A DNA stretch of 64,000 nucleotides from positions 608,366-672,365 of the forward strand of contig CAWJQA010000006.1 of the NCBI GenBank assembly GCA_963844885.1, read 5' to 3'. This document shows positions 1 to 64,000 of the stretch, one piece after another. Under the pieces are notes generated by a model. That model had not been told where the DNA came from. It searched no databases and was given only the letters and a program-made list of their open reading frames with translations. Numbering within the stretch: the first letter of the stretch is position 1; each line of letters starts with the position of its first letter. The position numbers were made by a program, and so were the translations under genes. This stretch comes from an uncultured Holophagales bacterium. Lineage in GTDB: Bacteria; Acidobacteriota; Thermoanaerobaculia; Multivoradales; UBA5704.

Positions 1-1140
1 AAGGAACGCAGGCTCAGGATCTCGTCGATGTCTTCCGGCTTCGGGTAGTGGTAATGGATCACCTTGTTGAGCGTGGACGGCTTGCCGTCCGAGGTGTGGT
101 ATTCACCCGGGTAGCGCAGCGGGTACCAGAGCGAGTTGGCGGCGAGGAGCGCGTCGAGGAACCGGTCGCGGTGCTCGCCCTCGGTGTATTTGTCGCCGAT
201 CAGCTCCTCCACCCGCGCGAAGAAGCGGGCCTGCGACGGATAGTGGTTTCCCACCATCTCCTTCTGGAGGGTGCGCGCGGCGCCGGCCGGCAGGGCCGGA
301 GTGGCCTCCTTGAGATAGACGATCGAGGCGTCCGTCAGGAACGCCTGGTACGACTTCGGGATGATCCATCCGCGCTCCGGATGCGCCGGCACGTACTGCG
401 GCATGATCCAGTCCCAATAGGGCATGCTGACGTCCGGGCACTGGTCCTGGAGCGCCTGCTCGAACTCGTAGAGATAGATCCGGTGCCACGGGAGGAACCG
501 CTCCCAGCCGTGCTGGCAGTGGTTCTGATGGATCAGCGCCATGTTGTTGTAGCTCCGGATGTCCTCGGGCCACTTGTTGAGCGCGTACATCTCGCGGAAC
601 GCGAAGCGGAACTTTTCGAGCTGGATTTCTGACATGCAGTCGAGGTTCGTCCGCTGCCGGATCTCGCCGTGCTCGTAGGCGTATTCGTTCGCGCCGGTGA
701 CGACCGTGTGGGTGACGCGCGCCTCATCCTCCACGTTGTCCGCGCGGATCGCTTCGAGCGCCGTGGACGCGGTTTTGACCTGGACGTTGAACGCCGCGAT
801 CTCGCGGTCGTCCGCCGGCAGGCCGTCGTCGATCCAATCGGAAATGAACCGGATGTCGTCGTCCGCCACCCGGCTGCCCCCCCAGGGGAGAGGCGGAAAG
901 CGTGAGCCGTCGAAGGGCGGCTCGCCGCGCAGCCCCTGGATGAGGCCCGAGGACTCACCGCGGCTCTTCACGGAGCCGCAGCAGGTGAGCGCCCCCTTCG
1001 CCGCGATCAGGCGGACGCCATGGATTTCCGCCTCCTTGAGGTCTTCCAGCGGCAGATCCCAGAAGCGCTCCGCCGTGCCGGCGCCGGCCGCGCGGTCGAG
1101 GATGTCCTTCACTTTTTGATATCGAGTCGTGTCTGCCATG
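1..1140 (-). CDS. tyrosinase (type-3 copper phenol oxidase); start at 1140, 3' end runs past the left window edge
   Basis: Reverse translation from ATG at 1140 gives MADTTRYQKVKDILD... The CuA-site motifs HQNHCQHGWERFLPWHRIYLYEFE and MPYWDW are typical of tyrosinases. The ORF 48..632(+) is its antisense shadow. Confidence 0.8.
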
Positions 1141-1152
1141 TCGTCTCTCTTT

Positions 1153-3288
1153 CTAATGAGAGTGGGCACTGTGCGTCATCGTGGGCGTACCCGTATCCTC
1201 CCCCACCACCTCGACGATCTCCATCATTCCCAGGTCTTCGTGATCGAGGATGTGGCAGTGCATCACGAACTGCCCGATGTAATCGGTGTACTGCGTATAG
1301 ATGTTCAGCGTCTGGCCGGCGGGGATCAGCAACGTGTCCTTCCACACAACCTCGTTGTTCCCCTCCGGATCCGTGCGCGTGGTCTGGAACGGGTTCACGT
1401 GGATGTGGAACACGTGCGGCAGCGGCGGGATGCCGTTCGCGATCACCGAAGGGTCGCCGACCGTGGTGAGGCTCCACATGTCGGTGGCGCCGAGCTTCAC
1501 GTAGCGGATGCGCGTGGGGTTGAACGCCGAGTAGTTGATCTGGAAGTAGTTTCGCGGATCGTTCGCCGGGTTCGCGGAGCTGCCGAGCTTGAACACCGCG
1601 GTCTGCACGCCGTCGGCCTGCGCCTGGAGGTTGACGCCCGGGAACGGCGCGAGCTTCGCCATCTCGGCGTCCGTGGGAAGCTTCATGTCCACGGGATCGC
1701 CTTCCACATGGATTTCGGCGAGCAGGTTTTCATCCTCGACCACGCCGCGCAGGGCCTGAACGGCGGAGGTCGGCGCATCAATCAATCGGTAGACGCCCGG
1801 CGTCAGGCTCGCCTGCACGAGAACGTCGCTGCGGTAGCCCGGCTGGAGCTGCACCGTCTGCGCGGGACCCCAGGTATCGATGCGGCCGAGATAGAGGCCG
1901 TCGAGCGCGATCTCGTGGAGCGAGTGGCCTTCCAGGTGAAGGCTGAGCGATTCACGGAAGGAGGTGTCGATCATCCGCCAGCGCTGAACCTCGCCCGGAT
2001 GCATCTTGATGATCGGCACGATCTGGCCGTTGATCGTGACGCGCCGCAGGGAATTCTGCCAGGTGCAGCCGGACTTCCCTTCCTTGCAGAGCTTTTCGGT
2101 GGCGGGGCTGTCCGGAAAGAAAGCCGTGATGTCGTCGGCGCGGCCGTTGGCGTCGTAGAGGATAGTCTGGAAAACCATGACCTTTTCGTGCTCGTTGGCC
2201 TTGCGCAGCGACTCGGGGATCTCCTCGGGATCGTCTTCGATGATCAGCGCGCCGGACATGCCGCTGCCGACCTGGATCGCGGTCGAGCCGTGGGTGTGCG
2301 CGTGGTACCAGAAGGTGCCCGGCGGATGATTGGCCGGCACGTGGATCTCGTACGGGAAGCTCGTCTGCGGCGGGATCGCGAGCAGCACGTTGTCGCTGTT
2401 GCCCGTGGGTGAAACGTGGAGCCCGTGGGTGTGGAGATTCGTGGTGTTGAAGCTGTGCGGCATCGTGTCGATGAAGGCGTTGGTGGCCTCCTGCTTGACC
2501 TGAGATGCGGCCTCGTCCGGCGTCTCGAGGGGCAGCGCGTTTTGGAGCGTCGGCGCCAGGGTGTCGCCCGGCTTGATGCGCAGCGTCGGTCCCACGAGCT
2601 GGCCGTTGTAGGAGCGCAGTGTCACCGGACAGCCGCCGAGCGAGGTGGCCTTCGGATCGGTGTATTGGACCGCAAGGGTGGTTTCGAGCCGGCCCTCGTG
2701 AGAACGCTTGTCCGGCGGGTTTTGGAAATCCTGGCGCCCGTACTTGTCGATGTCGATCGCCGCGAACGGGCAGGGGCCTTTCGGAGGCGGTGGCTGCTGG
2801 GCGCGCAGACCGGTCGCGCCGGCGAGCGCCAGGGCGAGCAGAAGCGCGGTGGTCCGCCATCGATTGGATCGTGTCATGTGGTTCTCTCCTGAATGGTCAA
2901 CTCCGCATGAGTGGCCGGCGACGGGCCGCGCGGCCCACACCGCGGCGCCGAGGAGCGCCGCCATGCCGAGATAGATGAAAGGTTTCTGATGCAACCAGAA
3001 CCGGCCGGCAGCGATCGCCCCCGCGCCGAGGAGCGCCACCGCCGCCGGTCCGGCCATCAGCCGGCTGTGACGGCAGCGGCCCTGGAAAGCGATGGCGCCG
3101 ACCGTGAGCGCGAGCGACGCCACCGTCACCGGCGCCAGCCAGGCGCCATAGAGCCCGAAGGCGGACCAGGAGAGGCTCGCCGATCCCACCAGACCCGCAT
3201 AGGCGAGCAGGCAGGCGGGGCATTTGGGCGCCACCGCCAGGACGAGCGACGAAATGAGGAGCGCGCGGCTCCGGGCCTCTCCAGCCAT
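1153..3288 (-). CDS. multicopper oxidase (laccase-like, 3-domain); possible internal start at 2880 preceded by a 136-aa 4-TM extension
   Basis: Copper-ligand motifs HTHGLHV, WYHAHTHG and HCHILDHEDLGMM. The signal-like peptide MTRSNRWRTTALLLALALAGATGLRAQQ begins at 2880. The upstream in-frame 136 aa are strongly hydrophobic and carry a CPAC motif. It sits immediately upstream of the tyrosinase on the same strand. Confidence 0.85.
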   Translation of the reverse strand: MAGEARSRALLISSLVLAVAPKCPACLLAYAGLVGSASLSWSAFGLYGAWLAPVTVASLALTVGAIAFQGRCRHSRLMAGPAAVALLGAGAIAAGRFWLHQKPFIYLGMAALLGAAVWAARPVAGHSCGVDHSGENHMTRSNRWRTTALLLALALAGATGLRAQQPPPPKGPCPFAAIDIDKYGRQDFQNPPDKRSHEGRLETTLAVQYTDPKATSLGGCPVTLRSYNGQLVGPTLRIKPGDTLAPTLQNALPLETPDEAASQVKQEATNAFIDTMPHSFNTTNLHTHGLHVSPTGNSDNVLLAIPPQTSFPYEIHVPANHPPGTFWYHAHTHGSTAIQVGSGMSGALIIEDDPEEIPESLRKANEHEKVMVFQTILYDANGRADDITAFFPDSPATEKLCKEGKSGCTWQNSLRRVTINGQIVPIIKMHPGEVQRWRMIDTSFRESLSLHLEGHSLHEIALDGLYLGRIDTWGPAQTVQLQPGYRSDVLVQASLTPGVYRLIDAPTSAVQALRGVVEDENLLAEIHVEGDPVDMKLPTDAEMAKLAPFPGVNLQAQADGVQTAVFKLGSSANPANDPRNYFQINYSAFNPTRIRYVKLGATDMWSLTTVGDPSVIANGIPPLPHVFHIHVNPFQTTRTDPEGNNEVVWKDTLLIPAGQTLNIYTQYTDYIGQFVMHCHILDHEDLGMMEIVEVVGEDTGTPTMTHSAHSH

Positions 3289-3478
3289 TCTTCTCCTCCA
3301 TGACTACGGCTGCATGGCTCCGAAAGAGCAACCGCCGTGCCACGCGGGAACACCGCCGAAGCACGGGAGAAAGAACGGTTTTTCGAGAGAGGCGCGCCCG
3401 CGGCGGCGCGTCATCCGGTCATGTCGAACTGTGTCGCCTGATGTCGGGCCACGCCGGACTATGGTCCGGTTGTGTCGG

Positions 3479-3973
3479 TTACCCGGTCGCGAGCGTGGCC
3501 AGCAGGCCTGGGAGGTCGAGCGGCCGGGTATACATGGCGAGCTCGCCGTCATCCGTGCGCGGCCAGTCTTCCCGGGGGCGGTCCCAGTAGAGCTCGACGC
3601 CGTTGTCGTCCGGATCCCGCAGATACAGGGCTTCGCTGACGCCGTGATCGGCGGCGCCTTCGAGCTGGATGCCCGCGGTGGCGACGCGCCGCAGGGCGTC
3701 GGCCAGCGAGCGCCGGTCGGGGTAGCGGATCGCGAGATGATAAAGGCCGGTAGTGCCCGGACCGGGCGGCGGGCCGCCCTGGCTCTCCCAGGTGTTGAGG
3801 CCGATGTGGTGATGGTAGCCGCCGGCACTCAGAAACGCGGCGGATCTGCCCATCCGCTGGGTCAACTCGAAGCCGAGGACGTCCCGGTAGAAACGGAGAG
3901 CGCGCTCGATGTCCGCCACCTTGAGGTGGACGTGGCCGATGTCGACGCCGGGAGAGATCCCCGTAGTCCCCAC
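3479..3973 (-). CDS. VOC/glyoxalase-bleomycin resistance-dioxygenase superfamily protein
   Basis: 164-aa ORF with VOC-fold motifs (HVHLKVADIERALRFYRDVLGFEL ... ELYWDRP). Confidence 0.75.
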   Translation of the reverse strand: MGTTGISPGVDIGHVHLKVADIERALRFYRDVLGFELTQRMGRSAAFLSAGGYHHHIGLNTWESQGGPPPGPGTTGLYHLAIRYPDRRSLADALRRVATAGIQLEGAADHGVSEALYLRDPDDNGVELYWDRPREDWPRTDDGELAMYTRPLDLPGLLATLATG

Positions 3974-3980
3974 CGCCGCC

Positions 3981-4211
3981 TCACCACGATTCCCGGGCCG
4001 AGACGGGAGGGTTCTCCGGGTGCTCTTCCGACTCGATGGACCGCAGCAGCAGCGCCGGGCTCTCCTTCACCTCCAGCACGGCGCCCGAGCCGAACCGGAT
4101 CTCGCTCCCTTCTTGCGGCTGGTGCGGGACCCGGTTGAGAATCGCCGCGATCTGCGAGGTCTGAAGGTTCACGTTCCTGTCGTCGAGCATCGTCGCCGTG
4201 ATCCATGCCAT
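3981..4211 (-). CDS. hypothetical small protein
   Basis: 76-aa ORF between the VOC and M20 genes with no recognisable motif. Confidence 0.25.
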   Translation of the reverse strand: MAWITATMLDDRNVNLQTSQIAAILNRVPHQPQEGSEIRFGSGAVLEVKESPALLLRSIESEEHPENPPVSARESW

Positions 4212-4269
4212 GCTTCGAGAGTATCACGGGATCGCTTCAGGGGCTCCCGGCATTATAGGATGACGGTCC

Positions 4270-5754
4270 ATGAAGAAGATCCTCCTCACCGTCCTCGGCC
4301 TCGCCGTCCTCCTCCTGGCCGTGCTGGTCGGCCGCGCCTCGATGCTCGACTCCCGGCAGGTGAAGGCTGAGCCGGTGACCGACCTCAGTGTCGATGCCAA
4401 CGCGGTGGCTCAGCGGCTCGCCGGCGCCGTCCGCTTCCCCACCGTCTCCCATGAAAAGGGGGAAAACGTGGAGGCGCAGGCGTTCCTCGGGCTGCACGAG
4501 TACCTGCGGACGAGCTTCCCGCTGGTCCATCAGACCCTCCAGCGCGAGACGGTCGCGAACTACAGCCTTCTCTATACCTGGCCGGGGCGCAATCCGGAAC
4601 AGCCGCCGATCCTTCTCCTGTCCCACATGGACGTGGTGCCCGTCGAGCCCGGCACGGAAGGCAAATGGTCGCACCAGGCCTTCTCCGGCGACATCGCGGA
4701 CGGCTTCATCTGGGGCCGCGGCACCCTCGACGACAAGGTTTCGGTGATGGCGGTGCTCGAAAGCATCGAGCTGCTGCTTGCGCGCGGCTTCCAGCCGGAG
4801 CGGACGGTACTGCTCGCCTTCGGGCACGACGAGGAGGTCGGAGGCAATCAGGGTGCGGCGGCCATCGCGCGCCTGCTCGAAAGCCGCGGCGTGCATCCCG
4901 AGCTGATCATGGACGAAGGCGGCATCATCGCCGACGGCATGGTGCCCGGCATAAAGACGCCCGTGGCCCTGATCAGCACCGCCGAGAAAGGTTTCGTCAC
5001 GGTCGAGCTGACGGCGCGCTCCAAGGGTGGCCACTCGTCCATGCCGCCGGCCCACACCACCATCGGGATGGTGGCCGCCGCCGTGCAGAAACTCGAAGAG
5101 AACCAGATGCCGGCCCGCATCGACGGCGCGACGCGCCACTCTTTCGAATTCCTCGCGCCGGAGCTGCCACTCACCTTGCGCACCGTGATGGGCAACCTCT
5201 GGTTTTTCGGACCGCTTCTGAAAAGCAAGCTCACCGTGGAGCCGGCCTCCAACGCGCGCCTGCGCACCACCACGGCGGCGACGATCATCCGCGGAGGAGT
5301 CAAGGAAAACGTGCTGCCGAGCGAAGCGACGGCTTGGGTGAACTTCCGCATCCTGCCCGGAGACTCGGTCGCGTCGGTGCTGGAGCATGTGAAGGAGACG
5401 GTCGGCCCGGACATCGAAATGTCCGTTTCGGGTCCGATCCGGAACGAACCCTCGCCCGAAACCCCCGCGGACGGCGCCGGCTTCCGACTCCTCCAGACGA
5501 CGCTCTCCCAGGTCTTCCCCGGCATGCTCGCCGCGCCCAATCTCCTTTCCGGCGGGACGGACACGAAGCACTACCAGAAGCTGACGAGCAATGTTTTCCG
5601 CTTCATCCCGGTGAAAATCCAGGCCGAGGATCTGGAGCGCGTCCACGGCACCAACGAAAGGGTCGGAGTCGAAACCTACGCCGGAGCCGTGCGTTTCTAC
5701 GCCCAGTTCGTGAGGAACGCCGCGGGCGGGCCGGAAGGCGGGGGAAAGTTGTGA
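4270..5754 (+). CDS. M20 family metallopeptidase (carboxypeptidase/dipeptidase-like), secreted
   Basis: N-terminal signal/TM segment. M20 motifs LLSHMDVVPV, GRGTLDDK and FGHDEEVGG. 494-aa ORF. Confidence 0.9.
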   Translation: MKKILLTVLGLAVLLLAVLVGRASMLDSRQVKAEPVTDLSVDANAVAQRLAGAVRFPTVSHEKGENVEAQAFLGLHEYLRTSFPLVHQTLQRETVANYSLLYTWPGRNPEQPPILLLSHMDVVPVEPGTEGKWSHQAFSGDIADGFIWGRGTLDDKVSVMAVLESIELLLARGFQPERTVLLAFGHDEEVGGNQGAAAIARLLESRGVHPELIMDEGGIIADGMVPGIKTPVALISTAEKGFVTVELTARSKGGHSSMPPAHTTIGMVAAAVQKLEENQMPARIDGATRHSFEFLAPELPLTLRTVMGNLWFFGPLLKSKLTVEPASNARLRTTTAATIIRGGVKENVLPSEATAWVNFRILPGDSVASVLEHVKETVGPDIEMSVSGPIRNEPSPETPADGAGFRLLQTTLSQVFPGMLAAPNLLSGGTDTKHYQKLTSNVFRFIPVKIQAEDLERVHGTNERVGVETYAGAVRFYAQFVRNAAGGPEGGGKL

Positions 5755-6614
5755 ACGGCACGGAATTGGGGATGCCGCTCGCCTTCGATCCCGAGCGCGC
5801 CGACTTCACCGGAATCGCGAACCCACCCGATCCAGTCGGGGTCCACGTAGGACTCCGTCCCAACCACACCCAGAGGGATCGTGTTGACGTCGAAGTCGGA
5901 GCCGAGGGGCTTGCCCGCTGGCGAGAACCGCCGTGCCCGCAAAACCGCAGTCGGGGTGGGACCCGGCACTTCTCCGAGCCAGACGGCCAGGAAACCGCCA
6001 TCGGCGACAGCCAGGACGATCGGTTTTGAGCGGTCGATGGGCCGGCTGTTCAAACGCACCTCTGGCCCGATCCGCTGACCCGAGGACGAAAGGCGCCGGG
6101 CCACGATGCCATGCTTGCGGGGCAGCGCCCAGCCGGCCATGAACCCGTTGCCCCGGACAAGCCAGACCCATTCGGTGCCGGCCCCGCCCAGTCGAACCGG
6201 CTGGCCGTCAGGCGCGCCCTGCAGAGTCAGGTGCTGCCGATAGAAGGCCGTCGGCTTTCCACTGGGCGGCTCGTGCCAGAGCACGTCGAAACCCTTCAGC
6301 GCGGCCGTGACGGAGTCGATCGACGGATAGTGGTCCTCAAATCCGATCGTGGCCGGCCCTGCATCCTCGGGCGTGTCTCCGGCGGCGACGTAGCGATAAA
6401 AGACTCCTGCATGAGAATCGTACCCCTCGCCCCACGCGACCATGTAGGCACCGCCGGGCTGCACGGCCAGGAAGGGTTCCCTGGGGAACGTGGCGGCGCG
6501 CAGATCGACCTCCGGACCCAGCGGCACCAGTTGAGCTACAAGGCCGCGAGGGCCTGCGATGCCGATCCACGCTACGCTGACGAAAAAGCAGAGGGCGAGC
6601 CGTGTCCTGTTCAT
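5697..6614 (-). CDS. hypothetical secreted protein
   Basis: 305-aa ORF with an N-terminal signal peptide (MNRTRLALCFFVSVAWIGIAG). Its 3' end is convergent with the M20 gene and overlaps it. Confidence 0.5.
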   Translation of the reverse strand: MNRTRLALCFFVSVAWIGIAGPRGLVAQLVPLGPEVDLRAATFPREPFLAVQPGGAYMVAWGEGYDSHAGVFYRYVAAGDTPEDAGPATIGFEDHYPSIDSVTAALKGFDVLWHEPPSGKPTAFYRQHLTLQGAPDGQPVRLGGAGTEWVWLVRGNGFMAGWALPRKHGIVARRLSSSGQRIGPEVRLNSRPIDRSKPIVLAVADGGFLAVWLGEVPGPTPTAVLRARRFSPAGKPLGSDFDVNTIPLGVVGTESYVDPDWIGWVRDSGEVGALGIEGERHPQFRAVHNFPPPSGPPAAFLTNWA

Positions 6615-7085
6615 GAAGTAATTATACGCCCGGCGAAGGGGTCATCTGCTAGGCTTGGGCTCCGACATCGCTCCGGAGGCCGTCCACGAGTTGGGCCTGA
6701 GCGAGGTGGCGCGGATCACCGCGGAGATGACCAGACTGGCGCAGGCGCAGGGCTACAAGAACCTCGCCGCCTTTCGCGCCGCGATCAACAGCGAAGTTCC
6801 CAGACGGGCTTTCCTCCCAGCCTGCCTCGTGAGGGTAGGGTTCGCCCCAGCCGGCTAGGTCGCGCCGCGCTCAGTGGCAATCAACCTCTTCCAACATCTA
6901 CGGATTTCAGGAGGCGTTGCCCGGAGACGAGGTTCCCACGGAAGGTTGTGTTTCCTGCAGCTCGCGCGGCCTCCGGATTGCGCTGAAGGCTCCTGAATCC
7001 ACAGATTCGCCCCTTTCAGAAGTCTTCCCGCTCTACCAACCTCCCCTCCGCAGCTCAACTCTCCAGACGCTGACATAGTGCTGTG

Positions 7086-7565
7086 TCATTTTCTGGGCTT
7101 GCCAGCAGGTCGGAGCGCGGCCTTAACAAAAGTGCTAAGTACTCCTCCGAACCCTTTCAAATCAGCCCTTTCATTAGCTGGCATTACGACCAAAGCGAGA
7201 AGGTAGGCTCCTAGTAAGGCGGCAGCGATTACGAAAGGAAGAACCCACGCCGTGACGTTAGAAGACGCAACCGCCAGAGCTGTGAGCGTTACGACTAAGC
7301 CGACGAGGATCATCGCGGCTCTAGCGATCCCGTGCCAGAAGACATTAGGCGGCGGGAGTAGCGCCGCCCTTCGGCCGGCTGGGCTACTAGGGCCGTCTGG
7401 GCTAGCTGCCGATACCGAGTAACCCCGATCGTCGATAGCGACATCGGCGCTCGCCTCTTGATGCAAGTCACCCTGACGCACGTGAAGATTCGAGTCACCC
7501 GTCGTTGTTAGTTTGAGTTGAATGTGCGATTTGTCATAGCCGCTACCGAGGTCGACCTTCGTCAC
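7086..7565 (-). CDS. hypothetical membrane protein (lower-GC island)
   Basis: 159-aa ORF with two C-terminal TM helices. Codon usage is visibly AT-richer than in its neighbours. Confidence 0.45.
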   Translation of the reverse strand: MTKVDLGSGYDKSHIQLKLTTTGDSNLHVRQGDLHQEASADVAIDDRGYSVSAASPDGPSSPAGRRAALLPPPNVFWHGIARAAMILVGLVVTLTALAVASSNVTAWVLPFVIAAALLGAYLLALVVMPANERADLKGFGGVLSTFVKAALRPAGKPRK

Positions 7566-7584
7566 TTGCTCTCCTCCTTAGTCC

Positions 7585-8535
7585 TCAAGGAATTGCAAAA
7601 GGGTGAGCTTCGACTGGGTGTTCGATGTGCTCATGTTTGAACTCTTCGTTCGGGTATTCCAGTTTTTCTCGCACGCGAATGTAATCCGGGTCGTATCGAT
7701 GCTCGTAGCGCCTTGTGTCGTTGACATATTTGACGAGGGCCCTTTCGTACGCGGCTATTTGGCTTGCATGGACTCGGACGTCGAGGTCGATGATATTGGT
7801 CGTTGACCGACTTTCGTGAAACCGAGATGGTGCATGGATGGCCTGCACTTGGCCGACTATGTAGATCTCGCGAATCGGAAGGGGAGGGCGGAAGGCAGCC
7901 TCCACCATCTGGGAAGTCGCGGGAGGCAGCGACTGATCACTATTTAGGACTTCGAATCCTGGGGGTGGACGCGGGAGGCCACCCTTCCCGGCCTGCTTCA
8001 AGAGTGCTTGGCGGAGATCGCCGTCCGCGAACAGAAGAACACTGGCCCATTGGTCCTGCTGCTCAAGGGCGGCCACAGTGACTGTGACCGCACCCACTAG
8101 GACGGTGGGCCTGACACCGTCGACTACTGCGCCTCTGGCTGCCGCCTCGCTTTTTTCCTTCGGAATCTTTTCCGCATCAGAAACGGTGATGATTCGGATG
8201 AGCTCATCTTTGATTGTCAGGACTGTGTGGGCGTCCGGAGTTGTACCATCATGGACCTGGAACTCAGCGTAGTACGGCTGAGGTCGGGTCGGGAGGGTCG
8301 GGGGAATCAGGTCTGAAGAGAGATCCGTGGACGTGCTGCTGGTCGTGGTCTCGAAGCCATGGAAAAATCCGTACAAGGCCAACGACCCAAGGAACAGTAG
8401 TGGGGCCCCCAGAGCCACCAGAGGTAGGATGCACCCGAGCACCCAATCAGTAAGGCTCCAATCCTTCTGTGACGGCTTTGTCGTGAACTGGGTCTCGCCG
8501 CGTTGCGGACCACGGGGATGGCGATCCTGGGCCAT
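7585..8535 (-). CDS. hypothetical membrane-anchored protein (lower-GC island)
   Basis: 316 aa with an N-terminal TM helix, an S/T-rich linker and a C-terminal globular region. It is tightly linked to 7086..7565. Confidence 0.5.
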   Translation of the reverse strand: MAQDRHPRGPQRGETQFTTKPSQKDWSLTDWVLGCILPLVALGAPLLFLGSLALYGFFHGFETTTSSTSTDLSSDLIPPTLPTRPQPYYAEFQVHDGTTPDAHTVLTIKDELIRIITVSDAEKIPKEKSEAAARGAVVDGVRPTVLVGAVTVTVAALEQQDQWASVLLFADGDLRQALLKQAGKGGLPRPPPGFEVLNSDQSLPPATSQMVEAAFRPPLPIREIYIVGQVQAIHAPSRFHESRSTTNIIDLDVRVHASQIAAYERALVKYVNDTRRYEHRYDPDYIRVREKLEYPNEEFKHEHIEHPVEAHPFAIP

Positions 8536-8881
8536 AGGAGCCTCCGAATGAGCTGGGGCGGATTATACTACTTAGACGTGCGTGTCTGCGTTTTTCCCCT
8601 GCGGGTGCTAACGTCGGAGGGTGCGCCTCGGGGCCCCGAGGTGTGCGCTTTGTGCCCGAAGGAGGCGCCCTGGTGGAGGTCACGGTCAGGACGAGGCAGT
8701 CTCGCCTCCTCCTGCGACCCGGGCACTGCCTTGAACGAGATCGTGATCGGACCTACGCTGGTAGACGAAATCGAAGCCGACGCCAGAGCGGGATCATTTC
8801 CGCCTGGCCTGCCGTTCGTCCGAGCCTGGCACCTTCTGAGTGGAAGATCACGCAGGTGATCAGCTTCGACTACGTGTCCCA

Positions 8882-9430
8882 CTAGGCCGGCGCCGGGCTG
8901 CGTTGCTCCTGGCGAGGACGCGGCCCCTTCGCATAGAGCGCCTCGTAATACGAGCGCCCCTCGCGGACGAGATGGATGCGCTGATCCCGTTGCAGGCGGC
9001 GGAGAGCGGACGAGACGTTGCGCACGTCGGCGGCCTTGCCCAACCGGGCCCGGAAGCGCCGGTTGATCTCCGCAGTGATGGCCGTGGGACCGAACGGCTC
9101 GCCGTCCGGCCGGCTCGCCAGGATCCGGGCGATCAGATCGCCGACCCTGGAGTTGGGACCGATGTCCGGGTCGTCCACCACGGTGGAAGAGGCAGGAGCC
9201 GCGGGCACCGTCTCGGGCGCGGCAGGCTTGACCAGCTCCGCGGCGGGGACGGCTACCGTCTTGAGCGCTTCGAGATGCTGCGCCGTCGTCTCCAACTCAG
9301 CCGCGAGGATGGTGCGCTGCTCGCGATGATGCTCCTCCTCCCGGACATGGCTGGCGACCTGCTCGCGGAGGAAGGCGACCCGCCGCTCCAGGTTGTCGAG
9401 AATCTCGGCCAGCGAAAGCTTCAAGCTCAC
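8882..9430 (-). CDS. hypothetical coiled-coil protein with C-terminal winged-helix-like segment (ORF track 8882..9562; probable GTG start near 9430)
   Basis: The coiled-coil-like region reads LAEILDNLERRVAFLREQV...LEALK. The C-terminal segment reads ARLGKAADVRNVSSALRRLQRDQRIHLVREGRSYYEALY. The first 45 aa of the long ORF are translation of the tandem repeat array and are probably not coding. Confidence 0.4.
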   Translation of the reverse strand: MSLKLSLAEILDNLERRVAFLREQVASHVREEEHHREQRTILAAELETTAQHLEALKTVAVPAAELVKPAAPETVPAAPASSTVVDDPDIGPNSRVGDLIARILASRPDGEPFGPTAITAEINRRFRARLGKAADVRNVSSALRRLQRDQRIHLVREGRSYYEALYAKGPRPRQEQRSPAPA

Positions 9431-9486
9431 GACACGACTCTCCTTTCGCGACGCAGACTTGCCACGCCCAGCGCATTGGAAGTCCA

Positions 9487-9915
9487 ATCTGCGATGTCGC
9501 CAGTCCAACCCGCGGCATTGTATGGACACTTCGCAGCGCTGTACACAGACTCTGCGACGCATTGCAGAGTCTCCGCACTGCCGCGAAGATACTCTGCGGC
9601 GCTGCCAGCAGGCTCTGCGGCGTTATACAGAGAATATGCCGTGTTGTCAAGATGACCTGAGACGCCGCACGCCGCCATCGCGACGCCGTACAGGATCTTT
9701 GCGGCGTTGAGTGGGTACTCTGCAATGCTTTATCCGTAATCTGCAACGTCGCTCACAGTCTCCGCGACGCCGAAAGGAGACTCTGCGGCGCCGGATGGAG
9801 GCTCCGCGATGCCGGATGGAAACTCCGCGGCGTTGCATGGAGAGTCTGCAGCGCTGCACGGATACTCTGCGGCATTGAATACGTACATTGCGCCGCCGGA
9901 GCGGTACTCTGCGGC
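9487..9915. repeat. tandem array of ~20 degenerate 21-bp direct repeats (consensus approx. ACTCTGCGGCGNTGNNNNGNG)
   Basis: Units can be read directly at about 9487, 9508, 9529, 9541, 9561, 9582, 9604, 9685, 9707, 9729, 9750, 9771, 9793, 9814, 9835, 9855, 9877 and 9897. The array lies between the divergent genes 8882..9430(-) and 9987..11246(+). All six frames show 7-aa pseudo-repeats with stops. Confidence 0.75.
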
Positions 9916-9986
9916 GTCGTCTCAAGGGTTGTCCGCAGATCCAGGCTGCTATACTGATTTCGGGACCACACGAACACCATGCAGCC

Positions 9987-11246
9987 ATGCACTTGGTGAA
10001 CGACAAGACAGATCTCCCGGTCGTCGTCGCCGGAGCCGGCGCTGCGGGCACGGTGGCGGCCCTCTTCGCAGCCGGCGGCATTCGCCGGGTGCTGCTCCTC
10101 GAACGGACGCGCGACGGCGGACGCAAGATCCTGGTGAGCGGCGGCGGGCGGTGCAACGTCCTGCCTTCCTCTCTCGAGCCCGCCCGGTTCGTCACCGACT
10201 CCTCTCCGAACACTCTGAAGAAAATCCTTCTGTCCTGGCCGCTCGCGGAGCAGCGACGGTTTTTCGAGGAGGAGGTGGGCATCCCGCTGGCGCTGGAGGA
10301 GGAGACCGGCAAGCTCTTCCCCGCCTCGAACCGGGCGCGGGACGTGCGCGACGGCCTGCTCCGCCTGGCCGCCCGGCGAGGTGTGGAGACGGTGTTCGAC
10401 GCGCTGGTGGAGGACGTTTTTCCATCGGAAGGCTCGTGGGCCGTCCGGCTTCAAGGAGCCCGGGTGATCCGCGCCTCCGCGGTGATCCTGGCGACCGGCG
10501 GCCTCTCGCTGCCGGGCACCGGGAGCGACGGCACCGGCTTCCTGATCGCGCGCCGGCTCGGGCATACCGTCCACGCTACCTATCCCGCCCTGACACCCCT
10601 GACCGCCGACCCGCCCCGCCACGCCGGCCTGGCCGGAATCTCGCTGGAGGTGAATCTGGAGGCGCCGCTGCGCAAGGGCCGGTTCGAGACCCATGGCGGC
10701 TTCCTCTTCACTCACCATGGATACAGCGGGCCGGCCGTGCTGGACGCTTCCCACCTCGCCGTCCGCTCCCGGATGGCCGGCGGCCCTCCACAACCTCTCT
10801 ATATAAGATGGACCGCCGGAAACCCCGAGGAGTGGGACCGCCGGCTCCGCGAAGGCACGGGAACCGTGGCCACGCCGCTGCGCCGAGCTCTGCCCGGCCG
10901 CCTCGCCGAGATGCTGTTGGCGGAGGCCGGAGTCGATCCCGCGCGCCCGCTCCCCCAGCTCCGCCGCGAGGAGCGCCGCAAGCTGGTCGAGCTCCTCACC
11001 CGCTATCCCCTCCCCTGGACCGGCGACGAAGGCTATCCGAAGGCCGAGGTCACCGGCGGCGGCGTCGCGCTCTCCGAAATCGACCCCCGCACGCTGGAAA
11101 GCCGCCTCCATCCCGGCCTCTTCCTCTGCGGCGAGATGCTCGACGCCTTCGGCCCCATCGGCGGCCACAACTTCGCCTGGGCCTGGGCCACGGGACGGGC
11201 GGCCGGGAGGGGCGCCGCCTGGGAAGACCCCAGGGGGAGAGCTTGA
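9987..11246 (+). CDS. HI0933/BaiN-like NAD(P)/FAD-dependent flavoprotein (aminoacetone oxidase family)
   Basis: Start MHLVNDKTDLPVVVAGAGAAGTVAALFAA (GxGxxG) at 9987. The GGGRCNV motif is present. This is the 452-aa ORF 9888.. trimmed to the in-frame ATG. Confidence 0.85.
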   Translation: MHLVNDKTDLPVVVAGAGAAGTVAALFAAGGIRRVLLLERTRDGGRKILVSGGGRCNVLPSSLEPARFVTDSSPNTLKKILLSWPLAEQRRFFEEEVGIPLALEEETGKLFPASNRARDVRDGLLRLAARRGVETVFDALVEDVFPSEGSWAVRLQGARVIRASAVILATGGLSLPGTGSDGTGFLIARRLGHTVHATYPALTPLTADPPRHAGLAGISLEVNLEAPLRKGRFETHGGFLFTHHGYSGPAVLDASHLAVRSRMAGGPPQPLYIRWTAGNPEEWDRRLREGTGTVATPLRRALPGRLAEMLLAEAGVDPARPLPQLRREERRKLVELLTRYPLPWTGDEGYPKAEVTGGGVALSEIDPRTLESRLHPGLFLCGEMLDAFGPIGGHNFAWAWATGRAAGRGAAWEDPRGRA

Positions 11247-11262
11247 GCTGCTGCGATCGTTC

Positions 11263-12939
11263 CTACGACCGCGTGTCGACGAACTCAAACACTGGCAACA
11301 CCTTCAACCCATACGCCTCGAGAGCCAGTCCGTCGATTTTCCCGAAGTCGCGGTTCTCGAACGCCGTAGCCAATCCCTTCGCAACCTTAGGCGCGATGCT
11401 TGCCGGCAGGGGCAGCCGGATCCGCCGCAAGTACTGCGCTTGGAAGCGCAGGTAGCCGCCCCGCATTTTAACGGCGTACGACCAAACAAAGAACAACGCG
11501 ACCTTCGAGCTGAGGAGCGCGCCGAGCACGCGCATGTCCCACGAGCCGGAAGTCACAAAGTAGAGGTTATGATGCGGCTGAAAACGCCCTTCGTCGAGAA
11601 CGACCTCGTTCGAGCCTGCGATGTCAGGGATAAGGAGCTTGGGAACTCCGACAAGATCCGGCCGTACCCGGTCGATTGTGCGGAACCAGGCTCGCTCATT
11701 GTGTTGGGCGACGTGGCGAGCCCGGACAGAGCCAGCATGGATCTCAAGGTAGCGCGCCAGGCGTGGGTAGTCCCTCAGATCGACGACTCCGCCGCCATCG
11801 CGAAAAGTATTGATAACAAACCTGTTGCCATTGTGGATTCGGCCTGCTTTGATGTCATCGCGCATGACAAGGGGTACGAGGCGATCTGCCTCGATGTCGG
11901 CGTCCGGCCCAACGATGTAAATTTTATCATTACCCGTTGCGACTCCGATGCGAACCTTGGTGTCTCCCGTCTCGAGCGGCGTGTGACGATCCTCAAGCTG
12001 CCGCAGGACGGCCAGTTGCTCCGGTGTGCTGAAAACCCATGGCTCGTCGCCCCGAAACCAAGTCTCGTAACGGGTTGCCACGACGCCAGCCGCGTTCTTG
12101 CCCGCCCCATTCATTGCAGGTATGACGGCGCTGCATTCTTCCGCCGATGCCGAATCGAGAGTCGCGACACTGACTCTATCGATTTTGCCACGGCCGATCG
12201 CAAAGATCGCCGGGTAGGCAATAACCTCGGACTCGAAAGGCGAAGCATGATGAAGGTCGATGTAGCAACGGACCCGAAAGCGCTCGGTGATGATCCGGCG
12301 AAGCGGAGCGCCATATTTGTTGAGTGTCCATCGATCCGCACAGACAAACGACAAAACGCCTTCCTCCCCCAAAAGATTTAACCCGTGTTCGATGAAGGCG
12401 ACGTAGAGATCGGCGCGATCGTAGATGGACGAGAATCGTCTTCGATACTCCTGCTGCAGAACAGATGCAACCTGCTCGATGCGCACGTAGGGAGGGTTCC
12501 CCACGATGGCGTCGAACCTCTCGCCTCCGCTCGTCAGAAGGAAGTCCTCTTGACGAATCCAGCCGCTCGCGAGGTTCTCAGCAATGGACTCCTTGGCTCC
12601 ACTCTCGACGAGTTGCTCGATCACCGCTCGTCTGGAAATGGCAATGTGCTCGGCGTCTATGTCGTACGCCGTGATCGAGGTGCCCAGGCTGGCCATCGGT
12701 CGGCGATGCCGCTTCGCCGAGGCCGAGAGGCGTTTCACTGCTGGAAGAAGAAATGCCCCATGCCCGCAGGCTGGCTCCAGAAGACGCAGCTTTGTCAGAT
12801 CTCGATCGGTCGTGTAGCCTGCCAGGTCCAGGATGAGCTCGACGACATGTGGCTTGGTGAGGACGACTCCATGCGTCCCGCCCGACGTGCGCTCACCATA
12901 CTCATACACATTGCCGGGGAGCGCCACCGGAAAATCCAT
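11263..12939 (-). CDS. N6-adenine DNA methyltransferase, Eco57I/M.TaqI-like gamma class with C-terminal target-recognition region
   Basis: Motif I LEPACGHGAFL and motif IV IVGNPPYV. 558 aa. The gene body is lower in GC than its flanks. Confidence 0.85.
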   Translation of the reverse strand: MDFPVALPGNVYEYGERTSGGTHGVVLTKPHVVELILDLAGYTTDRDLTKLRLLEPACGHGAFLLPAVKRLSASAKRHRRPMASLGTSITAYDIDAEHIAISRRAVIEQLVESGAKESIAENLASGWIRQEDFLLTSGGERFDAIVGNPPYVRIEQVASVLQQEYRRRFSSIYDRADLYVAFIEHGLNLLGEEGVLSFVCADRWTLNKYGAPLRRIITERFRVRCYIDLHHASPFESEVIAYPAIFAIGRGKIDRVSVATLDSASAEECSAVIPAMNGAGKNAAGVVATRYETWFRGDEPWVFSTPEQLAVLRQLEDRHTPLETGDTKVRIGVATGNDKIYIVGPDADIEADRLVPLVMRDDIKAGRIHNGNRFVINTFRDGGGVVDLRDYPRLARYLEIHAGSVRARHVAQHNERAWFRTIDRVRPDLVGVPKLLIPDIAGSNEVVLDEGRFQPHHNLYFVTSGSWDMRVLGALLSSKVALFFVWSYAVKMRGGYLRFQAQYLRRIRLPLPASIAPKVAKGLATAFENRDFGKIDGLALEAYGLKVLPVFEFVDTRS

Positions 12940-14124
12940 GAATGCTGCCTCCCGCTAGGTGTTCGCCACGTAGGTGGCCACGTGTCCCGCAGGCCAACCA
13001 GGAAGTTCGCATCGAGAGGTCATCCTCTGGCACAGTGTACTCCCCCCGGAGGCCCTGCGCCTCGGTGGCCATCAAGAGCGCCGCGAGGTCGTAGGGTTCT
13101 CCAGGCCCAGCTTGGCAAGAGCCGCTCATAGCGCTTCGCGTCGGACGCGCCCCGGAAGTCCGGGAAAACAGGGAAGTGCGGCTCGGCCACCGGGACGGGC
13201 TGCGTAGACTTCGGGCAGTCCTCTAATAGCATCACCCAGCCCAGCCATGGGCGTGGCCGTGCCGTCCCAAAAGCACCTTCTCGGTACGCCGTCCAAAGGT
13301 CGGCGGCATTCCCGGGGCTTCCTCGTTCGATTGGTGAAAATGTTGCCGAAGGATGGCCCGCGCTGAGACTTGAACTCGAGAGCCGCAACGATGGCCGGCG
13401 CCCGTCATGGGCAGACGAATGACATGTCCCGGAGAGTCGCCATTACAGTCGGCCTGAAGAATCCGAAGGTCACATCCACGAAGAAGTAGCTGGCGCTCTG
13501 CGGTCGCATGGCTTAGCTGGCCTAACCGCCGTCGGAGCAACGGCCGTTGGAGATTGCGTCGACACGAGCAGCTTTCAGTTCAGGAGATCGACACCCAGGT
13601 AGGGGAGCACGTCCGAGGCGCGTGCCGGAGTCGTCCACAGCTTCCCGAGTTGACGGCCCGCGCGGGCCGTGCCTCCGGCTTCGAGGTCGGAAGCGCGTTC
13701 CGGCCTCCCACCGGCTCGCTCATGCCGGGTTGGTCGTGAAGATGCCAGGTGGGGTACGGCACGGGTACCACGGACGAAGGGCAGGGTGATACTAGAAGGA
13801 GCTTTCTCATCTCAACCTTCCTTTTGGAAAGAGCCGCCGGAAGGGACGGCTCCTGGGCGACGACTCTCTTCGCCGCCATCCGAGAGACCCCCTTCAACCT
13901 CTCCGGTTTACGCGCAACGAAGGCCCCGTATCCGCGTGGACTCCCAAACCCGCCCGCCGCCCTGGAAGTCGCCACGAGCCCGGCTGGGCCGGCGTTTGTA
14001 CAAGGACAAGGCGGCGTTTCCTCGCGCCGTCGCCAGGCCGGCGCAACCGTGGCAAGATTGCCGGCCATGGCGCTCTCTCCACGGCGGCTCTCGCCCACGG
14101 GGTAGCGCGAGAAAGGATCTCGCC

Positions 14125-15786
14125 ATGGGTTTTGCATCCCCCCGCCGCCTTGCCGGCAGTGCCGTGACCTTCTGGCTGCTGGCCATGCTGCTGTCGCCGC
14201 CCTTCCTGCGTTCGCAAGAGGCGCCGGCGGGCTACGAGGCGCTGGTCGCCCTCTGGAAGGAGTGGCGGACCTTCGAGCCGCCGCCGTGGCGCGACGGAGC
14301 GCCCGACTATGGGACGGAAGCGATGGCGGCTCAGCACGAGGGGCTGCGCGCCCTCCAGGCGCGGCTGCGGGCGATCGATCCGAGTGGCTGGCCGGTCGCG
14401 CAACAGGTCGACTACCACCTTGTGCGGGCCGAGATGAACGGGCTCGACTTCAACCACCGTGTCCTCCGCCCGTGGGCCCGCGATCCGGCTTTCTATCTTT
14501 CGGTGTGGAGCGAGCAGAGCGACACGCCGGCCCATGAAGGGCCGACCCACCACGCCGTCATCGACCTTTGGGCCTATTCCTTTCCGTTGACCGCGGCGGA
14601 CGGCGCGCGATTGGCCGGCGAGCTGCGGACCATCCCGCCTCTGCTCCGGCAGGCGCGGCGGAACCTGACGGGCAATGCGCGCGACCTCTGGCTGGCGGGC
14701 ATCGGGACGATGCGCGGCCAGGTGGCGGCGCTCGAGGATCTGAAGCGGCGGATCGCCGAGACCGACCCGGCCCTCACCGGCGCCACCTCCGCGGCCCTGC
14801 AGGCGACGCAGGACTTCGTCGCCTGGCTCGACGAGCAGGCGCCCGCGAAGACCGGCCCGTCGGGGATCGGCAAGGAAAACTACAACTGGGCGTTGCGCAA
14901 CGTCCACCTGATCCCGATGACCTGGGACGACGAGGTCCAACTGCTGCGGCGCGAGCTCGACCGCGCCCATGCCTCCCTCCACCTCGAAGAGCAGCGCAAC
15001 CGCAACCTGCCGCCGCTGGCCGCCATCGCCACTCCCGAGGAGTATGACCGGCGGGCCGGCCAGGCGGCGGGCAAGTACCTCGCCTTCCTGGCGGAGAAAG
15101 AAATCCTGCCGATCCGGGGCTACATGGATCCGGCGCTGCGCGCCCATCTCGGTGCCTTCGTGCCCCCGGAGTCGCGCAACTTTTTCCAGATCGCCATTCA
15201 CTACGAACCGATGACGCTGTATACCCATTTCTACCACTGGTGGGACCTGGCGCGCATGCGCGAAGAGCCGAACCCCAGCCCGATCCGCCGCGGCCCCCTG
15301 CTCTACAACATCTTCGCCGCCCGCTCCGAGGGTCTGGCCACCGGGATGGAAGAGATGATGATGCACGCCGGCCTTTACGACGACAATCCGCGGGCGCGCG
15401 AGATCGTCTGGATCATGCTGGCCCAGCGCGCCGCCCGTGGGCTGGGCTCCCTCTACGTCCAGGCCAACGACTTCAACCTCCAGCAGGCGCGGGATTTCCA
15501 CGTCGAGTGGACCCCCCGTGGCTGGATGCGAAAAGACCTCGACCTCCTCGGCTTCGAGCAGCAACTCTACTTGCGCCAGCCCGGCTACGGCAGCAGCTAC
15601 ATCACCGGCAAGGTCCAGATCGAGCGCCTGCTGACCGAGCGCAGCCACCAGCTCGGCAGCGCGTTCAAGCTCTCGGACTTCTTCGCCGAGGTCAACGCCG
15701 CCGGAGTCATCCCGGTGTCGATGATCCGCTGGCAACTGACCGGCAAGGACGACGAGATCCGCGCCCTTCTCGCGGACGGCGGCTGA
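14125..15786 (+). CDS. secreted DUF885-like protein
   Basis: ATG at 14125 follows the signal peptide MGFASPRRLAGSAVTFWLLAMLLSP. The long ORF 13669.. was trimmed. The domain-like stretches QVDYHLVRAEMNGLDFNHRV and EGLATGMEEMMMHAGLYDD are present. Confidence 0.6.
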   Translation: MGFASPRRLAGSAVTFWLLAMLLSPPFLRSQEAPAGYEALVALWKEWRTFEPPPWRDGAPDYGTEAMAAQHEGLRALQARLRAIDPSGWPVAQQVDYHLVRAEMNGLDFNHRVLRPWARDPAFYLSVWSEQSDTPAHEGPTHHAVIDLWAYSFPLTAADGARLAGELRTIPPLLRQARRNLTGNARDLWLAGIGTMRGQVAALEDLKRRIAETDPALTGATSAALQATQDFVAWLDEQAPAKTGPSGIGKENYNWALRNVHLIPMTWDDEVQLLRRELDRAHASLHLEEQRNRNLPPLAAIATPEEYDRRAGQAAGKYLAFLAEKEILPIRGYMDPALRAHLGAFVPPESRNFFQIAIHYEPMTLYTHFYHWWDLARMREEPNPSPIRRGPLLYNIFAARSEGLATGMEEMMMHAGLYDDNPRAREIVWIMLAQRAARGLGSLYVQANDFNLQQARDFHVEWTPRGWMRKDLDLLGFEQQLYLRQPGYGSSYITGKVQIERLLTERSHQLGSAFKLSDFFAEVNAAGVIPVSMIRWQLTGKDDEIRALLADGG

Positions 15787-15927
15787 CCGGAGGACGGTAC
15801 GGGCTTGCCTGGAACTATGCACCAGCTACATAATGTTTCTGCTGCATAGTTCCGGACGAGACCGCCGCCATGAAGCTTCCCTTCCTCCCTCCTCTCCCGC
15901 TGGTGGCGGGAGGCGCCGCCCGGGACG

Positions 15928-17004
15928 GTGCTCGCGCTGGATGAATTTCCGTCCCTGGTCGCGGTCAGCCCCGAGCTGCCGAGCCTGCTGCAGAAGCATC
16001 TGGACCGCGAGAGCGAGCGCGGCCTCCATCTCCTCCTGAGCGGTTCCTCGCAGCGCATGATGCAGGGTCTCGTCCTCGACCGCACGGCGCCGCTGTTCGG
16101 ACGCGCCAGCGAGATCCTCAAGATCTCCCCTCTGCCCGCGGGATGGATCGAGGAGGCGCTCGCTCTGAAGGCTCCCGAGCGCGCTATCGAGGCCTATGCG
16201 GTTTGGGGTGGGACCCCCAGGTATTGGGAGCTGGCGCGCGATCATCCGGATCTGCCGGCGGCCATCCGCTCCCTCGTCCTCAGCCCGCTGGGGGTCCTTT
16301 TCGAAGAGCCGTCGCGCCTGCTGCTCGACGACATGCGGGACACCACGCAGGCGGCGTCGATCCTGAGCCTGATCGGTCAGGGCTGCCACCGCCTCTCCGA
16401 GATCGCGGCGCGGCTGGGCAAGCCGATGACCGCGCTCTCACGGCCGCTCCAGCGCATGCAGGACATGGATCTGATCACGCGCGAGCTGCCGTTCGCCGAG
16501 CCGCCGCGCGGCGGCAAGCGGACGCTTTACAAGATTTCCGATCCCTTCCTGCGCTTCTGGTTCCGCTACGTCGAGATCAACCGCTCCCGCCTCGGCGCCG
16601 GCCAGACGGCGGCGGTGGAGAAAGAGATCGCTGAGCGGCTCGGGCATCACGTCGGCGAGATCTGGGAGGAGCTGGCGCGCGCCAGCGCGCCGCGACTCCA
16701 AACCGGCGGCAAGACCTGGGGACCGGCCGGCCGCTGGTGGGGTCCCGGCCTCGACCGCCAACCGCTCGAAGTGGATCTCGTGGCGGAGAGCGGCGACGGC
16801 GGCAGCGTCCTGGTCGGTGAAGTGAAATGGTCCGCACCGCGTGACGCCACGCGTCTCCTGGCAGAGCTCGAAGACAAGGCCCGGCGCCTACCCTTCATCG
16901 CCGGGCGAGAGGTCGTTGCGGCCCTATGGCTCAAGGCGCCGGTCGCCGGAGCATCGCCTGAGCGCGTGGTGACGCCGCGCCAGGTGCTCGACGTCCTGCG
17001 GTGA
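15928..17004 (+). pseudogene. AAA+ ATPase (archaeal-type ATPase/DUF234 family), 5'-truncated and lacking Walker A
   Basis: The ORF begins at the Walker-B-like VLALDEFPSLV. There is an in-frame stop about 55 nt upstream. The expected ~110-aa N-terminal P-loop region is absent. A DUF234-like C-terminal part is present. Confidence 0.5.
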
Positions 17005-17185
17005 CGGCGATGATGACGCGATAACAGGGAATCTGGACGAATCGACGAAAAACAGGCTCGCTCTGCCTACGACGCGTTCAAGCGCGACACGAGCGTCAGA
17101 GAGATCGAGACTGCCGCGATCGGGCGGTATACTCCGCCCGGTCGCGCGTTCTTCCGGCGCGCGCCTTCTCCCGAATGGACCCCCT

Positions 17186-17731
17186 GTGGCGCTGACCGCG
17201 ACGGTCTACAACCTCGAAGTCTCCCTGGCCGACGTCGATCGCGGCGTGTACGAGAGCCTCGCCTTGCGCGTGGCGCTCCATCCGTCGGAAACGCTGGAGT
17301 ACATGCTGACCCGGGTGCTCGCCTACTGCCTCCAGTACGAGGAGGGGATCACCTTTTCGCGCGGCGGCGTCTCCGACCCGGACGAGCCGCCGGTCCGGAT
17401 CGTGGACCCCACCGGCCGCGTCACGGCCTGGATCGAGATCGGCACTCCCGACGCCGAGCGCCTCAACAAGGCGTCCAAGGCCGCGGATCGGGTGGCGGTC
17501 TACACGCACAAGAACCCGGCGACGCTGCTGCGCCAGTTTGCCGGACGGCGCATCCACCGCGCCGCCGAGATCCCCATCTACGCCTTCGACCGTGCGCTGA
17601 TCGAGGAGGCCTCGCAACTCCTCGACCGCCGCACCACCATCGACCTCTCCGTCACCGGCGGCCAGCTCTACCTCTCCCTCGGAGGCCGGAGCTTCTCCGG
17701 TGCCGTGACCGAGCACCGCATCGAACCCTAA
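17186..17731 (+). CDS. yaeQ: YaeQ family protein
   Basis: MALTATVYNLEVSLADVDRGVYESLALRVALHPSETLEYMLTRVLAY matches the YaeQ N-terminus. 181 aa. Confidence 0.85.
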   Translation: MALTATVYNLEVSLADVDRGVYESLALRVALHPSETLEYMLTRVLAYCLQYEEGITFSRGGVSDPDEPPVRIVDPTGRVTAWIEIGTPDAERLNKASKAADRVAVYTHKNPATLLRQFAGRRIHRAAEIPIYAFDRALIEEASQLLDRRTTIDLSVTGGQLYLSLGGRSFSGAVTEHRIEP

Positions 17732-17753
17732 ACCCAGAAGAGGGAGACCGATC

Positions 17754-18284
17754 ATGACCGAGACCGACCTCCGCTATCCCGTCGGACACTTCCGGAGGGT
17801 GACCTCGCTGACGGACGCAGAGCGCCAGGAGTCCATCGAATCCATCGCCGCCGCGCCCGCCCGGCTCCGCGCCGCGATCCAGGGGCTGTCCGAAGAGCAG
17901 CTCGACACCCCCTACCGGCCCGGCGGCTGGACCGTCCGGCAGGTCGTCCACCACGTCCCGGACAGCCACATGAACGCCTACATCCGGTTCAAGTGGACGC
18001 TGACCGAGGACAACCCGACGATCCGGACTTACGAGCAAGACCTCTGGGCCGAGCTCGCGGACAGCCGTGGGCCCGTGGAGGGCTCGCTGACGATGCTCGA
18101 GGTGCTCCACGACCGGTGGGTGCGTCTCCTGCGCTCGATGAAGCCCGAGGACTTCGGCCGGCAGTTCAACCATCCCGAGAACGGCCCGATGACGCTCGAC
18201 AGCCTGCTGGTGCTCTACGACTGGCACGGCCGGCACCACGTGGCCCACGTCACCGGCCTGCGCGAGCGAATGGGTTGGGATTGA
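17754..18284 (+). CDS. DinB/YfiT-like metal-dependent hydrolase/thiol transferase family protein
   Basis: 176 aa. The His triad pattern (HHVPDSH ... HGRHH) is characteristic of the DinB_2 fold. Confidence 0.8.
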   Translation: MTETDLRYPVGHFRRVTSLTDAERQESIESIAAAPARLRAAIQGLSEEQLDTPYRPGGWTVRQVVHHVPDSHMNAYIRFKWTLTEDNPTIRTYEQDLWAELADSRGPVEGSLTMLEVLHDRWVRLLRSMKPEDFGRQFNHPENGPMTLDSLLVLYDWHGRHHVAHVTGLRERMGWD

Positions 18285-18297
18285 TCGATCGCGCCTG

Positions 18298-19515
18298 TCA
18301 GCCGGCCTCGGAACCAGACGCGCGGAAGCGCTCGCCCACACGGCGATAGGCCTCGCGGAAGGAGATCCCTTCCGCGAGGACCAGCCGGTAGGCCTCCTCG
18401 GCCGCGCGCAGCTCGGGCGCCAGCTCGATGCGCTCGGCGTTGAACCGCACGCCGTCCAGGGCCGGCACCACGATGGCCAGCGTGTCGCGCGCGAGATCGA
18501 CGCCGCGGAAGAGCGGCGCCTTGAGGAGTTGCAGGTCGCGGTGGTAGCCCGACGGGAGCTTGGCGGTGATCCCCAGCACCTCCACGAGGCAGGCCTGCGC
18601 GGTCGCCGTACGGCCGCGGATCAGCTCGAAGACGTCCGGGTTGCGCTTCTGCGGCATGATCGAGGAGCCGGTGGTCATCTCCGCGCTCAGGGTGACGAAA
18701 CCCAGCTCTTTCATGTTGAACAGCACAAGGTCGGCGGCCAGCCGTCCCAGATCCTGCATGAGCAGCGCGGTTTCGAAGAGGACGTGCGCCTCGGCCTTGC
18801 CACGGGAGAGCTGGACGGCGGTGACCGGCTCGTGGATCGCGGCGAACCCGAGGCTCCGGCGCGTGGCTTCGCGGTCGACCGGCAGCAGCGGCACGCCGTA
18901 GCCGGCGGCGGACCCGAGCGGGTTCTTGTCCAGCCGGCGGCGGGCCGCGGCGAGCCCTTCCGCGTCGTCCCGCAGCTCGGCCGCGAAGCCGCCGGCCCAC
19001 AGCGGGACGGAGCTGGGCATGGCGGGCTGCTGGTGGGTGTAGCCGGGGAGCGGCGTGGCCGCCTCACGCCCGGCCAGCGCGTCCAGGGCCGCGGCCACGG
19101 CGAGCGCCCCCTCCCGCAGCGCCGCGGTCTCGTCGAGCAGGTAGAGCCGCAGGGCCGCCAGCACCTGGTCGTTCCGCGAGCGGCCGAGGTGGAGGCGGGC
19201 ACCGGCCTCGCCGATCCTCGCCGTGAGCCGCGACTCCAGCGCGGTGTGGACGTCCTCGTCGGCCAGCTCGATCCGCCAATTGTCCTCATGTTCGGGGCCT
19301 GCGGCATGGGCCGCGGCCAACGCGGCCAGCCCCTCGCGGATCGCCGCCAGGTCGGCCGCCGAGAGAAGGCCGGCGCCGTGGAGCATCTCAGCGTGGGCGA
19401 TCGACGCGCGCACGTCGTAGGGGACCAGGCGGGCGTCGAGGAGGTGATCCTCGCCTGCCGTGTAGCGCAGCACCCGTTCGTCGAGCGGCTCGCCCTTGTC
19501 CCAGAGCCGGGTCAC
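18298..19515 (-). CDS. argH: argininosuccinate lyase (fumarate lyase family), GTG start, about 405 aa with a shortish C-terminus
   Basis: GSSIMPQKRNPD signature, the GRSRNDQV motif and an RLWDKG N-terminus. The upstream 265 aa of the ORF 18298..20319 are G/R-rich artifact. Confidence 0.8.
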   Translation of the reverse strand: MTRLWDKGEPLDERVLRYTAGEDHLLDARLVPYDVRASIAHAEMLHGAGLLSAADLAAIREGLAALAAAHAAGPEHEDNWRIELADEDVHTALESRLTARIGEAGARLHLGRSRNDQVLAALRLYLLDETAALREGALAVAAALDALAGREAATPLPGYTHQQPAMPSSVPLWAGGFAAELRDDAEGLAAARRRLDKNPLGSAAGYGVPLLPVDREATRRSLGFAAIHEPVTAVQLSRGKAEAHVLFETALLMQDLGRLAADLVLFNMKELGFVTLSAEMTTGSSIMPQKRNPDVFELIRGRTATAQACLVEVLGITAKLPSGYHRDLQLLKAPLFRGVDLARDTLAIVVPALDGVRFNAERIELAPELRAAEEAYRLVLAEGISFREAYRRVGERFRASGSEAG

Positions 19516-20327
19516 CGGGCCTCCACGGTCTCGGCTTCTGTGATCTTCCCGGCGCGTAGCTCGGCGTAGGCGCCGATCAGGCGGGTGTAAAAGCGCGCCC
19601 CGGCGAGGATCTCCTCCTCCAAGACGAATTCGTCCGGCGTGTGCGAGCGCTCGCTGCGGCCCGGCCCGCACTTGATGGCGGGCGCGCCGAGGAAGACCAT
19701 GTCCGACAGGGTCGGCGAGCCGAACACGCGGGCCTCCGGGCGGACGCGGCAGGCGGCCTGGACGATGGCGGCGTCGCGCGGCGTCTCCTTCGGCGTGAGC
19801 CGGTCCGACAGCACTCGCACCTCTCCCCGCACCCGCTCCCTCACCCGCCTCAGGATCTCGGCCGCCGGCAGCGCCGGCGTGGTGCGCACGTCGAGCACGG
19901 CGGTGGCCTCGCCCGGCACCACGTTCCTCGCCGTGCCGGCGCGCACCTGGGTCGGCTCCAGCGTGACCGGTCCCAGGTGCGGATGCGCCGGCCCGAAGTC
20001 GATCCCCTCCAGCGCCACCAGGTCGCGGGCCAGGAGGCGGGCGGCGTTCGCGGCGCCGAGCGCCTGTGCGTTCGCGGCGTGGCAGGCGTCGCCATGGGCG
20101 ATCAGCTCCAGGACCATCAACCCCTTCTGGGCCACGGCCACGTCGAGCCCGGTGGGCTCGCCCACCACGGCCGCCTCGATCTCCAGGCCGCGGCGCGCCA
20201 GCTCGGCGAGCACCGCCTGGGTGCCGGTGCCGCGCGTCTCCTCGCCTTCGACCAGGGCGAGCGCCAGCGTGAACGGCAGGTCGAGGCCGGTGAACGCGAG
20301 GAACGCGGCTCGGGCGCACGGGCCGTC
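19512..20327 (-). pseudogene. M20 acetylornithine deacetylase/ArgE-DapE-like, N-terminally truncated remnant
   Basis: C-terminal M20 catalytic and dimerisation region (LALVEGEETRGTG ... PTLSDMVFL ... SHTPDEFV). An in-frame stop lies at about 20328. No N-terminal His/Asp metal site was found upstream. Confidence 0.5.
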
Positions 20328-20329
20328 GG

Positions 20330-21140
20330 CGCTCAGGTCGACAGTGAGGTCAGGCCCTCAGAAAAGGCCCTTTTCCAGCGCGGCGATCTCTCCGGCCGTC
20401 CGCCTGCGGGCCCAGACGACCTCGCCGATCTTCCGCGCGCCAGCCGGGAGGGCATCGCCAGCATCTCTTGTTGAAGACGCTCACGTGGGAGATCGCCTTC
20501 CAGCCCGCCTGCCTCACCCGGGCCGACGGCCACTCGTGCAGCGCACCGGCATGCCCCGCCCGCGGAACGGCTCCAGAACGCGCAGAAAACCGAGAGTGCC
20601 ATCGTCCTGCAGAATCTCCCAGCCGGCGAGCTGGCCGTCGATCTCCATCCAGCCGTGAGGCCGGTCCAGATGCGATACAGGAGATAGTCGAGCCCGCCGT
20701 ACTCCTCCACGTAGGGCTGATGCTCCATCAGGAACGCGGCCTCCTTCTCTTCCAGCGGCCGCACCGGGATTCCGGCGTCCCCTGCCTGGAGTCCGGGGCT
20801 CGGACTCCAGGGTGATCTCGACGTTGAAGTACAGCCCGGGCCAGCCTCGCGGATCGCGGCCACTGGTGCGGCGGAAAGGCGGCGAAGCGCGGCTCCGGCT
20901 CGGCCGGCAGGGTCGCGAGAAGGCCGGCGAAAGCTTCCGGGCGGTTGTACAGGGCGTGCCACCAGTCGCCCCGGCGGTAGAGGATGGCGCCTTCCGGGTC
21001 CGCGGGGTCGGCGAGGAACCGGTCTACCTCCCGCCGCCAGAGGTCGGCCAGGCACACCGGGTTGGTGCCGGGCGCACCCCGGAAGACTAGGCCGGAAAAC
21101 CCTTCGAAAGGGAGCAGGTCCACGGTCATCGGGAGCCTCA
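20330..21140 (-). pseudogene. hypothetical gene split over three reading frames by at least 3 apparent frameshifts
   Basis: Coding-like segments follow one another in different frames: MTVDLLPFEGFSGLVFRGAPGTNPVCLADLWRREV..., PLEEKEAAFLMEHQPYVEEYGGLDYLLYRIWTGL, WMEIDGQLAGWEILQDDGTLGFLRVLEPF and ...GEIAALEKGLF*. Confidence 0.35.
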
Positions 21141-21305
21141 CTCCTTGCGGTAGACCGCCATCGAGTTGTCGAGCGCGCAGGGGACGCGCGACGCGTGCTC
21201 GCCAAGGGAGAACTGCAGCAGCTCCTCCTGACGAGGCCGAAGGGATCCCAGACATCCTGCGTTTTCTCGTCGACCTTGCGCAGGCCGAGTTCCGGATGGA
21301 TCTCC

Positions 21306-22106
21306 TCATAGCCCTGGTAGGAGGCTGAGGCCTTGTTGACGCTCCGTGGCGCACAGCAGGTAGCCGCCGGCCGCGAGGATGCGGGAGTAGACGGAGCGGA
21401 CCCTCGTGATCTGTCCGAGCTCCTGGTCGAGGACGGCCGTGAGGAAGTGCTCGGTGATCACGTCGAAGCGCCCCAGGGGCACGATGTCCTCCCGCCGCTC
21501 CAGGTTCCGGACCCAGAGCTCGGTGCTGATCCGTCCGAAATCGCCGAGCTGGGGGCTCATGATCCCGAAAAAGCGGCGGTCGATGTGGATCGCCTGGCCC
21601 GCGACCCGGATCGTCCCGGGCTTGCGGTGCCGGCGGCGAGCTCCCGTTCGACGGTTGCGATCTGAAGGATCGGATAGAGGCACTTGTCCACCACGACGAG
21701 CGCGATCCGGGGCGGATCGTTCAGGCGGCCCAGGACCGAGCGGAGGATCGCGATGTAGGTGTAGTGGTGAACGTAGCTCGCGGCTCCGGCTTCCAGGATG
21801 CGCACGGTCTCGTGCCCGCGCCGGCTCGAAAGGATTTCGAACAGCCTGCTTTTCGATCCACTCCCGCTGCTCCCTCGCCAGGTACCAGCTGCCGGCAGGC
21901 GCCGGGCCGGCGCGAAAGATGTCCGCCAGGGCTCTCATGTCGCCGCCCGGAACCAGGAATCCGGTTTGGGCTCCCGGCTGGACGACAAGGAGCGGCCCCG
22001 TGAGCCCGAACGGCACGTTGTGCACCCGGTCCCGGCGATAGCCGCAGGGCTGGATCCGGTCCCCTTCAGGACGCAGTACGCGCTCGCCGCTCAGGGGGCG
22101 CTGCAT
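21306..22106 (-). pseudogene. class I SAM-dependent methyltransferase with apparent internal frameshifts
   Basis: Motif-I-like ILEAGAASYVHHY...IALVVVDKC (frame of 21557..21805) sits between segments in the 21306..22106 frame. Those segments carry RFDVITEHFLTAV ... RILAAGGYLL (post-I/II/III motifs). Confidence 0.45.
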
Positions 22107-22778
22107 GTCCGCGCGGATTGTGAATCATGGCGTTCCTTTCAACCCGGCTCGGGCCGCCAGACCGAGCCCAGGACGAAGCCGAGGACGATTGCGGGACCGC
22201 GATCGCCGTGGCGCCCTTGGGCCAGCTCAGTGCGAACGTCTTCAGAACGGTGCCGAAAGCCGTGGGAAACGAGGGCGCGGTGCCGGCTTCCAGGTGCAGC
22301 CCGGCGAAGAGGAGGAGCATGGCGGCGAAGATCGCGAACTAGCGTCCAGGGGCCAACCCGAAGTCCGCCGTGGCGCCGAAGAGCGCCAGCCGGCCCAGGC
22401 GGATCAAGCGGATCGGACCGGCAGACGGGCCGCGGACTCGAACATCCGGTCCTTGCGGCTCTCAAGCTCACAAGAACTCCGTGAAGGCGCAGGGAGCCAC
22501 GCCGGTCACATCCACCGTGCGCAGCATCGCTGCCGCAGCCCGGGTGAGGCCTACGCCACGGAAGAACGGGATCCGGACGAACGGCTGGAACTCCACTGGA
22601 CCAGGGTCACATACCGGAAATAGGCGCCGTGGAGCTGGGCCATGGCGATGTCGACCGATTCGAGTGCGCCTTGTCGAACCGGCAGCCGGCGAGCCGGGCG
22701 CTCCGCAGCTGCGTGTGCAGCAGGCGGCCGCCTCGAAGCCTGGGCGTCCTTCAGGATCGCGCCCCTAGAGCGCAGCTC

Positions 22779-23765
22779 TCAAGAGGCTCCGCGCAGGTTC
22801 GCGGCTTCGAGCAGGGGCCGCCCGGGGAGTAGCAGCGGAGAAGCGCGCCCGGCCACGGAGCACCTGGCCAAGTGCCGCTGAGATCGCCGGCCATGGCTCG
22901 CATCCCGAAAGTCTTGACCCCGCAGTTCTTCTCCCGGATCGCGTCGCCCGGAGCTTCCGGCGCGGCGCCTGACCGGCTCGGCCGCGGAGCTTCCTGATTG
23001 GGAGCACCCCCTGGAACGATGCCGACAGGAACAGTTCCGATCTGTCCCTGGATGGATATCTCCGGCACTGCGGCCGCCGCGGCTGACGCGCTCGGAGACG
23101 TAGGTGAAGAGGTCGCCTACCGAGATCCGGCCGTCGTGGTTGAGATCGGCCTCGCCCGTAGACAGGCCATGCACCAGGAAGCTCGTGAAGATGGACGGAC
23201 CGGTGCCCCTCCTCCCCTCCCAGGCTTTCTGATCCAGGCTCGCCGCGGACAGGACGAAATGCCCGAAACCTTCTTCAAGCACACCTTCGCGCTTCAGGCC
23301 TTCGGCGAAATCGAGCACCGGCAGCGCGTCTCCCTTGGCTCCTCGCTTGAACAGGCCGCTGTTACAGCGTCGAGGACAGGATCTGCCGCTCGACCAGCTA
23401 TTCTCCACCTCGTTGTGCAGCCAGCGGGACCAGAGCGCAGTGGAGCTCGGAAGGTCCCCCTTCGTATCAGCCATGGCCAGGTAAAGTTGATCTCCCTTCC
23501 GGAGGCCGTGGCCGGAGTAATAGAGCAGCAACAGGTCTTTATCGATTCGGCCTCGGAAGAACAGCTCAATGGCCTCGTGGACCTCGTTGAGATCCTTGTC
23601 GATCAATATCCGGACGTCGTCGAAGCCGCCGATCTCGGGCTGCTTGAGCACTCGGGCCAGCTCTCGCACGTCGACGGCCGGCTTCTGGAGCCGGGTGACG
23701 CTGCCGTCCTTGTAGGTCCCGTTGCCGACGAGCAGCGCCAGTCGACGGCCCTCCCCCTTGCTCAT
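22779..23765 (-). CDS. caspase-like peptidase C14 domain protein (C-terminal about 80 aa probably out of frame)
   Basis: N-terminus LALLVGNGTYKDG ... DLLLLYYSGHGL (caspase His motif). Later segment FVLSAASLDQKAWEGRRGTGPSIFTSFLVHGLSTGEADLNHDGRISVGDLFTYV. The Cys region is atypical or possibly frameshifted. Confidence 0.6.
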   Translation of the reverse strand: MSKGEGRRLALLVGNGTYKDGSVTRLQKPAVDVRELARVLKQPEIGGFDDVRILIDKDLNEVHEAIELFFRGRIDKDLLLLYYSGHGLRKGDQLYLAMADTKGDLPSSTALWSRWLHNEVENSWSSGRSCPRRCNSGLFKRGAKGDALPVLDFAEGLKREGVLEEGFGHFVLSAASLDQKAWEGRRGTGPSIFTSFLVHGLSTGEADLNHDGRISVGDLFTYVSERVSRGGRSAGDIHPGTDRNCSCRHRSRGCSQSGSSAAEPVRRRAGSSGRRDPGEELRGQDFRDASHGRRSQRHLARCSVAGRASPLLLPGRPLLEAANLRGAS

Positions 23766-23772
23766 AGTAGCC

Positions 23773-24179
23773 TCAGCGCCGGCCGGTAGCCATGTCCGTC
23801 AGGCTCGTGATCAACTGATCCAACTGCTGCGTCGAGAGGGCGTCGGCGGCGTATTCGAGCGTGATCGATCGCTTCCCGTCGCTCACCTGCACCTTGAGCT
23901 TCTTCGCTTCGGCCTGTGAGTTGAGCCACGCCTGCAGGGTCTGGAGGAGCGTCGGCAGCACCGTGGGCAGGACGGCGACCGCCACCGCTCCGAGGGCCAG
24001 GGCGGCTTCGATCGACTTTCCCCCGGCGAACCGGCTCCCGGTGCGAGCGTCGCCACGGGCTCCGGAGACCCCCGCAGGTCATCGAGCAGAGAGGCCGAAA
24101 GGTCTGCGATCACCTCTCCCGGAGCACCTTCAGCCTCAACCTCAAGCGTCAAGACCATCTCGTCCTGTGGCGGCCCCAT
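23773..24179 (-). CDS. small hypothetical protein co-operonic with the caspase (two frames, 1 apparent frameshift)
   Basis: RBS AGGGAG then MGPPQDEMVLTLEVEAEGAPGEVIADLSASLLDDLRG... (frame a). It continues in another frame as ...IEAALALGAVAVAVLPTVLPTLLQTLQAWLNSQAEAKKLKVQVSDGKRSITLEYAADALSTQQLDQLITSL. It ends 8 nt before the caspase start. Confidence 0.4.
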
Positions 24180-24370
24180 GTCTTCTCCCTGTAGTTGGTA
24201 CTGTGGAAAGATAGTACCGTGAAATTGCCCCAGGCGCGAAGCCCCATTGTACTTTCCATCTTGCGAAGACCTGTCGGCTCGTCGCCAAAACGCGTCCCCG
24301 ACCAGCCTTGCAGACGCCAATCGGCTGGCGAGAGCATCCCGGGGAGGTCCGACAGGGAAACGTAAGCGCT

Positions 24371-25522
24371 TCAAGGGCGGATCTCCGCGAGCGCCGACGC
24401 CAGCGCGTCCACGTGCGACGCTTCGAGGACGAGAGGCGGCAGCAGCCGCACGATGTGGGGGTCTCCGCTGGTGCCGGTCAGGATGCCGTGCTCGATCAGC
24501 TCCTTCTGAATCTCCTCGGCCGGCCGCGTGGTGCGCAGGCCGATCAGGAAGCCCTTGCCCTGGATGGAGGTGACCGGACCGGTCACGCAGGTGGCGCGGA
24601 TGCGCTCCGACAGGTCGCGGACCCGCTGCAGCAACCCCTCGTCCTCGATGACCTGGATCACCGTGTGGATCAGGGCGCAGGCGAGAGGCCCGCCGCCGAA
24701 CGTGGTGCCGAGGTCGCCTTCCTTGAGGCCCGCGGCCAGCTCGTCGCTCACCAGCACGGCGCCCGCGGGGAAGCCCCCGGCGAGGCCCTTGGCCATCGTG
24801 AGCAGGTCAGGGGTGACGCCATACGCCTGCGCCGCGAACGGCTGGCCGCTGCGGCCGAGCCCGCACTGCACCTCGTCGAAGATCAGCACGGCTCCGGCCG
24901 CGCGGGCCAGCTCGCGCGCCGAGGCGAGCCACGGGCCGCCCATCTCGTAGGCCCCCGCCTGTCCCTGGACGGGCTCGACGATCAGCGCCGCGGCGCCGGA
25001 GAACGCCGCCTCCAAGGCGGCCAGGTCGCCCCGCGGCACGAACGTCACCTCGAACGGCGTCTGCGGAAAGCCATACCAGCGCGACGAGCCCCAGGTCACC
25101 GCCGCCGCCGCCGCTGTGCGGCCGTGGAATGCGCCTTCGACGGCCACCACCCGTCGCCGCTCCGTGCGCCGGAACGCCAGGCGCAGGGCGTTCTCATTGG
25201 CCTCGGCGCCGCTGTTGACGAAGAAGGCACGGGTGAGCCCCTCCGGTCCCCAGTCCACCAGGCTGCGCGCGGCGCGCGCGCGCACCTCCAGCGGCACCAC
25301 GTTGCTCTGAAAAAACAGCGTCGAGGCCTGCTCCGCCAGCGCCGCCACAAGCCGCGGATGACCGTAGCCGAGCAGCGCCACGGCGTGGCCGCCGTAAAAA
25401 TCGATCAACGTCCGGCCGTCGCGTGTCCGCAGCAGCGCCCCCTCCCCGCTCACCGGCTCAATGTCCGAGTGCGGGTAGACAGGCAGCATCCAACGCCGCT
25501 CCTCTAGGGTCATCGCCTCCAT
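24371..25522 (-). CDS. argD: acetylornithine aminotransferase (class III PLP aminotransferase)
   Basis: 383 aa. Motifs FVNSGAEANE, IFDEVQCGLGRSG and LLTMAKGLAGGFP. Confidence 0.9.
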   Translation of the reverse strand: MEAMTLEERRWMLPVYPHSDIEPVSGEGALLRTRDGRTLIDFYGGHAVALLGYGHPRLVAALAEQASTLFFQSNVVPLEVRARAARSLVDWGPEGLTRAFFVNSGAEANENALRLAFRRTERRRVVAVEGAFHGRTAAAAAVTWGSSRWYGFPQTPFEVTFVPRGDLAALEAAFSGAAALIVEPVQGQAGAYEMGGPWLASARELARAAGAVLIFDEVQCGLGRSGQPFAAQAYGVTPDLLTMAKGLAGGFPAGAVLVSDELAAGLKEGDLGTTFGGGPLACALIHTVIQVIEDEGLLQRVRDLSERIRATCVTGPVTSIQGKGFLIGLRTTRPAEEIQKELIEHGILTGTSGDPHIVRLLPPLVLEASHVDALASALAEIRP

Positions 25523-25594
25523 CTCTTGCCTCTCCTTACAGCCAGCCGGGTCTCGGCTGGGTCAGACCCGGGAGAACCGCCAACCGGTCGAGCC

Positions 25595-27319
<1,725 letters not shown>

Positions 27320-27503
27320 CCGGCGATTCTAAGCTGAAACCCGGGCGCGAGTGGCCGCGCTGATGGAGGATCGAAGCCGAAGCGAGACTGGCGCGGCAGG
27401 AGAGAGGCCGGGGGTCTCGAATGCCCGGTGGGCAGCGGCCCACGGAAGGCTCTGATATCCTCTCTCTGTGCGATCCGCTAAGGAGGTCGCGCAGGAGAAT
27501 GTC

Positions 27504-27848
27504 ATGGCAATCACCTCTTCCGTCTCAGACGACCTGCTGGCGCAGATGGCACAGGTGATTGTGCGAGAAGTCGAGCCGGTGCGTATCATCCTGTTCGGCT
27601 CTCATGCCCGCGGCGAGGCCCGGCCAGACTCGGATGTCGACCTGTTGGTCATCGAGCGGGAGGATTTCGGCAAACAGCGCAGTCGGCGCCGTGAGGCGTC
27701 CTTGCTGTGGCGCGCCCTTGCCCGTTTCCCCGTACCCAAGGACATTGTGGTCTACAGTCAGGCGGAAGCCGCCGCGTGGAAAGACTCTCCCGGCCATCTC
27801 GTGGCTCAAGCGCTGCGGGAGGGGAGGGTGCTCTATGAGCGAAGATGA
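27504..27848 (+). CDS. mntA: nucleotidyltransferase-domain antitoxin (MntA, minimal nucleotidyltransferase)
   Basis: ILFGSHARGEARPDSDVDLLV NTase motif. It overlaps the downstream HEPN gene (ATGA overlap). Confidence 0.8.
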   Translation: MAITSSVSDDLLAQMAQVIVREVEPVRIILFGSHARGEARPDSDVDLLVIEREDFGKQRSRRREASLLWRALARFPVPKDIVVYSQAEAAAWKDSPGHLVAQALREGRVLYERR

Positions 27849-28221
27849 GCTGCCATCGAGACTGCTCGCCCTGGCCCGCAGAGATCTCCGCGCCGCGGAG
27901 CTTCTTCGGGATCAGCCGGAGGTGGGCGACGCCATCATCGGATTCCATGCTCAGCAGGCGGCGGAGAAAGCCCTCAAGGCTTGGCTGACGATTCTAGGAA
28001 TCGATTTCCCTCACACCCATGACCTCAGCCTGCTGATCCACAAGCTGGAGGAGGAAGGCGCCGAGGTGACGAGTTTGTGGGCGCTCCTCGACCTCAACCC
28101 GTTTGCCGTGCAGTTTCGTTATGAGATCTTGGATGACGAACCCCTGGATCATGGAGCAACTCTGGAGCAAGTGGAAGCGTTGTTGAATCAAGTAGAACGT
28201 CTCTGGGACTCCGCTTCCTGA
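27835..28221 (+). CDS. hepT: HEPN-domain toxin (HepT)
   Basis: 128 aa. MSEDELPSRLLALARRDLRAAELL and a conserved Arg/His within GFHAQQAAEKALKA. Classic MNT/HEPN pairing. Confidence 0.8.
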   Translation: MSEDELPSRLLALARRDLRAAELLRDQPEVGDAIIGFHAQQAAEKALKAWLTILGIDFPHTHDLSLLIHKLEEEGAEVTSLWALLDLNPFAVQFRYEILDDEPLDHGATLEQVEALLNQVERLWDSAS

Positions 28222-28240
28222 CGGGTGTGGCGCTGGCGGG

Positions 28241-28427
28241 ATGGCGAAGCCTTGCGCTCCTCCTGAGATGACCCATCAGCCCGGAGGACTTCGACCGGCT
28301 GCGCGAGCGTGACCGTTTCATGGCGGCCGTTCAGGAGGGACTCGCCGACGTGAAGGCAGGTCGCCTGCTCGACACTCAGGAAGTCGACCGTGAGCTGGAC
28401 CTGGAATTCGGCCCCCTGAATCCATGA
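28241..28427 (+). pseudogene. type II antitoxin-like small gene, apparently frameshifted
   Basis: MAKPCAPPEMTHQP... then a stop. The +1 frame continues as PISPEDFDRLRERDRFMAAVQEGLADVKAGRLLDTQEVDRELDLEFGPLNP* and ends at the toxin start. Confidence 0.3.
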
Positions 28428-28766
28428 GGGTGCGCTGGACGCGCCGTGCCCTTGCAGACCTCACGCTCCGGCCGCGTCGTTCCCGAATTCGGTAGAGCCG
28501 ACATCCGGGAGGTCTTCCTCAGAAGCTACCGGATCGTCTATGCCGTCCATGACGACGGGATCGAGATCGTGACGGTCTTTGAAGGCCACCAGCTCTTTCC
28601 TTTGGATGTTGGGAAGCCCTCCTTCAACATAAGAAGACGGACCGTCGGGCGGCGCAAGACGCCTTTTCCAGAACCTCGGTCCTTGTCCTTCACCACCATT
28701 GCCTGCATCAAGAAGCTCGAATCTCATTTTTTGGCCTCGCTCCGTTCCGAGGAGGCTTCACTGTAG
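28424..28766 (+). pseudogene. RelE/ParE family toxin with apparent N-terminal frameshift
   Basis: ATG at 28424 gives MRVRWTRRALADLTL then a stop. The body continues in the frame of ORF 28446..28766 (PEFGRADIREVFLRSYRIVYAVHDDGIEIVTVFEGHQ). Confidence 0.5.
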
Positions 28767-29443
28767 GCTACAAATATCTCCACGTTGTAGAGGCGGAAAA
28801 ACTTGAGGTAGCGGTGGAGCATCCCGAAGCCAACCAGCAACGCCAGCAACGCCCACCGGAGCTGCTGGACGACATGGTTGGACCATCCTAGCCGCATCCA
28901 GTCGAGCACCGCGTTGACTGCAAAGAAGCCAGCGCCGGCAAGGCCGACGAAAGTCATGTTCCGGCAGAAGCCGTAGAGCTTCAGAAAGCCGTCCATACGC
29001 GCGTAAACATTGGGGTCCTGCTTGGCGATTGGGAACGCACACCAGAACAGGGACTCTCCCGTAACCTCTTCGTTGCGATCCGCAGTTGCACGCTCTCGAA
29101 CCTTCCTCTGCAGCCCAGCATCAAGCGGAGTGTAGTAGTCTTGGAGTAGGGTTTTTTTGAGAAACCTTCGCCAACCGAGGTTTCGCCCATTCATCAGGAT
29201 AACGGAAGGGCGGAAAAGCACGTAATGCACGAATCTTCGTTCGATAAGCCAGCCCGACGGTGCTGCCAGGATTTGGCCGACAATGTAAGCAGTGGCAATA
29301 GTAAGCGTCCCGCTAGCAACCGTCCACTGTACCCCGAGGACATAGTGCGTTGAAAAAATACTATCCCAGACTACGAGGGCCGACAGGCCGCTCGCAACGT
29401 AAGCAAACACGTCGTAGTCAGAAAACCGCGCGAGCTTGTCCAT
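28724..29443 (-). CDS. hypothetical 4-TM membrane protein, last gene of the E1/E2/JAB operon
   Basis: 239 aa. Two N-terminal and two C-terminal TM helices. Lower GC. Lies 11 nt downstream of the JAB gene. Confidence 0.55.
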   Translation of the reverse strand: MDKLARFSDYDVFAYVASGLSALVVWDSIFSTHYVLGVQWTVASGTLTIATAYIVGQILAAPSGWLIERRFVHYVLFRPSVILMNGRNLGWRRFLKKTLLQDYYTPLDAGLQRKVRERATADRNEEVTGESLFWCAFPIAKQDPNVYARMDGFLKLYGFCRNMTFVGLAGAGFFAVNAVLDWMRLGWSNHVVQQLRWALLALLVGFGMLHRYLKFFRLYNVEIFVAYSEASSERSEAKK

Positions 29444-29454
29444 GATGAACCTCC

Positions 29455-29910
29455 CTAGGCCTCCCTGTCGGCAACAGGTACTAAGGCCCGATCTTCTTGC
29501 TCAATCGAGGATGAGGGCGGCTCGGCAAGCAGTGCCCGATAGCCAACTGGCGTATGAATAAGTAGAACGGATGGCATGAGCTGAGCCAACGCGACAGCCG
29601 CAGCCGTCGCCCGGTCCAGAGACGATGGGCCCGATGGGCCCAGATGACTGTGCCAGGTTCCGAGGCAGTATAGGCTGTAACCACCACTCTCCGCGTAGGC
29701 CTTCAGTGTGGCGCACACACCTGCAGTGCCAAGAACGAACTCAGATGGGGAACGGCTACTATCTTCAGACGCTGGCAAGACATCCACGATGTAGAACGTT
29801 TGAGCCGCCTCCGAGAAACGACCGACCAAGATCCCTCCAGTCTCTACCGGTCGGCCAAGAGGCAACCTCGTCGGCCATCTTCCGATGTGCCCGACTGGCG
29901 ATCCGGACAC
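29455..29910 (-). CDS. JAB/MPN (JAMM) metallopeptidase domain protein
   Basis: JAMM motif E..(ETGGILVG)...GTWHSHLGPSGPSSLD (HxHx7Sx2D). It overlaps the E1 3' end. Confidence 0.75.
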   Translation of the reverse strand: MSGSPVGHIGRWPTRLPLGRPVETGGILVGRFSEAAQTFYIVDVLPASEDSSRSPSEFVLGTAGVCATLKAYAESGGYSLYCLGTWHSHLGPSGPSSLDRATAAAVALAQLMPSVLLIHTPVGYRALLAEPPSSSIEQEDRALVPVADREA

Positions 29911-31408
29911 TCCAAGATAGAGCTCCGTCTATAGCAACTGGCATCCACGGTTCCACTTCGTGCTGGCACCAGGATTGGCTTATGCCGTTCTCGTCCACGA
30001 GTCCGAGCAGTATACGACCCCCACCGGTTGGAAGTCCGCTAAGCTGGAGGGCTGCAAGCGCCTCGGCCATCGGCGCTGCTAGCATAGAGATCTGCGCGTC
30101 CGACATCACCATCGTTGCCGACCCGCAACCTTCCCCAATTGTCTGCCGCCGAAGGGCGACGCCCTCGTCTGCGAACACTAACTCGCGCAGCAACGCGTCC
30201 TCCCGCATCAGCGCGTAAGTCTCAGTTATCAGGTCGCCCGTGTTCGGATTGCGCACAGGTCCTTCGATCGAGAGCAGCCCGACCCGACCGTGGGCATACA
30301 ACGAGGTTTCAATCACGCGCGGGATTGTAACCCCCGCCGGAGTGGAAGCCAACGCCTCACGCGCGACGAGTGAGGCGGTCGAATTCACAACTGCCCAATT
30401 CTTCTTCGGCAGCATCCGCTTCGCACAATCCGCATCACGCGCAACCTTAACGATATCCTCGACATGTGGCTTGGCAATCTGGCCCAATCCTCTGATCGCC
30501 TCCGCAACCGCGAGTGCCTTCGAAGACATCCATGACATCTGCATGTATTCCTGGATTGGGACCAACCCATGCCTTGCCGCGTTGTGTGGGCTTAGGTTGC
30601 CTCGGTCGATAACGATGTGAGGCGCCCGGCCGGCACGTGCTAAGTGAAGAGCAATCTTCGACCCGAGACTTCCGGCTCCGACTTGAACCCACAGCGGTAC
30701 CTCTTCGACCGTGTCGCTCCCTGACATACTTCGCAGGAGTAATGCAGAGATTGTGTGACGATGTCCGGCGGGACGGACCCGCGTCTGGTCGCCCTGAGGA
30801 AACAAATGTGGAACACCAACCTCGACTATATATGGGCAGAGTTCCAGAGTGCTATTACTGCCAATCAGATGACATGGCCGCCGAGCGCAGAGAATGATAG
30901 CGAGCGGGAATAAATTTCCTCCCTCTTTGTCTGCCAAGCATCGTTCGAGCCAGTTTAATGCAGAGCGTAGCGGTTTAGCACAGCCATAACCGGTAGCTCG
31001 CTCCATTAGACTGCGGACATCGGTCACGGTTTCCGGCTCATATCGATCCGCGACTATCAACCGACCTGCGGGTGTTTTGCCCGGCCAGGCGAAGATTGCC
31101 AGAGCCCGGCCGAGCGCCGTATCAGGAGCGCGCTCCAATGGGCGCTGCCGAAACGACTCGCCAACGGTGTTCTTGTTCAGTTTTATATGTTCACGACCAA
31201 CCTCTCCATAGAAGGCGATTCCTTCGGCCGCGTCAACCTGATATCGGCGGTAGTCGAATCTGAAGAAAGAATAACCTTCCTCACGCGATACCAATGAGTA
31301 AAGATGTGACGCATCGGCGACCACTAAATCAACCAAACTATCCGCCGCACTGGTTCCCAGCCCTGCTGCCGGTCGATAAGCCGCCCCAGTGCGGCATTCT
31401 CCAGCCAA
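29765..31408 (-). CDS. E1-like ThiF/MoeB family adenylyltransferase with about 200-aa N-terminal extension
   Basis: Rossmann motif VQVGAGSLGSKIALHLARAGRAPHIVIDRGNLSPHNAARH. 547 aa. The 5' end overlaps the E2-like gene in another frame. The real start may be internal or fused. Confidence 0.8.
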   Translation of the reverse strand: MAGECRTGAAYRPAAGLGTSAADSLVDLVVADASHLYSLVSREEGYSFFRFDYRRYQVDAAEGIAFYGEVGREHIKLNKNTVGESFRQRPLERAPDTALGRALAIFAWPGKTPAGRLIVADRYEPETVTDVRSLMERATGYGCAKPLRSALNWLERCLADKEGGNLFPLAIILCARRPCHLIGSNSTLELCPYIVEVGVPHLFPQGDQTRVRPAGHRHTISALLLRSMSGSDTVEEVPLWVQVGAGSLGSKIALHLARAGRAPHIVIDRGNLSPHNAARHGLVPIQEYMQMSWMSSKALAVAEAIRGLGQIAKPHVEDIVKVARDADCAKRMLPKKNWAVVNSTASLVAREALASTPAGVTIPRVIETSLYAHGRVGLLSIEGPVRNPNTGDLITETYALMREDALLRELVFADEGVALRRQTIGEGCGSATMVMSDAQISMLAAPMAEALAALQLSGLPTGGGRILLGLVDENGISQSWCQHEVEPWMPVAIDGALSWSVRIASRAHRKMADEVASWPTGRDWRDLGRSFLGGGSNVLHRGCLASV

Positions 31409-31797
31409 GCTACTAGTTGGTTCAGAACCCCAACGAGACCCTGTTCCTGCAGCAGTTCTGCGAGGCTTCCTTCATAGATGCATGGCACTGGACGCTCATT
31501 GGGAGCGCCAGGCATGACATGCGCCAACGCGCGATCGAAATCCGCGCGCAAACGAATCATTGGCGGCTTCAGTGGGAACGCGTCAGGAAAAATGAGCTCG
31601 ACTGGCTCGACTGCACGCACGCCACTGGGACTGACCCCATCAGCCATCCACGAGTTTGGTAGCCCGAGTCGTAGCGCCACGTCAACAATCGTTATCCCCG
31701 TCTCCGAATTGGCTTCCGTAAGAAAGACACCCTCGACAGCCGGGTGAGCGGCTATGAGACGCAACGCCCTTCGGATCGGCCCGGTTGTTCGGTGCAT
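31324..31797 (-). CDS. UBC-fold E2-like protein
   Basis: Aligns by eye to the UBC core: RRALRLIAAHP ... FPLKPPMIRLRADF ... HVMPGAPNERPVPCIYEG (FP..PP.v.f...HPN...G.iC pattern, catalytic Cys) ... LVGVLNQLVAWL. Confidence 0.65.
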   Translation of the reverse strand: MHRTTGPIRRALRLIAAHPAVEGVFLTEANSETGITIVDVALRLGLPNSWMADGVSPSGVRAVEPVELIFPDAFPLKPPMIRLRADFDRALAHVMPGAPNERPVPCIYEGSLAELLQEQGLVGVLNQLVAWLENAALGRLIDRQQGWEPVRRIVWLI

Positions 31798-31815
31798 TTC
31801 TACTCTGGATTCTGC

Positions 31816-32970
31816 TCAGCCGTGGGCGAGCGGATGGCGACCGACAGCACTGCCTACTACGATAGAGGCTCTGGTCAAGACCTTTGTCAGAAGGCGAGGC
31901 CCATATTGTCCAATCTCAAACTCCACTATGTCCGGATTGCGTTCGGGTTCGCCGACGCATTTCAAGGAGCCCCCAGCATCCTTGGCAATCTGTTCGTACT
32001 CGCGCTTCGCCCGGATGCAGGGTGGATCGTTGTCGTCGTCTTTGATCGATTTACTGCTCGCCACGAGCACCGCACCCTTGCGGGTCTGCGACAGAGCACT
32101 ACGGGCTTCCTCTGAGACCTCGGCGTCCTCGCCCTTTTCACTCCAACTGTCATAGGAGAGGGAATGCCAAGAGCAGTGGTGTGGCGTCTGCAGGATGTCG
32201 TAGCTAAGCCAGTCCGGGCGAGCAGAATGCCGCTGCCAGAGCCGCTCCCAGATCGCAACTTCGGCATCGCCGCCAGTAAGGAACCGCGCGACGTCCGCCT
32301 GGCTGTCGCCCGCGAGCGAGAAGTTGAGGATCGTGCTGCAGTGGTTTTTCGACCGCACCTCTTCCTCATCCTCGTTGCCCTTCGGCTGGGGCGCCAACAG
32401 TCGTGCCGATATTGATGAGTCGTACTGGCCATTAACGCTGGAGAACACTTGGTCGACTTTGATGAGAATTGCCGTCAGATCATCGGTCTTTCCATCTTCA
32501 TCCTCACCGAGGATCAGAATGCGGTCTCCCTCCGACACGATACCGAAGCTATCGCGGAACCGCTTCACTCGGCGACGCGCCTCTGAACTGAACGCGGCCG
32601 CATCATCACAGAGGACATGGTTGCGCGCCGCGCGGCGAAAAACCATAGGTGAAGACCAGATCTCACGGACGAAGATCTTATCGGTGATCTTTGACCAATC
32701 TTCCGGCGGGCCGAAGTGGAAGTGCTTCTTCAAGCCTCTGCTGTGGTCCTCGTCAGGATGACTCAAGAGGAAGGCGTCCACATAGAGCCGGCCCTCTCCG
32801 TCGCGCTTCAACCGGTCTCGCAACATCTTGGCCACATCGGGCGTATCATCGTCAGGGTCATCCGCGGCGGCACGAATGTTGACGTCAATCAGGATTCTGC
32901 GCCCGCTCTCCAACTCGAGGAGCGTCATATCGCCATTGCAGACGGGGTAAAACGTGATCTTGGCTGGCAT
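31816..32970 (-). CDS. metallo-beta-lactamase-fold hydrolase, first gene of the E1/E2/JAB operon
   Basis: MBL motif FLLSHPDEDHSRGL, the N-terminal beta-strand pattern ITFYPVCNGDMTLLEL..RILIDVN, and later conserved His/Asp. 384 aa. Confidence 0.7.
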   Translation of the reverse strand: MPAKITFYPVCNGDMTLLELESGRRILIDVNIRAAADDPDDDTPDVAKMLRDRLKRDGEGRLYVDAFLLSHPDEDHSRGLKKHFHFGPPEDWSKITDKIFVREIWSSPMVFRRAARNHVLCDDAAAFSSEARRRVKRFRDSFGIVSEGDRILILGEDEDGKTDDLTAILIKVDQVFSSVNGQYDSSISARLLAPQPKGNEDEEEVRSKNHCSTILNFSLAGDSQADVARFLTGGDAEVAIWERLWQRHSARPDWLSYDILQTPHHCSWHSLSYDSWSEKGEDAEVSEEARSALSQTRKGAVLVASSKSIKDDDNDPPCIRAKREYEQIAKDAGGSLKCVGEPERNPDIVEFEIGQYGPRLLTKVLTRASIVVGSAVGRHPLAHG

Positions 32971-33149
32971 GTCCTTAACCTCCTTGGAGGGGATGCCCAG
33001 GGCGGGCTTCTACGCCTCATTTTTACCCTACCCTAGCAGCCCGTGTCAAGATGCTGTGGTGGCGAGCCGGTGAACCCCTAGAAGTTGGGGTCCTCACCCA
33101 ATGCTGCCTACCTGAGCCTCGGCCTCTGCGCATCGGGTAGACACTCTCG

Positions 33150-33300
33150 TTCCAGGTGCTGAGCGCCATCCTCAACCTGGCGGACCGGCTCCCCGCGCAG
33201 CGCCTCTTCGCCGCCAGCGCCGTCATGGTCGCCGCTGCCAATGCCGCCATCCCCCTCCTGGACGTCAAACCGGGCGTCTCCCTCGCCGATGTCGGTAGCC
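33150..33300. repeat. duplicated MFS-transporter gene fragment (copy 1); it continues at 33689-33790 after a roughly 390-bp vapBC insertion
   Basis: Near-identical (about 90%) to 34542-34650, and 33689-33790 matches 34685-34800. Both copies end ...GGATGGCGGGAGGCC(A/G)G(A/G)GGTAATCACCAGGACGGTGG. Confidence 0.7.
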
Positions 33301-33337
33301 GGCCCGGCTGCAGAGCAGGCGGTGGTATTATTCCCGG

Positions 33338-33589
33338 ATGAGAACGACTGTTACCCTCGATGACGACGTATACGAAGCGGCACAGTCGCTGGCGCAGGCG
33401 ACGGGGAAGAAGCTCGGCTGTGTGTTGTCCGAGATGGCACGGCACGCAATACAGCCGTCCAGACGAGGATCGAAGCAGGCGGCGCCGCAAGGGATTTCTC
33501 GTTTTCCCGTCTTCGAGGTGCCAAGAGGCTCCCGGGTGATTCCGGCCTCGCGGATCCAAAAGGCCCTGGACGAGGACGGCATTGTCTGA
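33338..33589 (+). CDS. vapB: VapB-like RHH antitoxin
   Basis: MRTTVTLDDDVYEAAQSLAQATGKKLGCVLSEMARHA ribbon-helix-helix pattern. Confidence 0.6.
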   Translation: MRTTVTLDDDVYEAAQSLAQATGKKLGCVLSEMARHAIQPSRRGSKQAAPQGISRFPVFEVPRGSRVIPASRIQKALDEDGIV

Positions 33590-33788
33590 GAACCGGCCGC
33601 TTCTGCTGGACGTCAATGCCCTCTTGGCGCTGGCTTGGCCGACTGCTGACCCTGTTCACGATCCGGATGATCCGATCGGCGGGGAGCGCGCCTTCATGAC
33701 TCTGGCGCTGGGGCCGATCTTCGGGATCGTCAGCATGCTCCGCCTGCGGCGTCTTCCCGCGGAGCGGATGGCGGGAGGCCAGGGGTAA
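33582..33788 (+). pseudogene. vapC: PIN-domain VapC toxin, truncated after about 26 aa by junction with the MFS-fragment repeat
   Basis: MSENRPLLLDVNALLALAW (PIN N-terminus). The ORF then reads through the duplicated sequence FMTLALGPIFGIVSMLRLRRLP. Confidence 0.45.
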
Positions 33789-34366
33789 TCACCAGGACGG
33801 TGGGACCGAGGGCGACCCTCCCTGTTCCCACCCAAGGCAGGCTAGCTCTCCACCCGCAGATCCACGTACGGCGGCGACGCGTAACCCGACCGACTCCATC
33901 CGGTAGCGCGCCGAACGCGTAACCTGCCAAGCCCTCGCCTCGGCGGCTCAATGACCTGGTGACGCCCTAAAAAATACCTTGAGACCGGCCCGCTCAGCGG
34001 CGAGCGAAGCGAGTCCGCTGCCTCGCCGTAGTGTCAGGCAAGGGTGGAGATTGCACGGAACGACCTGAGTTGCGCTCTCTCTCCTGGAGATACTTGACGA
34101 GCGCCTCAGGGTCATTGCCACACTCGCGGAATAGTTCCTCGCGATGGCGGTGCAGCTCTTCGACGATGGAGTCGTGGCTAAGGTAAAGGCGCGGCATTCC
34201 AGAAAATCTACCATGGCCAGGCACCGGATGCACTCTCTGGGCCCAGCTTGGACAAGTCGCGGTATAGTCCCGCAAAGGGACCGCTGGCGAACTTCCTGCG
34301 CAGACTCTACGACGCCGCTCTCCCCCATCGTATCGGGAAGACGCCCTCGTTCCAGGCCGCGATCCC

Positions 34367-34783
34367 ATGACCGGCAAGTGGCGGACCGTCACCCTCCTCG
34401 CTCTCGCGGAGCTCCTGGCCATGTCGGTCTGGTTCTCCGCCTCGGCGGTCGTGCCGCAGCTCACGTCCGAGTGGGGGCTCTCGGGCGCCCAGCAGTCGTG
34501 GCTGACCATGAGCGTCCAGGTCGGGTTCGTGACTGGAGCGCTGCTGAGCGCCATCCTCAACCTGGCGGACCGGCTCCCGGCTCAGCGCCTCTTCGCCACC
34601 AGCGCCGTCATGGCCGCCGCTGCCAATGCCGCCATCCCCCCTGCTGGACGCCGGACCGAGCGTCTCCCTGGGACTCCGCTTCCCTTCATGGCTCTGGCGC
34701 TGGGGCCGGTCTTCGGGATCGTCAGCATGCTCCGCCTGCGGCGTCTTCCCGAAGCGGAGCGGATGGCGGGAGGCCGGAGGTAA
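34367..34783 (+). pseudogene. MFS transporter N-terminal fragment (copy 2)
   Basis: TM1-3-like MTGKWRTVTLLALAELLAMSVWFSASAVVPQL...LSAILNLADRLPAQRLF, then stop at 138 aa. Duplicate of 33150-33300/33689-33790. Confidence 0.4.
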
Positions 34784-35109
34784 TCACCAGGACGGTGGCA
34801 ACGCCAGGGGCGAGGTGTTGCTGCTGCTGGGCTCGATTTGGGGGAGCTCCGACACCTCGGGGCCTCTGGTTCAACCGCACCCAGGAGAGCGCCGGCAGGC
34901 CGGCTTTTCGGTAGGGCAAGAGCTTCCTTCCGGACCGGGCAGTGCTCCATAATCATCGGCTGAGGACCATCGACGTGAAGCTTTCGATCCCGAACACCGG
35001 CGGCACGATGGATAAGACCTTTTACTTCAATACGCTCTACCCTCTCCAGGATCGGGTCCTCCAACTCCTGAGCGGTCTGGACACAGGCTTCTACCTCTCG
35101 GGCGGGACG

Positions 35110-35700
35110 GCCGCCTCCGACGCGTAAACCAGGCTGCCGAATGCCTTCGGCGAGGCGCCGGACGCGTAAACCCGGCCGGTTTATCCATCCGGCGGCGTGC
35201 CCGACGCCTAAACCAGGCTGCCGAACGCCTTCGGCGAGACGCCGGACGCGTAAACCAGCCGGTTTACCCATCCGGCGGCGTACCCGACGCGTAAACCAGA
35301 CTGCCGGATGCCTTCGGCGAGCCGCTGGACGCGTAACCCGGCCGGTTTATCCATCCGGCGGCGTGCCCGACGCGTAAACCAGGCTGCCGAATGCCTTCGG
35401 CGAGCCGCCGGACGCGTAACCCGGCCGGTTTATCCATCCGGCGGCGTGCCCGACGCGTAAACCAGGCTGCCGAATGCCTTCGGCGAGCCGCTGGACGCGT
35501 AACCCGGCCGGTTTATCCATCCGGCGGCGTGCCCGACGCGTAAACCAGGCTGCCGAATGCCTTCGGCGAGACGCCGGACGCGTATCCCGGCCGGTTTATC
35601 CATCCGGCGGCGTGCCCGACGCGTAAACCAGACTGCCGAATGCCTTCGGTGAGCCGCCGGACGCATCAATCCTGGCGGTTTATCACGCTCCCGGCGGCGG
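35110..35700. repeat. tandem array of about 6.5 copies of an 87-bp unit (each unit made of two related ~43-bp half-units with short palindromes)
   Basis: Unit GACGCGTAAACCAGGCTGCCGAATGCCTTCGGCGAGCCGCCGGACGCGTAACCCGGCCGGTTTATCCATCCGGCGGCGTGCCC recurs with few substitutions starting about 35119, 35205, 35291, 35378, 35466, 35553 and 35615. Internal stems GGCCGG...CCGGCC. Confidence 0.85.
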
Positions 35701-35778
35701 CGTGGCGAAGAAGAAGGCCACGGACGCCACGGCCGCGATGGCGATCAGCTCCAGCGGATTCTCGAAGACGAGGTTCAT
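35683..35778 (-). CDS. possible 31-aa hydrophobic mini-protein
   Basis: AGGAGG RBS then MNLVFENPLELIAIAAVASVAFFFATPPPGA*. The 3' end runs into the last repeat unit. Confidence 0.2.
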   Translation of the reverse strand: MNLVFENPLELIAIAAVASVAFFFATPPPGA

Positions 35779-35814
35779 GGGGTGCGCTCCTCCTGGGAGG
35801 AGGGCCGGCGGGCG

Positions 35815-36438
35815 CTAACTCGTCCCGCTCCAGAAGCTCGCGAGGCTCCGCGTGCCGATGAACTTGTCGCGGTCGCAGCGGCCGATGCCGGCGACCTGGT
35901 GCGGCTCGGGCCCGACGGCGCCGTCCGTGTATTGCCACAGCGTCCACGTCGGCCAGTTCGGCGGCACGACCGGCGTCGGCCCGTACTGAGCCAGCCAGAG
36001 CCAGCATTTGGCGAGCACGGGATCGGTCTTCGTTCCCAGGAGATCCTTGATGTAATGCCCGGAGTAGAGCCCGGGAAACCTGCCGGTGATCGCTTGAATG
36101 TGGGTCACGAAAGCCCGCGCCTCTTCCAGCGTCATGGAAGGGCCGGTCAGGTTGGGCTCGAAATCCAGCACCATCAAGGTACCGGGATCTTTGCCGACCA
36201 CGCGCAGAAAGTTCTCCGCCTGCCGCACTCCATCGCTTCCCGTGCCGAAGTGATAGGCGCCCCAGAGCAGCCCCGCCTCCTTGGCCTTGGCCCGATTGAT
36301 CCCATAGGTTGGATCGACGTTGGATTGACCCTGGCTGGCCTTCTGGATCACGCCGAGGATGCCGTCGCCCTTGGCCTTCTTCAGATCCACGTCGCCGTTG
36401 TGATGCGAGAGATCCACCACCGCGTTGATGATCGCCAC
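35815..36438 (-). CDS. GH25 family lysozyme/muramidase
   Basis: RBS GAAAGGAG then MAIINAVVDLSHHNGDVDLKKAKGDGILGVIQKASQG...GLLWGAYHF (GH25 catalytic region). 207 aa. Confidence 0.8.
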   Translation of the reverse strand: MAIINAVVDLSHHNGDVDLKKAKGDGILGVIQKASQGQSNVDPTYGINRAKAKEAGLLWGAYHFGTGSDGVRQAENFLRVVGKDPGTLMVLDFEPNLTGPSMTLEEARAFVTHIQAITGRFPGLYSGHYIKDLLGTKTDPVLAKCWLWLAQYGPTPVVPPNWPTWTLWQYTDGAVGPEPHQVAGIGRCDRDKFIGTRSLASFWSGTS

Positions 36439-36593
36439 GAGGCTGCTCCTTTCCGAGCCGGAGGGAAGGGTCCGGCTTATCCATGGACGGGAATGGCGCG
36501 GATTCCGTGATACAAAACCGTGTGGCGAGATGCTAACACGATGCGTGGAACCGAGAGCGCGCGGAGGCGCCTCCGCGCGCTCGCCGGCTCAGG

Positions 36594-37016
36594 TCAGGCT
36601 ACGGACGGAAGTACTCCTTCGAGTAGTAGTCCGACCGGTTGCTCTTGTCCGTGAAGCGGGTGAAGGTCTTCGAGGGTCATCGTGCCGTGGTTCAGGTTCC
36701 CGGTCACGATGGTCTCCTTGAAGTCGAACTTGTAGAGGGCCGTGAAGGCCATCGCGGACTTCGAGGTGACGTCGGTGGCATAGGTCATCCCGTTCACGGC
36801 GCCCCAGTCGCAGGGGGTGGGATGGCAGGCACCGAAGAGATGGACGTTGACGCCCGTCTTGGCTGCGCCGATGACGAAGCGGACAACGCCACGGGTGTGC
36901 TTGTCGACGTTGTGCCAGGTGCCGACCAGCGGCGCCACCCCGGGGGGAGGAATGGCGAGAGGCTTGACCTCCTCGATGAGATCCATGGGAGCCTTGAAGT
37001 CGATTGTCGCGATCAT
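36594..37016 (-). CDS. hypothetical protein (possible C-terminal frameshift)
   Basis: RBS AAGGAGACC then MIATIDFKAPMDLIEEVKPLAIPPPGV...; the long upstream ORF portion is artifact. Confidence 0.4.
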   Translation of the reverse strand: MIATIDFKAPMDLIEEVKPLAIPPPGVAPLVGTWHNVDKHTRGVVRFVIGAAKTGVNVHLFGACHPTPCDWGAVNGMTYATDVTSKSAMAFTALYKFDFKETIVTGNLNHGTMTLEDLHPLHGQEQPVGLLLEGVLPSVA

Positions 37017-37204
37017 CTGTGGTCTCCTTTCGTGAGGAACCGGGCTCTCTCGAGGACTGAGCCGGTTCCTTATCGAGGATCGCGCGGACAAGAACAGAAG
37101 GGAACGCCCTGCCGGCCGGGCACGGATGCCTTGATCACGCGGGGGCACCGGCCACCCCGGGCGGGAGGCGTCCAGCCTTCGTGCGCAGCGGAACCCAAGC
37201 GGGA

Positions 37205-38113
37205 TCAACCGTCCTTCATCAGAGCCGGCGGCACCACGAGCACGCTGCACGGCGCCTCGCGGGTGACGTCGGCGGCGACGCTGCCGATCACGAAACGGTC
37301 GAAGCCCCCCAGGCCGTGGGTGCCGAGAAGGACGAGGTCGGGACGGAAGTCGGCGACCTCCGCGAAGATTTCTTCCCTGGTGTTACCCGCCCGGACCTTG
37401 CGCCGCACCTTCCCGGCCGCGGCCCCGGCGTGCGTTTCCACGAAACGGCGCAGCTCCTCGACGGCGAAACGGTCCACCTGCTCCGGTGTGAACTGTGGCG
37501 CCACCTGCCTTTGGACGACGCTCAAGACGAACAGCGCTTCCACGTCGGGCGCCGTGTCTCCTCCAACCTCTCCGAGAAGATCGAGACCGGTGTGGAGGGC
37601 TTCCGCGGCTAGCGGCGAAAGGTCGACCGGCGCCAGGATCTTGCTCGGCGGTATCGTCAGATCTCCCCTCACCACCAGGACCGGGCAGGTGGCCCGGCGC
37701 AGGACGCGGTCCGCGGTGGAGCCCAGGCGGCGATGGAGGCGGCCTCCCGCTGTCGCCCCGAGGACGAGGAGGTCGGCGCCGATCTCCGTGGCCAGCTCGG
37801 GGAGCACCCGGTGCGGCGCGCCGGTGTGGAGGGTCTGGCCGTGCAGCTCTCCGGCGCCGATCCCCAGGCGCTGCACCTGTTCGACCAGCGCCTCCCGGCA
37901 GCGCTGCTCTTCCGCCGCAAGGATGGCCGGATCCAGGCCGGCCCCCAGCTCGCTCACGAAGCCTATCGGCGGATCGAAGGCATAGGCGGTGTGGAGCTTC
38001 GCACCGGCGGCGCGCGCCACGGCCAGGGCGGTGCCCACCAGCGCGTCGCTGTCACGGTCCAGGTCGGTCCCGACGAGGACGGTACGGATCTTCTTGGATG
38101 CAGAGTCGGCCAT
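37205..38113 (-). CDS. universal stress protein (tandem UspA domains)
   Basis: Two USP domains with VLVGTDLDRDSD...GADLLVLGATAGG and LAPVDLS...DLVLLGTHGLGGFDRFVIGSVA motifs. Confidence 0.85.
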   Translation of the reverse strand: MADSASKKIRTVLVGTDLDRDSDALVGTALAVARAAGAKLHTAYAFDPPIGFVSELGAGLDPAILAAEEQRCREALVEQVQRLGIGAGELHGQTLHTGAPHRVLPELATEIGADLLVLGATAGGRLHRRLGSTADRVLRRATCPVLVVRGDLTIPPSKILAPVDLSPLAAEALHTGLDLLGEVGGDTAPDVEALFVLSVVQRQVAPQFTPEQVDRFAVEELRRFVETHAGAAAGKVRRKVRAGNTREEIFAEVADFRPDLVLLGTHGLGGFDRFVIGSVAADVTREAPCSVLVVPPALMKDG

Positions 38114-38176
38114 CGGCTCCCTCCTCTCAGGTGTGCGGCTCTCAGTATATGGGGGCCGGGGCCGAAGACGAAACCG

Positions 38177-38496
38177 TCAGGCGATGTGAAACCGGGGATC
38201 GGCGATGCGCTCGCTACGGCACTGGGGGCAGCGGCCGGGGGCATGCATGTGGCGGGAGGTGCGGTCGCGGAAGGTGAAGCCGCAGGCGAGGCAGCGGGCG
38301 GGCTCGATTCGCAGGCGCTGGGGAGCGTGCCGGAGGCTGCGCTCGACGTGGCGGAGATCCTCTTCCAGCGAGCGGACCGGGACTTCCAGCTCGCGCCGGA
38401 GCTGCTCGAAGCCCAATTCCTCCCGGCGGAGGACGTCGATGATCCTCTGCCGGGCGGTCTCGGTGGCGGCCTTGCCCACGTCGTCGTGCGGACGGC

Positions 38497-38500
<4 letters not shown>
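38177..38500 (-). CDS. small putative transcriptional regulator with C-terminal Zn-ribbon
   Basis: 107 aa. HTH-like N-terminus and a CLACGF...CPQC pair of CxxC motifs. Confidence 0.55.
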
Positions 38501-40305
<1,805 letters not shown>

Positions 40306-40400
40306 ACGGTCCTCACTCTTCTTCAGGGGAATAGGCAGACCGGTCCGATCCGCCGACGAGGGGGCGGGAAGGATAACACAGGCTGGAACGAGGGCGCGTT

Positions 40401-40754
40401 TCAGGCGGCCGCGCCGGAGTTTGCGACCAGCGCCTCGATCGTGGCGCGATCGGTCCGGCCGATGCGCAGGAACTCGATCCCGACGTGATGCTCCCCTGGA
40501 CCGCGGCGGCTCTCCCAGGCCACACGGCCGTCGGCGCGCAACTCACGGCCGCCGAGGTCGATCTTCAGCTCCATCAGGGAGAGGAAGCCGATGGAATCGT
40601 CGCTGACCAGCATGCAGCCCCCGGCTCCCAGCACCTTGATCCAGCCGATCTTCGTCTTGCGCCGGTCGCCGAGGATCTTCACCTCGGCCAGGGCATCGGT
40701 CTCGACACGGGGGAAACGGCGTTTACAGACGGGGTTGCGCTGGGTGGAAAGCAT
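40401..40754 (-). CDS. PilZ domain protein (c-di-GMP binding)
   Basis: RBS GGAGGAGG then [20 protein letters not shown] (RxxxR) ... [14 protein letters not shown] (DxSxxG). The ORF track extension upstream is artifact. Confidence 0.7.
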
Positions 40755-40937
40755 GCGGTGTTGCCTCCTCCGGGCCGGTAAAGCCGTGCCGGAAGTCAGG
40801 CGCTCGACTTTACGCAAGTTTCTCCCGGAGATCAAGGGGGCAGGCGACGAGGGCGACGAGGCAACACAGAGTATTCCCGGGCACAACTTCGACAAGATCG
40901 AGGAGCTCCTCGACGAAGTCGAAGGCCCCTTCCGCCT

Positions 40938-41084
40938 TTGATGGATGCTCATCTCGCGGCGCTCGCGATCGAGCACCACGCCACGCTTTGCACGACGGAT
41001 CGGGATTTTGACCGGTTCCAGGGACTCCGTCTCCACTTCCCGATCGCGTCACGCTCCCACGAGCCCCCTCCGCTCATGAGCTAG
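40938..41084 (+). pseudogene. VapC/PIN toxin C-terminal remnant preceded by antitoxin-like fragment
   Basis: MDAHLAALAIEHHATLCTTDRDFDRFQGLRLHFPIAS matches only the last ~35 aa of PIN toxins. The upstream frame ends ...DKIEELLDEVEGPFRL*. Confidence 0.35.
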
Positions 41085-41186
41085 GCCCTTTGTTTGACAC
41101 TACTTAGCCTAGCATGAAACCGGGCCGTATCCAAACCGTAGCTCGCAGGCCCGCACCGGAGGTGCGAGCCTGCTGCTCGATCCTCG

Positions 41187-43646
41187 TCAGCGAGGTTTGG
41201 CGCCAGGGGTCGCTTCTGCCTTGAGCCCGTACTGACTCAGCCTCTTACGCAACGTGTTGCGGGAGAGGCCGAGCGTCCGGCTGGTCTCGTTGAAGCGGCC
41301 CTGGCAGCGGGCGAGGCCCTCCGCGATGAGCTGGCGGTCGTAGAGCGCCAACGCCACCTTGTAGCTTTCTCCGGAAAGGCGGGCCGGCAGAGGGGGCGGC
41401 TCGGCGGTAAAGAGCTGCGCCCGGTCCTGCCGTGCCGGCGCCACGCCGGGCAGCTCACTCGGCTGTGCCGCTACGGCCGAAGCCGTGACCGCGTCTGGCG
41501 AAGCCCAGCAGCGCACGAAGCTATTCCGCGCCTCCAGCAGGTGAAGGTCCGTCAAGCGCCGGGCGTCAACCAGGGCCTGAAGGTCGCGCCAGAGTTGGAT
41601 CGTCTTGGCGTGGCGCTCCTCCCCGGCCTTTTTCATTCTCTCGATCGCTTCCTCGCAGACCCGGGCCGCCTTCGCGAGCTCGCCCCGCTTGAACAGAAGC
41701 TTGAAGCGGGTCAGCAGGGTCAGGAGGGCGTCCTTGTAAAGCCCGGCCTCCATACGAGTGGAAATGTTGGCGTTGAACGCCGCATCCGCTTCCCGCTCAA
41801 ACCCGAGAGCGTCGAGCACGAACGCCTCCAGGTAGCTCGACTGGAGCTCCGTGCGCGCTCCACCAGCCTGCCTGGAAAGACGTATCGTGGCGTCAAGGCA
41901 ACACAGCGCTTCGGTCGGGCGCCCCAGGTCCACAAGGCTCGAAGTGATGATGTTCCGCGCCAGGATCTTGAGTCGGACCTGGCCCGGCGCCAGTAGCCTC
42001 AGCGCCTCCTCCGCGCGATCGACGGCCTCCGAGTGCCGGTCGGCGGCCATGAGGGTGTTGGCTTCCTTGACCGTGGTGAAGGCCGCTCCGGCGGCATCCC
42101 GGATTCTGCGGTAGAGGGCCGCGGCGCGCGCCAGCAAGGACAGGGCCTCTTCGTGATGGCACATGTCCGTTGCAAGCGACGCCTGGAGCGAGAGCAGCCG
42201 AGCGTCACGAGCCGGGTCGCCGGTTCCCCGGCCGAGATGGCTCCGCGCGTTGCCGAAGGCGGCGGCAGAGCCTTGCCAATCCCCTGCCAACCGGCGGCAG
42301 TTCCCTTTGACCCCCAGGGCCGCGCCCTGAAGGTCGAGCTTGACCGGCGCCGGACAGCGGCTTGGAGGGAGGATGCCGGCCAGGGCGTACGCGACGGACG
42401 CCTCCTCTTCGCCGCGATGGGGTTCGATCAGCGCAGCCGCGGCAGCCTCCTCCAGGATCGTTTCGACCAACTCGCGCGTCTGGAGCATCCGAACGGACTT
42501 GATCCGGGCAAGTTGCTCCGCGGTGGAGCACGACCGGAGATCCTCCCACCAGACCCGTGCCCGCAGCCGGCTCAGAGCCCTTCTGCCCTCCTCGTCGAGC
42601 CGGACGAGGCCGGCGCCATCCGCACCCTCCGCGGAGGCATCCTGCGAAACGTCCACCGCGATGCCATACCTCTTGATCTTTGCTCGGAGCGTGCCGGGGG
42701 CGATCTTGAGCTGTCGCGCGGTCTCCAGGATGCGGCCTCCGCACTGGGCAAGTCCTTTCCCGAGGAGCGCGCGGTCATAGCGTTCCAGGGCCGCCTCGTA
42801 ATCATCCCAGGAAGGGTTTGCCTCCGGGCTCGGCAGCCCGTCCCAGTTTTCGGATTCGGAATGGACCGCGACGCTGCGCTGCATGGGGGCCTGCTCGGCG
42901 GCGCCCGTGTTTCCTCCGCCTCCCTCCAGAGGAGATCCTTGGGCGGGAACGTTCCAGTGCCGCGCGAGGAAGCACCGAGCCGAAAAGAGCTGGTGCTCGC
43001 TCAAGCTTCGAGCCTCGACCAGGGCCAGGAGACCGCGCCAGAGGCCTTCCACCTGCTTTTGACAAGGCACTTCCGCCTCCCGCATCGCCGCGAGCGCCTC
43101 TTCACAAGCGTGGGCCGCCTTGTCCAGCTCTCCCCGCCGGTACAGCAGCTCGAAGCGGGTCATCATGGTCAGAAAGGCGTCCTTGTAGAGTTCGGCTTCC
43201 ATGCGCTTCGCGATGTTTCTGCGGAAGGCTTTCTCCGCGTCCCGGGCATGGCCCAGGGAATCGAGCAAGAGCGCTTCAAGGTAGTCCCCCTGAAGGTCCG
43301 GCCGCCGTTCCGGGAGGTTCTCATCGAGCGGGCGGGTAAGGGCGTAGCTCGTCAACGCCGCGGCCGGCCGCCCGAGGAACACGAGGCTGGAGGTGATGAT
43401 GTTCCTCGCCAGCATCTCAAGGCGGATGTCCCTCGGCGTCAGCAATCCCAAAGCCTCTTCCGCTCGGGCCATGGCTTGGTCATAGCGGCAGGCGGCCAGG
43501 AGTGTATTGGCCTCTTTGACCGCGACGGTCGCAAGAGCGATCGGATCAACCGCTTTGCTATAGAGAGGGGACGCTCGGGCCAGACAAGTCTCAGCCTGCT
43601 CCAGATAGCCGGTGTCCATCGCGAGCGATGCCTGGCTCGAAAGCAA
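41187..43646 (-). CDS. TPR-like repeat transcriptional regulator(s) with C-terminal Fis-type HTH; two tandem paralogous units fused in one 819-aa ORF
   Basis: Two internally homologous modules each end in a Fis-type HTH (ETARQLKIAPGTLRAKIKRYG, ETSRTLGLSRNTLRKRLSQYG). TPR-like helical repeats are present. Confidence 0.6.
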   Translation of the reverse strand: MLSSQASLAMDTGYLEQAETCLARASPLYSKAVDPIALATVAVKEANTLLAACRYDQAMARAEEALGLLTPRDIRLEMLARNIITSSLVFLGRPAAALTSYALTRPLDENLPERRPDLQGDYLEALLLDSLGHARDAEKAFRRNIAKRMEAELYKDAFLTMMTRFELLYRRGELDKAAHACEEALAAMREAEVPCQKQVEGLWRGLLALVEARSLSEHQLFSARCFLARHWNVPAQGSPLEGGGGNTGAAEQAPMQRSVAVHSESENWDGLPSPEANPSWDDYEAALERYDRALLGKGLAQCGGRILETARQLKIAPGTLRAKIKRYGIAVDVSQDASAEGADGAGLVRLDEEGRRALSRLRARVWWEDLRSCSTAEQLARIKSVRMLQTRELVETILEEAAAAALIEPHRGEEEASVAYALAGILPPSRCPAPVKLDLQGAALGVKGNCRRLAGDWQGSAAAFGNARSHLGRGTGDPARDARLLSLQASLATDMCHHEEALSLLARAAALYRRIRDAAGAAFTTVKEANTLMAADRHSEAVDRAEEALRLLAPGQVRLKILARNIITSSLVDLGRPTEALCCLDATIRLSRQAGGARTELQSSYLEAFVLDALGFEREADAAFNANISTRMEAGLYKDALLTLLTRFKLLFKRGELAKAARVCEEAIERMKKAGEERHAKTIQLWRDLQALVDARRLTDLHLLEARNSFVRCWASPDAVTASAVAAQPSELPGVAPARQDRAQLFTAEPPPLPARLSGESYKVALALYDRQLIAEGLARCQGRFNETSRTLGLSRNTLRKRLSQYGLKAEATPGAKPR

Positions 43647-44199
43647 CCCTGCCTCCCGCGCCGGCTCTCCGGTACCGCATTCGAGATGGCCTCGGGCCTC
43701 TTTGAAGGCTTTCGGAAGAGCCGCGCCAGTCCGCCGCCAGCCGGCGGCAGTTACCGACCACCTTCATGGCCTCGCTCTGAAGGTCATTCCTGAGAGCTTC
43801 GGAAATGTCTTGCTTGGAAAGGCTGCCCGCCAGCTCGTACGCGACGAGCGCCGTCTCCTCGCCGAGGAACGGATCGTTCGGCGCGGCGGCTGAAGCCGCC
43901 GCGATCACCGTGTCGAACATCTCCCGCGTCCGAAGGTCCGCCTCGGCCTTGATGCGCCCGATCTGTTGCTCGGCGGAGAGGCTCGCCAGCTCCGTCCACC
44001 GGGCGCGCGCCCGCGCCCGGCCCATAGCCGTTCTCTCTTCCTCCAGCCGGGACCGTTCCAACTCCGCGAGGACCCCATAGGCACGATCCCAGCACGGTGT
44101 GCAGCGGGCGAGGTGCGAGGCGGTGGCCGCCTCCTCGGACCCGACCGCCTGGCGGGAGAAGAACCGGGCCAGCGTGGAGGGCGAAAGGTGCTGCTCCAT
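43591..44199 (-). CDS. N-terminal region of the first regulator paralog with ZAS-like HxxxCxxC motif (joins the 41187..43646 frame via 1 apparent frameshift)
   Basis: MEQHLSPSTLARFF...HLARCTPCWDRAYG (anti-sigma zinc-finger-like motif). The segment LVAYELAGSLSK...GNCRRLAADWRGS is homologous to the N-terminus of module 2. Confidence 0.5.
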   Translation of the reverse strand: MEQHLSPSTLARFFSRQAVGSEEAATASHLARCTPCWDRAYGVLAELERSRLEEERTAMGRARARARWTELASLSAEQQIGRIKAEADLRTREMFDTVIAAASAAAPNDPFLGEETALVAYELAGSLSKQDISEALRNDLQSEAMKVVGNCRRLAADWRGSSESLQRGPRPSRMRYRRAGAGGRVAFEPGIARDGHRLSGAG

Positions 44200-44253
44200 T
44201 CCAAGCCTCCTCTTGAATTGTGACCAGCGCGTCAGAATACACGAAGAAAGACG

Positions 44254-44277
44254 GAGGGCGGAAAAAACCGCCCTCCT
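44254..44277 (-). terminator. intrinsic terminator-like hairpin downstream of the small peptide gene
   Basis: GGAGGGCGG-AAAAAA-CCGCCCTCC perfect 9-bp stem. On the minus strand the loop is T6 and a T-rich tract (GTCTTTCTT) follows. Confidence 0.55.
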
Positions 44278-44311
44278 TGAAGTGAAGTGCTCTCAGGCGC
44301 CCGAAGCGAGC

Positions 44312-44464
44312 CTAGCCGTCGGGATCGAACTGGCCACCGAAGTTCGGCGTGGCTCCGCCGTTGGGATCGAACTGGTTGCCGAAGTCTGCGGTGGCTCCGT
44401 CGGGATCAAAGAGGTTTCCGAAGTTCGCCAGCCCCAATGCTAAAGCCCAGAGAAGACGAGACAT
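44312..44464 (-). CDS. 50-aa secreted peptide with three tandem 13-aa repeats (not in ORF track, under 60 aa)
   Basis: RBS GGAAAGG 8 nt upstream. MSRLLWALALGLA (signal) + NFGNLFDPDGAT / ADFGNQFDPNGGATP / NFGGQFDPDG*. Terminator hairpin about 35 nt downstream. Confidence 0.45.
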   Translation of the reverse strand: MSRLLWALALGLANFGNLFDPDGATADFGNQFDPNGGATPNFGGQFDPDG

Positions 44465-44738
44465 ACCAATACCTGCCTTTCCGGGAGACGCTCAACCCGC
44501 GGATCAGACATTGACCCGGTCAAAAAAGGTCTCCCGGGCCGGAGTGTGCCTGTTCGGGTGGATTGGGACAAGGCCGGTGCCGGGTCAGGGAGCTGGGCGA
44601 CAAAAAAAGTCCCGCTCCGTCCTGGGCCGACTTTGCGATGATTCGCCGCGACGAAGTTTCTCCATGCTGAAAGGAGAGAGCCATGAAACGGAGCCCGCGT
44701 CATGAACGTCGTCGGAATCCAGAGGAGGCAAGCTCACA

Positions 44739-45092
44739 ATGGCAGCGCCAAAGAAGCTCCTGGCCGTTCTCAGAAAGCATCTCGATTCGTTGAATGAGCC
44801 CTACCTCGGGGTGGAACGCCGTATTGGGCTGCCGAGTGGGACCATCGGCAAGCTCCTTGCCGGAGAAATGTACCTTCGCCTTCGCCACATCGCCCTGATA
44901 GGGGGAGTTTTCGGCGTCTCCGTCCTCGAGTTGTTTTGCGCGGCGTACGGCCCCAGAGGAGGGCTGGCGCGCTTATCCAAACTATTCGTGGCGGATTTTG
45001 TGAGCGAGGAGTTGGAGAAGCTGTTCCTTACAGGAAAAATCGACGAGCGAGAATTGGCGACACGAATCAAGAATCTCAAAGTGGAGGAGTGA
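44739..45092 (+). CDS. XRE-like HTH domain protein
   Basis: LGVERRIGLPSGTIGKLLAGEMYLRLRHIALIGGVFGVSVLELF. Lower-GC segment. Confidence 0.5.
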   Translation: MAAPKKLLAVLRKHLDSLNEPYLGVERRIGLPSGTIGKLLAGEMYLRLRHIALIGGVFGVSVLELFCAAYGPRGGLARLSKLFVADFVSEELEKLFLTGKIDERELATRIKNLKVEE

Positions 45093-45142
45093 CCAGAGCT
45101 GGCTGAGCAACTGTATCCGCGGGAAATCGTGGAGGAGGGGAT

Positions 45143-45517
45143 ATGCAAGCGAATGACTTCTTCGAGCAGATCGGCCCAACTCTGGTCATGCTGCGTGTAA
45201 GAGCCGGGTTGTCTGCTGCTTCTGTAGCGAGAATGGCCCGAGTAGGCAAGAGTCAAATATCGAAGTATGAAACAGGAAAGGAGAGTCCCAAGTTTGAAAG
45301 CCTCGCGAGGATACTCGACGCACTCAACGTTGAGCCCCTGCCCTTCTTCTACTACGTGCATTCGATTAGCCGCGGTGTTACGGATGAGCGGCTGAGGATA
45401 GAGCTCACGCTGATTGAATCGGGTCGAAAAGCGAATGGCTTGAAGGTTACCGGACGACTCCTGACGCTCGACCAACTGGTACTGGTGTGTCTGACTCCTG
45501 ATGAGGAAGGCGGTTGA
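45143..45517 (+). CDS. XRE family helix-turn-helix transcriptional regulator
   Basis: LSAASVARMARVGKSQISKYETGKESPKFESLARILDALNVEP canonical XRE HTH. Confidence 0.7.
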   Translation: MQANDFFEQIGPTLVMLRVRAGLSAASVARMARVGKSQISKYETGKESPKFESLARILDALNVEPLPFFYYVHSISRGVTDERLRIELTLIESGRKANGLKVTGRLLTLDQLVLVCLTPDEEGG

Positions 45518-45864
45518 ACATGGCAGGCAAAGGAGAAGCGTTGCCGGACAAGTTCAACCTTGCATACTGCAAGTACTGCGCCGATGCGTTCAGGTCTGCC
45601 GGAGGGTTGGCATGAAGGTGAAGAAAGGCTCCCAGGTCGAGCGGCAGTGGCGTTTCTCGACGCAGGAAAGGACATCCGTGGGGCGATACCGGACATCGCG
45701 CCCGAGCTCGTATCCGCGCCCCGTTCGGCTTGGTCCGGTTCGAGGGGGTTTGATCAGGCTCCATAGGGGAAGCAATACGCCGTGAAACTCCTGGATTTCC
45801 TGGGAAATATCGAAGAATCAAGACTTTACCTCCCATCGGTGCTCAGATTCCACGAATCCCCGCC

Positions 45865-46134
45865 CTACGCCGGCAACGGCACCCGCAGTTCCAGCGTGCC
45901 TGCCGACGGCCGCGCTTCGAGCTCGCCCTGGCCCAGGCCGTCAGGGAGCCGGACGTGGAAGCAGTGAACGGCTTCCGGGTCGTGGAGGATGACGCCGCCG
46001 TCTTCCCAGGCTGCCTTGGCCGGCGGCAGGTGGTCGAAACGGACGATCAGCTCGTCGTTGTGGACGGCGACTTCCAGGTCGGGGGTCCAGGGGGTCTCGA
46101 TCATGGCGGAGACAAGCTCGGGGATCTCGGGCAT
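45865..46134 (-). CDS. small hypothetical protein, weak Hsp20/alpha-crystallin-like pattern
   Basis: RBS GAGGAGAG then MPEIPELVSAMIETPWTPDLEVAVHNDELIVRFDHLP...RLPDGLGQGELEARPSAGTLELRVPLPA. 89 aa. Confidence 0.35.
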   Translation of the reverse strand: MPEIPELVSAMIETPWTPDLEVAVHNDELIVRFDHLPPAKAAWEDGGVILHDPEAVHCFHVRLPDGLGQGELEARPSAGTLELRVPLPA

Positions 46135-46362
46135 GGCACGTCTCTCCTCTCGTTGGCCACCAGAGTAGAAGCCGGGTAGCCTCATCGCCACATCTCTCGG
46201 GGTGGCCCTCCGGCCCACTCCGGGCGGTCTTGGATCCCCACCCCCAGGGGTGGCGGAAGCGCCCCTCCCAAACCCTCCCTTGGCATGGTGTGCTTCCCGG
46301 CGTGCTCCCGTACGCTCCTCACAACGGAAGAAACCGTGAAGGCACAAGGGGAGACCCGGACC

Positions 46363-47751
46363 ATGAACGACCTCTGGCAGCCGATCCTGTTCGACCGCGA
46401 CATGCTGCTCAAGTACGACCGACCAGGGCCCCGCTACACCTCGTATCCGACCGCACCCCACTTCGAGGATGGGTTCGGCCACGCCGAGTACTCGCGGCTC
46501 CTGGAGCGGAGCGCGGCTTCGCAACGCCCGCTGTCGCTCTACGTCCACATCCCCTTCTGCGCGCACCGCTGTTTCTTCTGCGGCTGCAACGTGACCATCT
46601 CGCGCGACCGCCAGTGGGGCCGCCGCTACCTTCCCATGCTCGCCCGCGAGATGGAGATGGCCGCCGAGCGTCTCGATGCCGGCCACCGCGAGGTCGTCCA
46701 GATCCACTGGGGTGGCGGCACGCCGACCTTCCTGCCGCCCGAGGATCTCACCGAGCTGATGCAGCTCATCCGCCGCAACTTCCGCCTGTCGGATACCTGC
46801 GAGATCGGCGTCGAGGTCGATCCGCGCGAGTGCTCACCCGCCCATCTCGACGCGCTCGCGGAGGGCGGCGTCAACCGGCTCAGCATGGGCTTGCAGGAGC
46901 TCGATCCGCAGGTACAGAAGGCCGTCAACCGCATCCAGACCCGGGACGAGACCTGGGCGGTGCTCGACGGCGCCCGGCAGCGCGGCATCGAGAGCATCAA
47001 CGTCGACCTGATCTACGGTCTCCCCCACCAGACGCCGGAACGCTTCGCCGCCACGCTCGCGGACGTCCTGCGCATGGCGCCGGACCGGCTGGCGCTGTTC
47101 AACTTCGCCTACCTGCCCGCGGCCTTCCCGCACCAGAAGGTCATCGATGCGCAGGCGCTGCCGTCCCCCGACACCAAGCTGAGGATGCTGGAGGAGGCCG
47201 TCGCCACGCTCACCTCGGCCGGCCTCGTGTTCATCGGCATGGACCACTTCGCGCGGCCGGAAGACCCGCTGGCGCTGGCGCTGCGCGACCGGAGCCTGAC
47301 GCGGAATTTCCAGGGTTATACCACCTGCGGCCACGCGGACCTGGTGGGTTTCGGCGTGTCGTCGATCGGCGAGGTCGGCGGCGGCTACGCCCAGAACCTC
47401 AAGTCGGTGGCCGAGTACGGTGCGGCCGTCCAGAGCGACCGCTTCGCCACCTGCCGCGGCCTCGTGCTCGACGAGGAGGACGTGCTGCGGCGCGACGTGA
47501 TCCTGCGCCTGATGTGCCAGTTCCGGCTCGACAAGCGCGACGTCGAGCGCCGGTACGCGATCGAAAGCTTCGACCGCCGCTTCGCCGCCGAGCTGTCGCA
47601 GCTCGAACCCATGGCCGAGGACGGGCTGGTCGAGATCGACCGCGACAGCATCGAGGTCACCCCCCTGGGCCGGCTGCTGGTGCGCAACATCGCCATGAGC
47701 TTCGACGCCTATCTCGGAAAGTCCACCGTGCGCTACTCCAGGACCGTGTGA
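46363..47751 (+). CDS. hemN: oxygen-independent coproporphyrinogen III oxidase (radical SAM, HemN)
   Basis: MNDLWQPILFDRDMLLKYDRPGPRYTSYPTA N-terminus, CxxxCxxC (CAHRCFFCGC) and the HWGGGTPTFL motif. Confidence 0.9.
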   Translation: MNDLWQPILFDRDMLLKYDRPGPRYTSYPTAPHFEDGFGHAEYSRLLERSAASQRPLSLYVHIPFCAHRCFFCGCNVTISRDRQWGRRYLPMLAREMEMAAERLDAGHREVVQIHWGGGTPTFLPPEDLTELMQLIRRNFRLSDTCEIGVEVDPRECSPAHLDALAEGGVNRLSMGLQELDPQVQKAVNRIQTRDETWAVLDGARQRGIESINVDLIYGLPHQTPERFAATLADVLRMAPDRLALFNFAYLPAAFPHQKVIDAQALPSPDTKLRMLEEAVATLTSAGLVFIGMDHFARPEDPLALALRDRSLTRNFQGYTTCGHADLVGFGVSSIGEVGGGYAQNLKSVAEYGAAVQSDRFATCRGLVLDEEDVLRRDVILRLMCQFRLDKRDVERRYAIESFDRRFAAELSQLEPMAEDGLVEIDRDSIEVTPLGRLLVRNIAMSFDAYLGKSTVRYSRTV

Positions 47752-49760
47752 TGGTCACTCCATTTCCTTCCGAACGCCCGCCGCGGAGCTCCGTCTCCGC
47801 CGATCCGGCGCGGACCGCCGCCGCGCGCCAGCCGGCGTCGACGGTGCTGCTGATCGGCAACCCGAACGTCGGCAAAAGCCTGTTGTTCAAAAACCTGACG
47901 CACCGGTACGTCAATGTGTCGAATTTCCCCGGCACCACGGTCGAGGTCACCCGCGCGCGTTCGGCCTTCGGCCGGCGCGACGTGGAGGAGATGGAGATCG
48001 TCGATTCGCCGGGGATCAACGACCTGTCGCCGCGCAGCGACGAGGCCCGCGTCACCCGCGCGCTGCTCGAACGGACGCCGGGCGCCACCGTGGTCCAGGT
48101 GGCCGACGCGAAAAACCTCCGCCGCTCGCTGCTGCTGACGCTCCAGCTCGCCGAGCTGCGCTGCCCGATGGTGCTGGTTCTCAATATGCTCGACGAGCTC
48201 GAGACGCGCGGCGGGAAGATCGACCGCGCCGAGCTGAGCCGCATCCTGGGCATTCCGGTGGTGGGCGCCGTGGCGCTGCGCAACCAGGGGACGGACGAGT
48301 TGATCGATGCGCTGTCGCAGGCGCGGATACCTCACGCCTGCCACGGCGCGATCGATGCAGGCGATGGCTCGGAGCCTTACGAGCGAAACCGCGAACGCCT
48401 GGCGCGCGTCAACGAGATCCTCGCCGCCACCTGGTCCATGTCGCAGCCGAGCCGCGCCTCGCTCAGCGTGCGCCTCGGGTTCTGGGCCATGCATCCGCTC
48501 AAAGGGCTGCTTTTTCTTCTCACGGTGCTGGCGCTGACCTTCTGGTTCGTCGGCCTGCTCGGCGCCGGGACCCTGGTGGATCTCCTGGAAACCGGCGTCT
48601 TCCACCAGCGGGTCACTCCGCTCGCCATCCGGGTGGCCGACGCGGTCCTGCCGTTCCCCCACACCCACGAGATGGAGGCGGTGGAGCTCAACCTCGCCCT
48701 GCCGGTGACGCCGATCCACGAGATCGGGATCGCCCGCTCCACCCGCGTCGTCGCCTCGCCGAAATATCACCTGGCGGTCGGCGCGCGGCCCGGCGGCGGC
48801 GCACGCACGCTGCGATTCTTCCACGATCTCCTGGTGGGCGAGTACGGGGTGATCACGATGGCTTTGAGCTATGCCTTCGCGATCGTGCTGCCGATCGTCA
48901 CCACGTTTTTCCTTCTGTTCAGCCTGTTGGAGGATTCGGGCTACCTGCCGCGGATGTCGATTCTCGTCAACCGGATTTTCCGGCTCATGGGATTGAACGG
49001 CAAGGCGGTGCTGCCGATGATTCTCGGCCTGGGTTGCGACACCATGGCGACGATGACCACGCGCATCCTGGAGACGCGCAAGGAGAGGCTGGTGACGACC
49101 ATGCTGCTGGCGCTCGCCGTGCCCTGCTCGGCGCAGCTCGGGGTGCTGCTGGCGATGATGGCGAGCCTGTCGCCGGGCGCGGCGTTCGCCTGGCTGATGC
49201 TGATGGTGGGCGTGGTGCTGCTGGTGGGGTGGCTTTCGGCGCGCGCCTTCCCGGGCGAGGCCGGCGATTTTCTGTTGGAGATCCCGCCGATGCGCCGGCC
49301 GCAGCTCGCCAACGTCTGGGTGAAGTCCGTCGGCCGGCTGAGCTGGTACCTGCGCGAGGTCATCCCGCTGTTCGTGGTGGGGACGCTCGCGCTGTTCCTC
49401 CTCGACCGCCTGGGCCTGCTGGCGGTGCTGTCGCGCCTCGGCGAGCCGCTCGTCACCGGCTGGCTCGGTCTGCCCAAGGAGACCTCGGCCGCGTTCCTGA
49501 TCGGGTTCCTGCGCCGCGACTTCGGCGCCGTCTACCTGCTCGATGCCGCCACCGGCCCCCACCCGCTGCTTTCGCCGCACCAGATCTTCGTCGCCATGGT
49601 CACGATCACGCTCTTCATGCCCTGCATCGCGAACTTCCTGATGATCGCGCGCGAGCACGGCCTCAAGACGGCGTGGGCGATGGCCGCTTTCATCTTTCCT
49701 TTCGCCTTCCTCGTGGGCGGGACCGTCCACCACATCGTGCTATGGCTGAGAACCTTCTGA
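47747..49760 (+). CDS. feoB: ferrous iron transporter FeoB
   Basis: ATG overlapping the hemN stop. G-domain VLLIGNPNVGKSLLFKNLT and DSPG, with polytopic C-terminal membrane domain. The upstream part of ORF 46230..49760 is artifact. Confidence 0.9.
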
Positions 49761-50224
49761 CCTGCCCTCTCTGCGGTTTCGAGTTCGAGCGCTCGGACTC
49801 CCTCTGCGGCCACGGCTGCCCGCTCGGCGCGGCCTGCCATCTGGCGCGCTGCCCGATGTGCGACTACGAGTTCCCGGAAAAGCCCGCCGCCACCGCTGAT
49901 CGCGTCTCCTGGCTGCGGCGGCTCTTCGGCCGCGCCGCGGCTCCCCCGCCGCCCCCCTGCCCCGGCGACGGCCTGCTGACCGTCAAGGATCTCCGGCCGG
50001 GCGAGGCGGCCGAAATCCTCGGCCTGTCCGGCGAAAACCCGTCGCGGCGCAACAACCTCGCGGTCTTCGGCGTCGTGCCGGGCTCGGAGGTCCGCCTGCT
50101 GCAGCGCTACCCTTCCTTCGTGCTGCGGATCGGCGAGACCGTGCTCGCTCTCGACGGCGAGGTGGCCGGCGCCATCGTGGTCCGCCGCCCGGTGTCGGAA
50201 AAGGCGGCCGCGACCGCCGCCTGA
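49742..50224 (+). CDS. feoA: FeoA-domain protein with N-terminal zinc-ribbon
   Basis: MAENLLTCPLCGF...CPMCDY (two CxxC) then FeoA/SH3-like LLTVKDLRPGEAAEILGLSG...VRLLQRYPSFVLRIGETVLALD. Overlaps the feoB stop. Confidence 0.7.
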   Translation: MAENLLTCPLCGFEFERSDSLCGHGCPLGAACHLARCPMCDYEFPEKPAATADRVSWLRRLFGRAAAPPPPPCPGDGLLTVKDLRPGEAAEILGLSGENPSRRNNLAVFGVVPGSEVRLLQRYPSFVLRIGETVLALDGEVAGAIVVRRPVSEKAAATAA

Positions 50225-50313
50225 AAGCTGGACAAAAGGAGAGCATACCGCTAACATTTCAGCGGTTTGATGACGGCGCTTTCATCGACTGGGGATTCCC
50301 CCGAGGAGGACAG

Positions 50314-51651
50314 ATGAGAAACGTAACTCTCCTGCTGCTGAGCCTGGCGCTCGTGGCCGCTCCGGCCTTCGCCCTCGACGTCCAGAACACCAACAACTAC
50401 CTGATCAAGCTCAATGGCAACCCTCCGGCCAACCTCGCGGCCCAGGTGTCCGCGGCGGGCGGTGCTCTGCTGCGGATCCACCCCGAGATCGGCTATGCCA
50501 CCGCGACCTCGGCGGACCCGGGATTCTCCGGCAACCTGCGCGGAGCCTCCATCCAGTCGGTGGACCGCGACCTGAGCCTCCAGTGGGTTCCGCCGCTGCA
50601 CGTCGAGTCCGCCGGTCCGGCCTCGCAGGTCGGCACGGCCTCGAGCCCGTCGGGCGCGTTTTTCTATCCCTGCCAGTGGTCGCTGCAGCGGATCAGCGCG
50701 CCGGCGGCCTGGGCGCAGGGTGCCACCGGCGCGGGCATCAAGGTAGCCGTGCTCGACACCGGCGTCGATCCCTTCCATCAGGATCTGGCGGGCAGGATCG
50801 ACGTGGCGAACAGCGCCAGCATGCTCACCGCGGGCAGCTCTCCCTGCGGCGCCTTCGACGAGGTCAACATCTACGACCTGAACTTCCACGGCTCCTTCGT
50901 GTCGGGCCTGATCACGTCGAACAACCTGGGTAGCGCCGGCGTCGCGCCGGACGCGCAGGTCGTGGGCGTCAAGGTGCTCAACTGCACCGGCTCCGGCAGC
51001 TTCAGCGACGTCATCGCGGGCATCCTCTACGCCGCCAACCTCGCCGATGTCGACATCCTCAACATGAGCCTGGGCGCCGCCATCCCGAAAAACCTGCCGG
51101 GTGCCGGCCCGCTGATCGCGGCCTTGAACAAGGCCGTCAACTACGCCGAGAGCCAGGGCAAGCTGGTCGTCTCGGCCGCCGGCAACAACGGCGCCGACAT
51201 GCAGCACTTCGGCAACGTCACCTGGGTTCCGGCCGAGTCGGGCTCCGGTACCGCGGTCTACGCCACCTCCAACCTCGACACCCTGGCTTCCTACTCGAAT
51301 TACGGCATCTCCGGCACCTGGGTCGGCGCTCCCGGCGGCGACTTCCCGAACACGTCCCCGGGCCTGCCGGGCTGCGTGGTCAACAACGCCTTGGAGTCGC
51401 TGGTCCTCTCGGTCTGCTCCAGCTTCGTCTGCGGCGCGACGAACTTCTATGCGCTCGGCGGCGGAACCAGCTTCGCCTCCCCGATCGTCGCGGGCGTGGC
51501 CGCGCTCGTAGACGGCCAGCACGGCGGCGCGCTCGGCGCGGCGCAGCTCAAGACGATCCTGAAAAACTCCGCCGACGACCTGGGCGCGCCCGGCACCGAC
51601 TCGATCTTTAGCCACGGCCGTGTGAACGCGGGCAATGCCGTCCAGCCGTAG
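50314..51651 (+). CDS. S8 family subtilisin-like serine peptidase, secreted
   Basis: Signal peptide. Catalytic D (VAVLDTGVD), H (HGSFVSG) and S (GGTSFASPIVAG). Confidence 0.9.
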   Translation: MRNVTLLLLSLALVAAPAFALDVQNTNNYLIKLNGNPPANLAAQVSAAGGALLRIHPEIGYATATSADPGFSGNLRGASIQSVDRDLSLQWVPPLHVESAGPASQVGTASSPSGAFFYPCQWSLQRISAPAAWAQGATGAGIKVAVLDTGVDPFHQDLAGRIDVANSASMLTAGSSPCGAFDEVNIYDLNFHGSFVSGLITSNNLGSAGVAPDAQVVGVKVLNCTGSGSFSDVIAGILYAANLADVDILNMSLGAAIPKNLPGAGPLIAALNKAVNYAESQGKLVVSAAGNNGADMQHFGNVTWVPAESGSGTAVYATSNLDTLASYSNYGISGTWVGAPGGDFPNTSPGLPGCVVNNALESLVLSVCSSFVCGATNFYALGGGTSFASPIVAGVAALVDGQHGGALGAAQLKTILKNSADDLGAPGTDSIFSHGRVNAGNAVQP

Positions 51652-51754
51652 TCCGCCTTTATGCCTTCTTTGTCTCGACTCCGCCGGCTTGTTGCACCAT
51701 ACTCCTCGGAGTATCAATGACTCGGCCTCCGTTCCGAGGCCCCCTCAAGGAGAC

Positions 51755-53104
51755 ATGATGAAAAGAAAGCTCTTGCTTGGTTGTCTCGCTTTTGCCGTTT
51801 GTCTTGCCCAGGCGGGAGCGCTCGCCGCCCAGGACGGCCGGTACGTAGTCGAGCTCAAGCGCGGGATCCCCGCGAACCTTGATGCCATGGTCGCCGCGGC
51901 AGGCGGGACCGTACAGCGCGTCCTTCCCCAGATCGGTTATGTCGTGGTGAAGGCGAACGACCCGCAGTTCGCGGACCGGATGGCGAAGCAGATCAACGTG
52001 GTGGGGGTCTATGCGAGCTCGAAGCTTCAGCTCTCACCCATCTTCGAAGGCACCGCGTTCCGCGCTCCGAAACGCACCACGGCCGCGACCGGCAATCCGG
52101 CCGACGCCAGCCTGTTCCCCTGCCAGTGGCAGCTCCAGAAGATGGACGCGCCGGAAGCGTGGGCGCTGGGCGCGATGGGCAGCCTGAACGCCAAGGTGGC
52201 GATCATCGACACCGGCGTCGACCCCACCCAGGACGACATGGTCGGCCGGGTCGACGAAGGCGAGAGCGTGAACATGCTCGCGTCACCCTCCGAGTGCGGT
52301 GCCGAGGATGACGACACCATCCACGACCTCGCCGGGCACGGCACGTTCATGGCCTCGATGGTCACGACCAACGGCATCAACATGGCGGCCGTCGCACCCG
52401 AAACCCAGATCGTGGCCGTCAAGGTCTTCAGTTGCACGGGCCAGGGCGACTGGCCGGAAGTTATCGCCGGCATCGTGTACGCCGCCGACCTGCCGGACGT
52501 CTCCGCCATCAGCATCAGCCTCGGCGGCTTCGCCCAGCGCAACGTTCCGGGCGCCAAGCAGGTGATCCGTGCGGTCAAGGCAGCCGTGGACTACGCCTAC
52601 TCTCAGGGCAAGATCGTCGTGACCGTAGCCGGCAACCAGCACGTCGACCTGCGGCACATCCTTCCTCTGGTGCCCCTCCCCACCGTGTCGGGCGAGGCGG
52701 TCGGCGTCTACGGCACCGACTTCAAGGACGACCTCACCAGCTATTCGAACTGGGGCTTCCCGGCGGCCTGGATCGGAGCGCCGGCCGGCGACAACGTGCC
52801 GCCGAAGCACCCGTTCCCGGGCTGCACCCTACCCGAGGCCCAGCAGGGACGCATCATCGGCGCCTGCTCCAGCTCTGTCTGTGACGGCGCGACGGACGCC
52901 TACATCACCGGCCGCGGCACCAGCATCTCGTCGCCGCTCGTCGCCGCCGTGGCCGCCCTGATCGACGGCCAGGCGGACGGAGCGCTGGACGGCCGGCGGC
53001 TGAAGGTGATCCTCAAGAACCGCGCGGACGACCTGGGCGAGCCCGGGACGGACGGGATCTTCGGCCACGGCCGCGTGAACGCGGGCCGGGCCGTGAATCA
53101 TTGA
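51755..53104 (+). CDS. S8 family subtilisin-like serine peptidase, secreted (paralog)
   Basis: RBS AAGGAGAC then MMKRKLLLGCLAFAVCLAQAGA. D (VAIIDTGVD), H (HGTFMAS), S (GRGTSISSPLVAA). Confidence 0.9.
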   Translation: MMKRKLLLGCLAFAVCLAQAGALAAQDGRYVVELKRGIPANLDAMVAAAGGTVQRVLPQIGYVVVKANDPQFADRMAKQINVVGVYASSKLQLSPIFEGTAFRAPKRTTAATGNPADASLFPCQWQLQKMDAPEAWALGAMGSLNAKVAIIDTGVDPTQDDMVGRVDEGESVNMLASPSECGAEDDDTIHDLAGHGTFMASMVTTNGINMAAVAPETQIVAVKVFSCTGQGDWPEVIAGIVYAADLPDVSAISISLGGFAQRNVPGAKQVIRAVKAAVDYAYSQGKIVVTVAGNQHVDLRHILPLVPLPTVSGEAVGVYGTDFKDDLTSYSNWGFPAAWIGAPAGDNVPPKHPFPGCTLPEAQQGRIIGACSSSVCDGATDAYITGRGTSISSPLVAAVAALIDGQADGALDGRRLKVILKNRADDLGEPGTDGIFGHGRVNAGRAVNH

Positions 53105-53212
53105 TCCCATACCGGTTGATCCCGTTCCCCCTCTCCCCGACCCTCTCCCCCGTACCGGGGGAGAGGGGGATCCACCCTTCCTCTTTCTCCGTAAGTATTA
53201 GAATCCCCTCCC

Positions 53213-54544
53213 ATGAGCCTCGACGTCCTCGTCATCGGCGGCGGCATCTCCGGCCTGACGACGGCCTTCTATCTGGCACGCGGCGGCCGGCAGGTCGCGG
53301 TCCTCGAAGCTTCGCCTCGTGTGGGGGGATCGCTGGAGAGCCGGACCGACGGTGCGTGGCGCTTCGAGCTCGGGCCGAATACGGTCCTGGAGAACCATGA
53401 AACGGTCACGCGGCTGATCCGGGAAGCCGGCTTGGATGGAGAAAGAGTCACCGCCTCGGCCTCGGCCAGGCGCCGCTTCCTCTGGAAGGCCGGGCAGCTC
53501 CATCCTCTGCCGTCCGGGCCGGTGGGTTTTCTCAGGACCCCCCTCTTCCCGTTCTCGGCCAAGCTCCGCCTGCTGCGCGAGCCGTGGATCCCCAGGCCGT
53601 TCGGCGATCCGGAAGAGACCATCGCCGCGTTCGTTCGCCGCCGCCTCGGACAGGCCTTCCTCGACTACGCCGTGGGACCGTTCGTCTCCGGCGTCTATGC
53701 GGGCGACCCCGAGCGCCTCTCGGTCCGCTACGCCGTGCCGAAGATCGCTTCGCTGGAGCGCGACCACGGCAGCCTGATCCGCGGCGCGCTCGCGCGGCGC
53801 AAAGGCCCGGCGCCGGGTGGCGCCATGATCTCCTTCCGGGAAGGCCTCGATCAGCTTCCCCGGACTCTGGCGCGGGAGATCGGGGACGTGCGGACCGGTG
53901 TGGTCTGCCGGCGGATCGTCCAAACCGGGAGCGGCTTCGTCGCCGAGACCGATGCGGGTCCGATCGAAGCGCGGGAGGTCGTCCTCGCCGTTCCCGCCGA
54001 TGTGGCGGCAAGCCTCCTGGACGAGGCCACGCAGGGCCTCAGCCGGGGGTTGGCCGAGATCCCCTACGCGGCAGTGGCGCTGGTCTCGACCGGCTGGCGC
54101 CGCGAGGACATCGCCCACCCGCTGGGCGGGTTCGGCTTCCTCGCGCCGCGCAAGGAGGGGCTGCACGTGCTCGGCGTCCTCTTCCCCTCCGAGATCTTCC
54201 CCGGACGCGCTCCCGAAGGTCACACCGTGCTGACCGCATTCGTGGGCGGCCGCACCGAGCCGGAGGCCGCAGGCTGGGATGACGGCCGCCTGATGTCCGT
54301 GATCCTCGAAGAGCTGCGCCAGACCGTCGGCGTGCGGGGCGAGCCTCTCATCCAGACCATCCGCCGCTGGCCGCGCGCCATCCCTCAATACGAGGTCGGC
54401 CACGGCCGCTTTCTGGATCTGGCCCGGGAGATCGAAGGCGCCCTCCCGGGCCTGCGCATCGGCGGCAACTTCCTCCGCGGCGTCTCGGTCCCCGACTGCA
54501 TCCGCAACGCCACGGAGCTGGTGGAGGCGATGCTTCAGCGCTGA
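53213..54544 (+). CDS. hemY: protoporphyrinogen/coproporphyrinogen oxidase (HemY-like FAD amine oxidase)
   Basis: MSLDVLVIGGGISGLTTAFYLARGGRQVAVLEASPRVGG dinucleotide-binding motif. 443 aa, typical PPOX length and pattern. Confidence 0.8.
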   Translation: MSLDVLVIGGGISGLTTAFYLARGGRQVAVLEASPRVGGSLESRTDGAWRFELGPNTVLENHETVTRLIREAGLDGERVTASASARRRFLWKAGQLHPLPSGPVGFLRTPLFPFSAKLRLLREPWIPRPFGDPEETIAAFVRRRLGQAFLDYAVGPFVSGVYAGDPERLSVRYAVPKIASLERDHGSLIRGALARRKGPAPGGAMISFREGLDQLPRTLAREIGDVRTGVVCRRIVQTGSGFVAETDAGPIEAREVVLAVPADVAASLLDEATQGLSRGLAEIPYAAVALVSTGWRREDIAHPLGGFGFLAPRKEGLHVLGVLFPSEIFPGRAPEGHTVLTAFVGGRTEPEAAGWDDGRLMSVILEELRQTVGVRGEPLIQTIRRWPRAIPQYEVGHGRFLDLAREIEGALPGLRIGGNFLRGVSVPDCIRNATELVEAMLQR

Positions 54545-54578
54545 GGCGGAGCCGTCGTGTACAATCGCCGGCCATCTC

Positions 54579-55838
54579 ATGGAACCGACCGCGACAACCC
54601 CGCCAATCGCCCCGATACCTCTCTCGACCCGGAAGAAGCTCGTCTTCTCACTCGTCCTGCTGGCCTTCCTCTGGCTTCTGGCCGAGCTCGCCTGCCAGGC
54701 CGGACTCTGGGCCCTGGCAAAGTACAAGAACATCGAGTACATCCCGGCCCTCGTCCAGACCCTCTCCGACAAGCACCGGGGCATCCTGCAGGCCCATCTC
54801 GGCGGCTCGTCGTCGTACGTCATCTCCGACCCCGAGCTCGGCTGGACCATCCGGCCGAACGCGAACAAACGGGGGTACCGGGCGAACCGCGACGCCATCC
54901 GCGCCGACCGCGAGTACGACCTCCAGCCGCCGCCGGGCGTGCTGCGGCTCGCCGCCTTCGGCGACTCCTTCACCCACGCCAGCGACGTCCCCAACCCGGC
55001 TACCTGGGAGCACCGCCTGGAGGAGACCCGCCCGAACCTGGAGGCGCTCAACTTCGGCGTGCCCGGATTCGAGCCGGGCCAGGCCCTCCTCCGCTACCGC
55101 CGCGAGGGGGTGCGGTTCCACCCCCACATCGTCCTGATCGGCTTCATGTCCGAGAACATCAACCGGGTGGTCAACACCTTCCGGCCGTTCTACTTCCCCC
55201 GCAGCGGCGTGCCGTTCACGAAGCCGCGCTTCGCCCTGCGCGGCGGCAAGCTGGTTCTCATCGAGAACCCCATCCGGGACGACGAAGGCTACCGGGAGCT
55301 TCTCCGCAGCCCCGAAACCGTGCTGCCGCGCCTGGGCAAGGACGACTATTTCTATCAGCGCAATTCCAAGCGCAACCCTCTGGACTTCCTCCCCTCCGTC
55401 CGCTTCGCGAGCATCTTTGCCGATCAGTACCTCCACCAGCCCATCTTCTCGGGCGGGGTTTACAATACGCGCTCGGAGGCATACCAAGTGACGGTGGCGG
55501 TCCTCGAACAATTCTACAAAGAGGCCACTGCCAACAGCTCGCTTCCCATCATCGTCATCTTTCCCGAGCGGCGCGAGATCCGCAACCGCCGCGAAGGCGA
55601 GAAAGTCGTCTACGAACCGCTCCTCACGGAGCTTCACCGCGGCGGCTACCGCACCATCGATCTCCTCGATGGCTTCCAGCGCTACGATCCACAGGGGGAG
55701 ATGATGAAAAAGAAATTCATCCATTACCCCAAGAGCGGGAACCGGATGGTGGCGCGGACGATCCTCGACTACCTGGAGCAGAACCGGCTCACCACACCCG
55801 AACAGATCCGCGCCGCCATGCAGTCCGCGGGTCGCTGA
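54579..55838 (+). CDS. membrane-anchored SGNH/GDSL hydrolase-like protein
   Basis: N-terminal TM helix. The GDSL block reads LAAFGDSFTHASDV. 419 aa. Confidence 0.5.
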   Translation: MEPTATTPPIAPIPLSTRKKLVFSLVLLAFLWLLAELACQAGLWALAKYKNIEYIPALVQTLSDKHRGILQAHLGGSSSYVISDPELGWTIRPNANKRGYRANRDAIRADREYDLQPPPGVLRLAAFGDSFTHASDVPNPATWEHRLEETRPNLEALNFGVPGFEPGQALLRYRREGVRFHPHIVLIGFMSENINRVVNTFRPFYFPRSGVPFTKPRFALRGGKLVLIENPIRDDEGYRELLRSPETVLPRLGKDDYFYQRNSKRNPLDFLPSVRFASIFADQYLHQPIFSGGVYNTRSEAYQVTVAVLEQFYKEATANSSLPIIVIFPERREIRNRREGEKVVYEPLLTELHRGGYRTIDLLDGFQRYDPQGEMMKKKFIHYPKSGNRMVARTILDYLEQNRLTTPEQIRAAMQSAGR

Positions 55839-55892
55839 ACAGGGGGGCTCGACAGCCGTCGAACCCCCTGGCAGGCTATCGGCACACCCGCC

Positions 55893-56162
55893 TCAGCGCA
55901 CAGCGCCGCGGCGGAACAGGTTGACGATCGCGAGCAGGACGACAGCACCCAGCAGTGACACGAGCAGCGACGACAGGCTCAGGTCACCCGAGGTCACGGT
56001 GCCGGTACCGAAAAGCGGGGCCAACAGCAGACCGGCGAGCAGAGCGCCGACGATGCCGACAACGATGTTGAGAATGACTCCTTGCTGAGCATTCGTGCGC
56101 ATGATCATACTGGCGACCCAGCCGATCAAGCCACCAACGATAAGCATGATGATGAAGTTCAT
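55893..56162 (-). CDS. GlsB/YeaQ/YmgE family stress-response membrane protein
   Basis: MNFIIMLIVGGLIGWVASMIM...GIVGALLAGLL characteristic Gly-zipper TM pattern. 89 aa. Confidence 0.75.
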   Translation of the reverse strand: MNFIIMLIVGGLIGWVASMIMRTNAQQGVILNIVVGIVGALLAGLLLAPLFGTGTVTSGDLSLSSLLVSLLGAVVLLAIVNLFRRGAVR

Positions 56163-56350
56163 GACGGTCCTCCTCTGGTTGAAGTTTTTTCGGGGTTTGC
56201 TTCCAAACCATCCCCTACTCCCTGTCAATAGCAACTGTCGTGCCACTGCCGGCAAGCCGGCCCGATAGGAAGAGGAGGAGAACGGGATCAAACCCCCTCT
56301 CCCCCGGCCCGGAGGAGAGGGTCGGGGAGAGGGGGAACGGGATCAAACCC

Positions 56351-58279
56351 TCAGCGGCTTCCGACGGGCCGGGTCTTCTGGACCGGTACCGCCTTGGCCT
56401 CATCGGGCTTGAAGGAGGTTTCGGAGTTGAGCTCATGGGCGCGGCGGTCGAGACCGAGGCTCCCCTGCTCCAGCCAGGCGTGCTTGCCGTCGAGTACCTT
56501 GAGCGCGACCTTGTACTTCCGGACGTCGTCGTTGCTCCACAGATCCTGGAACAGGCGGACGATCCGGCGCCGCGAATTGCGGCAGAACAGGTCGGCCAGC
56601 TCGGCGGCGTTCTCCGCCTCGGGATGGCCGGCCTCGCGCAAGGCCTGGGCGCGGGAGACCGAGGAGGAGATCGCGAACAGCTCGTTGGCGATGTCCACCA
56701 GCCGGAACAGGAAGGCCTGCTTGTTCTGAAGTTTGGCCTGGTGGACGATCATGCCGTGGAAGATCTGCCGCGACAGCCGGCGGGTGTTGCGCTCGGCGAA
56801 GCGCAGATGGCTGGCGAGCTCGCCGAACTCCTGGTAGCGCGGCCACTGGGCCCAGCCCAGCCAGCGCGTCGGATACCAGCTCGCGTAGAACGAGGTCATC
56901 TTGGGGATCTCGGCGAGCTTCTCGGCCACGCTCTTCTCCGGGTCGATCATTGCGCCGGCGACCTGGAGGTGCTTGTCCACGGCCTCGCGCGCCATGAACA
57001 GATGCATGATCTCGCTCGACCCCTCGAAGATCAGGTTGATGCGGTAGTCGCGCATCACCTGCTCGACCGGGATCGGCGCCTCGCCGCGGGCGGCCAGCGA
57101 CGCCTCGGTCTCGTAGCCGCGCCCGCCGCGGATCTGCATCGTGTCGTCGACGATCTCCCAGGTCCACCAGGAGTTCCACTCCTTGGCCGCAGCCGCTTCG
57201 AGCCGGATGTCGTAGCCGCCGCGGTCGGCCATCTCCGTGGCGAGCAGCGCCACCGACTCCATGGCGAACGTGGTGGCCGCCATGTCGGCGAGCTTGTGCG
57301 AGATGGCCTCGTGCTTGCCGACCGGCCGGCCCCACTGCACCCGCTCGGCCGCCCACTTGCGGCAGATCTCCAGGCAGAGCTTGGCGGTGCCCACGGAGCC
57401 GTTCGGGATCGACAGGCGGCCGTCGTTGAGGGTCGTGAGGGCGATCTTGAGCCCCTTGCCCTCCTCGCCGATCAGGTTCTCGGCCGGCACCCGGACGTTC
57501 TTGAAGCTGATCACCGCGTTGGCCAGCGCACGCAGGCCCATGAAATGGCAGCGGTGCTCGACCTTCACGCCCGGCCAGTCGGCCTCGACCACGAAGGCGC
57601 TGATCTTCTTCGACTTGGGATCGCGGGCCATCACCACCAGCAGCTCGGCGATCGTGCCGTTGGTGCACCAGAGCTTCTCGCCGTTGAGGATGTAGTCGCC
57701 CTCGGGCGTCTTGACCGCGTCCGTCTGCAGGCGGGCCGGATCGGACCCGACCTGCGCCTCGGTCAGCGCGAAGGCGGAGATCTCACCCTTGGCGCACCGC
57801 GGCAGGTACTTCTGCTTGAGCAGCTCCGAGCCGAAGGTCTTGAGCGGCTGCGGCACGCCGATCGACTGGTGCGCCGAAAGCAGCGCCGACAGGTTGCCGT
57901 CGCAGCTGCCGAGCAGATGCATGATCTTCTGGTACTCGGCGTTGGTGAAGCCCAGGCCGCCGTACTTCTTCGGGATCTTCATCCCGAAAGCGCCGAGCTT
58001 CCGGAGACCGTCGACCACGTGCTCGGGATACTCCCCCGTGACGTCGATCTCCACCGAGTCGACCTGGTCCCGCAGGAACTCCCGCATCGCCTGGTAGAAG
58101 GCCGTGAACTCCGGCCGCTCCTGCTCGGCGAGAGGATATGGATGGATCAGGTCCAGACGGAAGTTGCCGAGGAACATCTCGCGCAGGAAGCTCGGCTGCT
58201 TCCACTCCGTTTCGCGCGAGGCCTCCGCCACCTTCCTCGATTCCAGCTCACTGACGTTGTGCAGATCCTTGGTCGACAT
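56351..58279 (-). CDS. large acyl-CoA dehydrogenase family protein
   Basis: RBS AGGGGACA then MSTKDLHNV. ACAD motifs (GSELLKQKYLPRCAKGEISAFALTEAQVGSD, IRGGRGYETE). About 642 aa. Confidence 0.85.
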   Translation of the reverse strand: MSTKDLHNVSELESRKVAEASRETEWKQPSFLREMFLGNFRLDLIHPYPLAEQERPEFTAFYQAMREFLRDQVDSVEIDVTGEYPEHVVDGLRKLGAFGMKIPKKYGGLGFTNAEYQKIMHLLGSCDGNLSALLSAHQSIGVPQPLKTFGSELLKQKYLPRCAKGEISAFALTEAQVGSDPARLQTDAVKTPEGDYILNGEKLWCTNGTIAELLVVMARDPKSKKISAFVVEADWPGVKVEHRCHFMGLRALANAVISFKNVRVPAENLIGEEGKGLKIALTTLNDGRLSIPNGSVGTAKLCLEICRKWAAERVQWGRPVGKHEAISHKLADMAATTFAMESVALLATEMADRGGYDIRLEAAAAKEWNSWWTWEIVDDTMQIRGGRGYETEASLAARGEAPIPVEQVMRDYRINLIFEGSSEIMHLFMAREAVDKHLQVAGAMIDPEKSVAEKLAEIPKMTSFYASWYPTRWLGWAQWPRYQEFGELASHLRFAERNTRRLSRQIFHGMIVHQAKLQNKQAFLFRLVDIANELFAISSSVSRAQALREAGHPEAENAAELADLFCRNSRRRIVRLFQDLWSNDDVRKYKVALKVLDGKHAWLEQGSLGLDRRAHELNSETSFKPDEAKAVPVQKTRPVGSR

Positions 58280-58465
58280 GGATTGTCCCCTTTTCGATGC
58301 CCCTTCTCTCAATGGGCTCCTGATGCAACGGGCGTTCCCGGCTCCGGAAGGAGGGGGCCCGATTTCTGCGGACGGGCCCGCTGCTTTGCCGCACTGCGAC
58401 ATTCTACCAGGATCGGTCCAGCCTCTACAAGAGGGAGAATGCGGGAAAATAGATGAGCGGGGGGG

Positions 58466-59366
58466 TCAAGTTCGCCGCGGTGCGGCTGAAGGCCGTCGCA
58501 CCGCGACGGCGACGCCGACCACCACCAGCGCCGCGCCGGCGAGGATTCGGACGGTGAGCGGCTCGTCCAGGAACAAGGAGCCGACGAGGACCGCCACCAC
58601 GGGAGTGGCGTAGTTGACGAGGGAGAGGCTGGTGGCCGGAAGACGCTTGAGGAGCCAGTAGTAGAGGGTGAACGCCAGGGCCGAGCCCACCACGGCCAGG
58701 TAGAGCACGGCGAGGATCGGCCCGGTCCGCCAGGCGATGGGCTGATTGGTCTCAGACGCCCAGGCGAACGGCACTGTGAACAGGGTGCCGAAGACCATCG
58801 GCATGGCCGAGATCGACAGTGGATGGATGCCGCCGCCCCACTTCTTCACCGCCACGTTCGCGAACGCCGAGCAGAGCGGCGCGATCAGCAGGACGGCCGA
58901 GGCGAAGGCCACCTTCGGCCCGCCCAGCTTGGTGAAGTCCTCCGAAAAGAGGACCGCCACCCCCGCGAAGCCCAGCAGGATGCCCACCAGGCTGCCGGCC
59001 CGCAGCCGCTCTCCCGGCAGGGAGAGGTGGGCCAGGATGGCGACGAACAGCGGGAAGGTCGCGAACAGGATCGCGGCGAGGCCGGACGGCACCCACTGCT
59101 CCGCCCAGTAGACCAGGCCGTAGGAGACCGTGAACGTGAGGAGGCCGTTGAGGATCCACAGCCGGCGCTCGCGCGGCTCCCGCCCGAGGCGCACCTTGAG
59201 CGCCGGAGCGAGCGACAGCAGAAGGATCGACGCGATGCCGAAGCGGACCACCACCCCCTTGAGCGGCGGAAAGCCCTCCAGGCTGACGCGGATCGCCGCC
59301 CAAGTCGTGCCCCAGATGAAGATCAGGGCCGCGAGGGCGGCGTAGGTGGTCAGCGGGCGGCCGGTC
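58466..59366 (-). CDS. EamA/DMT family transporter (start codon unclear)
   Basis: Ten hydrophobic helices with duplicated EamA domains. Lies directly after the asnS stop. The ORF track fuses it to asnS (58466..60694). Confidence 0.7.
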
Positions 59367-59372
59367 TTCAGG

Positions 59373-60694
59373 GCCGCTCCCTTACGGATAGATCTTGTAG
59401 AGCAGCCGTGGGTACGGGATGGTCTCGCGCAAGTGACTGACGCCGCACATCCAGGCCACGAACCGCTCGACGCCCATGCCGAAGCCGCAGTGCGGATACC
59501 AGCCGTACTTGCGGACGTCCAGATACCACTGGAACGCCTCGACGGGGAGGTTGTGCTCCGGATGCGGTCGAGCAGCAGGTCGTGGTCGTGAATCCTCTGG
59601 CTGCCGCCGATGATCTCGCCGTAGCCCTCGGGCGCGATGAGGTCGAGGCCGAGCACGGTCTCGCGGCCCGGCTCGCTGTCCGGCGACGGCTGCATGTAGA
59701 ACGCCTTGAAGGCCGCCGGGAAGTGGGTGATCATCACCGGCCGGTCGTACTGGCTGGCCAGGATGGTCTCCTCGTCGCCGCCGAAGTCGTCCCCCCACTG
59801 GATGGGGTTGCCCTCCCGGTTGAGGATCTCGACCGCCTGGGTGTAGGTGATGCGCGGGAAGGGCGGCACCACGGCCTCGAGCTTCGCGGTGTCGCGCTCC
59901 AGCACCTTGAGCTCTTCCTTGGCGCGGTCGAGCACCCGGCCCACCAGGGAGCCGACGAACTCCTCGGCGAGCCGGCAGAGGCCTTCGAACTCCAGGAAGG
60001 CCACTTCGGGCTCGACCATCCAGAACTCCATGAGGTGGCGCCGGGTCTTCGACTTCTCGGCGCGGAAGGTGGGGCCGAAGCAGTAGACCTTGCCGAGCGC
60101 CGCGGCGGCGGGCTCCAGGTAGAGCTGGCCGGACTGGCTCAAGAAGGCCTTGTCGCCGAAGTAGTCGGTCTCGAACAGGGTCGAGGTCCCTTCGCAGGCG
60201 GCGGGAGTGAGGATCGGCGAGTCGATCAGGGTGAAGTCGCGCTCGTAGAAGAAGTCGCGGATGGCCTGCTCGACCTCGCTGCGCACCCGCAGGGCCGAGC
60301 GCTGCTTGCTGGAGCGCAGCCAGAGGTGCCGGTGCTCCATCAGGAACGCGGTGCCGTGCTCCTTCGGGGTGATCGGGTAGTCCTGGGTCAGGTACGACAC
60401 CTTGAAATCGGTGAGCTGGACCTCGACGCCGATCGGCGAGCGCTTGTCTTCCTTGACCTTGCCGGCCAGCCAGATGGTGGACTCCTGGGTGGCGCGCTCG
60501 ATGTCGGCCCAGGCGGCTTCGGAGACGTCGTTGCGGCCGGCCACGGCCTGCACGCCGCCGCCGCCGCACCTCACCTGGAGGAAGGCGATCTTGCCGCTCG
60601 ACCGCTTGTTGTCGAGCCACCCGTTGAGGACGACATCCTCGCCGATGTGGCGCTTCAGCTCACGGACGGAAGAGACGGGGGTCGGTTCGCTCAT
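59373..60694 (-). CDS. asnS: asparagine--tRNA ligase (class IIb) with one apparent frameshift near 59545-59560
   Basis: [39 protein letters not shown] and [10 protein letters not shown] in frame 1. The C-terminus [52 protein letters not shown] is in the frame of ORF 59382..60620. The junction atccgg|agcac looks like a 1-nt homopolymer indel. Confidence 0.85.
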
Positions 60695-60712
60695 AAGACG
60701 CGGGATTGTAGC

Positions 60713-61438
60713 CTACTTTCCCGTTGATGCCGCTGACGACGGCAGTTCGGGAATGTGCTCCAGGGCGTCCTTGGCGGCCTTCTGTTCCGCGACCTTCTTG
60801 CTCGGCCCTTCGCCGCGGCCGGCGCACTGGCCGTCGAGCCAGCATTCCACGGTGAAGACTTTGTTGTGGTCGGGGCCGACCGCCCCGACGATCCGATAAT
60901 CGGGCAGGGACCACCCCAGCGCCTGGGTGACCTCCTGGAGGTGGGTCTTGGCGTCGGTGGCGAGAAGCTTGCCGCGGCCCTCTTCCCCGCCCTCTTCCAG
61001 CATGGGATGGATGGCGTCGCGGGCCGCCTCCACGCCGGCATCCAGGTAAACGGCGCCGAACACGGCCTCCATGGAGTCGGCCAGCAGCGAGGCCTTGGTG
61101 CGGCCCCCCGAGCGCTCTTCCCCCACGCCGATCCGCAGCTCCGGCCCCAGCGCCAGCCGTTCGGCGAAGCGGGCCAGGGAGGTGCGGCTGACGAGTTGAG
61201 CCTTGAGCTTGGAAAGCTCCCCCTCGGGCAGCTCGGGGTGATGCTCGTAGAGCCACTCCGCGGTAACCAGCCCGAGCACGGCGTCGCCCAGGAACTCCAG
61301 GCGCTCATAGTGCTCGGGCACCCCCTGCTCGTTGGCATAGGACCGGTGCCTGAGGGCAAGCTCCAGCAGATCGAGCCGCTTGAAACGGTGCCCGAGACGC
61401 TTCTCCAGCGGTGTCGTAGATCGGCGGCCGAAAACCAT
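60713..61438 (-). CDS. rnc: ribonuclease III
   Basis: RNase III signature ERLEFLGDAVLGLVTAEWLY and a C-terminal dsRBD. Start MVFGRRSTTPLEKRLGHRF at about 61438. Confidence 0.85.
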   Translation of the reverse strand: MVFGRRSTTPLEKRLGHRFKRLDLLELALRHRSYANEQGVPEHYERLEFLGDAVLGLVTAEWLYEHHPELPEGELSKLKAQLVSRTSLARFAERLALGPELRIGVGEERSGGRTKASLLADSMEAVFGAVYLDAGVEAARDAIHPMLEEGGEEGRGKLLATDAKTHLQEVTQALGWSLPDYRIVGAVGPDHNKVFTVECWLDGQCAGRGEGPSKKVAEQKAAKDALEHIPELPSSAASTGK

Positions 61439-61529
61439 GGCGCGCCATGGTATCTCAGAGCAAGCTGAGCCAGCCACCGCTCTTCTGCTAGAGTCTCCTC
61501 CCGATCCGAGCGACTCCGGAGGCTTCGAC

Positions 61530-62570
61530 ATGGCCTACATCCGCCGCTACCCGTTCGTCTGCCATCTCCGCGCCGAGCCCAACCAGTACATCCTCCACTT
61601 CCGGAAGGGCAAGCTCGTGCGCAGCGGCGCCGGGCTCGCCTACTGGTTCAGCCCGCTGTCCGCCGCGGTCGCCCAGGTTCCGGGCGAAGACATCGAGACC
61701 ACCTTCGTCTTCAAGGAGCTGTCGAAGGACTTCCAGGAGATCACCGTCCAGTGCTCGCTGCGGTATCGCTGCGCCGATCCGCAGAAGGCGGCGGCGCGGG
61801 TGAACTTCGCCATCGCCCTGGACCGCGGCATCTGGCTCGAAGAGCCCCTGGAGAGGCTGGCCAGCCTGTGGAGCCAGCGCGCGCAGCAGCCGGCGCGCGC
61901 CTACATCCTGCGCGTGCCCATGGTGGAGGCCGTGCAGTCCGGCGTGCAGGTGATCCAAACCGCCATGGAGGAGGCGCTACGCGCCGATCCCGAGATCGCA
62001 GCCGGCGGCCTCGCCCTGGTCAGCCTCCTGGTCAACCGCGTGGCGCCGTCGGCGGATCTCGAAAAGGCGCTCCAGACCCCGACCCGCGAGGCCGTCCAGC
62101 AGAAGGCCGACGAGGCCACCTTCCTGCGCCGCGCCCTGGCGGTCGAGAAGGAGCGGGCGATCAAGGAGAACGAGCTGAACACCGAGATCGAGCTGGCGAA
62201 ACGGCAAGAGGAGCTGATCCGCCAGCAGGGCGCCAACCGCCTGGAGGAGATCCGCCGCGAAGCCGAAGCGGAAAAGACGAAGGTCGAGGCCGAGGTCGGG
62301 CGCCGGCTCGTCGCCGCCGAAGGTGCCGCCAAGGAGACCCAACTGCGCACCGAAGCCGACGCCGCGGCCCGGCGCCTGCTCGGGCAGGCCGACGCCGAGA
62401 GCGAGGCGCTGCGCGTGGCCGCCTGGAAGGATCTCCCCTCCCCCGTCGTCTTCGGCCTTGCTCTCCGCGAGCTCGGCGGCAAGATCCAGACGATCGAGCA
62501 TCTCAACCTGACTCCGGACCTGCTGGGTGACGTGGTCCAGAAGTGGCTGCGGCAAGCCTCCGACTCGTGA
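61530..62570 (+). CDS. SPFH/band-7 domain protein
   Basis: MAYIRRYPFVCHLRAEPNQYILHFRKGKLVRSGAGLAYWF... N-terminal SPFH-like region followed by a long E/A/R-rich coiled coil. Confidence 0.7.
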   Translation: MAYIRRYPFVCHLRAEPNQYILHFRKGKLVRSGAGLAYWFSPLSAAVAQVPGEDIETTFVFKELSKDFQEITVQCSLRYRCADPQKAAARVNFAIALDRGIWLEEPLERLASLWSQRAQQPARAYILRVPMVEAVQSGVQVIQTAMEEALRADPEIAAGGLALVSLLVNRVAPSADLEKALQTPTREAVQQKADEATFLRRALAVEKERAIKENELNTEIELAKRQEELIRQQGANRLEEIRREAEAEKTKVEAEVGRRLVAAEGAAKETQLRTEADAAARRLLGQADAESEALRVAAWKDLPSPVVFGLALRELGGKIQTIEHLNLTPDLLGDVVQKWLRQASDS

Positions 62571-62580
62571 AAATCGCCAA

Positions 62581-63519
62581 GTGAAAACCTTTTCCAACCT
62601 GCCGCGCGTCGTGCTGGTGACGCGCAAGACGCTGCTCGAGCTTCTCCTCGAACGCCACGGTACGCTCGGCCAGGCCCGTTTCTACCTCGAATCGCGAGGC
62701 CAGGAGATCGCGGGTCCGCAGGAGGCGCACGACCGCTTCGAGTCGGGCCTCGTGGAGGTTCTGCACGCCATCCCGCCGGACCAGCGGCGCGTGCGCATCG
62801 ACCGCGATCAGCTCGACCGCTTCCTTTTCGCGCCGGACGACCTCGTCGTCATCGTCGGCCAGGACGGCCTGGTGCCGAACGTCGCCAAGTATCTCTCGGG
62901 CCAGCTCACCATCGGCATCAATCCGGACCCGGAACGATACGACGGCGTCCTCTGCCGGCACTCGCCGCACACCATGCCCCGCCTCCTCCTCTGGACGCTC
63001 GACACCCGAGGCCCGGCGTACCGGATCGAGCCGCGCACCATGGCGGAAGCTCAACGGGAAGACGGCCAGCGATTGCTCGCGCTCAACGAGATCTTCGCCG
63101 GCCACCAGAGCCATCAATCGGCGCGCTACCGCATCCGCGTCGAGCCCGTGGATCCCACCCAGGAGGAGAGGCACTCCTCGTCCGGTATCGTCTGCTCGAC
63201 CGGCACCGGCGCCACCGGCTGGGCGCGGTCGATCTGTGAGCAGACTTACGACGTGGCCATCCTCCCCCGTCCGGACGAGCCGAAGCTCGCCTGGTTCGTG
63301 CGCGAGCCGTTCCCGTCGGTTTTCACGCAGACCGGAATGCAGAACGGCAGCCTGGGGCCGGGGAAAAAGCTCGTGCTCTTCTCGGAGATGGGAGAGGGAG
63401 GCGTCGTCTTCGCCGACGGCATCGAGTCGGACCGCCTGGAGTTCCTCTCCGGCCAGGTGGTGACGGTGAAGATCTCCTCCTCCACGTTCAATCTCGTGGT
63501 GGCGGCCGAGCCCGTCTGA
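62581..63519 (+). CDS. NAD kinase/diacylglycerol-kinase-fold family protein (GTG start)
   Basis: DDLVVIVGQDGLVPNVAKYLSG...GINPD resembles the NAD-kinase GGDG-type motif region. 312 aa. Confidence 0.5.
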   Translation: MKTFSNLPRVVLVTRKTLLELLLERHGTLGQARFYLESRGQEIAGPQEAHDRFESGLVEVLHAIPPDQRRVRIDRDQLDRFLFAPDDLVVIVGQDGLVPNVAKYLSGQLTIGINPDPERYDGVLCRHSPHTMPRLLLWTLDTRGPAYRIEPRTMAEAQREDGQRLLALNEIFAGHQSHQSARYRIRVEPVDPTQEERHSSSGIVCSTGTGATGWARSICEQTYDVAILPRPDEPKLAWFVREPFPSVFTQTGMQNGSLGPGKKLVLFSEMGEGGVVFADGIESDRLEFLSGQVVTVKISSSTFNLVVAAEPV

Positions 63520-63630
63520 GCTGAGTCGCCTTTCGTGTCCGAAGGCCCAACGGGCCCGCCATACCCTATAGGTCCCCCCGCCCACCCATTACCACCCCCG
63601 CCAGATCCCCGCAAGTCCTTGAAAATAAAG

Positions 63631-63706
63631 TGGTGGGCCGTTAGGGACTCGAACCCTAGACCCGCGGATTAAAAGTCCGCTGCTCTACCAACTGAGCTAA
63701 CGGCCC
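63631..63706 (-). tRNA. tRNA-Lys (anticodon TTT)
   Basis: The reverse complement GGGCCGTTAGCTCAGTTGGTAGAGCAGCGGACTTTTAATCCGCGGGTCTAGGGTTCGAGTCCCTAACGGCCCACCA folds as a cloverleaf with anticodon loop CTTTTAA and a 3' CCA. Confidence 0.85.
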
Positions 63707-63762
63707 ACGATCGCGGAAGTATAGCGGAAAAGCGGAAGCCCCCATCGTTTCAGACATCCCCG

Positions 63763-64000
63763 TCACCCCGCGTAGATCTGCAGCTCGCGCAACTCCTTGA
63801 GCCGGTCGCGCAGCGCCGCGGCCTCCTCGAACTCCAGGCGCTTGGCGGCGGCTCGCATGTCCTTCTCCACGCGTGAGATCTGCTCGGAGAGCGGGACGTC
63901 CACCCCTTCGATGGTGTCGGACAGGCGGGCCGGGCTGGCCGAGTAGAGGTCCAGGTTGCTCATCTGCACCAGCGGGTTGTGGATGTCCTTGAGGATCGTC
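63763..64000 (-). CDS. uvrB: excinuclease ABC subunit B, C-terminal end only (gene continues past the right edge)
   Basis: C-terminal UVR domain EKDMRAAAKRLEFEEAAALRDRLKELRELQ. Confidence 0.7.
   Translation of the reverse strand, partial: TILKDIHNPLVQMSNLDLYSASPARLSDTIEGVDVPLSEQISRVEKDMRAAAKRLEFEEAAALRDRLKELRELQIYAG

Follow-up and report, generated by a model that had tools for sequence, protein, structure and literature searches.

A phased array of 21-bp repeats as a candidate binding platform for the adjacent coiled-coil, winged-helix protein in an uncultured Holophagales bacterium

The stretch of DNA that we analysed, 64,000 nucleotides from an uncultured Holophagales bacterium (hereafter, the window), contains ordinary metabolic and housekeeping genes and, between two divergent genes, a region filled with short repeats. 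The two flanking genes are those that the original prediction had named, one on the minus strand and a flavoprotein gene on the plus strand. The features of the locus are the following:

8882..9430, minus strand: gene of a 182-aa protein, with a GTG start; predicted helix at residues 7-66, linker at 68-91 and winged helix at 96-168
9439..9446, minus strand: Shine-Dalgarno sequence AAGGAGAG, 8 nt 5' of the GTG start, as read from the sequence
9446..9458, no strand assigned: inverted extra core copy tcgcgacgcagac, promoter-proximal, abutting the ribosome-binding site and outside the interval originally predicted
9482..9922, no strand assigned: array of 21 units, with the core ACTCTGCGGCG on the plus strand, which is CGCCGCAGAGT in the sense of the gene
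9517..9545, minus strand: promoter-like TGTACA-17-TACAAT in the sense of the gene, a second candidate by consensus match
9622..9650, minus strand: promoter-like TTGACA-17-TATAAC in the sense of the gene, with 11 of 12 consensus matches, inside the two most degenerate units
9947..9955, plus strand: extended -10-like TGCTATACT, 25 bp past the last unit, toward the divergent flavoprotein gene
9987..11246, plus strand: HI0933-like flavoprotein gene, the divergent neighbour

When the region was laid out in rows of 21 nt, positions 9482..9922 resolved into 21 units of exactly 21 bp, in a single register and with no indels. The consensus of the unit, GGAgACTCTGCGGCGCcGtAt, holds about 16 bits; G10 and C11 are invariant, T7, C8, G15 and G18 are nearly invariant, and there is hardly any constraint at positions 4, 19 and 21. 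Most units are oriented alike, a small number of inverted copies lie among them without breaking the register, and the most degenerate units are 8-9 (9629..9670). Self-identity at a lag of 21 was 0.56 in the array region versus 0.31 in the remainder of the window, and when the region was shuffled 2000 times the maximum self-identity over lags 9-69 was at most 0.36; these values bear out the approximately 20 degenerate 21-bp tandem repeats that had been predicted. For 441-bp stretches taken over the whole window, the lag-21 identity had a mean of 0.309 and a standard deviation of 0.039, and all the top-ranked stretches overlapped the array locus. Tandem Repeats Finder, which had been proposed as a check, also detected the array, though just its best-preserved part (9760..9873, 5.4 copies, 74% matches), and a repeat search recovered 13 copies at spacings of 21, 42, 63 or 84.

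We scanned both strands of the window with a 14-bp core matrix at a threshold of at least 12 bits. Sixteen of the 18 forward-strand matches fell inside the array, whose units have inflated scores since the matrix was derived from them, and one reverse-strand match was found elsewhere; therefore, the motif has no second cluster in the 64-kb window. The GC content is 59-61% in the array and 59-65% when the flanks are included, and no AT-rich stretch or unwinding element was observed in the array or its flanks. Rfam and tRNA scans of the array locus gave no matches. The statement that the repeats are not CRISPR was correct, given that they are contiguous 21-mers, each with a degenerate core of 9-10 bp and 11-12 bp of drifting sequence and without unique spacers; no cas genes were found near the array in the window. 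A dyad symmetry of the unit (TGCRRY/RYYGCA) was considered and retained as no more than a weak feature, because the matrix correlates with its own reverse complement at just 0.41.

The two promoter-like elements in the sense of the 182-aa protein gene are both embedded in the array. The putative promoter at 9622..9650 would give a 5' UTR of approximately 185 nt holding 6-7 units. In the second candidate, the -10 element TACAAT (9517..9522) runs straight into a copy of the core (TACAAT-GCCGCGG), which is the layout conserved in homologous loci, where an extended -10, TGNTANNNT, is followed by a core site. Of 33 loci, 24 have this extended -10 on the gene-sense strand, in most cases 19-133 nt 5' of the start codon; within 600 nt, 27 sense matches were counted versus 1 antisense match, and the core follows directly in at least 10 loci. 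A plain sigma-70 consensus scan returned good promoters in few loci, the extended -10 pattern being the informative one. The sole antisense match, TGCTATACT, is probably the promoter of the flavoprotein gene, and it is treated here as context only because this neighbour is not conserved with the module formed by the 182-aa protein gene and its array. A core adjoining the Shine-Dalgarno sequence, equivalent to that at 9446..9458, was seen in many homologous loci belonging to several motif classes. According to these consensus matches, the layout is operator-like, with copies of the core on the flanks of the promoter-like elements, directly after them and next to the Shine-Dalgarno sequence.

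The gene at 8882..9430 has a host-typical GC3 of 0.86. For its product, a coiled coil with a winged-helix-like C-terminus had been proposed, and the AlphaFold2 model (mean pLDDT 78, with 31 homologues in the alignment) agrees with it. Residues 7-66 form a single long helix of about 60 residues with a heptad pattern (pLDDT of approximately 96), residues 68-91 a disordered Pro/Ala linker, and residues 96-168 a canonical winged helix-turn-helix (H-b-H-H-b-b) in which the recognition helix corresponds to residues 136-148, RNVSSALRRLQRD. H28 and H35, located at core positions of the coiled coil, are near-invariant across 109 representatives, and E32 and R39 are invariant among the 31 closer homologues. 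A Foldseek search against the PDB and BFVD returned solely generic winged-helix DNA binders (Fur, PadR, BlaI, Z-alpha, RTP and 2ns0), with weak matches (best E = 3.6e-3) that indicate no specific family. The likeness to Z-alpha was set aside because the cores lack alternating purine-pyrimidine tracts. The match to 2ns0, a solved DUF3253 structure, ranked 47 (E = 0.068); at the sequence level, 3 of 31 members of the family match DUF3253 (PF11625) weakly (best E = 7.7e-5), and the window protein does not match it.

The window protein gave no match in Pfam, NCBIfam or PADLOC, and a profile search of PDB sequences with its family retrieved nothing; a PPIase match at E = 2 was discarded as spurious. 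When 31 members were compared with Pfam (E ≤ 1), Rep, KfrA (KfrA_N) and ParR were absent among the 25 most-matched of 32 families, and no MerR or DUF536 match was present among the matches listed. No membrane-binding helix or known adaptor motif was predicted in the 182-aa protein. Our literature searches found no description of this protein family or of DUF3253.

A profile search of 1.84 billion representative proteins showed that the family comprises at least 426 clusters at 50% identity with E ≤ 1e-3, and 289 with E ≤ 1e-10. The clusters listed are almost all of 160-180 aa and match over their full length, and the genome matches were all from Acidobacteriota (14 of 14, Thermoanaerobaculia and Holophagales). 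We retrieved 50 homologous loci, of which 45 had enough upstream sequence for a lag analysis. The best upstream self-similarity lag was 20-21, 40-42 or 59-63 in all but about 4 of these 45 loci, while such lags represent approximately 20% of those tested, and the upstream self-similarity usually exceeded any value elsewhere in the same locus. About 40 of the 45 loci have an array immediately upstream of the gene, down to approximately 30% protein identity, and many soil Acidobacteriota share this pairing. This retention beside the gene, even though some flanks differ, speaks for the suggestion in the original prediction that the repeats may be a binding array for a regulator.

With the motif and site finder, 10-30 sites per array were detected, spanning 300-850 bp at spacings of 19-22 bp or multiples thereof. 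Autoregulation normally takes one or two operators, and it leaves 10-30 kept sites unexplained. The homologous arrays are non-coding, with stops in all frames and periods of 19.67, 20, 20.67 or 21 bp, the Fourier estimate of the period being noisy for short or mixed arrays. For instance, locus L047 has 17 units of TCGCAGAG in a perfect 21-bp register, L016 has 16 units of GTCGCAGAG, L001 has 16 units of GTCGTCGCGACT, L040 has 16 units of GCGCAACG with a 20-bp period, and L009 has 17 units of ATAAGCTTATCCACCGCGAC with a period of 19.67 bp. The distant members L049 and L050 also have arrays. Locus L015 shows 99.8% DNA identity to the window over 1665 bp and, being nearly identical to it, is uninformative on the evolution of the array. 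When gene callers process these arrays, spurious ORFs and spurious N-terminal extensions of proteins result; in database homologues we found such extensions with a period of 7 residues (LSQIGLV LSQIGLV; VTQSDLL VPQSELD), which are translated 21-bp arrays.

The module is chromosomal, and the contigs that bear it reach up to 8.4 Mb. It lies at 1.47 Mb of the 8.38-Mb contig CAVUHL010000003.1 and at 4.03 Mb of the 5.89-Mb contig CAWAUI010000004.1, both of them closed or near-closed. Its constant unit is the gene plus its array. An initial notion that the flanking genes are never conserved was abandoned, because an all-against-all comparison revealed partial synteny among related genomes: the window has an M20 peptidase gene near the module in common with L016 and L047, and shared flanks also occur in several other groups of loci. 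In the family at large, the neighbours differ, and the flavoprotein gene is no conserved partner. In the loci examined, no conserved NTPase or other partner gene adjoins the module; in the window and in these loci, no neighbour matched an actin-like ATPase family of Pfam and no TubZ-like gene was present downstream. A tblastn search for relatives in PLSDB, phage records and IMG/VR gave no matches, so the family is absent from these collections and has no mobile-replicon context. Some genomes carry two modules.

The comparison of orthologous arrays revealed that the core is conserved and the spacers drift. Between L002 and L003, whose proteins are 95% identical and whose genes differ at 5.6% of third codon positions, the register of the array is kept, and the columns of the core GCCGCGAC differ by 4.0% versus 13.2% for the spacer columns (Fisher p = 2.6e-5), a test with some bias to conserved columns since the core was defined by consensus matching. 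The pairs L005/L026 and L012/L025 pointed in the same direction more weakly (p = 0.06 and 0.16). A two-strand site finder located sites on both strands, with the 20-21 bp phase kept throughout. This is consistent with the recognition of duplex DNA and counts against a strand-specific RNA. Many arrays have a distal block of uniform orientation and a proximal part in which the sites are mixed or opposed, as in the '+--++++----' pattern of the L004 group; a conserved orientation of the sites relative to the gene was rejected on the basis of these mixed and opposed blocks.

All the core variants have CGC plus purines in common, with flanking bases that vary with the protein clade and the recognition helix. 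Proteins with the helix R(S/N)VS(A/S)ALRR are associated with the core G(T/C)CGC(A/G).., those with PPAVS.(V/I)LRR with G(C/A)CGCGAC, those with ARQISVVLRR with TGCCGCAAA, and those with RTASDVLRR with CACCGC(A/G)A. The correspondence between clade and core agrees with a possible co-evolution of the protein and its site, and it is confounded by shared ancestry. The metagenome-assembled genome JBEQUE01 has two paralogous modules, L001 and L047, whose proteins share an identical recognition helix (RSVSAALRRM) and whose arrays have different cores, GTCGTCGCGACT versus TCGCAGAG. From this, the recognition helix alone does not explain specificity, and cross-binding between the paralogous modules is possible.

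Considering this body of comparisons, we think it probable that the array serves the adjacent 182-aa protein as its cognate binding platform, made of multiple helically phased sites, and that this arrangement includes autoregulation. The protein would probably dimerise or form higher oligomers through its 60-residue N-terminal helix, and its winged helices, on linker tethers of 25 residues, could occupy successive 9-10 bp cores placed two helical turns apart, building a cooperative nucleoprotein filament over approximately 450 bp. Occupation of the array would cover the embedded promoter and the leader and would in this way control the expression of the gene itself. Given a promoter inside the array, a core after the -10 element and a core at the ribosome-binding site, such a filament should feed back on transcription, and the positions of the sites suggest that the effect would be repression.

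The idea that all the copies face the same side of the helix is exact for the 21.0-bp array of the window, but it does not extend to relatives with periods of 19.7-20.7 bp, in which the face would rotate slowly. Assuming 10.5 bp per turn, periods of 19.67-21 bp represent offsets of 0 to about -46 degrees per unit, a range that suggests that the filament might be able to wrap DNA, as has been described for ParR, omega and TubR (PMC5016525). Because the number of sites is far above what autoregulation needs, a further role of the nucleoprotein body seems likely, and this could be that of a centromere-like, pairing, anchoring, barrier or titration device. A bolder and rather unlikely proposal is that the module represents a chromosomal 'landmark' system of Acidobacteriota that is made up of a single gene and has so far gone undescribed, and in which the protein would polymerise on its own 300-850 bp array. 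The resulting discrete nucleoprotein body could be a centromere-like, pairing or fork-barrier element, or a switch; a ligand or metal at the His ladder (H28 and H35, with E32/R39 in close relatives) could gate its assembly, a role as a sensor that is raised by the near-invariance of H28 and H35 and the invariance of E32 and R39 in the closer homologues. Paralogous modules in one genome would then be independent 'addresses'.

Several other explanations were weighed against a binding platform with autoregulation. One of them extends it without excluding it: the complex itself would be the product, a centromere-like or anchoring landmark of the chromosome with autoregulation as a by-product, either as a positioning, pairing or tethering device made by one protein or as the partner site of an unlinked ParA-type ATPase. 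We regard this as possible, although the chance is on the low side. It would account for 10-30 sites over 300-850 bp, far more than autoregulation requires, and it is in line with a motif cluster that is unique within the 64-kb window, with repeats that flank the promoter of the binder's gene on either side, as in R1 parC and tubC (PMC5016525), and with the combination of a coiled coil and a winged helix, which is the design of Par(pSK1), RacA and RocS (PMC11500499) and of KfrA (PMC7783346). However, it has to be reconciled with a module that has no NTPase or partner gene conserved beside it, a 182-aa protein without a predicted membrane-binding helix or known adaptor motif, the absence of the family from plasmid, phage and IMG/VR collections, and the presence of two modules in some genomes. 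It is improbable that the array is bound by a different factor, for instance a nucleoid-associated protein or a global regulator, and governs the small gene while not being the target of its product. The different cores beside paralogues with identical recognition helices would be explained in this way, but the array and the gene stay paired across differing neighbourhoods down to about 30% identity, the core changes along with the protein clade, and the lack of further motif clusters in the 64-kb window is unexpected for a global factor.

There is very little chance that the repeats act as RNA, that is, as a long structured 5' UTR or as the source of a repeat-derived small RNA. Compared with shuffled controls, the folding energies are favourable on both strands (z = -3.7 and -5.1), but the inverted copies of the unit account for this signal. 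The stronger promoter-like site of the window would indeed place 6-7 units in a 5' UTR, and a promoter-like site occurs in the middle of the L016 array, with a similar one readable in that of L047; nevertheless, in most loci the conserved -10 lies so close to the start codon (19-133 nt) that most of the array is upstream of the promoter. Sites on both strands, block orientations that are opposite in different lineages, the lack of an Rfam match, and a conservation limited to the 9-10 bp core with no compensatory pattern also count against RNA. We consider it just as implausible that the locus is a relic or integrated iteron origin of plasmid or phage type with its initiator, a decayed heptad-repeat gene, or a neutral satellite. 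In plasmids, iterons are typically spaced by approximately 21-22 bp and are located upstream of the gene of an autoregulated winged-helix Rep protein, a resemblance that favours the first of these options. Against it, Rep, KfrA and ParR are missing from the 25 most-matched of the 32 Pfam families of the 31 members, the protein has about 170 aa and one winged helix, there is no AT-rich unwinding element, the GC3 is host-like, the chromosomal loci are partly syntenic, and plasmid, phage or viral matches are lacking. The 21-bp period of the window, a multiple of three, is compatible with the decayed heptad-repeat gene that the original prediction had offered as an alternative. This alternative fails, since the orthologous intergenic regions conserve the motif array and contain no intact repeat-protein ORF, and the periods of 19.67, 20 and 20.67 bp, which cannot encode heptads, together with stops in all frames exclude a coding origin. 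What excludes a neutral satellite is that the core is better conserved than the spacers and that conservation reaches across the family. Thus, the readings of a relic origin, a decayed gene and a satellite are largely refuted.

Plasmid centromeres and iteron control regions are characterised by large, helically phased arrays of binding sites that precede the gene of the binder itself. In the present case, this plasmid-type design is stably fixed in the chromosome and goes with a protein family that lacks annotation and comprises at least 426 clusters; for Thermoanaerobaculia and Holophagales, in which the family was found, hardly any genetics exists. Should the protein bind the array, the module would constitute a small protein/DNA pair amenable to experiments, from a phylum that has been little studied. 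The variants in specificity (cores CGCAGAG, CGCGAC, CGCAAA and CACCGCAA; periods of 19.7-21 bp) would then form a natural series for the study of cooperative filaments, and the module might reveal a new chromosomal organising or sensing element.

The module resembles several known systems. The iterons of theta plasmids (P1 incC/incA, F, R6K and RK2) are repeats of 17-22 bp at intervals of about two helical turns. They lie upstream of the gene of the winged-helix protein that binds them and serve in its autoregulation, and this protein is titrated by additional arrays. The module shares with them the repeats about two helical turns apart upstream of the gene of a winged-helix protein. In contrast, it does not encode a two-domain Rep (Rep_3/RepA, about 250-350 aa), as the window protein has 182 aa and one winged helix, and it lacks an unwinding element, as a rule DnaA boxes, and a replicon context, while its repeats are far more numerous.

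The par gene of pSK1 is also preceded by direct repeats. Par(pSK1), RacA and RocS combine a winged HTH, a coiled coil and a disordered region, and act on repeated centromere-like targets with no adjoining NTPase gene (PMC11500499). The window protein combines the same three elements, but in those proteins the winged HTH is N-terminal and of MerR type, and the C-terminus carries DUF536 or an amphipathic helix, whereas the window protein has a generic winged helix at its C-terminus (nearest to Fur, PadR and DUF3253) and no predicted membrane helix. In addition, RacA sites are dispersed and do not form a tandem array. KfrA of RA3 is an alpha-helical coiled-coil autoregulator with an accessory role in segregation, whose operator consists of five 9-bp direct repeats overlapping its own promoter and whose repression depends on how many repeats there are, on how they are oriented and on oligomerisation (PMC7783346). 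The likeness to KfrA and TlpA lies in a coiled-coil DNA-binding protein and in a direct-repeat operator layout that overlaps the putative promoter of its own gene. In KfrA, however, the HTH is N-terminal and followed by a tail of approximately 300 residues, an order that is reversed here, and KfrA_N was not among the matches listed. The array of the window has at least 21 sites at 21 bp versus 5 at about 11 bp for KfrA, and the module resides in the chromosome, with neither KfrC nor ParAB partners in its vicinity.

TubR forms a filament on direct repeats and represses its own operon (PMC5016525). As in TubZRC of pBtoxis and pBsph, the gene of a small winged-helix protein is here preceded by blocks of direct repeats, but no TubZ is found downstream, TubR lacks the long coiled-coil helix, and there is no sequence match or specific fold match between the two proteins. 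In the parC site of pSK41, repeats of 20 bp are wrapped into a superhelix. In R1 parC and in tubC, the repeats are continuous or split around the promoter, and the binder acts both in the partition complex and as a repressor (PMC5016525). The likeness to ParMRC of R1 and pSK41 resides in the layout, with tandem direct repeats upstream of the gene or operon of the binder, which is a putative one here, and around or next to its promoter. ParR, in contrast, is a ribbon-helix-helix protein and the window protein a predicted winged helix, and the module is chromosomal, without an adjacent ParM or other motor gene and without plasmid homologues, and contains 10-30 sites versus 4-10. The 182-aa protein belongs to none of these families, and the design of its module works like that of parC/ParR, tubC/TubR and the KfrA operator.

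Comparison of the window with L015, a contig from another sample that carries a homologous module (the gene for the coiled-coil/winged-helix protein and its upstream 21-bp repeat array), revealed a 99.8% match over window positions 10527..8863, which resumes from 5854 downwards. According to this sequence comparison, the two differ in the following segment:

Window 5855..8862: differing segment, 3.0 kb, with low GC3 and three ORFs
L015 1662..4825: its counterpart, 3.2 kb, with a gene of 925 aa

The break is located 20 nt past the module stop codon, and an imperfect inverted repeat (GGGACACGTAGTC / GGGTCCACGTAGGACT) is present at the two junctions. No family match was obtained for the three ORFs of the window segment. 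In L016 and L047, two further homologous loci, yet other genes separate the module from the M20 peptidase gene.

The two sequences also differ by 4 bp (window about 10163..10166) within the HI0933-like flavoprotein gene (9987..11246, plus), the divergent neighbour of the module. In the window the gene is whole and matches HI0933 over its full length, whereas in L015 it was called as two short genes; the break in L015 is either a frameshift or an assembly error of that contig. Beyond this gene, the window encodes a type II N6-adenine DNA methyltransferase, Eco57I/TaqI-like (11263..12939, minus; PADLOC MTase_II, E = 1e-191), with a GC3 below that of its neighbours. This methyltransferase has no identified restriction partner and is not conserved beside the module in the other loci.

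Regarding the module protein itself (gene 8882..9430), database members of its family with 200-277 aa, P0007, P0009, P0010 and P0015 among them, start with a spurious N-terminal extension of 7-residue periodicity, because gene callers run the ORF upstream through the array. In the part of the protein's long helix that spans residues 21-42, heptad core positions are occupied by polar residues, and the family consensus is HRExEAxHAxQEAxHREQR. H28 and H35 are conserved at a level of at least 90% among 109 family representatives; E32 and R39 do not vary in the 31 closer homologues. These polar core positions resemble a layer within the coiled coil that binds a metal or ligand or responds to pH.

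Elsewhere in the window, an 83-bp tandem repeat (35117..35684; 6.8 copies, 92% matches) occupies a non-coding stretch ahead of a GH25 lysozyme gene; within every unit there are two hairpin-like GC-rich palindromes, GCCGAATGCCTTCGGC and CCGGCCGG...CCGGCGG, as well as the repeated GACGCGTAA(A)CC.

Two paralogous modules were found in a single genome, the MAG JBEQUE01, with arrays at L001 5635..5991 and L047 7645..8000; their cores, the candidate binding sites, differ (GTCGTCGCGACT and TCGCAGAG), and the predicted recognition helices are identical. In another related locus (L009 5520..5880), a 19.67-bp unit, ATAAGCTTATCCACCGCGAC, is present in about 17 tandem copies and includes the perfect palindrome ATAAGCTTAT. 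This unit also contains TTATCCAC, which, as spotted post hoc, matches the DnaA box consensus at 8/9 positions, a likeness that may be a coincidence.

Follow-up and report, generated by a model that had tools for sequence, protein, structure and literature searches.

A probable EACC1–caspase death module opens a four-gene block, obscured by single-base indels, in an uncultured Holophagales bacterium

Background

[quoted passage not shown] This EACC1–caspase pair was defined as "System 4" by Kaur, Burroughs, Iyer & Aravind (Kaur et al. 2020, eLife, PMC7159879), who listed around 50 different domains that can follow the caspase at the C-terminus and reported membrane helices on the caspase protein in about one third of cases. 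Evans et al. (2025, doi 10.1101/2025.11.14.688446) have since found that the caspase cuts EACC1, that the toxic part is the C-terminal fragment only, and that EACC1, once cleaved, is a pore-forming toxin that permeabilises liposomes. In the Ktedonobacter racemifer EACC1–KrAvs12 system examined by these authors, EACC1 is likewise located upstream of a caspase-domain protein, and the trigger is a phage tail connector. A further parallel, drawn in part by Evans et al., is provided by the gasdermin–protease systems, whereby a caspase-like protease frees a neighbouring pore-former from its inhibitory segment and so brings about abortive-infection death.

We describe here a locus within 64,000 nucleotides of contig CAWJQA010000006.1 (assembly GCA_963844885.1, positions 608,366 to 672,365 of the forward strand) from an uncultured Holophagales bacterium. 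This whole stretch is referred to as the window, and all coordinates are positions within it.

Results and discussion

A block of four genes is encoded on the minus strand of the window in the order EACC1 (23773-24179), caspase (22139-23765), a protein with a class I SAM-methyltransferase fold (21138-22128, approximately 329 aa) and an FR47-like GNAT acetyltransferase (20358-21129, approximately 258 aa). The genes are separated by 7, 10 and 8 nt; the gap between the first two (GGCTACT) had been given as 8 nt in the initial annotation. Intact blocks with the same gene order are present in homologous locus L081 (134, 551, 327 and 256 aa) and on a JGI contig (134, 551 and 331 aa). Once single-base shifts are permitted, by frameshift-aware alignment, the products of the window are 65-81% identical to those of L081, and the methyltransferase-fold protein of JGI 3300071325, the sole product compared on that contig, is 87-89% identical to its counterpart in the window. 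The block appears to have been horizontally acquired; its GC content is 0.673 vs 0.72-0.75 in the flanking arg genes, and the flanks of the L081 block differ from those of the window. On one side lies an argD-like gene (24371-25522, minus strand), read by sequence as an acetylornithine aminotransferase outside the system, which forms an intact single-frame ORF of 383 aa. Adjoining the other end of the block is an argE-like M20 deacetylase gene (19518-20350, minus strand), which matches Pfam M20 and M20_dimer and lacks approximately its first 100 codons; its alignment to PDB 3ct9 begins at chain residue 136, and this truncation at the junction likewise accords with acquisition of the block. The nearby argH-like ORF (18319-19517) is intact. 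Scans of 20200-24450 found no promoters or terminators, and the only Rfam match was a tRNA far from the block.

The small partner, with its start codon (ATG) at 24177-24179 and its stop codon (TGA) at 23773-23775, is by its profile matches a member of the EACC1 family. It reads in two frames with a single shift between them, as the initial annotation had proposed, and the shift is located at a G5 run (C5 on the plus strand) at 24020-24024, where a one-base deletion falls in the linker between the N-terminal domain and the hydrophobic helix; six G residues at this position would yield GAGSPGGKSIEAALALG, which fits the family motif. Repair of this base gives a protein of 135 aa, rather than the roughly 140 aa suggested earlier, that scores 25.6 bits against Pfam PF19953 (gathering cutoff 23.6), whereas the unrepaired C-terminal frame alone reaches 21.6 bits and falls under the cutoff. 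We also made an EACC1 family HMM from 35 ORFs that lie upstream in homologous loci. On it the two frames score 47 and 8 bits and take up consecutive stretches of the profile (positions 4-48, then 45-121), which speaks against a chance match. With one frameshift allowed for, the protein shares 77% identity with its L081 orthologue, which is intact at 134 aa. The acidic N-terminus, hydrophobic helix (AALALGAVAVAVLPTVLPTLL) and C-terminal domain that had been recognised at the outset are all apparent, the sequence (IEAALALGAVAVAVLPTVLPTLL) comprising a hydrophobic helix rich in small residues with short alpha+beta parts on both sides. A single-sequence AlphaFold model, weak at a pLDDT of 61.9, contains a beta-alpha-beta unit, a low-confidence linker (residues 49-53), a strand and helix, a beta-hairpin and a final helix. 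The expectation that such a partner would be conserved beside caspase homologues is borne out: in 60 of 76 homologous loci a small ORF on the same strand ends between -17 and +41 nt from the caspase start, and 35 of these 60 ORFs match the EACC1 of the window at E<1e-3.

The neighbouring 328-aa ORF (22779-23765, minus strand) carries the motifs LLLLYYSGHG, FTSFLVHGL and DGRISVGDLFTYV, and its proposed caspase fold is upheld by matches to Pfam Peptidase_C14 (E=2e-15), to the PADLOC caspase model (E=6e-11) and to a family HMM made from homologous loci, on which the caspase frame scores 222.9 bits, well beyond chance. Against NCBIfam NF047832 (caspase, EACC1-associated type; cutoff 140) the ORF as deposited scores 114.9 bits. 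The score rises to 145.3 bits once a C-terminal shift and three deletions of 1 nt are mended, and by this profile the protease is a caspase of the EACC1-associated type. In the repaired protein, Pfam C14 profile positions 1-224 of 233 align in one stretch (71.9 bits for the full-length protein), and the domain occupies 23060-23765 on the minus strand. The predicted catalytic residues, His86 in YYSGHG and Cys in the repaired LDACNSG, fall in columns that are invariant across 65-71 homologues; the motif, usually LDCC, reads LDAC in the window, with Ala in place of its first Cys. The identification of both families by profile agrees with the earlier suggestion of a conflict or abortive-infection type of system.

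The region around the catalytic Cys had been described as atypical and as possibly hiding frameshifts. The second part of this description was correct, both here and in the EACC1 run. Three 1-nt deletions lie within 25 nt, at approximately 23391, 23377 and 23366 (23355-23395, minus strand), and since they amount to a net loss of 3 nt the reading frame is restored after them. The deposited sequence at this point is SSGRSCPRRCNSG, the ancestral sequence is S-RQIL-VLD-A-CNSG and repair gives RQILVLDACNSG; the deposited GRSCPRRC replaces RQILVLDAC, which forms the beta-strand ahead of the catalytic Cys. The unusual appearance of the region is not a biological peculiarity; the region belongs to a run of approximately 36 single-base indels that extends over all four genes. 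The end of the caspase at 22779, accepted in the initial annotation, is likewise an out-of-frame artefact. The full gene extends to a stop codon at 22139-22141, its start and stop codons being confirmed by direct reading, and is interrupted at 22 points, 21 of them single-base indels and the other a TAG. It encodes some 545-551 codons, with 65% identity to the intact 551-aa L081 orthologue by frameshift-aware alignment. Rather than a stand-alone caspase, the product is a protein of about 550 aa within a four-gene block, in which the caspase domain is followed by a linker, then by pentapeptide repeats and, at the C-terminus, by two predicted membrane helices. Pfam searches found no STAND (P-loop) NTPase in either the repaired 545-aa protein or the 551-aa orthologue.

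The pentapeptide-repeat region (22590-22950, minus strand) is spread across all three frames, and includes the series ANLRG ASLES CALGG AILKD AQLRG GRLLH TQLRS ARLAG CRFDK. The raw frames of 20300-23130 match nothing in Pfam, and no single unrepaired frame reaches the cutoff of the Pentapeptide family (PF00805, 20.2 bits), the best scoring 13.9 bits. A tail stitched by eye did match this family, but such a construct is biased, and it was superseded by an unbiased periodicity scan and then by repair guided by the orthologue. The unbiased, frameshift-tolerant scan of the whole window peaked at 22602-22763 on the minus strand with 37.9 bits, compared with at most 18.6 bits in 12 shuffles and 21.2 bits on the plus strand. 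The protein repaired with the orthologue as guide scores 24.7 bits, and the L081 orthologue itself 59.8 bits. A database search with the stitched tail returned zero matches, and none of the C-terminal regions taken from 71 of 80 homologous caspase loci matched the region downstream of the caspase in the window; the C-terminal domains of these homologues included FGE-sulfatase, DnaJ_C, WD40/PD40, HEAT and FtsK. The predicted membrane helices (FAIFAAMLLLFAGLHL and AIAVPQIVLGFVLGSVW; 22142-22336, minus strand), as read from the sequence, align with proteins from L081, L084, L085, L087, L088, L093 and L094. An in-frame TAG at 22339-22341 (minus strand) stands in place of an invariant Trp (TGG) of this repeat-membrane module.

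The third and fourth genes each contain 7 single-base indels. The methyltransferase-fold protein has no Pfam family; its stitched form shares 87-89% identity with P0007, an intact protein of 331 aa for which AlphaFold gives a model with a pLDDT of 86.3. A Foldseek search of this model against the PDB retrieved class I methyltransferases (E=1e-7); there were 563 matches at E<=1e-3, and methyltransferases occupy the 50 listed, with TM scores of 0.45-0.56. On the basis of this model the third gene is predicted to encode a Rossmann-like class I SAM-methyltransferase fold, with a glycine-rich motif I conserved as ILEAG(A/V)AS; SAM binding and catalysis are putative. The resemblance to nicotinamide N-methyltransferase, which supplied the top fold matches and is tempting beside a TIR NADase, was given no weight, as the TM scores of 0.45-0.56 at an identity of around 11% reflect a generic fold. 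The GNAT protein scores 24.9 bits against Pfam FR47 (cutoff 22.1) and shares 81% identity with its L081 orthologue, which is intact at 256 aa.

These partner genes are absent from all 80 of the nearest caspase loci. The repeat-membrane and methyltransferase-fold proteins nevertheless recur as a pair elsewhere, the former then carrying an N-terminal TIR domain or no N-terminal domain at all. In L084 a ThsB-like TIR domain (E=7.5e-22 against PADLOC ThsB) replaces the caspase on the pentapeptide/membrane module, which again has methyltransferase-fold and GNAT partners, and in L085, L087, L088, L093 and L094 the module occurs without any protease. Effector swapping of the kind seen in L084 is typical of defence systems. 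PADLOC v2.0 gave no match for P0007, the L084 methyltransferase-fold protein, the L085 and L087 pentapeptide/membrane proteins or the L081 GNAT; the two fusion proteins match through their caspase and TIR domains alone, and the L087 methyltransferase-fold protein has a marginal 18-bit match to mad2. No relevant papers emerged from a literature search that combined pentapeptide, TIR and anti-phage. It is conceivable, though we put it forward tentatively and as something short of probable, that the repeat-membrane and methyltransferase-fold proteins, sometimes with an FR47-like GNAT, constitute an undescribed mobile sensor/regulator cassette for abortive infection that carries swappable N-terminal death effectors. 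Under this proposal the window, L081 and the JGI contig would have as effector a caspase that fires the EACC1 pore, L084 would have a ThsB-like TIR, and L085, L087, L088, L093 and L094 would have none.

All four genes of the block are affected by single-base indels, approximately 36 of which, together with one TAG, occur within 3.6 kb (20453-24024). Only 3 single-base shifts were found in the other ~60 kb of the window, where the genes for an amidase and for an AsnRS-like synthetase are also frameshifted. Most indel sites lie in runs of just 2-3 bases, GATC is present within 8 nt of 6 of the 36 indels compared with 7.0 expected, and no 4-mer is prominent; these observations exclude a simple homopolymer or methylation-motif cause. 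The indels are most likely assembly consensus errors concentrated on the block, rather than a biological feature of it. The main alternative, that the block is a truly decayed, pseudogenised island in which the indels and TAG are real and the system is dead in the organism, we consider unlikely, although several observations accord with it. Indel density on the block exceeds that of the flanks, where the argD-like and argH-like ORFs remain intact, by more than 100-fold, and most of the indels lie outside long homopolymers; the TAG falls at an invariant Trp; the adjoining argE-like gene is truncated; and the amidase is broken as well. In bacterial pseudogenes, however, substitutions exceed indels several-fold, and decay therefore predicts dozens more replacements and several stop codons, whereas 36 indels are accompanied here by a single nonsense codon. 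When relative rates were tested with the methyltransferase-fold protein, 21 residues proved unique to the window, 6 of them beside shift junctions, and 11 unique to the sister P0007; the 15 clean unique changes vs 11 do not amount to a clear excess of substitutions over the sister lineage. It is because the indels lack a matching excess of substitutions that assembly error is judged likelier than decay. In addition, the events are all single-base, three frame-restoring deletions within 25 nt are improbable as independent mutations, and the aminoacyl-tRNA synthetase elsewhere in the window bears a similar defect.

Taken overall, it is highly probable that the block opens with a protease-gated, pore-forming EACC1–caspase death module, and that the indels within it are artefacts. 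The caspase protein would be anchored in the membrane by its C-terminal helices, and the pentapeptide-repeat/membrane part may sense a trigger, a task in which the methyltransferase-fold and GNAT proteins could share. We infer this sensing role for the tail and the two downstream genes, which could instead be cargo or unrelated. The trigger would activate the His86/Cys caspase domain, which, by analogy with Ktedonobacter, where the cut is at Asp49, would then cleave EACC1 in the flexible linker that joins its autoinhibitory N-terminal domain to the hydrophobic helix. The freed C-terminal fragment would, on the same analogy, oligomerise into pores, such that the cell dies before the phage completes its cycle. 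Counting against this reading are the Ala at the first Cys of the LDCC motif, the lack of an Asp in the EACC1 linker where the Ktedonobacter protein is cut, and the weak AlphaFold model of EACC1.

A different division of labour was proposed by Kaur et al. (2020), in which EACC1 is a membrane sensor that activates the caspase, and the caspase cuts itself to release its C-terminus, here the pentapeptide region, as the effector. This was based on the conserved helix with small residues, and it is in keeping with cited literature on the ability of pentapeptide repeats to imitate DNA and to block proteins that bind it, and with the observation that the C-terminal part is here a conserved module in its own right. 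The finding of Evans et al. (2025) that the caspase has EACC1 as its substrate, and that the C-terminal fragment of EACC1 is by itself toxic and able to permeabilise liposomes, nevertheless makes this arrangement very unlikely. Moreover, since the pentapeptide/membrane module also exists without a protease (in the five loci named above), a role as sensor or scaffold fits it better than that of a released effector.

That the deposited sequence is simply correct, encoding a caspase-like protein of 328 aa that stands alone and is degenerate around its active site, along with two small separate peptides, has next to no chance of being true: gene callers did record this ORF (P0001 is an exact match in NCBI/ENA) and its CNSG Cys and SGHG His share a frame, but the reading is already contradicted by the profiles of the repaired protein and by orthologues of 551 aa that align across frames, while in the deposited version a core beta-strand before the Cys is swapped for GRSCPRR, the final ~90 residues are out-of-frame text rich in Arg, Ser and Gly, the frame loses its GC3 signal at approximately 23070 and the NF047832 score is below the cutoff.

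Accepting the protease-gated pore as the preferred explanation, the locus resembles the system of Kaur et al. in its gene order, in passing both family models (PF19953 and NF047832) after repair, in the small-residue-rich hydrophobic helix of EACC1, in the variable C-terminus of the caspase and in the membrane helices on that protein. It differs in that the C-terminus is a pentapeptide/two-helix module with conserved partners of its own (methyltransferase-fold and GNAT), and because these partner genes are conserved with the repeat-membrane module the unit consists of four genes rather than two. With the Ktedonobacter system it shares EACC1 upstream of a caspase-domain protein and, presumably, removal by the protease of an N-terminal autoinhibitory domain, leaving a C-terminal fragment that forms pores. 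In contrast to that system there is no STAND/Avs NTPase sensor, and the EACC1 linker (LAPGAGSPGGKSIE) has no Asp at the position equivalent to that cut in the Ktedonobacter protein. Compared with gasdermins, EACC1 is unrelated, has only ~135 aa and one hydrophobic helix, and carries its inhibitory part at the N-terminus rather than the C-terminus. Similarity to the ThsB-like TIR effectors of Thoeris arises only through L084, whose module carries a TIR domain where the window has a caspase; no TIR is found in the window, and neither ThsA nor another signal-receiving partner was seen.

Conclusions

The EACC1–caspase pair is already known, having been defined in 2020, represented by curated Pfam and NCBIfam models and given a mechanism in 2025, and the pair itself is therefore no discovery; the locus represents a familiar kind of system whose configuration is modestly new. 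It also provides a cautionary case, in which a 3.6-kb block within a 942-kb contig produced a false 328-aa "atypical" caspase and caused three other genes to be lost to gene callers, and systematic mis-annotation may affect accessory or defence islands in assemblies of this kind. For the family, the association of EACC1–caspase with a conserved repeat-membrane/methyltransferase-fold/GNAT cassette identifies a candidate new sensing module with swappable effectors.

An EACC1–caspase pair

The caspase gene as deposited is a minus-strand open reading frame (22779..23765, 328 aa) that starts MSKGEGRRLALLVGNGTYKD and carries LLLLYYSGHG and, further on, FTSFLVHGLSTGEADLNHDGRISVGDLFTYV. Its match to Pfam Peptidase_C14 is split in two (E=2e-15), and against NCBIfam NF047832 ("caspase, EACC1-associated type") it scores 114.9 bits, under the 140-bit cutoff. 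At the site where homologues have RQVLILDCCHSGAF it reads GRSCPRRCNSGLF, with RQIL, VLD and CNSG in three successive frames. Addition of one base at each of three sites within 25 nt gives SRQILVLDACNSGLF, which aligns without gaps to the homologues; the catalytic dyad is directly visible in the repaired protein. The repaired protein covers positions 1-224 of the 233 in the C14 profile as a single stretch and reaches 145.3 bits with NF047832, above the cutoff. The initial annotation had described the catalytic Cys region as atypical and suspected that it hid frameshifts; the suspicion was correct (three 1-nt deletions within 25 nt), but the repaired active site is not atypical.

The small partner gene lies immediately upstream (23773-24179, minus strand; ATG at 24179, TGA at 23773-23775) and is separated from the caspase start by a 7-nt spacer (GGCTACT). 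Its N-terminal part (MGPPQDEMVLTLEVEAEGAPGEV…) is read from the ATG, and the C-terminal part (…AVAVLPTVLPTLLQTLQAWLNSQAEAKKLKVQVSDGKRSITLEY…) lies in another frame. In an EACC1 family HMM that we constructed from ORFs lying upstream of the caspase in homologous loci, profile positions 4-48 match the N-terminal frame and 45-121 the C-terminal frame, in succession. The frame switches at a run of five G on the minus strand (C5 on the plus strand, 24020-24024); one additional G gives …LAPGAGSPGGKSIEAALALGAVAVAVLP… and a 135-aa protein of directly observed EACC1 architecture, which exceeds the Pfam EACC1 cutoff (25.6 versus 23.6 bits). Profile searches of the repaired proteins thus matched both C14 and EACC1, and the proposal of a small partner in two frames with one frameshift holds. 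The tight coupling also stands, although the gap is 7 rather than 8 nt and the repaired length 135 rather than roughly 140 aa.

A homologue scan with one genome per species yielded 80 loci, in Chloroflexota, Acidobacteriota, Streptomyces, Nocardia and others, whose caspase domains are 36-45% identical to that of the window. Among the 76 with sufficient upstream DNA, 60 have a same-strand ORF that ends -17 to +41 nt from the caspase start, so that the small ORF is conserved beside caspase homologues, and 35 of these 60 upstream ORFs match the repaired EACC1 at E<1e-3. The homologous caspase proteins are mostly 500-1450 aa long and have highly diverse C-terminal domains (FGE-sulfatase, DnaJ_C, PD40/WD40, HEAT and FtsK). 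This pattern agrees with the system described by Kaur et al. 2020 (PMC7159879), in which a constant 5' EACC1 gene precedes a 3' caspase gene that carries one of as many as 50 alternative domains at its C-terminal end. Judged by sequence, the window pair is this known EACC1–caspase system. The initial observation is confirmed, and its assignment to a conflict-type caspase with a small partner was right in kind, the core being a known system, but wrong on a stand-alone protein and an atypical active site.

A conserved four-gene block

The GC3 signal departs from the caspase frame at ~23070, and Viterbi segmentation by codon usage found no consistent frame from the caspase tail down to 22119. The stitched Viterbi translation of the third gene is 87-89% identical to an intact 331-aa homologue, P0007. 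Decisive for the true extent of the caspase gene were relatives of this downstream gene on two contigs, where the genes stand in the same order and are all intact: a JGI contig encodes proteins of 134, 551 (with C14 and Pentapeptide domains) and 331 aa, and locus L081 encodes proteins of 134, 551, 327 and 256 aa, of which the 256-aa protein is FR47-like. When the whole window was scanned for A(D/N)LXX periodicity, without bias and with frameshifts tolerated, the maximum fell at 22602-22763 on the minus strand (37.9 bits); 12 shuffles gave no more than 18.6 bits and the plus strand 21.2.

Frameshift-aware alignment of the L081 proteins places all four genes on the minus strand. EACC1 is 77% identical, with one single-base shift; the caspase protein (23765->22142) is 65% identical, with 21 single-base shifts and one TAG; the methyltransferase-fold gene (22128->21141) is 66% identical, with 4 shifts (7 with P0007 as guide); and the GNAT gene (21129->20361) is 81% identical, with 7 single-base shifts. 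All have start and stop codons in place, with spacers of 7, 10 and 8 nt; gene identities, gene order and conservation of the block are direct observations. After repair, the caspase protein (545 aa) reaches 71.9 bits with C14 and 24.7 bits with Pentapeptide (cutoff 20.2; 59.8 bits for the intact L081 orthologue), and two hydrophobic helices are observed at its C-terminus. The caspase is therefore not a stand-alone protein ending at 22779, as first described, since intact 551-aa orthologues combine C14 and Pentapeptide.

A repeat-membrane/methyltransferase-fold cassette

No Pfam family covers the methyltransferase-fold protein. Its structural model (pLDDT 86.3) shows the fold of class I methyltransferases (Foldseek E=1e-7, TM 0.45-0.56), and its conserved motifs include ILEAG(A/V)AS and D(V/I)ITEHFLT. 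Following remoter homologues (27-54% identical) to their contigs, we found the same pentapeptide/two-helix protein encoded directly upstream in 7 of 11 loci examined, L081 included. These upstream proteins match the L081 C-terminal region (phmmer E=1e-30 to 1e-59) and share the motifs FC..E.RKD.LF and FG..TDFG.S..RW. Their N-terminus is a caspase, with EACC1 upstream, in the window, L081 and the JGI contig; it is a ThsB-like TIR domain in L084 (PADLOC ThsB E=7.5e-22), with GNAT and second TIR genes downstream; and no such domain is present in L085/L086, L087, L088, L093 and L094.

The L084 block (4687-9192) encodes the TIR::pentapeptide/two-helix protein (433 aa), a methyltransferase-fold protein (336 aa), an FR47 GNAT (258 aa), the second TIR protein (219 aa) and an unknown protein (224 aa). 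It corresponds to the window's block with TIR in place of the caspase, and is followed by a PIN/DUF433 pair and an AAA_14 gene. The bare pair of L087, from a Bacteroidia MAG (197-6975), has a phage integrase and Phage_rep_O gene ~4 kb away. The cassette genes are absent from all 80 nearest caspase loci, and PADLOC v2 has no model for the methyltransferase-fold protein, the repeat-membrane part or the GNAT. The exchange of TIR for caspase while the partner stays constant is what a putative sensor cassette of conflict systems would be expected to show.

Origin of the frameshifts

Some 36 single-base events fall within 20453-24024, about 1 per 100 nt (25 deletions and 8 insertions in the L081-guided alignment), and 3 indels were found in the remaining ~60 kb of the window. 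A Tat-signal amidase gene (25601-27313, minus strand) contains two compensating single-base indels (~26437 and ~26997) that put Pfam profile positions 2-155 and 163-377 in different frames; the 574-aa single-frame ORF of this region is misleading. An AsnRS-like class II aminoacyl-tRNA synthetase gene (59395-60661, minus strand) has a single-base deletion at ~59565, reading CGGAGCAC in place of the expected CGGGAGCAC with its final ~55 residues out of frame, and hence indel errors occur outside the block too. Among the intact genes are the neighbouring aminotransferase ORF at 24371-25522 (read as argD), an argH-like ORF and several genes of 2 kb.

The frameshifts most likely reflect an assembly problem, and we consider consensus error within the block probable, perhaps where coverage of a strain-variable region was low or mixed. 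Most indel sites lie outside long homopolymers, and no clustering at GATC or any other 4-mer was detected. Real decay of the genes is improbable: the block has a single in-frame stop, every event is one base long, and three deletions inside 25 nt restore the frame of the caspase. Substitutions exceed indels several-fold in bacterial pseudogenes, so that the 7 indels in 1 kb should bring dozens of extra replacements. A relative-rate test of the methyltransferase-fold protein, for which P0008 served as outgroup, counted 21 residues unique to the window, 6 of them adjoining shift junctions, and 11 unique to its sister P0007.

Genomic surroundings

The block looks acquired. Its GC content (20358-24179) is 0.673, similar to the 0.666 of the L081 block, as against 0.72-0.75 for the flanking arg genes, and the L081 block has different neighbours (a convergent radical SAM/SPASM gene). 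An argE-like M20 deacetylase gene (19518-20350, minus strand), which adjoins the GNAT stop codon (20358-20360), lacks approximately its first 100 codons, and its alignment to PDB 3ct9 begins at chain residue 136; this truncation could be an insertion scar of the block or an assembly join. Genes of toxin-antitoxin type occur nearby on the plus strand, namely an MNT nucleotidyltransferase and HEPN pair (27507-28218) and a ParE-toxin-like fragment (28446-28763), both 3-4 kb from the block.

Between 28000 and 33000 the GC content is lower (~0.58), and a 239-aa membrane-like ORF (28727-29443) and a 384-aa ORF (31819-32970), both on the minus strand, have no Pfam match; this region may be foreign DNA. 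Elsewhere, the window contains a gene for a lysozyme-like glycoside hydrolase of family 25 (35818-36438, minus strand; Pfam E=6e-32) and, as its sole RNA family match, a tRNA-Lys (anticodon ttt; 63631-63706, minus strand).

Possible mode of action

The EACC1 of Ktedonobacter is cut by its caspase near Asp49, toxicity resides only in the C-terminal fragment, and liposomes are permeabilised only by the cleaved protein (Evans et al. 2025, bioRxiv 10.1101/2025.11.14.688446). By homology, the caspase would cut EACC1 in the stretch that separates its N-terminal inhibitory domain from the hydrophobic helix, and the C-terminal fragment so released would form pores that lead to cell death. A trigger may be sensed at the membrane by the pentapeptide/membrane region, possibly together with the methyltransferase-fold and GNAT proteins. 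Unlike the Ktedonobacter protein, the window's EACC1 has no Asp in LAPGAGSPGGKSIE; its single-sequence model is weak (pLDDT 61.9), with a low-confidence linker at residues 49-53. In joining a repeat-membrane/methyltransferase-fold cassette to a known core, the four-gene configuration represents a modestly new variant and merits a follow-up census.

Follow-up and report, generated by a model that had tools for sequence, protein, structure and literature searches.

The 64-kb stretch of DNA analysed here (the window) contains, at 28-33 kb, a block of low GC content (0.57-0.59, compared with 0.65-0.71 in the flanks by windowed GC analysis), the minus strand of which carries five co-directional open reading frames (ORFs) listed as MBL, E2, E1, JAB and TM. 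Both the low-GC island and the five ORFs had been described in an earlier note on this DNA and were recovered as described, the ORFs lying at the following positions:

31816-32970, minus strand: MBL ORF, an intact 384-aa 6A-MBL MBL-fold enzyme (NF058524, homology to L001, fold match)
31324-31797, minus strand: E2 ORF
29765-31408, minus strand: E1 ORF
29455-29910, minus strand: JAB ORF
28724-29443, minus strand: TM ORF, a 4-TM all-helical protein of 239 aa from an uncharacterised family (homology to L001, AF2)

The closest relative of the locus, designated L001, was used as the reference for tblastn and for MAFFT DNA alignments, while the NCBIfam models NF058524 (6A-MBL_enzyme) and NF058523 (6A-MBL_cap2_3) were applied with cutoffs of 220 and 320 bits, respectively. 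The E2, E1 and JAB domains are encoded directly downstream of the MBL gene on the same strand, in a gene order which is also that of L001 and 67 other loci. A promoter and terminator scan was uninformative.

The three middle ORFs were found to belong to one gene, cap2_3, which is made up as follows:

29455-31797, minus strand: cap2_3, an E2-E1-JAB triple-module gene spread over three frames by two single-base indels (tblastn, NF058523)
31324-31797, minus strand: E2 (UBC-like) segment with H93/C106; its ORF is closed by a stop codon that the frameshift produces
~31343, minus strand: frameshift site 1, a 1-nt deletion compared with relatives (GTGCGGCG-GAT; MAFFT against L001)
29849-31342, minus strand: linker and E1 adenylation segment, with the GAGSLGSK P-loop at 374-381 and Cys558 in GEGCGS (repaired numbering)
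~29848, minus strand: frameshift site 2, a 1-nt insertion compared with relatives (CCGACCGGTAGAG vs CCAACT-GTTGAG; MAFFT against L001)
29455-29849, minus strand: JAB/JAMM peptidase segment, with E652, H716xH718, S725 and D728 (repaired numbering)

When the 788-aa L001 protein was searched against the window using tblastn, amino acids 12-156, 157-652 and 646-768 aligned in frames -2, -1 and -2, respectively (67.7% identity for the linker and E1 segment, against amino acids 157-652), and the E2, E1 and JAB ORFs matched positions 3-100, 100-563 and 563-665 of NF058523 consecutively. As deposited, the three ORFs score 107.9, 312.6 and 120.1 bits against this model, each below the cutoff of 320; with both indels repaired (the simplest repair at site 1 being GGG for the GG of the window) a stop-free protein of 780 amino acids is obtained which scores 574.9 bits and covers positions 4-665 of 665. 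Sites 1 and 2 are the only length differences from L001 within cap2_3 that are not multiples of three in the MAFFT DNA alignment. Homologues of cap2_3 are nearly all 760-790 amino acids long and contain Prok-E2_A, ThiF and Prok-JAB domains. Of 80 genome loci, 73 are not cut by a contig end, and in 67 of these a full-length cap2_3 in one frame comes after the MBL gene. That E2, E1 and JAB look like separate genes is due to two 1-nt indels within one gene, most likely as an artefact, and, read literally, the deposited sequence encodes no functional Cap2_3.

A genuinely split and translationally coupled E2/E1/JAB operon, which together with the MBL and TM genes would be a new architecture of five genes, is very unlikely. 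Gene callers run on the deposited assembly do yield a separate E1 protein of 420 amino acids (P0001), and separate E1, E2 and JAB genes do occur in other bacterial systems, e.g. Bil; however, the ORFs begin and end within stretches of the fused profile that are conserved and contiguous, with homology running across the frame changes, each break is of exactly one base, the E1 and JAB ORFs would require TTG/GTG starts within out-of-frame sequence, and no relative has such a split, frameshifted loci from metagenome-assembled genomes (MAGs) aside. The overlaps between E2 and E1 and between E1 and JAB had been taken in the earlier note as a sign of fusion or frameshift; a frameshifted Cap2-like fusion is indeed present, while the overlaps themselves are single-base changes of frame and not gene overlaps. 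What had been seen as an N-terminal extension of about 200 amino acids on the E1 protein is the stretch that normally links E2 and E1 in the fused protein.

The domain identities proposed from the letters were borne out by profile and fold searches. The E2 ORF matches Pfam Prok-E2_A at 84.7 bits, with H93, P105 and C106 invariant in the family alignment; the P-loop of the E1 segment matches ThiF and CBASS Cap2, with the invariant residues kept; and the JAB segment, whose invariant residues are also kept, matches Pfam Prok-JAB at 28.9 bits and PADLOC JAB models at up to 47 bits. Repaired Cap2_3 retains H93/C106, G374-K381, C558, E652, H716, H718, S725 and D728, and in an alignment of 42 sequences most of the catalytic residues are invariant, with D728 nearly so. 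That the ThiF-like gene might instead encode a MoeB/ThiF enzyme of sulfur transfer in molybdopterin or thiamine biosynthesis, which the earlier note had named as the reading that would overturn its own, has a negligible probability: the P-loop does match the ThiF family weakly, but at 17-20 bits against cutoffs of 152-275, no ThiS/MoaD or cofactor-pathway gene was found in the neighbourhood, and the repaired gene matches the 6A-MBL cap2_3 model at equivalog level.

The MBL protein is a ComEC-type metallo-hydrolase. It scores 425 bits against NF058524 (cutoff 220) with positions 1-346 of 346 covered, is 80.5% identical to the MBL protein of L001, carries the motifs NGD (12-14), SHPDEDH (70-76), GGD (233-235) and PHHCS (263-267), and keeps every residue that is invariant in an alignment of 66 sequences. 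In a fold search with the AF2 model (pLDDT 85.5) the best PDB match was the ComEC beta-lactamase-like domain 9ic4 (E=1.4e-11), and some homologues are named 'ComEC/Rec2 family' by NCBI. An SHxDxDH-type motif is common to the 6A MBL and the C-terminal MBL nuclease domain of ComEC/Rec2, its best structural match; the identity is, however, only 12%, and the 6A MBL lacks the competence channel and the OB domain and carries a family-specific C-terminal tail:

31819-31881, minus strand: MBL C-terminal tail, residues 364-384, ending ...GRHPLAHG; presumed E1 adenylation/conjugation substrate

A motif L[AGPS]HG with terminal glycine was found to be the C-terminal end of 119 of 120 MBL homologues (tail consensus ...QPLxHG), G377, H383 and G384 are invariant in the 66 sequences, and the tail is predicted to be disordered (pLDDT <50 in the AF2 model). 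It is true, as had been remarked, that none of the five proteins ends in GG; the MBL protein nevertheless ends in a family-invariant ...HG. The suggestion in the earlier note that the conjugated moiety is the C-terminus of a partner protein is likely to be right, and sequence conservation of the tail together with analogy to related systems indicates that the MBL protein itself is probably that moiety, as has also been proposed earlier in the literature. No small ubiquitin-like protein (Ubl) ending in GG had been seen in this DNA, and none of the small island ORFs was found to end in G or GG with coding character or to match a Ubl family; no Ubl would be needed because the MBL protein itself is probably conjugated, given the ...QPLxHG ending in 119 of 120 homologues and the predicted disorder of the tail. 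For work on 6A-MBL, mutagenesis could obviously be aimed at the near-invariant ...QPLxHG of the C-terminus, which is predicted to be disordered.

The locus is a copy of the described 6A-MBL antiphage system, which is already known, and is not a new arrangement. Both components of that system are present, with order and strand unchanged, the MBL protein scores above the equivalog cutoff and has the conserved C-terminal glycine, and the E2-E1-JAB segments together span the complete cap2_3 model and keep their catalytic residues; it differs in that cap2_3 is, as sequenced, interrupted by the two 1-nt indels and in that a TM gene is appended. The general reading of a horizontally acquired, defence-type prokaryotic E2/E1/JAB cassette holds, with the NCBIfam 6A-MBL models matched. 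The MBL companion, on the other hand, had wrongly been called non-standard: a triple-module E2-E1-JAB protein beside a specialised metallo-beta-lactamase is row 6a of Table 1 in Iyer 2006 (PMC1779556), a paper which that note itself had cited. Citing papers name 6A-MBL as an antiphage system and report that it protects P. aeruginosa from jumbo phages. The appropriate annotation is a 6A-MBL defence system in which cap2_3 is one gene, rather than a new cassette of five ubiquitination genes.

6A-MBL was reportedly both named and tested in 2024, and type II CBASS is said to pair Cap2 (an E2-E1 fusion) and Cap3 (JAB) with a CD-NTase. The locus has in common with type II CBASS a homologous E2-E1 fusion and JAB, the absence of a free Ubl and a partner enzyme whose C-terminus is, here probably, the conjugated part; in contrast, the partner here is an MBL-fold hydrolase and not a nucleotide cyclase, without a cyclic-nucleotide effector, and the JAB domain is fused to the E2-E1 protein. 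No CD-NTase or cyclic-nucleotide effector was found among the window ORFs by profile searches, the Cap3 model gave 14.3 bits (cutoff 200) and Cap2 in the PDB gave E=0.4. Type II CBASS corresponds to type 6b in the scheme of Iyer (PMC1779556). Bil (BilABCD) and Bub are likewise bacterial E1/E2/JAB-type conjugation systems found in defence contexts; in both, the Ubl is a free protein and E1 and E2 are encoded separately, whereas the present locus has no Ubl, and Bub lacks the catalytic cysteines which are retained here.

The system consists of two genes, one for a ComEC-type MBL-fold hydrolase and one for a Cap2_3 protein with E2, E1 and JAB in that order. Because its E2-E1 and JAB modules are related to those of type II CBASS, a mechanism can be drawn by analogy with that system. 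The E1 domain would adenylate the C-terminal glycine of the MBL protein, which would be handed through thioesters on the E1 and E2 cysteines (Cys558 and Cys106) and then ligated to a target, so that the hydrolase, probably a nuclease or phosphodiesterase, might be activated or localised; the JAB domain would reverse or limit the conjugation. Conjugation of the MBL protein is here inferred from sequence conservation and from this analogy.

The 4-TM protein proposed in the earlier note is 75% identical to a 238-aa gene product of L001, and four transmembrane helices are consistent with hydropathy and with the AF2 model (pLDDT 94.1). Its family comprises 196 clusters and has neither a Pfam match nor a name; there was no match among PADLOC models, and no PDB entry matched the AF2 model significantly in a fold search, the best being ExbB (E=0.2, TM-score ~0.3). 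A relationship to ExbB/MotA is unsupported by these values. The protein had been counted as a companion gene of the cassette, which it does not define: elsewhere it lies in an independent cassette with its own second MBL-fold gene (MBL2), one of ~300 amino acids that follows the TM gene, usually with a 4-nt overlap. MBL2 follows the TM gene in 6 of the 7 stand-alone loci looked up, the neighbour in the seventh being another, convergent MBL-fold gene, and TM and MBL2 occur together without 6A-MBL in L084, L085, L086, L088, L089 and L090. The MBL2 protein of relatives matches PADLOC PDC-M48B over its full length (166-207 bits), this being the MBL-fold component B of the PADLOC candidate PDC-M48, of which no mention was found in the searchable literature. 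MBL2 was not found in the 64-kb window by tblastn and HMM searches, and homology to L001 ends at ~28720, where one short ORF was noted:

28686-28727, minus strand: possible 14-codon stub of a lost MBL2 (MRFELLDAGNGGEG vs MMIDIFDVGHGGCS; 5/14 identities)

As in relatives, the start codon of this ORF and the stop codon of the TM gene overlap in ATGA, and the 5/14 identities and the conserved ATGA junction weakly suggest a remnant of a lost MBL2.

The TM gene belongs, as its first member, to a separate TM and MBL2 (PDC-M48B-like) cassette which is sometimes appended to 6A-MBL (the TM gene is found in ~10% of 6A-MBL loci) and of which the second gene is absent here. To call it a mere neighbour may understate its role, given at least four other lineages (L005, L034, L041 and L064) in which the TM gene comes after cap2_3 in the same direction and MBL2 is lacking. 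These loci and the window may represent a 6A-MBL subtype with MBL, cap2_3 and TM, in which the TM protein could be, e.g., an anchor, target or membrane effector. It is possible, if rather doubtful, that the 4-TM protein is a functionally coupled partner of ComEC-type MBL hydrolases in general, that is of MBL2 in the stand-alone cassettes and of the 6A MBL in the subtype; were this so, there would be a 6A-MBL variant with three genes, and the coupling would offer an initial hint of what the MBL protein is conjugated to. The recurrent linkage to the 4-TM protein, to a second MBL-fold gene or to both amounts to an accessory module which could bear on the target or localisation of the conjugated enzyme.

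The 6A-MBL copy sits on a horizontally acquired low-GC block of ~4.4 kb within an island rich in toxin-antitoxin (TA) modules. TA modules had been said to flank the island together with duplicated MFS fragments; the former do lie on both sides (MNT/HEPN and a ParE fragment on one, VapB on the other), while the MFS fragments (33118-33808 and 34318-34803) are both on the same side. The idea that the two MFS copies are direct repeats flanking the island was rejected on this ground. The upstream edge of the block was placed as follows:

32971-33099, minus strand: upstream region common with the relative's operon; upstream edge of the transferred block (L001 DNA alignment, which reaches ~33099 with small gaps; GC step)

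Taken as a whole, it is highly probable that the locus is a horizontally acquired copy of 6A-MBL with two indels which most likely are assembly errors and with a TM gene belonging to a separate cassette. The indels are most likely assembly (sequencing) errors in short G/C runs, because an AsnRS-like gene and an amidase gene in the same window show the same type of indel: the former, for a class II aminoacyl-tRNA synthetase (aaRS), is split at CGGGAG->CGGAG, and the latter is split twice. Two homologous loci from other MAGs (L006 and L030) are likewise frameshifted.

That the mutations are real, with cap2_3 a pseudogene in a decaying, non-functional 6A-MBL and the neighbouring MBL2 deleted, is unlikely, if far from negligible. 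The closest relatives have a fourth gene which is absent here, homology stops abruptly at ~28720 beside a truncated ParE gene, the surroundings are full of gene fragments (including the MFS pieces and a truncated VapC) and truncated 6A-MBL loci are known elsewhere (L042, L048 and L051). Against decay, a repair of two bases leaves cap2_3 without stops, further indels or lost invariant residues, the single-base indels in the aaRS and amidase genes of the same 64 kb point to assembly, and a TM gene without MBL2 recurs in intact loci. Phase-variable defence genes exist in other systems, and a regulatory device, either programmed ribosomal frameshifting or phase variation switching the defence on and off, might be favoured because of them and of the position of both sites in short G/C runs; it is extremely unlikely, since the runs are of just 2-3 bases, two compensating shifts ~1.5 kb apart would both be required, unrelated housekeeping genes carry the same type of indel and the sites are absent in relatives. 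Assembly error being the preferred reading, overlapping frame-shifted "genes" in this assembly are a warning of indel errors, of which the window has about one per 13 kb of coding DNA, and its other oddities merit equal suspicion. One such candidate, EACC1 and caspase at 23.5-24.1 kb, was rejected as a further frameshift: a stop is followed there by an ATG, and the two are separate genes.

Five minus-strand open reading frames (ORFs), proposed in an earlier note to form an E2/E1/JAB conjugation cassette of defence type, were recovered by an ORF scan at the same coordinates:

31816-32970, minus strand, MBL-fold ORF (384 aa)
31324-31797, minus strand, E2-like ORF (157 aa)
29765-31408, minus strand, E1-like ORF (547 aa counted from TTG)
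29455-29910, minus strand, JAB ORF (151 aa counted from GTG)
28724-29443, minus strand, hydrophobic transmembrane (TM) protein ORF (239 aa)

The ORFs lie in a low-GC island, as had been proposed (GC of 0.57-0.59 at 28-33 kb of the window compared to 0.65-0.71 on both sides). Using Pfam, the conjugation ORFs matched Prok-E2_A (84.7 bits), the ThiF P-loop and Prok-JAB, while PADLOC gave CBASS-type E1-E2 and JAB matches, none better than weak. With NCBIfam, the MBL protein scored 425 bits (cutoff 220) against NF058524, "anti-phage 6A-MBL system MBL-fold protein", and the E2, E1 and JAB ORFs were found to occupy positions 3-100, 100-563 and 563-665, end to end, of NF058523 ("6A-MBL system cap2_3 protein"), a single model of 665 positions. 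These profile matches settle the predicted identity of the locus as 6A-MBL, a two-gene antiphage system of an MBL-fold enzyme and a fused E2-E1-JAB protein, cap2_3. Iyer et al. 2006 (PMC1779556) describe this pair as operon type 6a and call the E2+E1 and JAB proteins of type 6b closely related; type 6b corresponds to present-day type II CBASS. Later papers describe 6A-MBL as an antiphage system with experimental support, credited to van den Berg et al. 2024, and count it among the jumbo-phage defences of P. aeruginosa. The broad interpretation of the note was right, while the arrangement it took to be unusual belongs to a system already described and curated (NF058523, NF058524). Either errors in the sequence or lesions of very recent date, together with an adjoining, partly deleted cassette, account for the odd features of the locus. 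Its residual value is modest, lying in the invariant HG tail of MBL and the accessory linkage of TM to a second MBL-fold gene.

When the E1 ORF was used as a protein query, approximately 500 relatives were found, nearly all of 760-790 aa and carrying Prok-E2_A, ThiF and Prok-JAB together. The closest relative, a 788-aa protein from a Pseudomonadota MAG (locus L001), aligned to the window in frame -2 (aa 12-156), frame -1 (aa 157-652) and again frame -2 (aa 646-768). DNA alignment to L001 revealed exactly one 1-nt deletion at approximately 31343 (GTGCGGCG-GAT; site 1) and exactly one 1-nt insertion at approximately 29848 (CCGACCGGTAGAG compared to CCAACT-GTTGAG in L001; site 2), with all remaining length differences in the coding regions being multiples of three. 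The E2/E1 and E1/JAB overlaps are therefore a by-product of frame changes in one gene, and the "200-aa N-terminal extension" ascribed to E1 is a frame change plus the normal E2-E1 linker. With one G inserted and one deleted, the gene encoded a 780-aa protein with zero internal stops, which scored 574.9 bits (cutoff 320) over positions 4-665 of NF058523. In the family alignment the repaired protein keeps E2 residues H93/C106, the E1 GxGxxG/K loop, C558 in GEGCGS and the JAMM residues E652, H716, H718, S725 and D728, and no family-invariant residue was lost.

A survey was made of 80 loci from species-representative genomes, 73 of which were not cut by a contig end. In 67 of these 73, a full-length cap2_3 in one frame came after MBL. 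In two MAG loci of the survey cap2_3 was frameshifted (three frameshifts in L006, 8200-10430, and one in L030, 8229-10443); that a gene of this length is called in pieces may thus be an annotation artefact that recurs among MAG assemblies.

A GC3 frame plot of the window flagged further same-strand frame switches. The amidase at 25598-27328 (minus strand) fell into three frame segments, namely a signal peptide, Amidase 2-143 and Amidase 163-377 (Pfam), implying that it has two single-base indels, one near 26965 and the other near 26415. In an AsnRS-like class II aminoacyl-tRNA synthetase at 59385-60712 (minus strand), tRNA-synt_2 positions 5-253 and 261-306 lay in different frames (Pfam), the break near 59545 being most simply accounted for by loss of a G from CGGGAG, a signature shared with site 1 of cap2_3. 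The split synthetase suggests that the assembly carries systematic single-base indels. Genuine recent pseudogenisation of cap2_3 is rather improbable. Since five single-base indels fall in three unrelated genes of one 64-kb window, one of them a normally indispensable housekeeping enzyme, and cap2_3 is undamaged apart from its two, the window favours assembly error, which is the probable cause of the cap2_3 indels. Programmed frameshifting is very unlikely, as is an operon that is split by nature.

The absence of a free Ubl with a Gly-Gly end was borne out by a small-ORF scan of the island, in which no small ORF was coding-like or ended in Gly-Gly. When the 120 best MBL homologues were compared (67-82% identity), 119 had L[AGPS]HG as their C-terminus, and G377, H383 and G384 were invariant in the family alignment. 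An AlphaFold model was confident for residues 1-363 (mean pLDDT 85.5, pTM 0.88), with residues 364-384 predicted to be disordered. This apparently flexible tail with its invariant terminal glycine looks like an E1 substrate, paralleling the CD-NTase tail used by Cap2 in type II CBASS. MBL would itself be the conjugated moiety in the proposed mechanism, whose conjugation steps, like the target and the substrate of MBL, are putative. The metal-binding motifs of MBL are intact in the family alignment, and the best PDB match of its globular part was the ComEC beta-lactamase-like nuclease domain (9ic4, E=1.4e-11), followed by phosphodiesterases, with RNase Z/J-type enzymes alongside.

The TM protein, with four predicted TM helices around a soluble helical insert, belongs to a small, unnamed family of 196 clusters; it had no match in Pfam, NCBIfam or PADLOC and no significant relative among PDB structures. 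The closest relatives have a four-gene operon, in which MBL, cap2_3 and TM are joined by a gene for a second MBL-fold protein of 294 aa (MBL2). MBL2 scored 166-207 bits against PADLOC PDC-M48B, and a conserved C-terminal Gly was not found in it. Among seven neighbourhoods of divergent TM homologues, none adjoined a 6A-MBL pair; an MBL2-type gene came next in six, usually with a 4-nt overlap, and the seventh had a different MBL-fold gene as convergent neighbour. TM and MBL2 therefore make up a two-gene cassette in its own right. It stands alone, with an MBL2 of approximately 300 aa, in L084, L085, L086, L088, L089 and L090 (TM at approximately 5000-6700 in each), and is apparently uncharacterised in the searchable literature. 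With TIR/Thoeris-like genes, RM, ArdA and a prophage terminase among their contents, the stand-alone TM neighbourhoods have a make-up typical of defence islands and of mobile elements. MBL2 is absent from the window, where homology to the relatives stops at approximately 28720, beside a truncated ParE gene; a stub of 14 codons that keeps the conserved ATGA junction is the one possible remnant. At least four other lineages (L005, L034, L041, L064; TM identity 31-71%) have TM immediately after cap2_3 and lack MBL2, and roughly 10-15% of loci have TM or MBL2 no more than 7 kb away from 6A-MBL, so TM and ComEC-type MBL enzymes may be functionally linked.

The following features surround the island:

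23496-24063, minus strand, EACC1 (effector-associated constant component) then a caspase/Peptidase_C14 gene, approximately 5 kb from the island
27468-28221, plus strand, MNT (NTP_transf_2)/HEPN toxin-antitoxin (TA) pair, on one side
28446-28600, plus strand, C-terminal half alone of a ParE toxin (profile 40-87), after the MNT/HEPN pair
33118-33808 and 34318-34803, two copies of a 5' fragment from an MFS transporter gene, 92-97% identical in blocks
33338-33589, vapB antitoxin, on the other side
35086-35747, tandem array of an 83-nt unit, approximately 6-8 copies, core 93-96% identical, on the VapB side
35815-36438, minus strand, GH25 lysozyme/muramidase (Glyco_hydro_25, 111.9 bits, Pfam), adjoining the array

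TA modules flank the island on both sides as described, while both MFS copies, also placed in the flanks, lie on one side. The first copy is interrupted by vapB and a truncated PIN-like ORF, and the duplication looks like a rearrangement scar. The ParE reading frame continues into the island junction. The L001 operon neighbours an integrase, HipA and a Trb/VirB conjugation module; the TA and mobile-element surroundings of both loci therefore support the proposed horizontal acquisition, into a defence/TA island. The repeat array contains repeated small ORFs on both strands, and the GH25 gene may be phage-derived. A frameshift between EACC1 and the caspase gene was ruled out, as a stop is followed by ATG and the genes are separate; the pair represents a further module of conflict-system type.

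Follow-up and report, generated by a model that had tools for sequence, protein, structure and literature searches.

A conserved repeat-peptide and ZAS/TPR regulator gene pair of Acidobacteria that looks like a peptide-signalling circuit

The small ORF and the regulator gene

In the 64,000-nucleotide stretch of Holophagales DNA analysed here (the window), a 50-codon open-reading frame was found 112 nt upstream of a large regulator gene on the same strand, and all features of this cassette lie on the minus strand (Table 1). The sequence-only reading had described a 50-aa ORF with a ribosome-binding site, a signal-like N-terminus, three repeats, and a strong terminator, and each of these was located. 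The product, MSRLLWALALGLANFGNLFDPDGATADFGNQFDPNGGATPNFGGQFDPDG, has an arginine at position 3 and a hydrophobic stretch, LLWALALGLA, closing with G-L-A, followed by three units (NFGNLFDPDG, DFGNQFDPNG, and NFGGQFDPDG) that share the core G-x-x-F-D-P-[D/N]-G or, over their full length, D/N-F-G-x-x-F-D-P-[D/N]-G. The signal sequence was judged from composition alone, which gave candidate cleavage sites between A and N of G-L-A-N in the window peptide and between the two alanines of S-W-A-A in the long forms; 24 codons after the h-region are deleted in frame from the window peptide gene and from its homologue at locus L001.

Table 1 Features of the cassette and its divergent neighbours in the window
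Feature	Position	Strand	Remarks
Divergent pair of small XRE-type HTH genes	44739..45517 (44739-45092, 45143-45517)	+	Possibly accessory
-35-like hexamer TTGTCC, peptide gene	44566..44571	-	Putative promoter element
-10-like hexamer CACACT, peptide gene	44543..44548	-	Near-invariant across loci
Box 1, inverted repeat TTGACC-G-GGTCAA	44511..44523	-	Conserved position
Box 2, imperfect inverted repeat TGATCC-GCG-GGTTGA	44492..44506	-	Adjoins box 1; kept in alignments
RBS GGAAAGG	44476..44482	-	G[G/A]AAGG 7-11 nt before ATG in all loci
Small ORF, 50 aa	44464..44312	-	Sec-like signal, three repeat units, DPDG-stop
Intrinsic terminator	44243..44276	-	9-bp G+C-rich stem, 6-nt loop, T-rich tail
-10-like hexamer TATTCT, regulator	44234..44239	-	Putative own promoter of the regulator
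Regulator, single gene, ~1003 aa after repair	41187..44199	-	ZAS-like domain and two TPR/Fis-HTH halves
ZAS-type zinc motif H4-X24-H29-X3-C33-X2-C36	44092..44190	-	Regulator N-terminus
Frameshift, one extra A in CCGAAAGCC	43712 (about)	-	DNA alignment with L001
First Fis-type HTH, residues 467-514 of repaired protein	42657..42800	-	HTH_8 (two stretches), local HMM
Second Fis-type HTH, residues 946-993	41220..41363	-	HTH_8 E=5.8e-15, local HMM

A homologue search returned 261 matches to the peptide, the median dN/dS of the gene was ~0.27, and insertions and deletions in the homologue alignment preserved the reading frame, showing that the small ORF is a real coding gene. A lack of conservation had been named beforehand as one result that would speak against it; the ORF is instead strongly conserved as a protein. 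Nor did the locus match Rfam at E<=1, and the RNAalifold consensus (-0.67 kcal/mol, 4 pairs) held no conserved RNA structure. Across the family, the general unit is D-[A/Y/V/F]-G-x-x-[W/F]-D-P-[N/D]-G, present in one to five acidic copies of which the last forms the C-terminus, with DP[N/D]G as the exact ending in 117 of 121 peptides. Position 3 is R, K, or H in 113 of the 121, residues 4-15 have a mean Kyte-Doolittle hydropathy of 2.4, and the repeat region, with its D/N-rich turns, is strongly acidic at an average net charge of -6. F and W units occur together in 13 peptides. The type of a unit is defined by its positions -5 and -1, which are identical across all units in 80-81% of peptides as against 23-25% in shuffles, with positions -3, -2, and +2 near random, a pattern that fits recognition by one type-specific partner.

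Where the sequence-only reading had placed two to three tandem paralogous regulators, we found one internally duplicated gene whose two halves are 45% identical and whose intact orthologues are 991-1033 aa long. The window copy is split into ORFs at 44199-43591 and 43646-41187 by a 1-nt insertion, CCGAAAGCC as against CCGAAGCC in the alignment with L001 (95.7% DNA identity). The same break stands in the public record, P0011 being 100% identical to the window ORF, and frameshifts also occur in loci of other MAGs (L025 and L027). With its receptor gene frameshifted, the window copy is either mis-assembled or inactive, that is, an assembly error or a pseudogene. The TPR-like repeats and Fis-type HTH predicted earlier were borne out by Pfam, which found TPR_12 (E=1.6e-10) and, twice, HTH_8 (PF02954), the best HTH_8 stretch covering residues 769-806 of the 819-aa ORF. 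An AF2 model of the regulator (pLDDT 83.5) consisted of helices throughout, forming two TPR solenoids and two 3-helix HTHs, and Foldseek likened the solenoid to peptide-binding TPRs such as LGN at a TM of about 0.5. A scan of the regulator sequence found no transmembrane segment, so the sensor is cytoplasmic.

The pair is widely conserved. Besides the peptide homologues, 158 regulator clusters were collected; the named sources are all Thermoanaerobaculia, Holophagales, or Acidobacteriota MAGs, and the cassette was found in hundreds of soil Acidobacteria sequences. The sequence-only reading had proposed looking for the repeat peptide in other genomes together with the regulator, and linkage was seen in every informative regulator locus: a peptide gene lies just upstream on the same strand in 15/15 genome loci with upstream sequence and in all metagenome loci with upstream sequence. 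Starting from the peptide, the regulator was present in 8/9 contexts with a constant 112-nt gap, and at least 20 peptide and regulator clusters come from contigs of equal size. Departures from this arrangement were loci of the P0009 type (L002-L005), which have the peptide gene and no regulator, and a group (L021, L031, L039, and L040) in which the spacer is 295-334 nt long and contains an inserted inverted repeat. Relatives of 444-453 aa that lack the HTH, and forms with one HTH, retain the peptide gene; even a distant 447-aa member keeps one, with a single unit (...GRSVIDPNG-stop). Since the HTH-less relatives keep it, the constant pair is the peptide and the ZAS/TPR sensor. One MAG holds three cassettes with different unit types (five W, four F, and three S/N units at L014, L017, and L024). 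Peptide types track the regulator phylogeny, so their co-variation is inseparable from co-inheritance. No cassette was found in a search of viral contigs, and nothing on the pair turned up in Pfam, NCBIfam, Rfam, or PADLOC or in the literature searched. It is a conserved and undescribed two-gene cassette of Thermoanaerobaculia/Holophagales (Acidobacteriota).

Promoters, operator-like repeats, and neighbouring genes

Upstream of the peptide gene, TTGTC[C/T/G] stands 17-18 nt before CA[C/G]ACT in 15 distinct loci by a strict pattern and is kept in alignments. The -10-like hexamer is CACACT in 14/15 of these loci and CAGACT in the other, with ACT invariant. A scan for the sigma-70 consensus did not call this -35/-10-like pair, and inspection of the alignments gave no convincing -24/-12 promoter in the upstream region. 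Compared with the TAtacT of the regulator, the peptide -10 is weak, so transcription may require an activator or an alternative sigma factor. Downstream of these hexamers lie the two inverted repeats. The 64-kb window contains a single box 1, where 0.01 would be expected, and the box lies at the same site upstream of the peptide gene in 20/27 loci; RNAalifold gave no consensus RNA structure there, so we take it for a putative DNA site. Box 2 is a clear second copy in L002 (TTGACC-ACCT-GGTCGA). These repeats are retained in loci whose sensor has no HTH, so autoregulation of the simple kind, with the regulator bound at its own cassette, cannot be the general rule.

The peptide gene ends in a hairpin, GGAGGGCGG-TTTTTT-CCGCCCTCC at 44276-44253 (9 pairs, 8 of them G-C, -19.7 kcal/mol), followed by GTCTTTCTTC. 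A hairpin with a T-tract lies at the same place in 17/18 loci with differing stems (GGAGGGCGG, GGAAGGAGGA, AAGGAGGAC, and others), and almost every locus has, at a constant position immediately beyond the terminator, a -10-like hexamer of the regulator (TAtacT, TATTCT, CATAAT, or TATAGT). The possibility that translation of the small ORF controls read-through of this terminator by attenuation or arrest, with the peptide product irrelevant, is very improbable: a small ORF and terminator directly upstream of the regulator at a conserved 112 nt would suit it, but no alternative anti-terminator fold was found, the hairpin being present in both MFE and centroid structures, the regulator's conserved -10 lies after the terminator, unit number varies from 1 to 5 while the signal peptide is conserved, the spacer is enlarged by the inverted repeat in the L021 group, and the ORF is kept without a regulator in the P0009 loci.

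Clustering of neighbour genes returned only two recurrent neighbours, a GNAT gene (Acetyltransf_3, E=1e-37), divergent from the cassette in 8 other loci, and XRE genes in 5 loci. The XRE pair of the window matched HTH_26 (weakly) and HTH_31/HTH_3 in Pfam, and the pair or one of its members adjoins the cassette in L001, L014, L017, and L024; in the 8 GNAT loci it is the GNAT gene that takes this place. No GNAT gene stands beside the cassette in the window or in L001. A radical SAM gene at 46285-47751 is HemN-like with ordinary HemN architecture and is not conserved elsewhere. No Opp-type oligopeptide importer was linked among the neighbour genes of the cassette loci.

Possible roles of the pair

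The HxxxCxxC motif noted earlier in the first module is present as HLARCTPC at residues 29-36 and forms part of the pattern H/C-X24/25-H-X3-C-X2-C that defines the ZAS motif (PMC6432622). H4, H29, C33, and C36 are invariant in alignments A3 and A5, the last three also in A1, and the pattern occurs in 31/32 regulators, which is every one with a locatable start. The sole PDB profile match of the N-terminus was ChrR, weak (E=0.13) but with all four zinc ligands aligned, and Foldseek superposed the two at an rmsd of 2.0-2.3 A over 53-54 residues with 26% identity. These ZAS assignments score below the usual thresholds (E=0.13, E=1.2), and Pfam zf-HC2 fell under its cut-off. A distant relative, P0336 at locus L044, is translationally coupled to an ECF sigma gene; no sigma gene was found in the cassettes, elsewhere in the 64-kb window, or in such flanks of related loci as were available. 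For the regulator, an anti-sigma origin is suggested by its ZAS domain.

Our tentative reading, to which we give a little under an even chance, is a signalling cassette of a secreted peptide and a cytoplasmic TPR receptor, analogous and not homologous to the RRNPPA systems. The peptide gene, which has a weak promoter and a terminator to itself as well as two operator-like inverted repeats, would supply a Sec-signal pre-peptide, and the regulator gene, with its own -10, a soluble sensor composed of an N-terminal ZAS domain, one or two TPR solenoids, and zero to two Fis-type HTHs (two in the window). The peptide would be exported and trimmed to DP[N/D]G-terminated units, and the peptide or a fragment would return to the cytoplasm and bind the TPR groove. 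Binding may then alter the output of the sensor, through DNA binding by the HTHs, the freeing of a sigma factor bound to the ZAS domain, or both, and this output would feed back on the peptide promoter. This reading is favoured because the peptide linkage survives changes of output domain, because nearly all peptides obey the C-terminal DP[N/D]G rule, because a single MAG has three cassettes with different unit types, and because the sensor is soluble with an LGN-like solenoid. Counting against it, a Sec-exported peptide would need to cross back into the hosts, which we take to be diderms; the ZAS domain and the ECF-sigma-coupled relative fit a stress or redox anti-sigma role of the classical kind, for which no peptide ligand is required; and some peptides mix F and W units, while the P0009-type loci have no regulator.

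Somewhat unlikely, though clearly the best of the alternatives, is an arrangement of regulator and target only, in which the ZAS/TPR(/HTH) protein senses another cue and switches the adjacent gene, directly or via a sigma factor, the peptide being a secreted effector that is never sensed. As a cue, for example, the HHCC zinc site could register the oxidation of its thiols, or the TPR groove could take up a metabolite or protein of the cytoplasm; the effector might be, for instance, an acidic peptide that binds metal, belongs to the matrix, or has antimicrobial action. Such switching is consistent with the ZAS motif, the ChrR-like fold, the relative in a genuine sigma/anti-sigma operon, and the operator-like boxes and weak -10 at the peptide promoter, as such an effector is with the acidic, turn-rich repeats; the separate terminator of the peptide gene and promoter of the regulator agree with this arrangement as well. 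Left unexplained are the exact DP[N/D]G ending, the type-specific positions -5/-1 across units, and the private peptide gene of different type beside each paralogous sensor; HTH-less sensors, moreover, would be unable to bind the boxes themselves. We know of no metal-binding motif that fits the peptide, which also counts against an unsensed effector.

Two further possibilities are each improbable. In the first, the TPR protein would hold the unexported pre-peptide in the cytoplasm, much as class II TPR chaperones hold type III secretion substrates, and be freed for DNA or a sigma factor only upon export. The tight one-to-one linkage and the cytoplasmic TPR protein agree with such partner switching, and PcrH-type TPR chaperones were among the weak Foldseek matches of the N-terminal model; these matches (E>2) are not significant, however, an ordinary Sec-type signal requires no dedicated chaperone, and a unit number of 1-5 is a poor fit with a stoichiometric one. 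In the second, the peptide is a RiPP precursor whose repeats are multiple cores modified, for example at the aromatic residue or at Asp/Asn, by an unlinked or loosely linked enzyme, perhaps the GNAT, with the regulator controlling the pathway. In many RiPP clusters, as here, a hairpin terminator comes after a small gene resembling a precursor, which supports this origin together with the multi-core architecture and the divergent GNAT gene of 8 loci. Against this, the neighbour clustering shows no conserved modifying enzyme, the window and L001 lack the adjacent GNAT, the radical SAM gene is ordinary and not conserved, a Sec signal is unusual in RiPP leaders, and the NCBIfam search gave no precursor family match.

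Comparison with known systems

Several known regulators share parts of this architecture. As in MalT/LAL and NsdA regulators, a solenoid of TPR_MalT type precedes the C-terminal DNA-binding domain (PF17874 E=2.4e-8, and NsdA_fam_reg E=2.9e-9 for the paralogue, all below cut-offs). The cassette regulator differs in having no NTPase, a Fis- rather than a LuxR-type HTH, a module that is tandem-duplicated in one chain, and a linked peptide gene. The two clear HTH_8 domains, with the motif ...GISRNTLRAKIKKYGL, are close to Fis. An NtrC-type enhancer-binding protein was considered and rejected, as the regulator has no AAA+ sigma-54 domain or receiver and the NtrC, PspF, and DhaR models match HTH_8 only.

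Among ZAS class I anti-sigma factors, ChrR and RsrA have the H-X24-H-X3-C-X2-C motif that the regulator matches exactly, and its first ~54 residues superpose on the ChrR anti-sigma domain, at scores below the usual thresholds. ChrR and RsrA have ECF sigma partners, whereas the cassette has none and only the distant P0336/L044 is so coupled. Unlike them, the regulator would sense via one or two TPR solenoids and carries fused DNA-binding HTHs.

For the RRNPPA systems, the comparison set was Rap-Phr, PlcR-PapR, NprR-NprX, Rgg-SHP, and AimR-AimP, from Bacillota and phages. As in these, the gene of a cytoplasmic TPR receptor adjoins that of a small pro-peptide secreted by a Sec-type signal (predicted here), the motif lies at the pro-peptide C-terminus, the family includes receptors both with and without an HTH, and a genome may contain several paralogous cassettes whose peptides differ. 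The RNPP/Rap-Phr logic proposed by the sequence-only reading thus stands as the best-supported analogy; membership in the RNPP family does not, given the other HTH type and end, the lack of homology, and the other phylum, and it was rejected as no RNPP-type Pfam match was obtained and none was among the top 50 Foldseek PDB matches. The analogy is strengthened because relatives without an HTH still have the peptide, like Rap proteins, because one genome carries several cassettes with different peptide types, because positions -5/-1 are type-defining, and because some RRNPPA propeptides contain tandem pheromone copies (PMC11343458), a precedent for the repeats. The RRNPPA HTH is N-terminal and XRE-type, whereas that of the cassette regulator is Fis-type and C-terminal to each TPR module; the cassette further differs in the N-terminal ZAS of the regulator, in a peptide gene placed upstream with its own promoter and terminator, in its 10-residue acidic units, and in its Acidobacteriota hosts. 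Peptide-signalling circuits have so far been known mainly from Gram-positive bacteria, and the pair described here, in Acidobacteria, looks like such a circuit; if the signalling reading is true, it would be a cell-cell or self-signalling circuit that works in an RRNPPA-like manner and is built on an anti-sigma/TPR scaffold.

Peptide gene and its expression signals

The 50-codon ORF proposed in the sequence-only reading was located on the minus strand together with the ribosome-binding site and the strong terminator hairpin ascribed to it (table). A first search returned nine homologues and a profile search 261 at E ≤ 1; the few of these that carry a taxon are Thermoanaerobaculia. In codon alignments the indels preserve the reading frame, including a 24-codon deletion common to the window and its close metagenomic relative L001, the F-D-P-N-G codons show synonymous changes, and the median pairwise dN/dS is 0.27. 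Such conservation at the protein level speaks against a conserved non-coding element, which had been named as the alternative. Taken as sequence evidence, these comparisons show a real, conserved gene that is evidently translated, is under purifying selection and has its own expression signals. No model of the peptide or of the cassette was found in Pfam, NCBIfam, Rfam or PADLOC.

Features of the cassette and its surroundings in the window
Feature	Position	Strand	Details
Small ORF (peptide gene)	44464-44312	minus	50 codons; encodes MSRLLWALALGLANFGNLFDPDGATADFGNQFDPNGGATPNFGGQFDPDG
Ribosome-binding site	44482-44476	minus	GGAAAGG, 5′ of the small ORF
Box 1	44511-44523	minus	13 bp, TTGAC-CGG-GTCAA; same in L001, L006 and L011
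Terminator hairpin	44276-44253, tail to 44243	minus	9 bp, G+C-rich, T-rich tail; -19.7 kcal/mol
Regulator, first ORF	44199-43591	minus	ATG at 44199, 112 nt beyond the peptide-gene stop
Regulator, second ORF	43646-41187	minus	overlaps the first ORF in a different frame
Small XRE-type HTH gene	44739-45092	plus	divergent from the peptide gene
Small XRE-type HTH gene	45143-45517	plus	divergent from the peptide gene
PIN-domain (VapC-like) remnant	40938-41084	plus	C-terminal 48 residues only; PF01850, E = 1.5e-4
Radical SAM gene	46285-47751	plus	1.8 kb from the peptide gene; Radical_SAM + HemN_C

Across 121 peptide sequences the N-terminus resembles a Sec signal, with R, K or H at position 3 in 113 and a mean hydropathy of 2.4 over residues 4-15, and the peptides contain one to five repeat units (mode 3) that recur every 13-15 residues. 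Counted back from the D-P of its ending, the unit consensus is D(-6) [A/Y/V/H](-5) G(-4) [S/G/N](-3) x(-2) [W/F](-1) D-P-[N/D]-G. Net charge averages -6 over the repeat region, and the last unit forms the exact C-terminal end in 117 of the 121 peptides. Positions -5 and -1 were uniform across all units in 80-81% of peptides, compared with 23-25% (maximum 36%) in a shuffle control in which units were exchanged among peptides, and in the same within-peptide comparison the N/D residue, like positions -3 and -2, was near random, indicating that the units have diverged yet -5 and -1 stay fixed within a peptide. This pattern would be expected if every unit of a peptide fits one type-specific partner.

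The layout 5′ of the peptide gene is common to diverse loci, and a strict pattern was matched by 15 distinct loci. TTGTC[C/T/G] is followed after 17-18 nt by CA[C/G]ACT and, 17-21 nt further on, by the inverted repeat box 1 (TTGACC-N1-3-GGTCAA), after which come an imperfect copy (box 2), the ribosome-binding site and the ATG. The 64-kb window contains a single box 1, where 0.01 would be expected. Most other loci carry a 14-bp form (TTGAC-N4-GTCAA), whose core, TTGA-N6-TCAA, we take to be reminiscent of CRP/FNR-type sites; such a reading is disfavoured by a position unsuited to class II activation and by the N5 of the window clade. An RNA element in the 5′ region was rejected, as neither an RNAalifold consensus fold nor an Rfam match was obtained there, and the conserved elements are therefore read as a weak promoter with DNA operators. 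A sigma-54 promoter was rejected on inspection (GGCAC is there, GC is misspaced in loci of the window clade, and an AAA+ domain is lacking from the regulator), as was an ECF-type promoter with a -10 of CGTC, since conservation of CGTCTC does not extend to other loci. Because loci whose regulator has no HTH retain the boxes, the cassette-encoded HTH cannot be their sole binder.

A hairpin and T-tract lie past the peptide gene in 17 of 18 loci, with stem sequences that differ; in the window the hairpin begins 35 nt past the stop codon and is present in both the MFE and centroid folds. Directly behind it, a -10-like element is conserved (TAtacT, TATTCT, CATAAT or TATAGT), and the terminator together with this element suggests that the peptide and regulator genes are separate transcription units, with possible read-through. 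At four loci (L021, L031, L039:2205-2500 and L040:2166-2500) the spacer between the two genes is 295-334 nt, not about 112 nt, and holds a G+C-rich inverted repeat of about 200 nt resembling an inserted MITE or REP-like element.

Regulator and its N-terminal domain

What had been described as two to three regulator modules proved to be one gene, split by a single extra A near 43712 (CCGAAAGCC vs CCGAAGCC, by alignment with L001, 95.7% identical) and encoding 1003 aa when repaired. The public record has the same break (P0011, 100% identical to the window ORF), and the frameshift is either an assembly error or the mark of a pseudogene. Two MAG loci bear on its reality: in L025 (6001-7342) the regulator is frameshifted and stops after 100 aa, and in L027 (5664-5903) the peptide gene is frameshifted, its ATG and the WDPNG units lying in different frames. 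A second regulator, P0046, is encoded in the window's genome on the same 942-kb contig.

Pfam identified two Fis-type HTH_8 domains (E = 5.8e-15), TPR_12 and TPR_MalT in the regulator, whose two halves are 45% identical to each other. An AlphaFold2 model of an intact orthologue (pLDDT 83.5) is entirely helical, with each half made up of a TPR solenoid that a disordered linker connects to the three-helix HTH behind it, and Foldseek with the whole 997-aa model retrieved generic TPR solenoids only. Since no 19-residue window reaches transmembrane hydrophobicity, the regulator should be cytoplasmic.

The N-terminus carries the pattern H4-X24-H29-X3-C33-X2-C36, the residues of which are invariant in alignments; this HHCC pattern is present in 31 of 32 regulators, that is, in every one with a locatable start. 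It is an exact match to the motif of the zinc-binding anti-sigma (ZAS) domain, defined as H/C-X24/25-H-X3-C-X2-C (PMC6432622). An N-terminal profile searched against the PDB gave ChrR as its sole match (E = 0.13), with all four zinc ligands aligned, and a model of residues 1-162 (pLDDT 94.9) could be superposed on 53-54 residues of ChrR (2.0-2.3 Å, 26% identity). The Foldseek match to ChrR had a probability of 0.94-0.99, yet an E-value above 1, and Pfam zf-HC2 fell below threshold. Sequence and model together make a ZAS domain likely, though with statistical support short of the usual thresholds.

P0336, a ZAS/TPR relative of 461 aa that is more remote than the 447-aa member described below, shows translational coupling with an ECF sigma gene (Sigma70_r2 and r4): its own gene (L044:602-1987) overlaps the stop codon of the sigma gene (L044:66-605). 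The wider family thus extends to true sigma/anti-sigma operons in which the sensor is a cytoplasmic TPR protein. No such sigma gene was found in the 64-kb window or at the cassette loci. This sigma-coupled member, along with regulators that have one HTH or none, points to an anti-sigma/TPR sensor as the scaffold. The peptide-linked branch is, on this comparison, one in which an adjacent sigma gene was apparently lost or never present and HTHs were gained in sub-branches.

Linkage of peptide and regulator across genomes

The association of the peptide with the regulator, noted in the sequence-only reading at one locus, recurs across genomes. From the peptide side, a gene that is roughly 1000 codons long and encodes two HTH_8 domains starts 112 nt downstream (114 nt in one case) in eight of nine contexts; in the remaining one, the P0009 group (L002-L005), the next genes encode a secreted protein of 249 aa and another protein of 324 aa. 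Starting from the regulator, a one-genome-per-species scan gave 16 loci, every one in a MAG of Thermoanaerobaculia, Holophagales or Acidobacteriota, and the peptide gene was directly upstream on the same strand in all 15 with upstream sequence; a metagenome scan added 15 loci, again with the peptide gene in every one with upstream sequence. In addition, at least 20 further clusters of peptide and regulator fall on contigs of matching length.

An exhaustive profile search (E ≤ 1e-30) gave 158 regulator clusters at 50% identity, with lengths of about 1000, 820-835, 520-560 and 440-460 aa. Short relatives of 444-453 aa (L020, L022, L026, L027, L036) combine the ZAS motif with a single TPR module and lack an HTH, others of 526-568 aa have one HTH, and all of these retain the peptide gene and most of them the same boxes. 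A distant 447-aa member is preceded by a signal-peptide ORF whose end reads ...GRSVIDPNG-stop and by a terminator. These gene arrangements show a one-to-one linkage, to what is predicted to be a cytoplasmic ZAS/TPR sensor, that survives change of the output domain. Three cassettes occur in a single MAG, SOY_29_metabat_132, and differ in their units: W x5, F x4 and S/N x3 (L014, L017, L024).

Similarity between the window and L001 (95%) is confined to 44988-41056, and the flanks differ. In the P0009 group (L002:1089-3306, also L003-L005) the peptide gene has the same 5′ boxes and is not followed by the regulator; the 249-aa protein has a signal peptide and the 324-aa protein several DxDxDG-like loops, and the precomputed Pfam label of the latter, PF26745 'SPM', was not recovered by hmmscan at E ≤ 0.001. 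A phage origin was rejected because no cassette was found on viral contigs, and a defence system because PADLOC matched generic HTH only.

A GNAT acetyltransferase gene (Acetyltransf_3, E ~1e-37) adjoins the cassette in eight loci (L012, L013, L016, L020, L021, L023, L026, L027; e.g. L012:4947-5495, minus), mostly in divergent orientation at a distance of 150-220 nt from the peptide ATG. At 66-69% identity between loci it is better conserved than the regulators. In L012, L013 and L021 there is a further copy of box 1 upstream, which in L012 lies some 50 nt from the start of the GNAT gene; the GNAT may share the cassette's regulation or have the peptide as its substrate. The XRE-type pair of the window, or one member of it, adjoins the cassette in L001, L014, L017 and L024, replacing the GNAT there. 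The PIN fragment sits where similarity to L001 stops (about 41056), which suggests a rearrangement or insertion boundary beside the cassette. The radical SAM gene has ordinary HemN architecture and is not conserved beside other cassettes, and is therefore unlikely to modify the peptide.

Candidate signalling role and relation to known systems

We tentatively favour peptide-receptor signalling as the function of the cassette, at a little short of an even chance, because the linkage tracks the TPR module and not the DNA-binding domain, because each paralogue retains a private peptide of distinct type, and because the C-terminal rule and tandem copies mirror the propeptides of the RRNPPA quorum-sensing systems, which hold tandem pheromone copies (PMC11343458). 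The peptide would be exported and processed, would re-enter the cell and bind in the TPR groove, and there would be feedback on the peptide promoter. Peptide types follow receptor phylogeny, and the roughly 30 pairs are too few for co-variation with receptor residues. A fuller version, possible and to be held with more reserve, is an independently evolved peptide-pheromone system of Acidobacteria: a Sec-exported precursor of one to five tandem DP[N/D]G-terminated units would be sensed by a cytoplasmic receptor derived from the ZAS anti-sigma/TPR scaffold, with pherotype-like specificity at unit positions -5 and -1, and output would be through a sigma factor in HTH-less forms and through direct DNA binding by one or two fused Fis-type HTHs.

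The main rival, which we consider somewhat less likely, is that the regulator simply controls a secreted acidic effector peptide, possibly sensing redox through its HHCC site; it draws on the acidic repeats and the invariant putative zinc ligands, and the private peptide types and TPR-tracking linkage favour the peptide-receptor model. Secretion-coupled partner switching is a minor alternative, as are a RiPP precursor, against which no conserved modifying enzyme was found with the cassette, and a cis-acting leader peptide, against which stand the separate transcription units and the absent anti-terminator fold.

Soil Acidobacteria are abundant and hard to grow and, to our knowledge, almost unstudied for cell-cell signalling, and RRNPPA-type intracellular peptide sensing is regarded as a trait of Bacillota and their phages. 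Literature searches on FDPNG/WDPNG motifs and on RRNPP in Acidobacteria found nothing relevant and no description of the cassette, whose genes are currently annotated only as "hypothetical" and "HTH domain-containing protein". Such cassettes number several hundred, and each is predicted to combine a tandem-repeat peptide that is secreted with a TPR sensor that stays in the cytoplasm and is built on an anti-sigma domain. Should the peptide be the ligand, RRNPPA signalling logic would extend to a diderm phylum by convergent evolution from a different scaffold, and the short, easily synthesised peptides would provide a directly testable ligand-receptor pair; if it is a pheromone, the cassettes would form the first family outside Bacillota to sense peptides intracellularly in the RRNPPA manner, and would tie quorum sensing to anti-sigma factor evolution. 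If it is an effector only, the cassette would still represent a large unannotated secreted-peptide family and a new ZAS/TPR regulator architecture with zero, one or two HTHs. The cassette is of high interest, since synthetic peptides allow an inexpensive test of the hypothesis.

Compared with known systems, the N-terminal domain fits ZAS anti-sigma factors, but the cassette has no adjacent sigma gene, and the HTH_8 domains are similar to those of Fis/NtrC, but the AAA+ domain is lacking. The likeness to RNPP/Rap-Phr circuits drawn in the sequence-only reading does not extend to descent, as the regulator has no homology to RNPP receptors, its HTH differs in type and position, and the phylum is another one; the likeness stood for the logic, the C-terminal rule and the tandem copies, and the cassette would work like an RRNPPA system while not being a member of that family.
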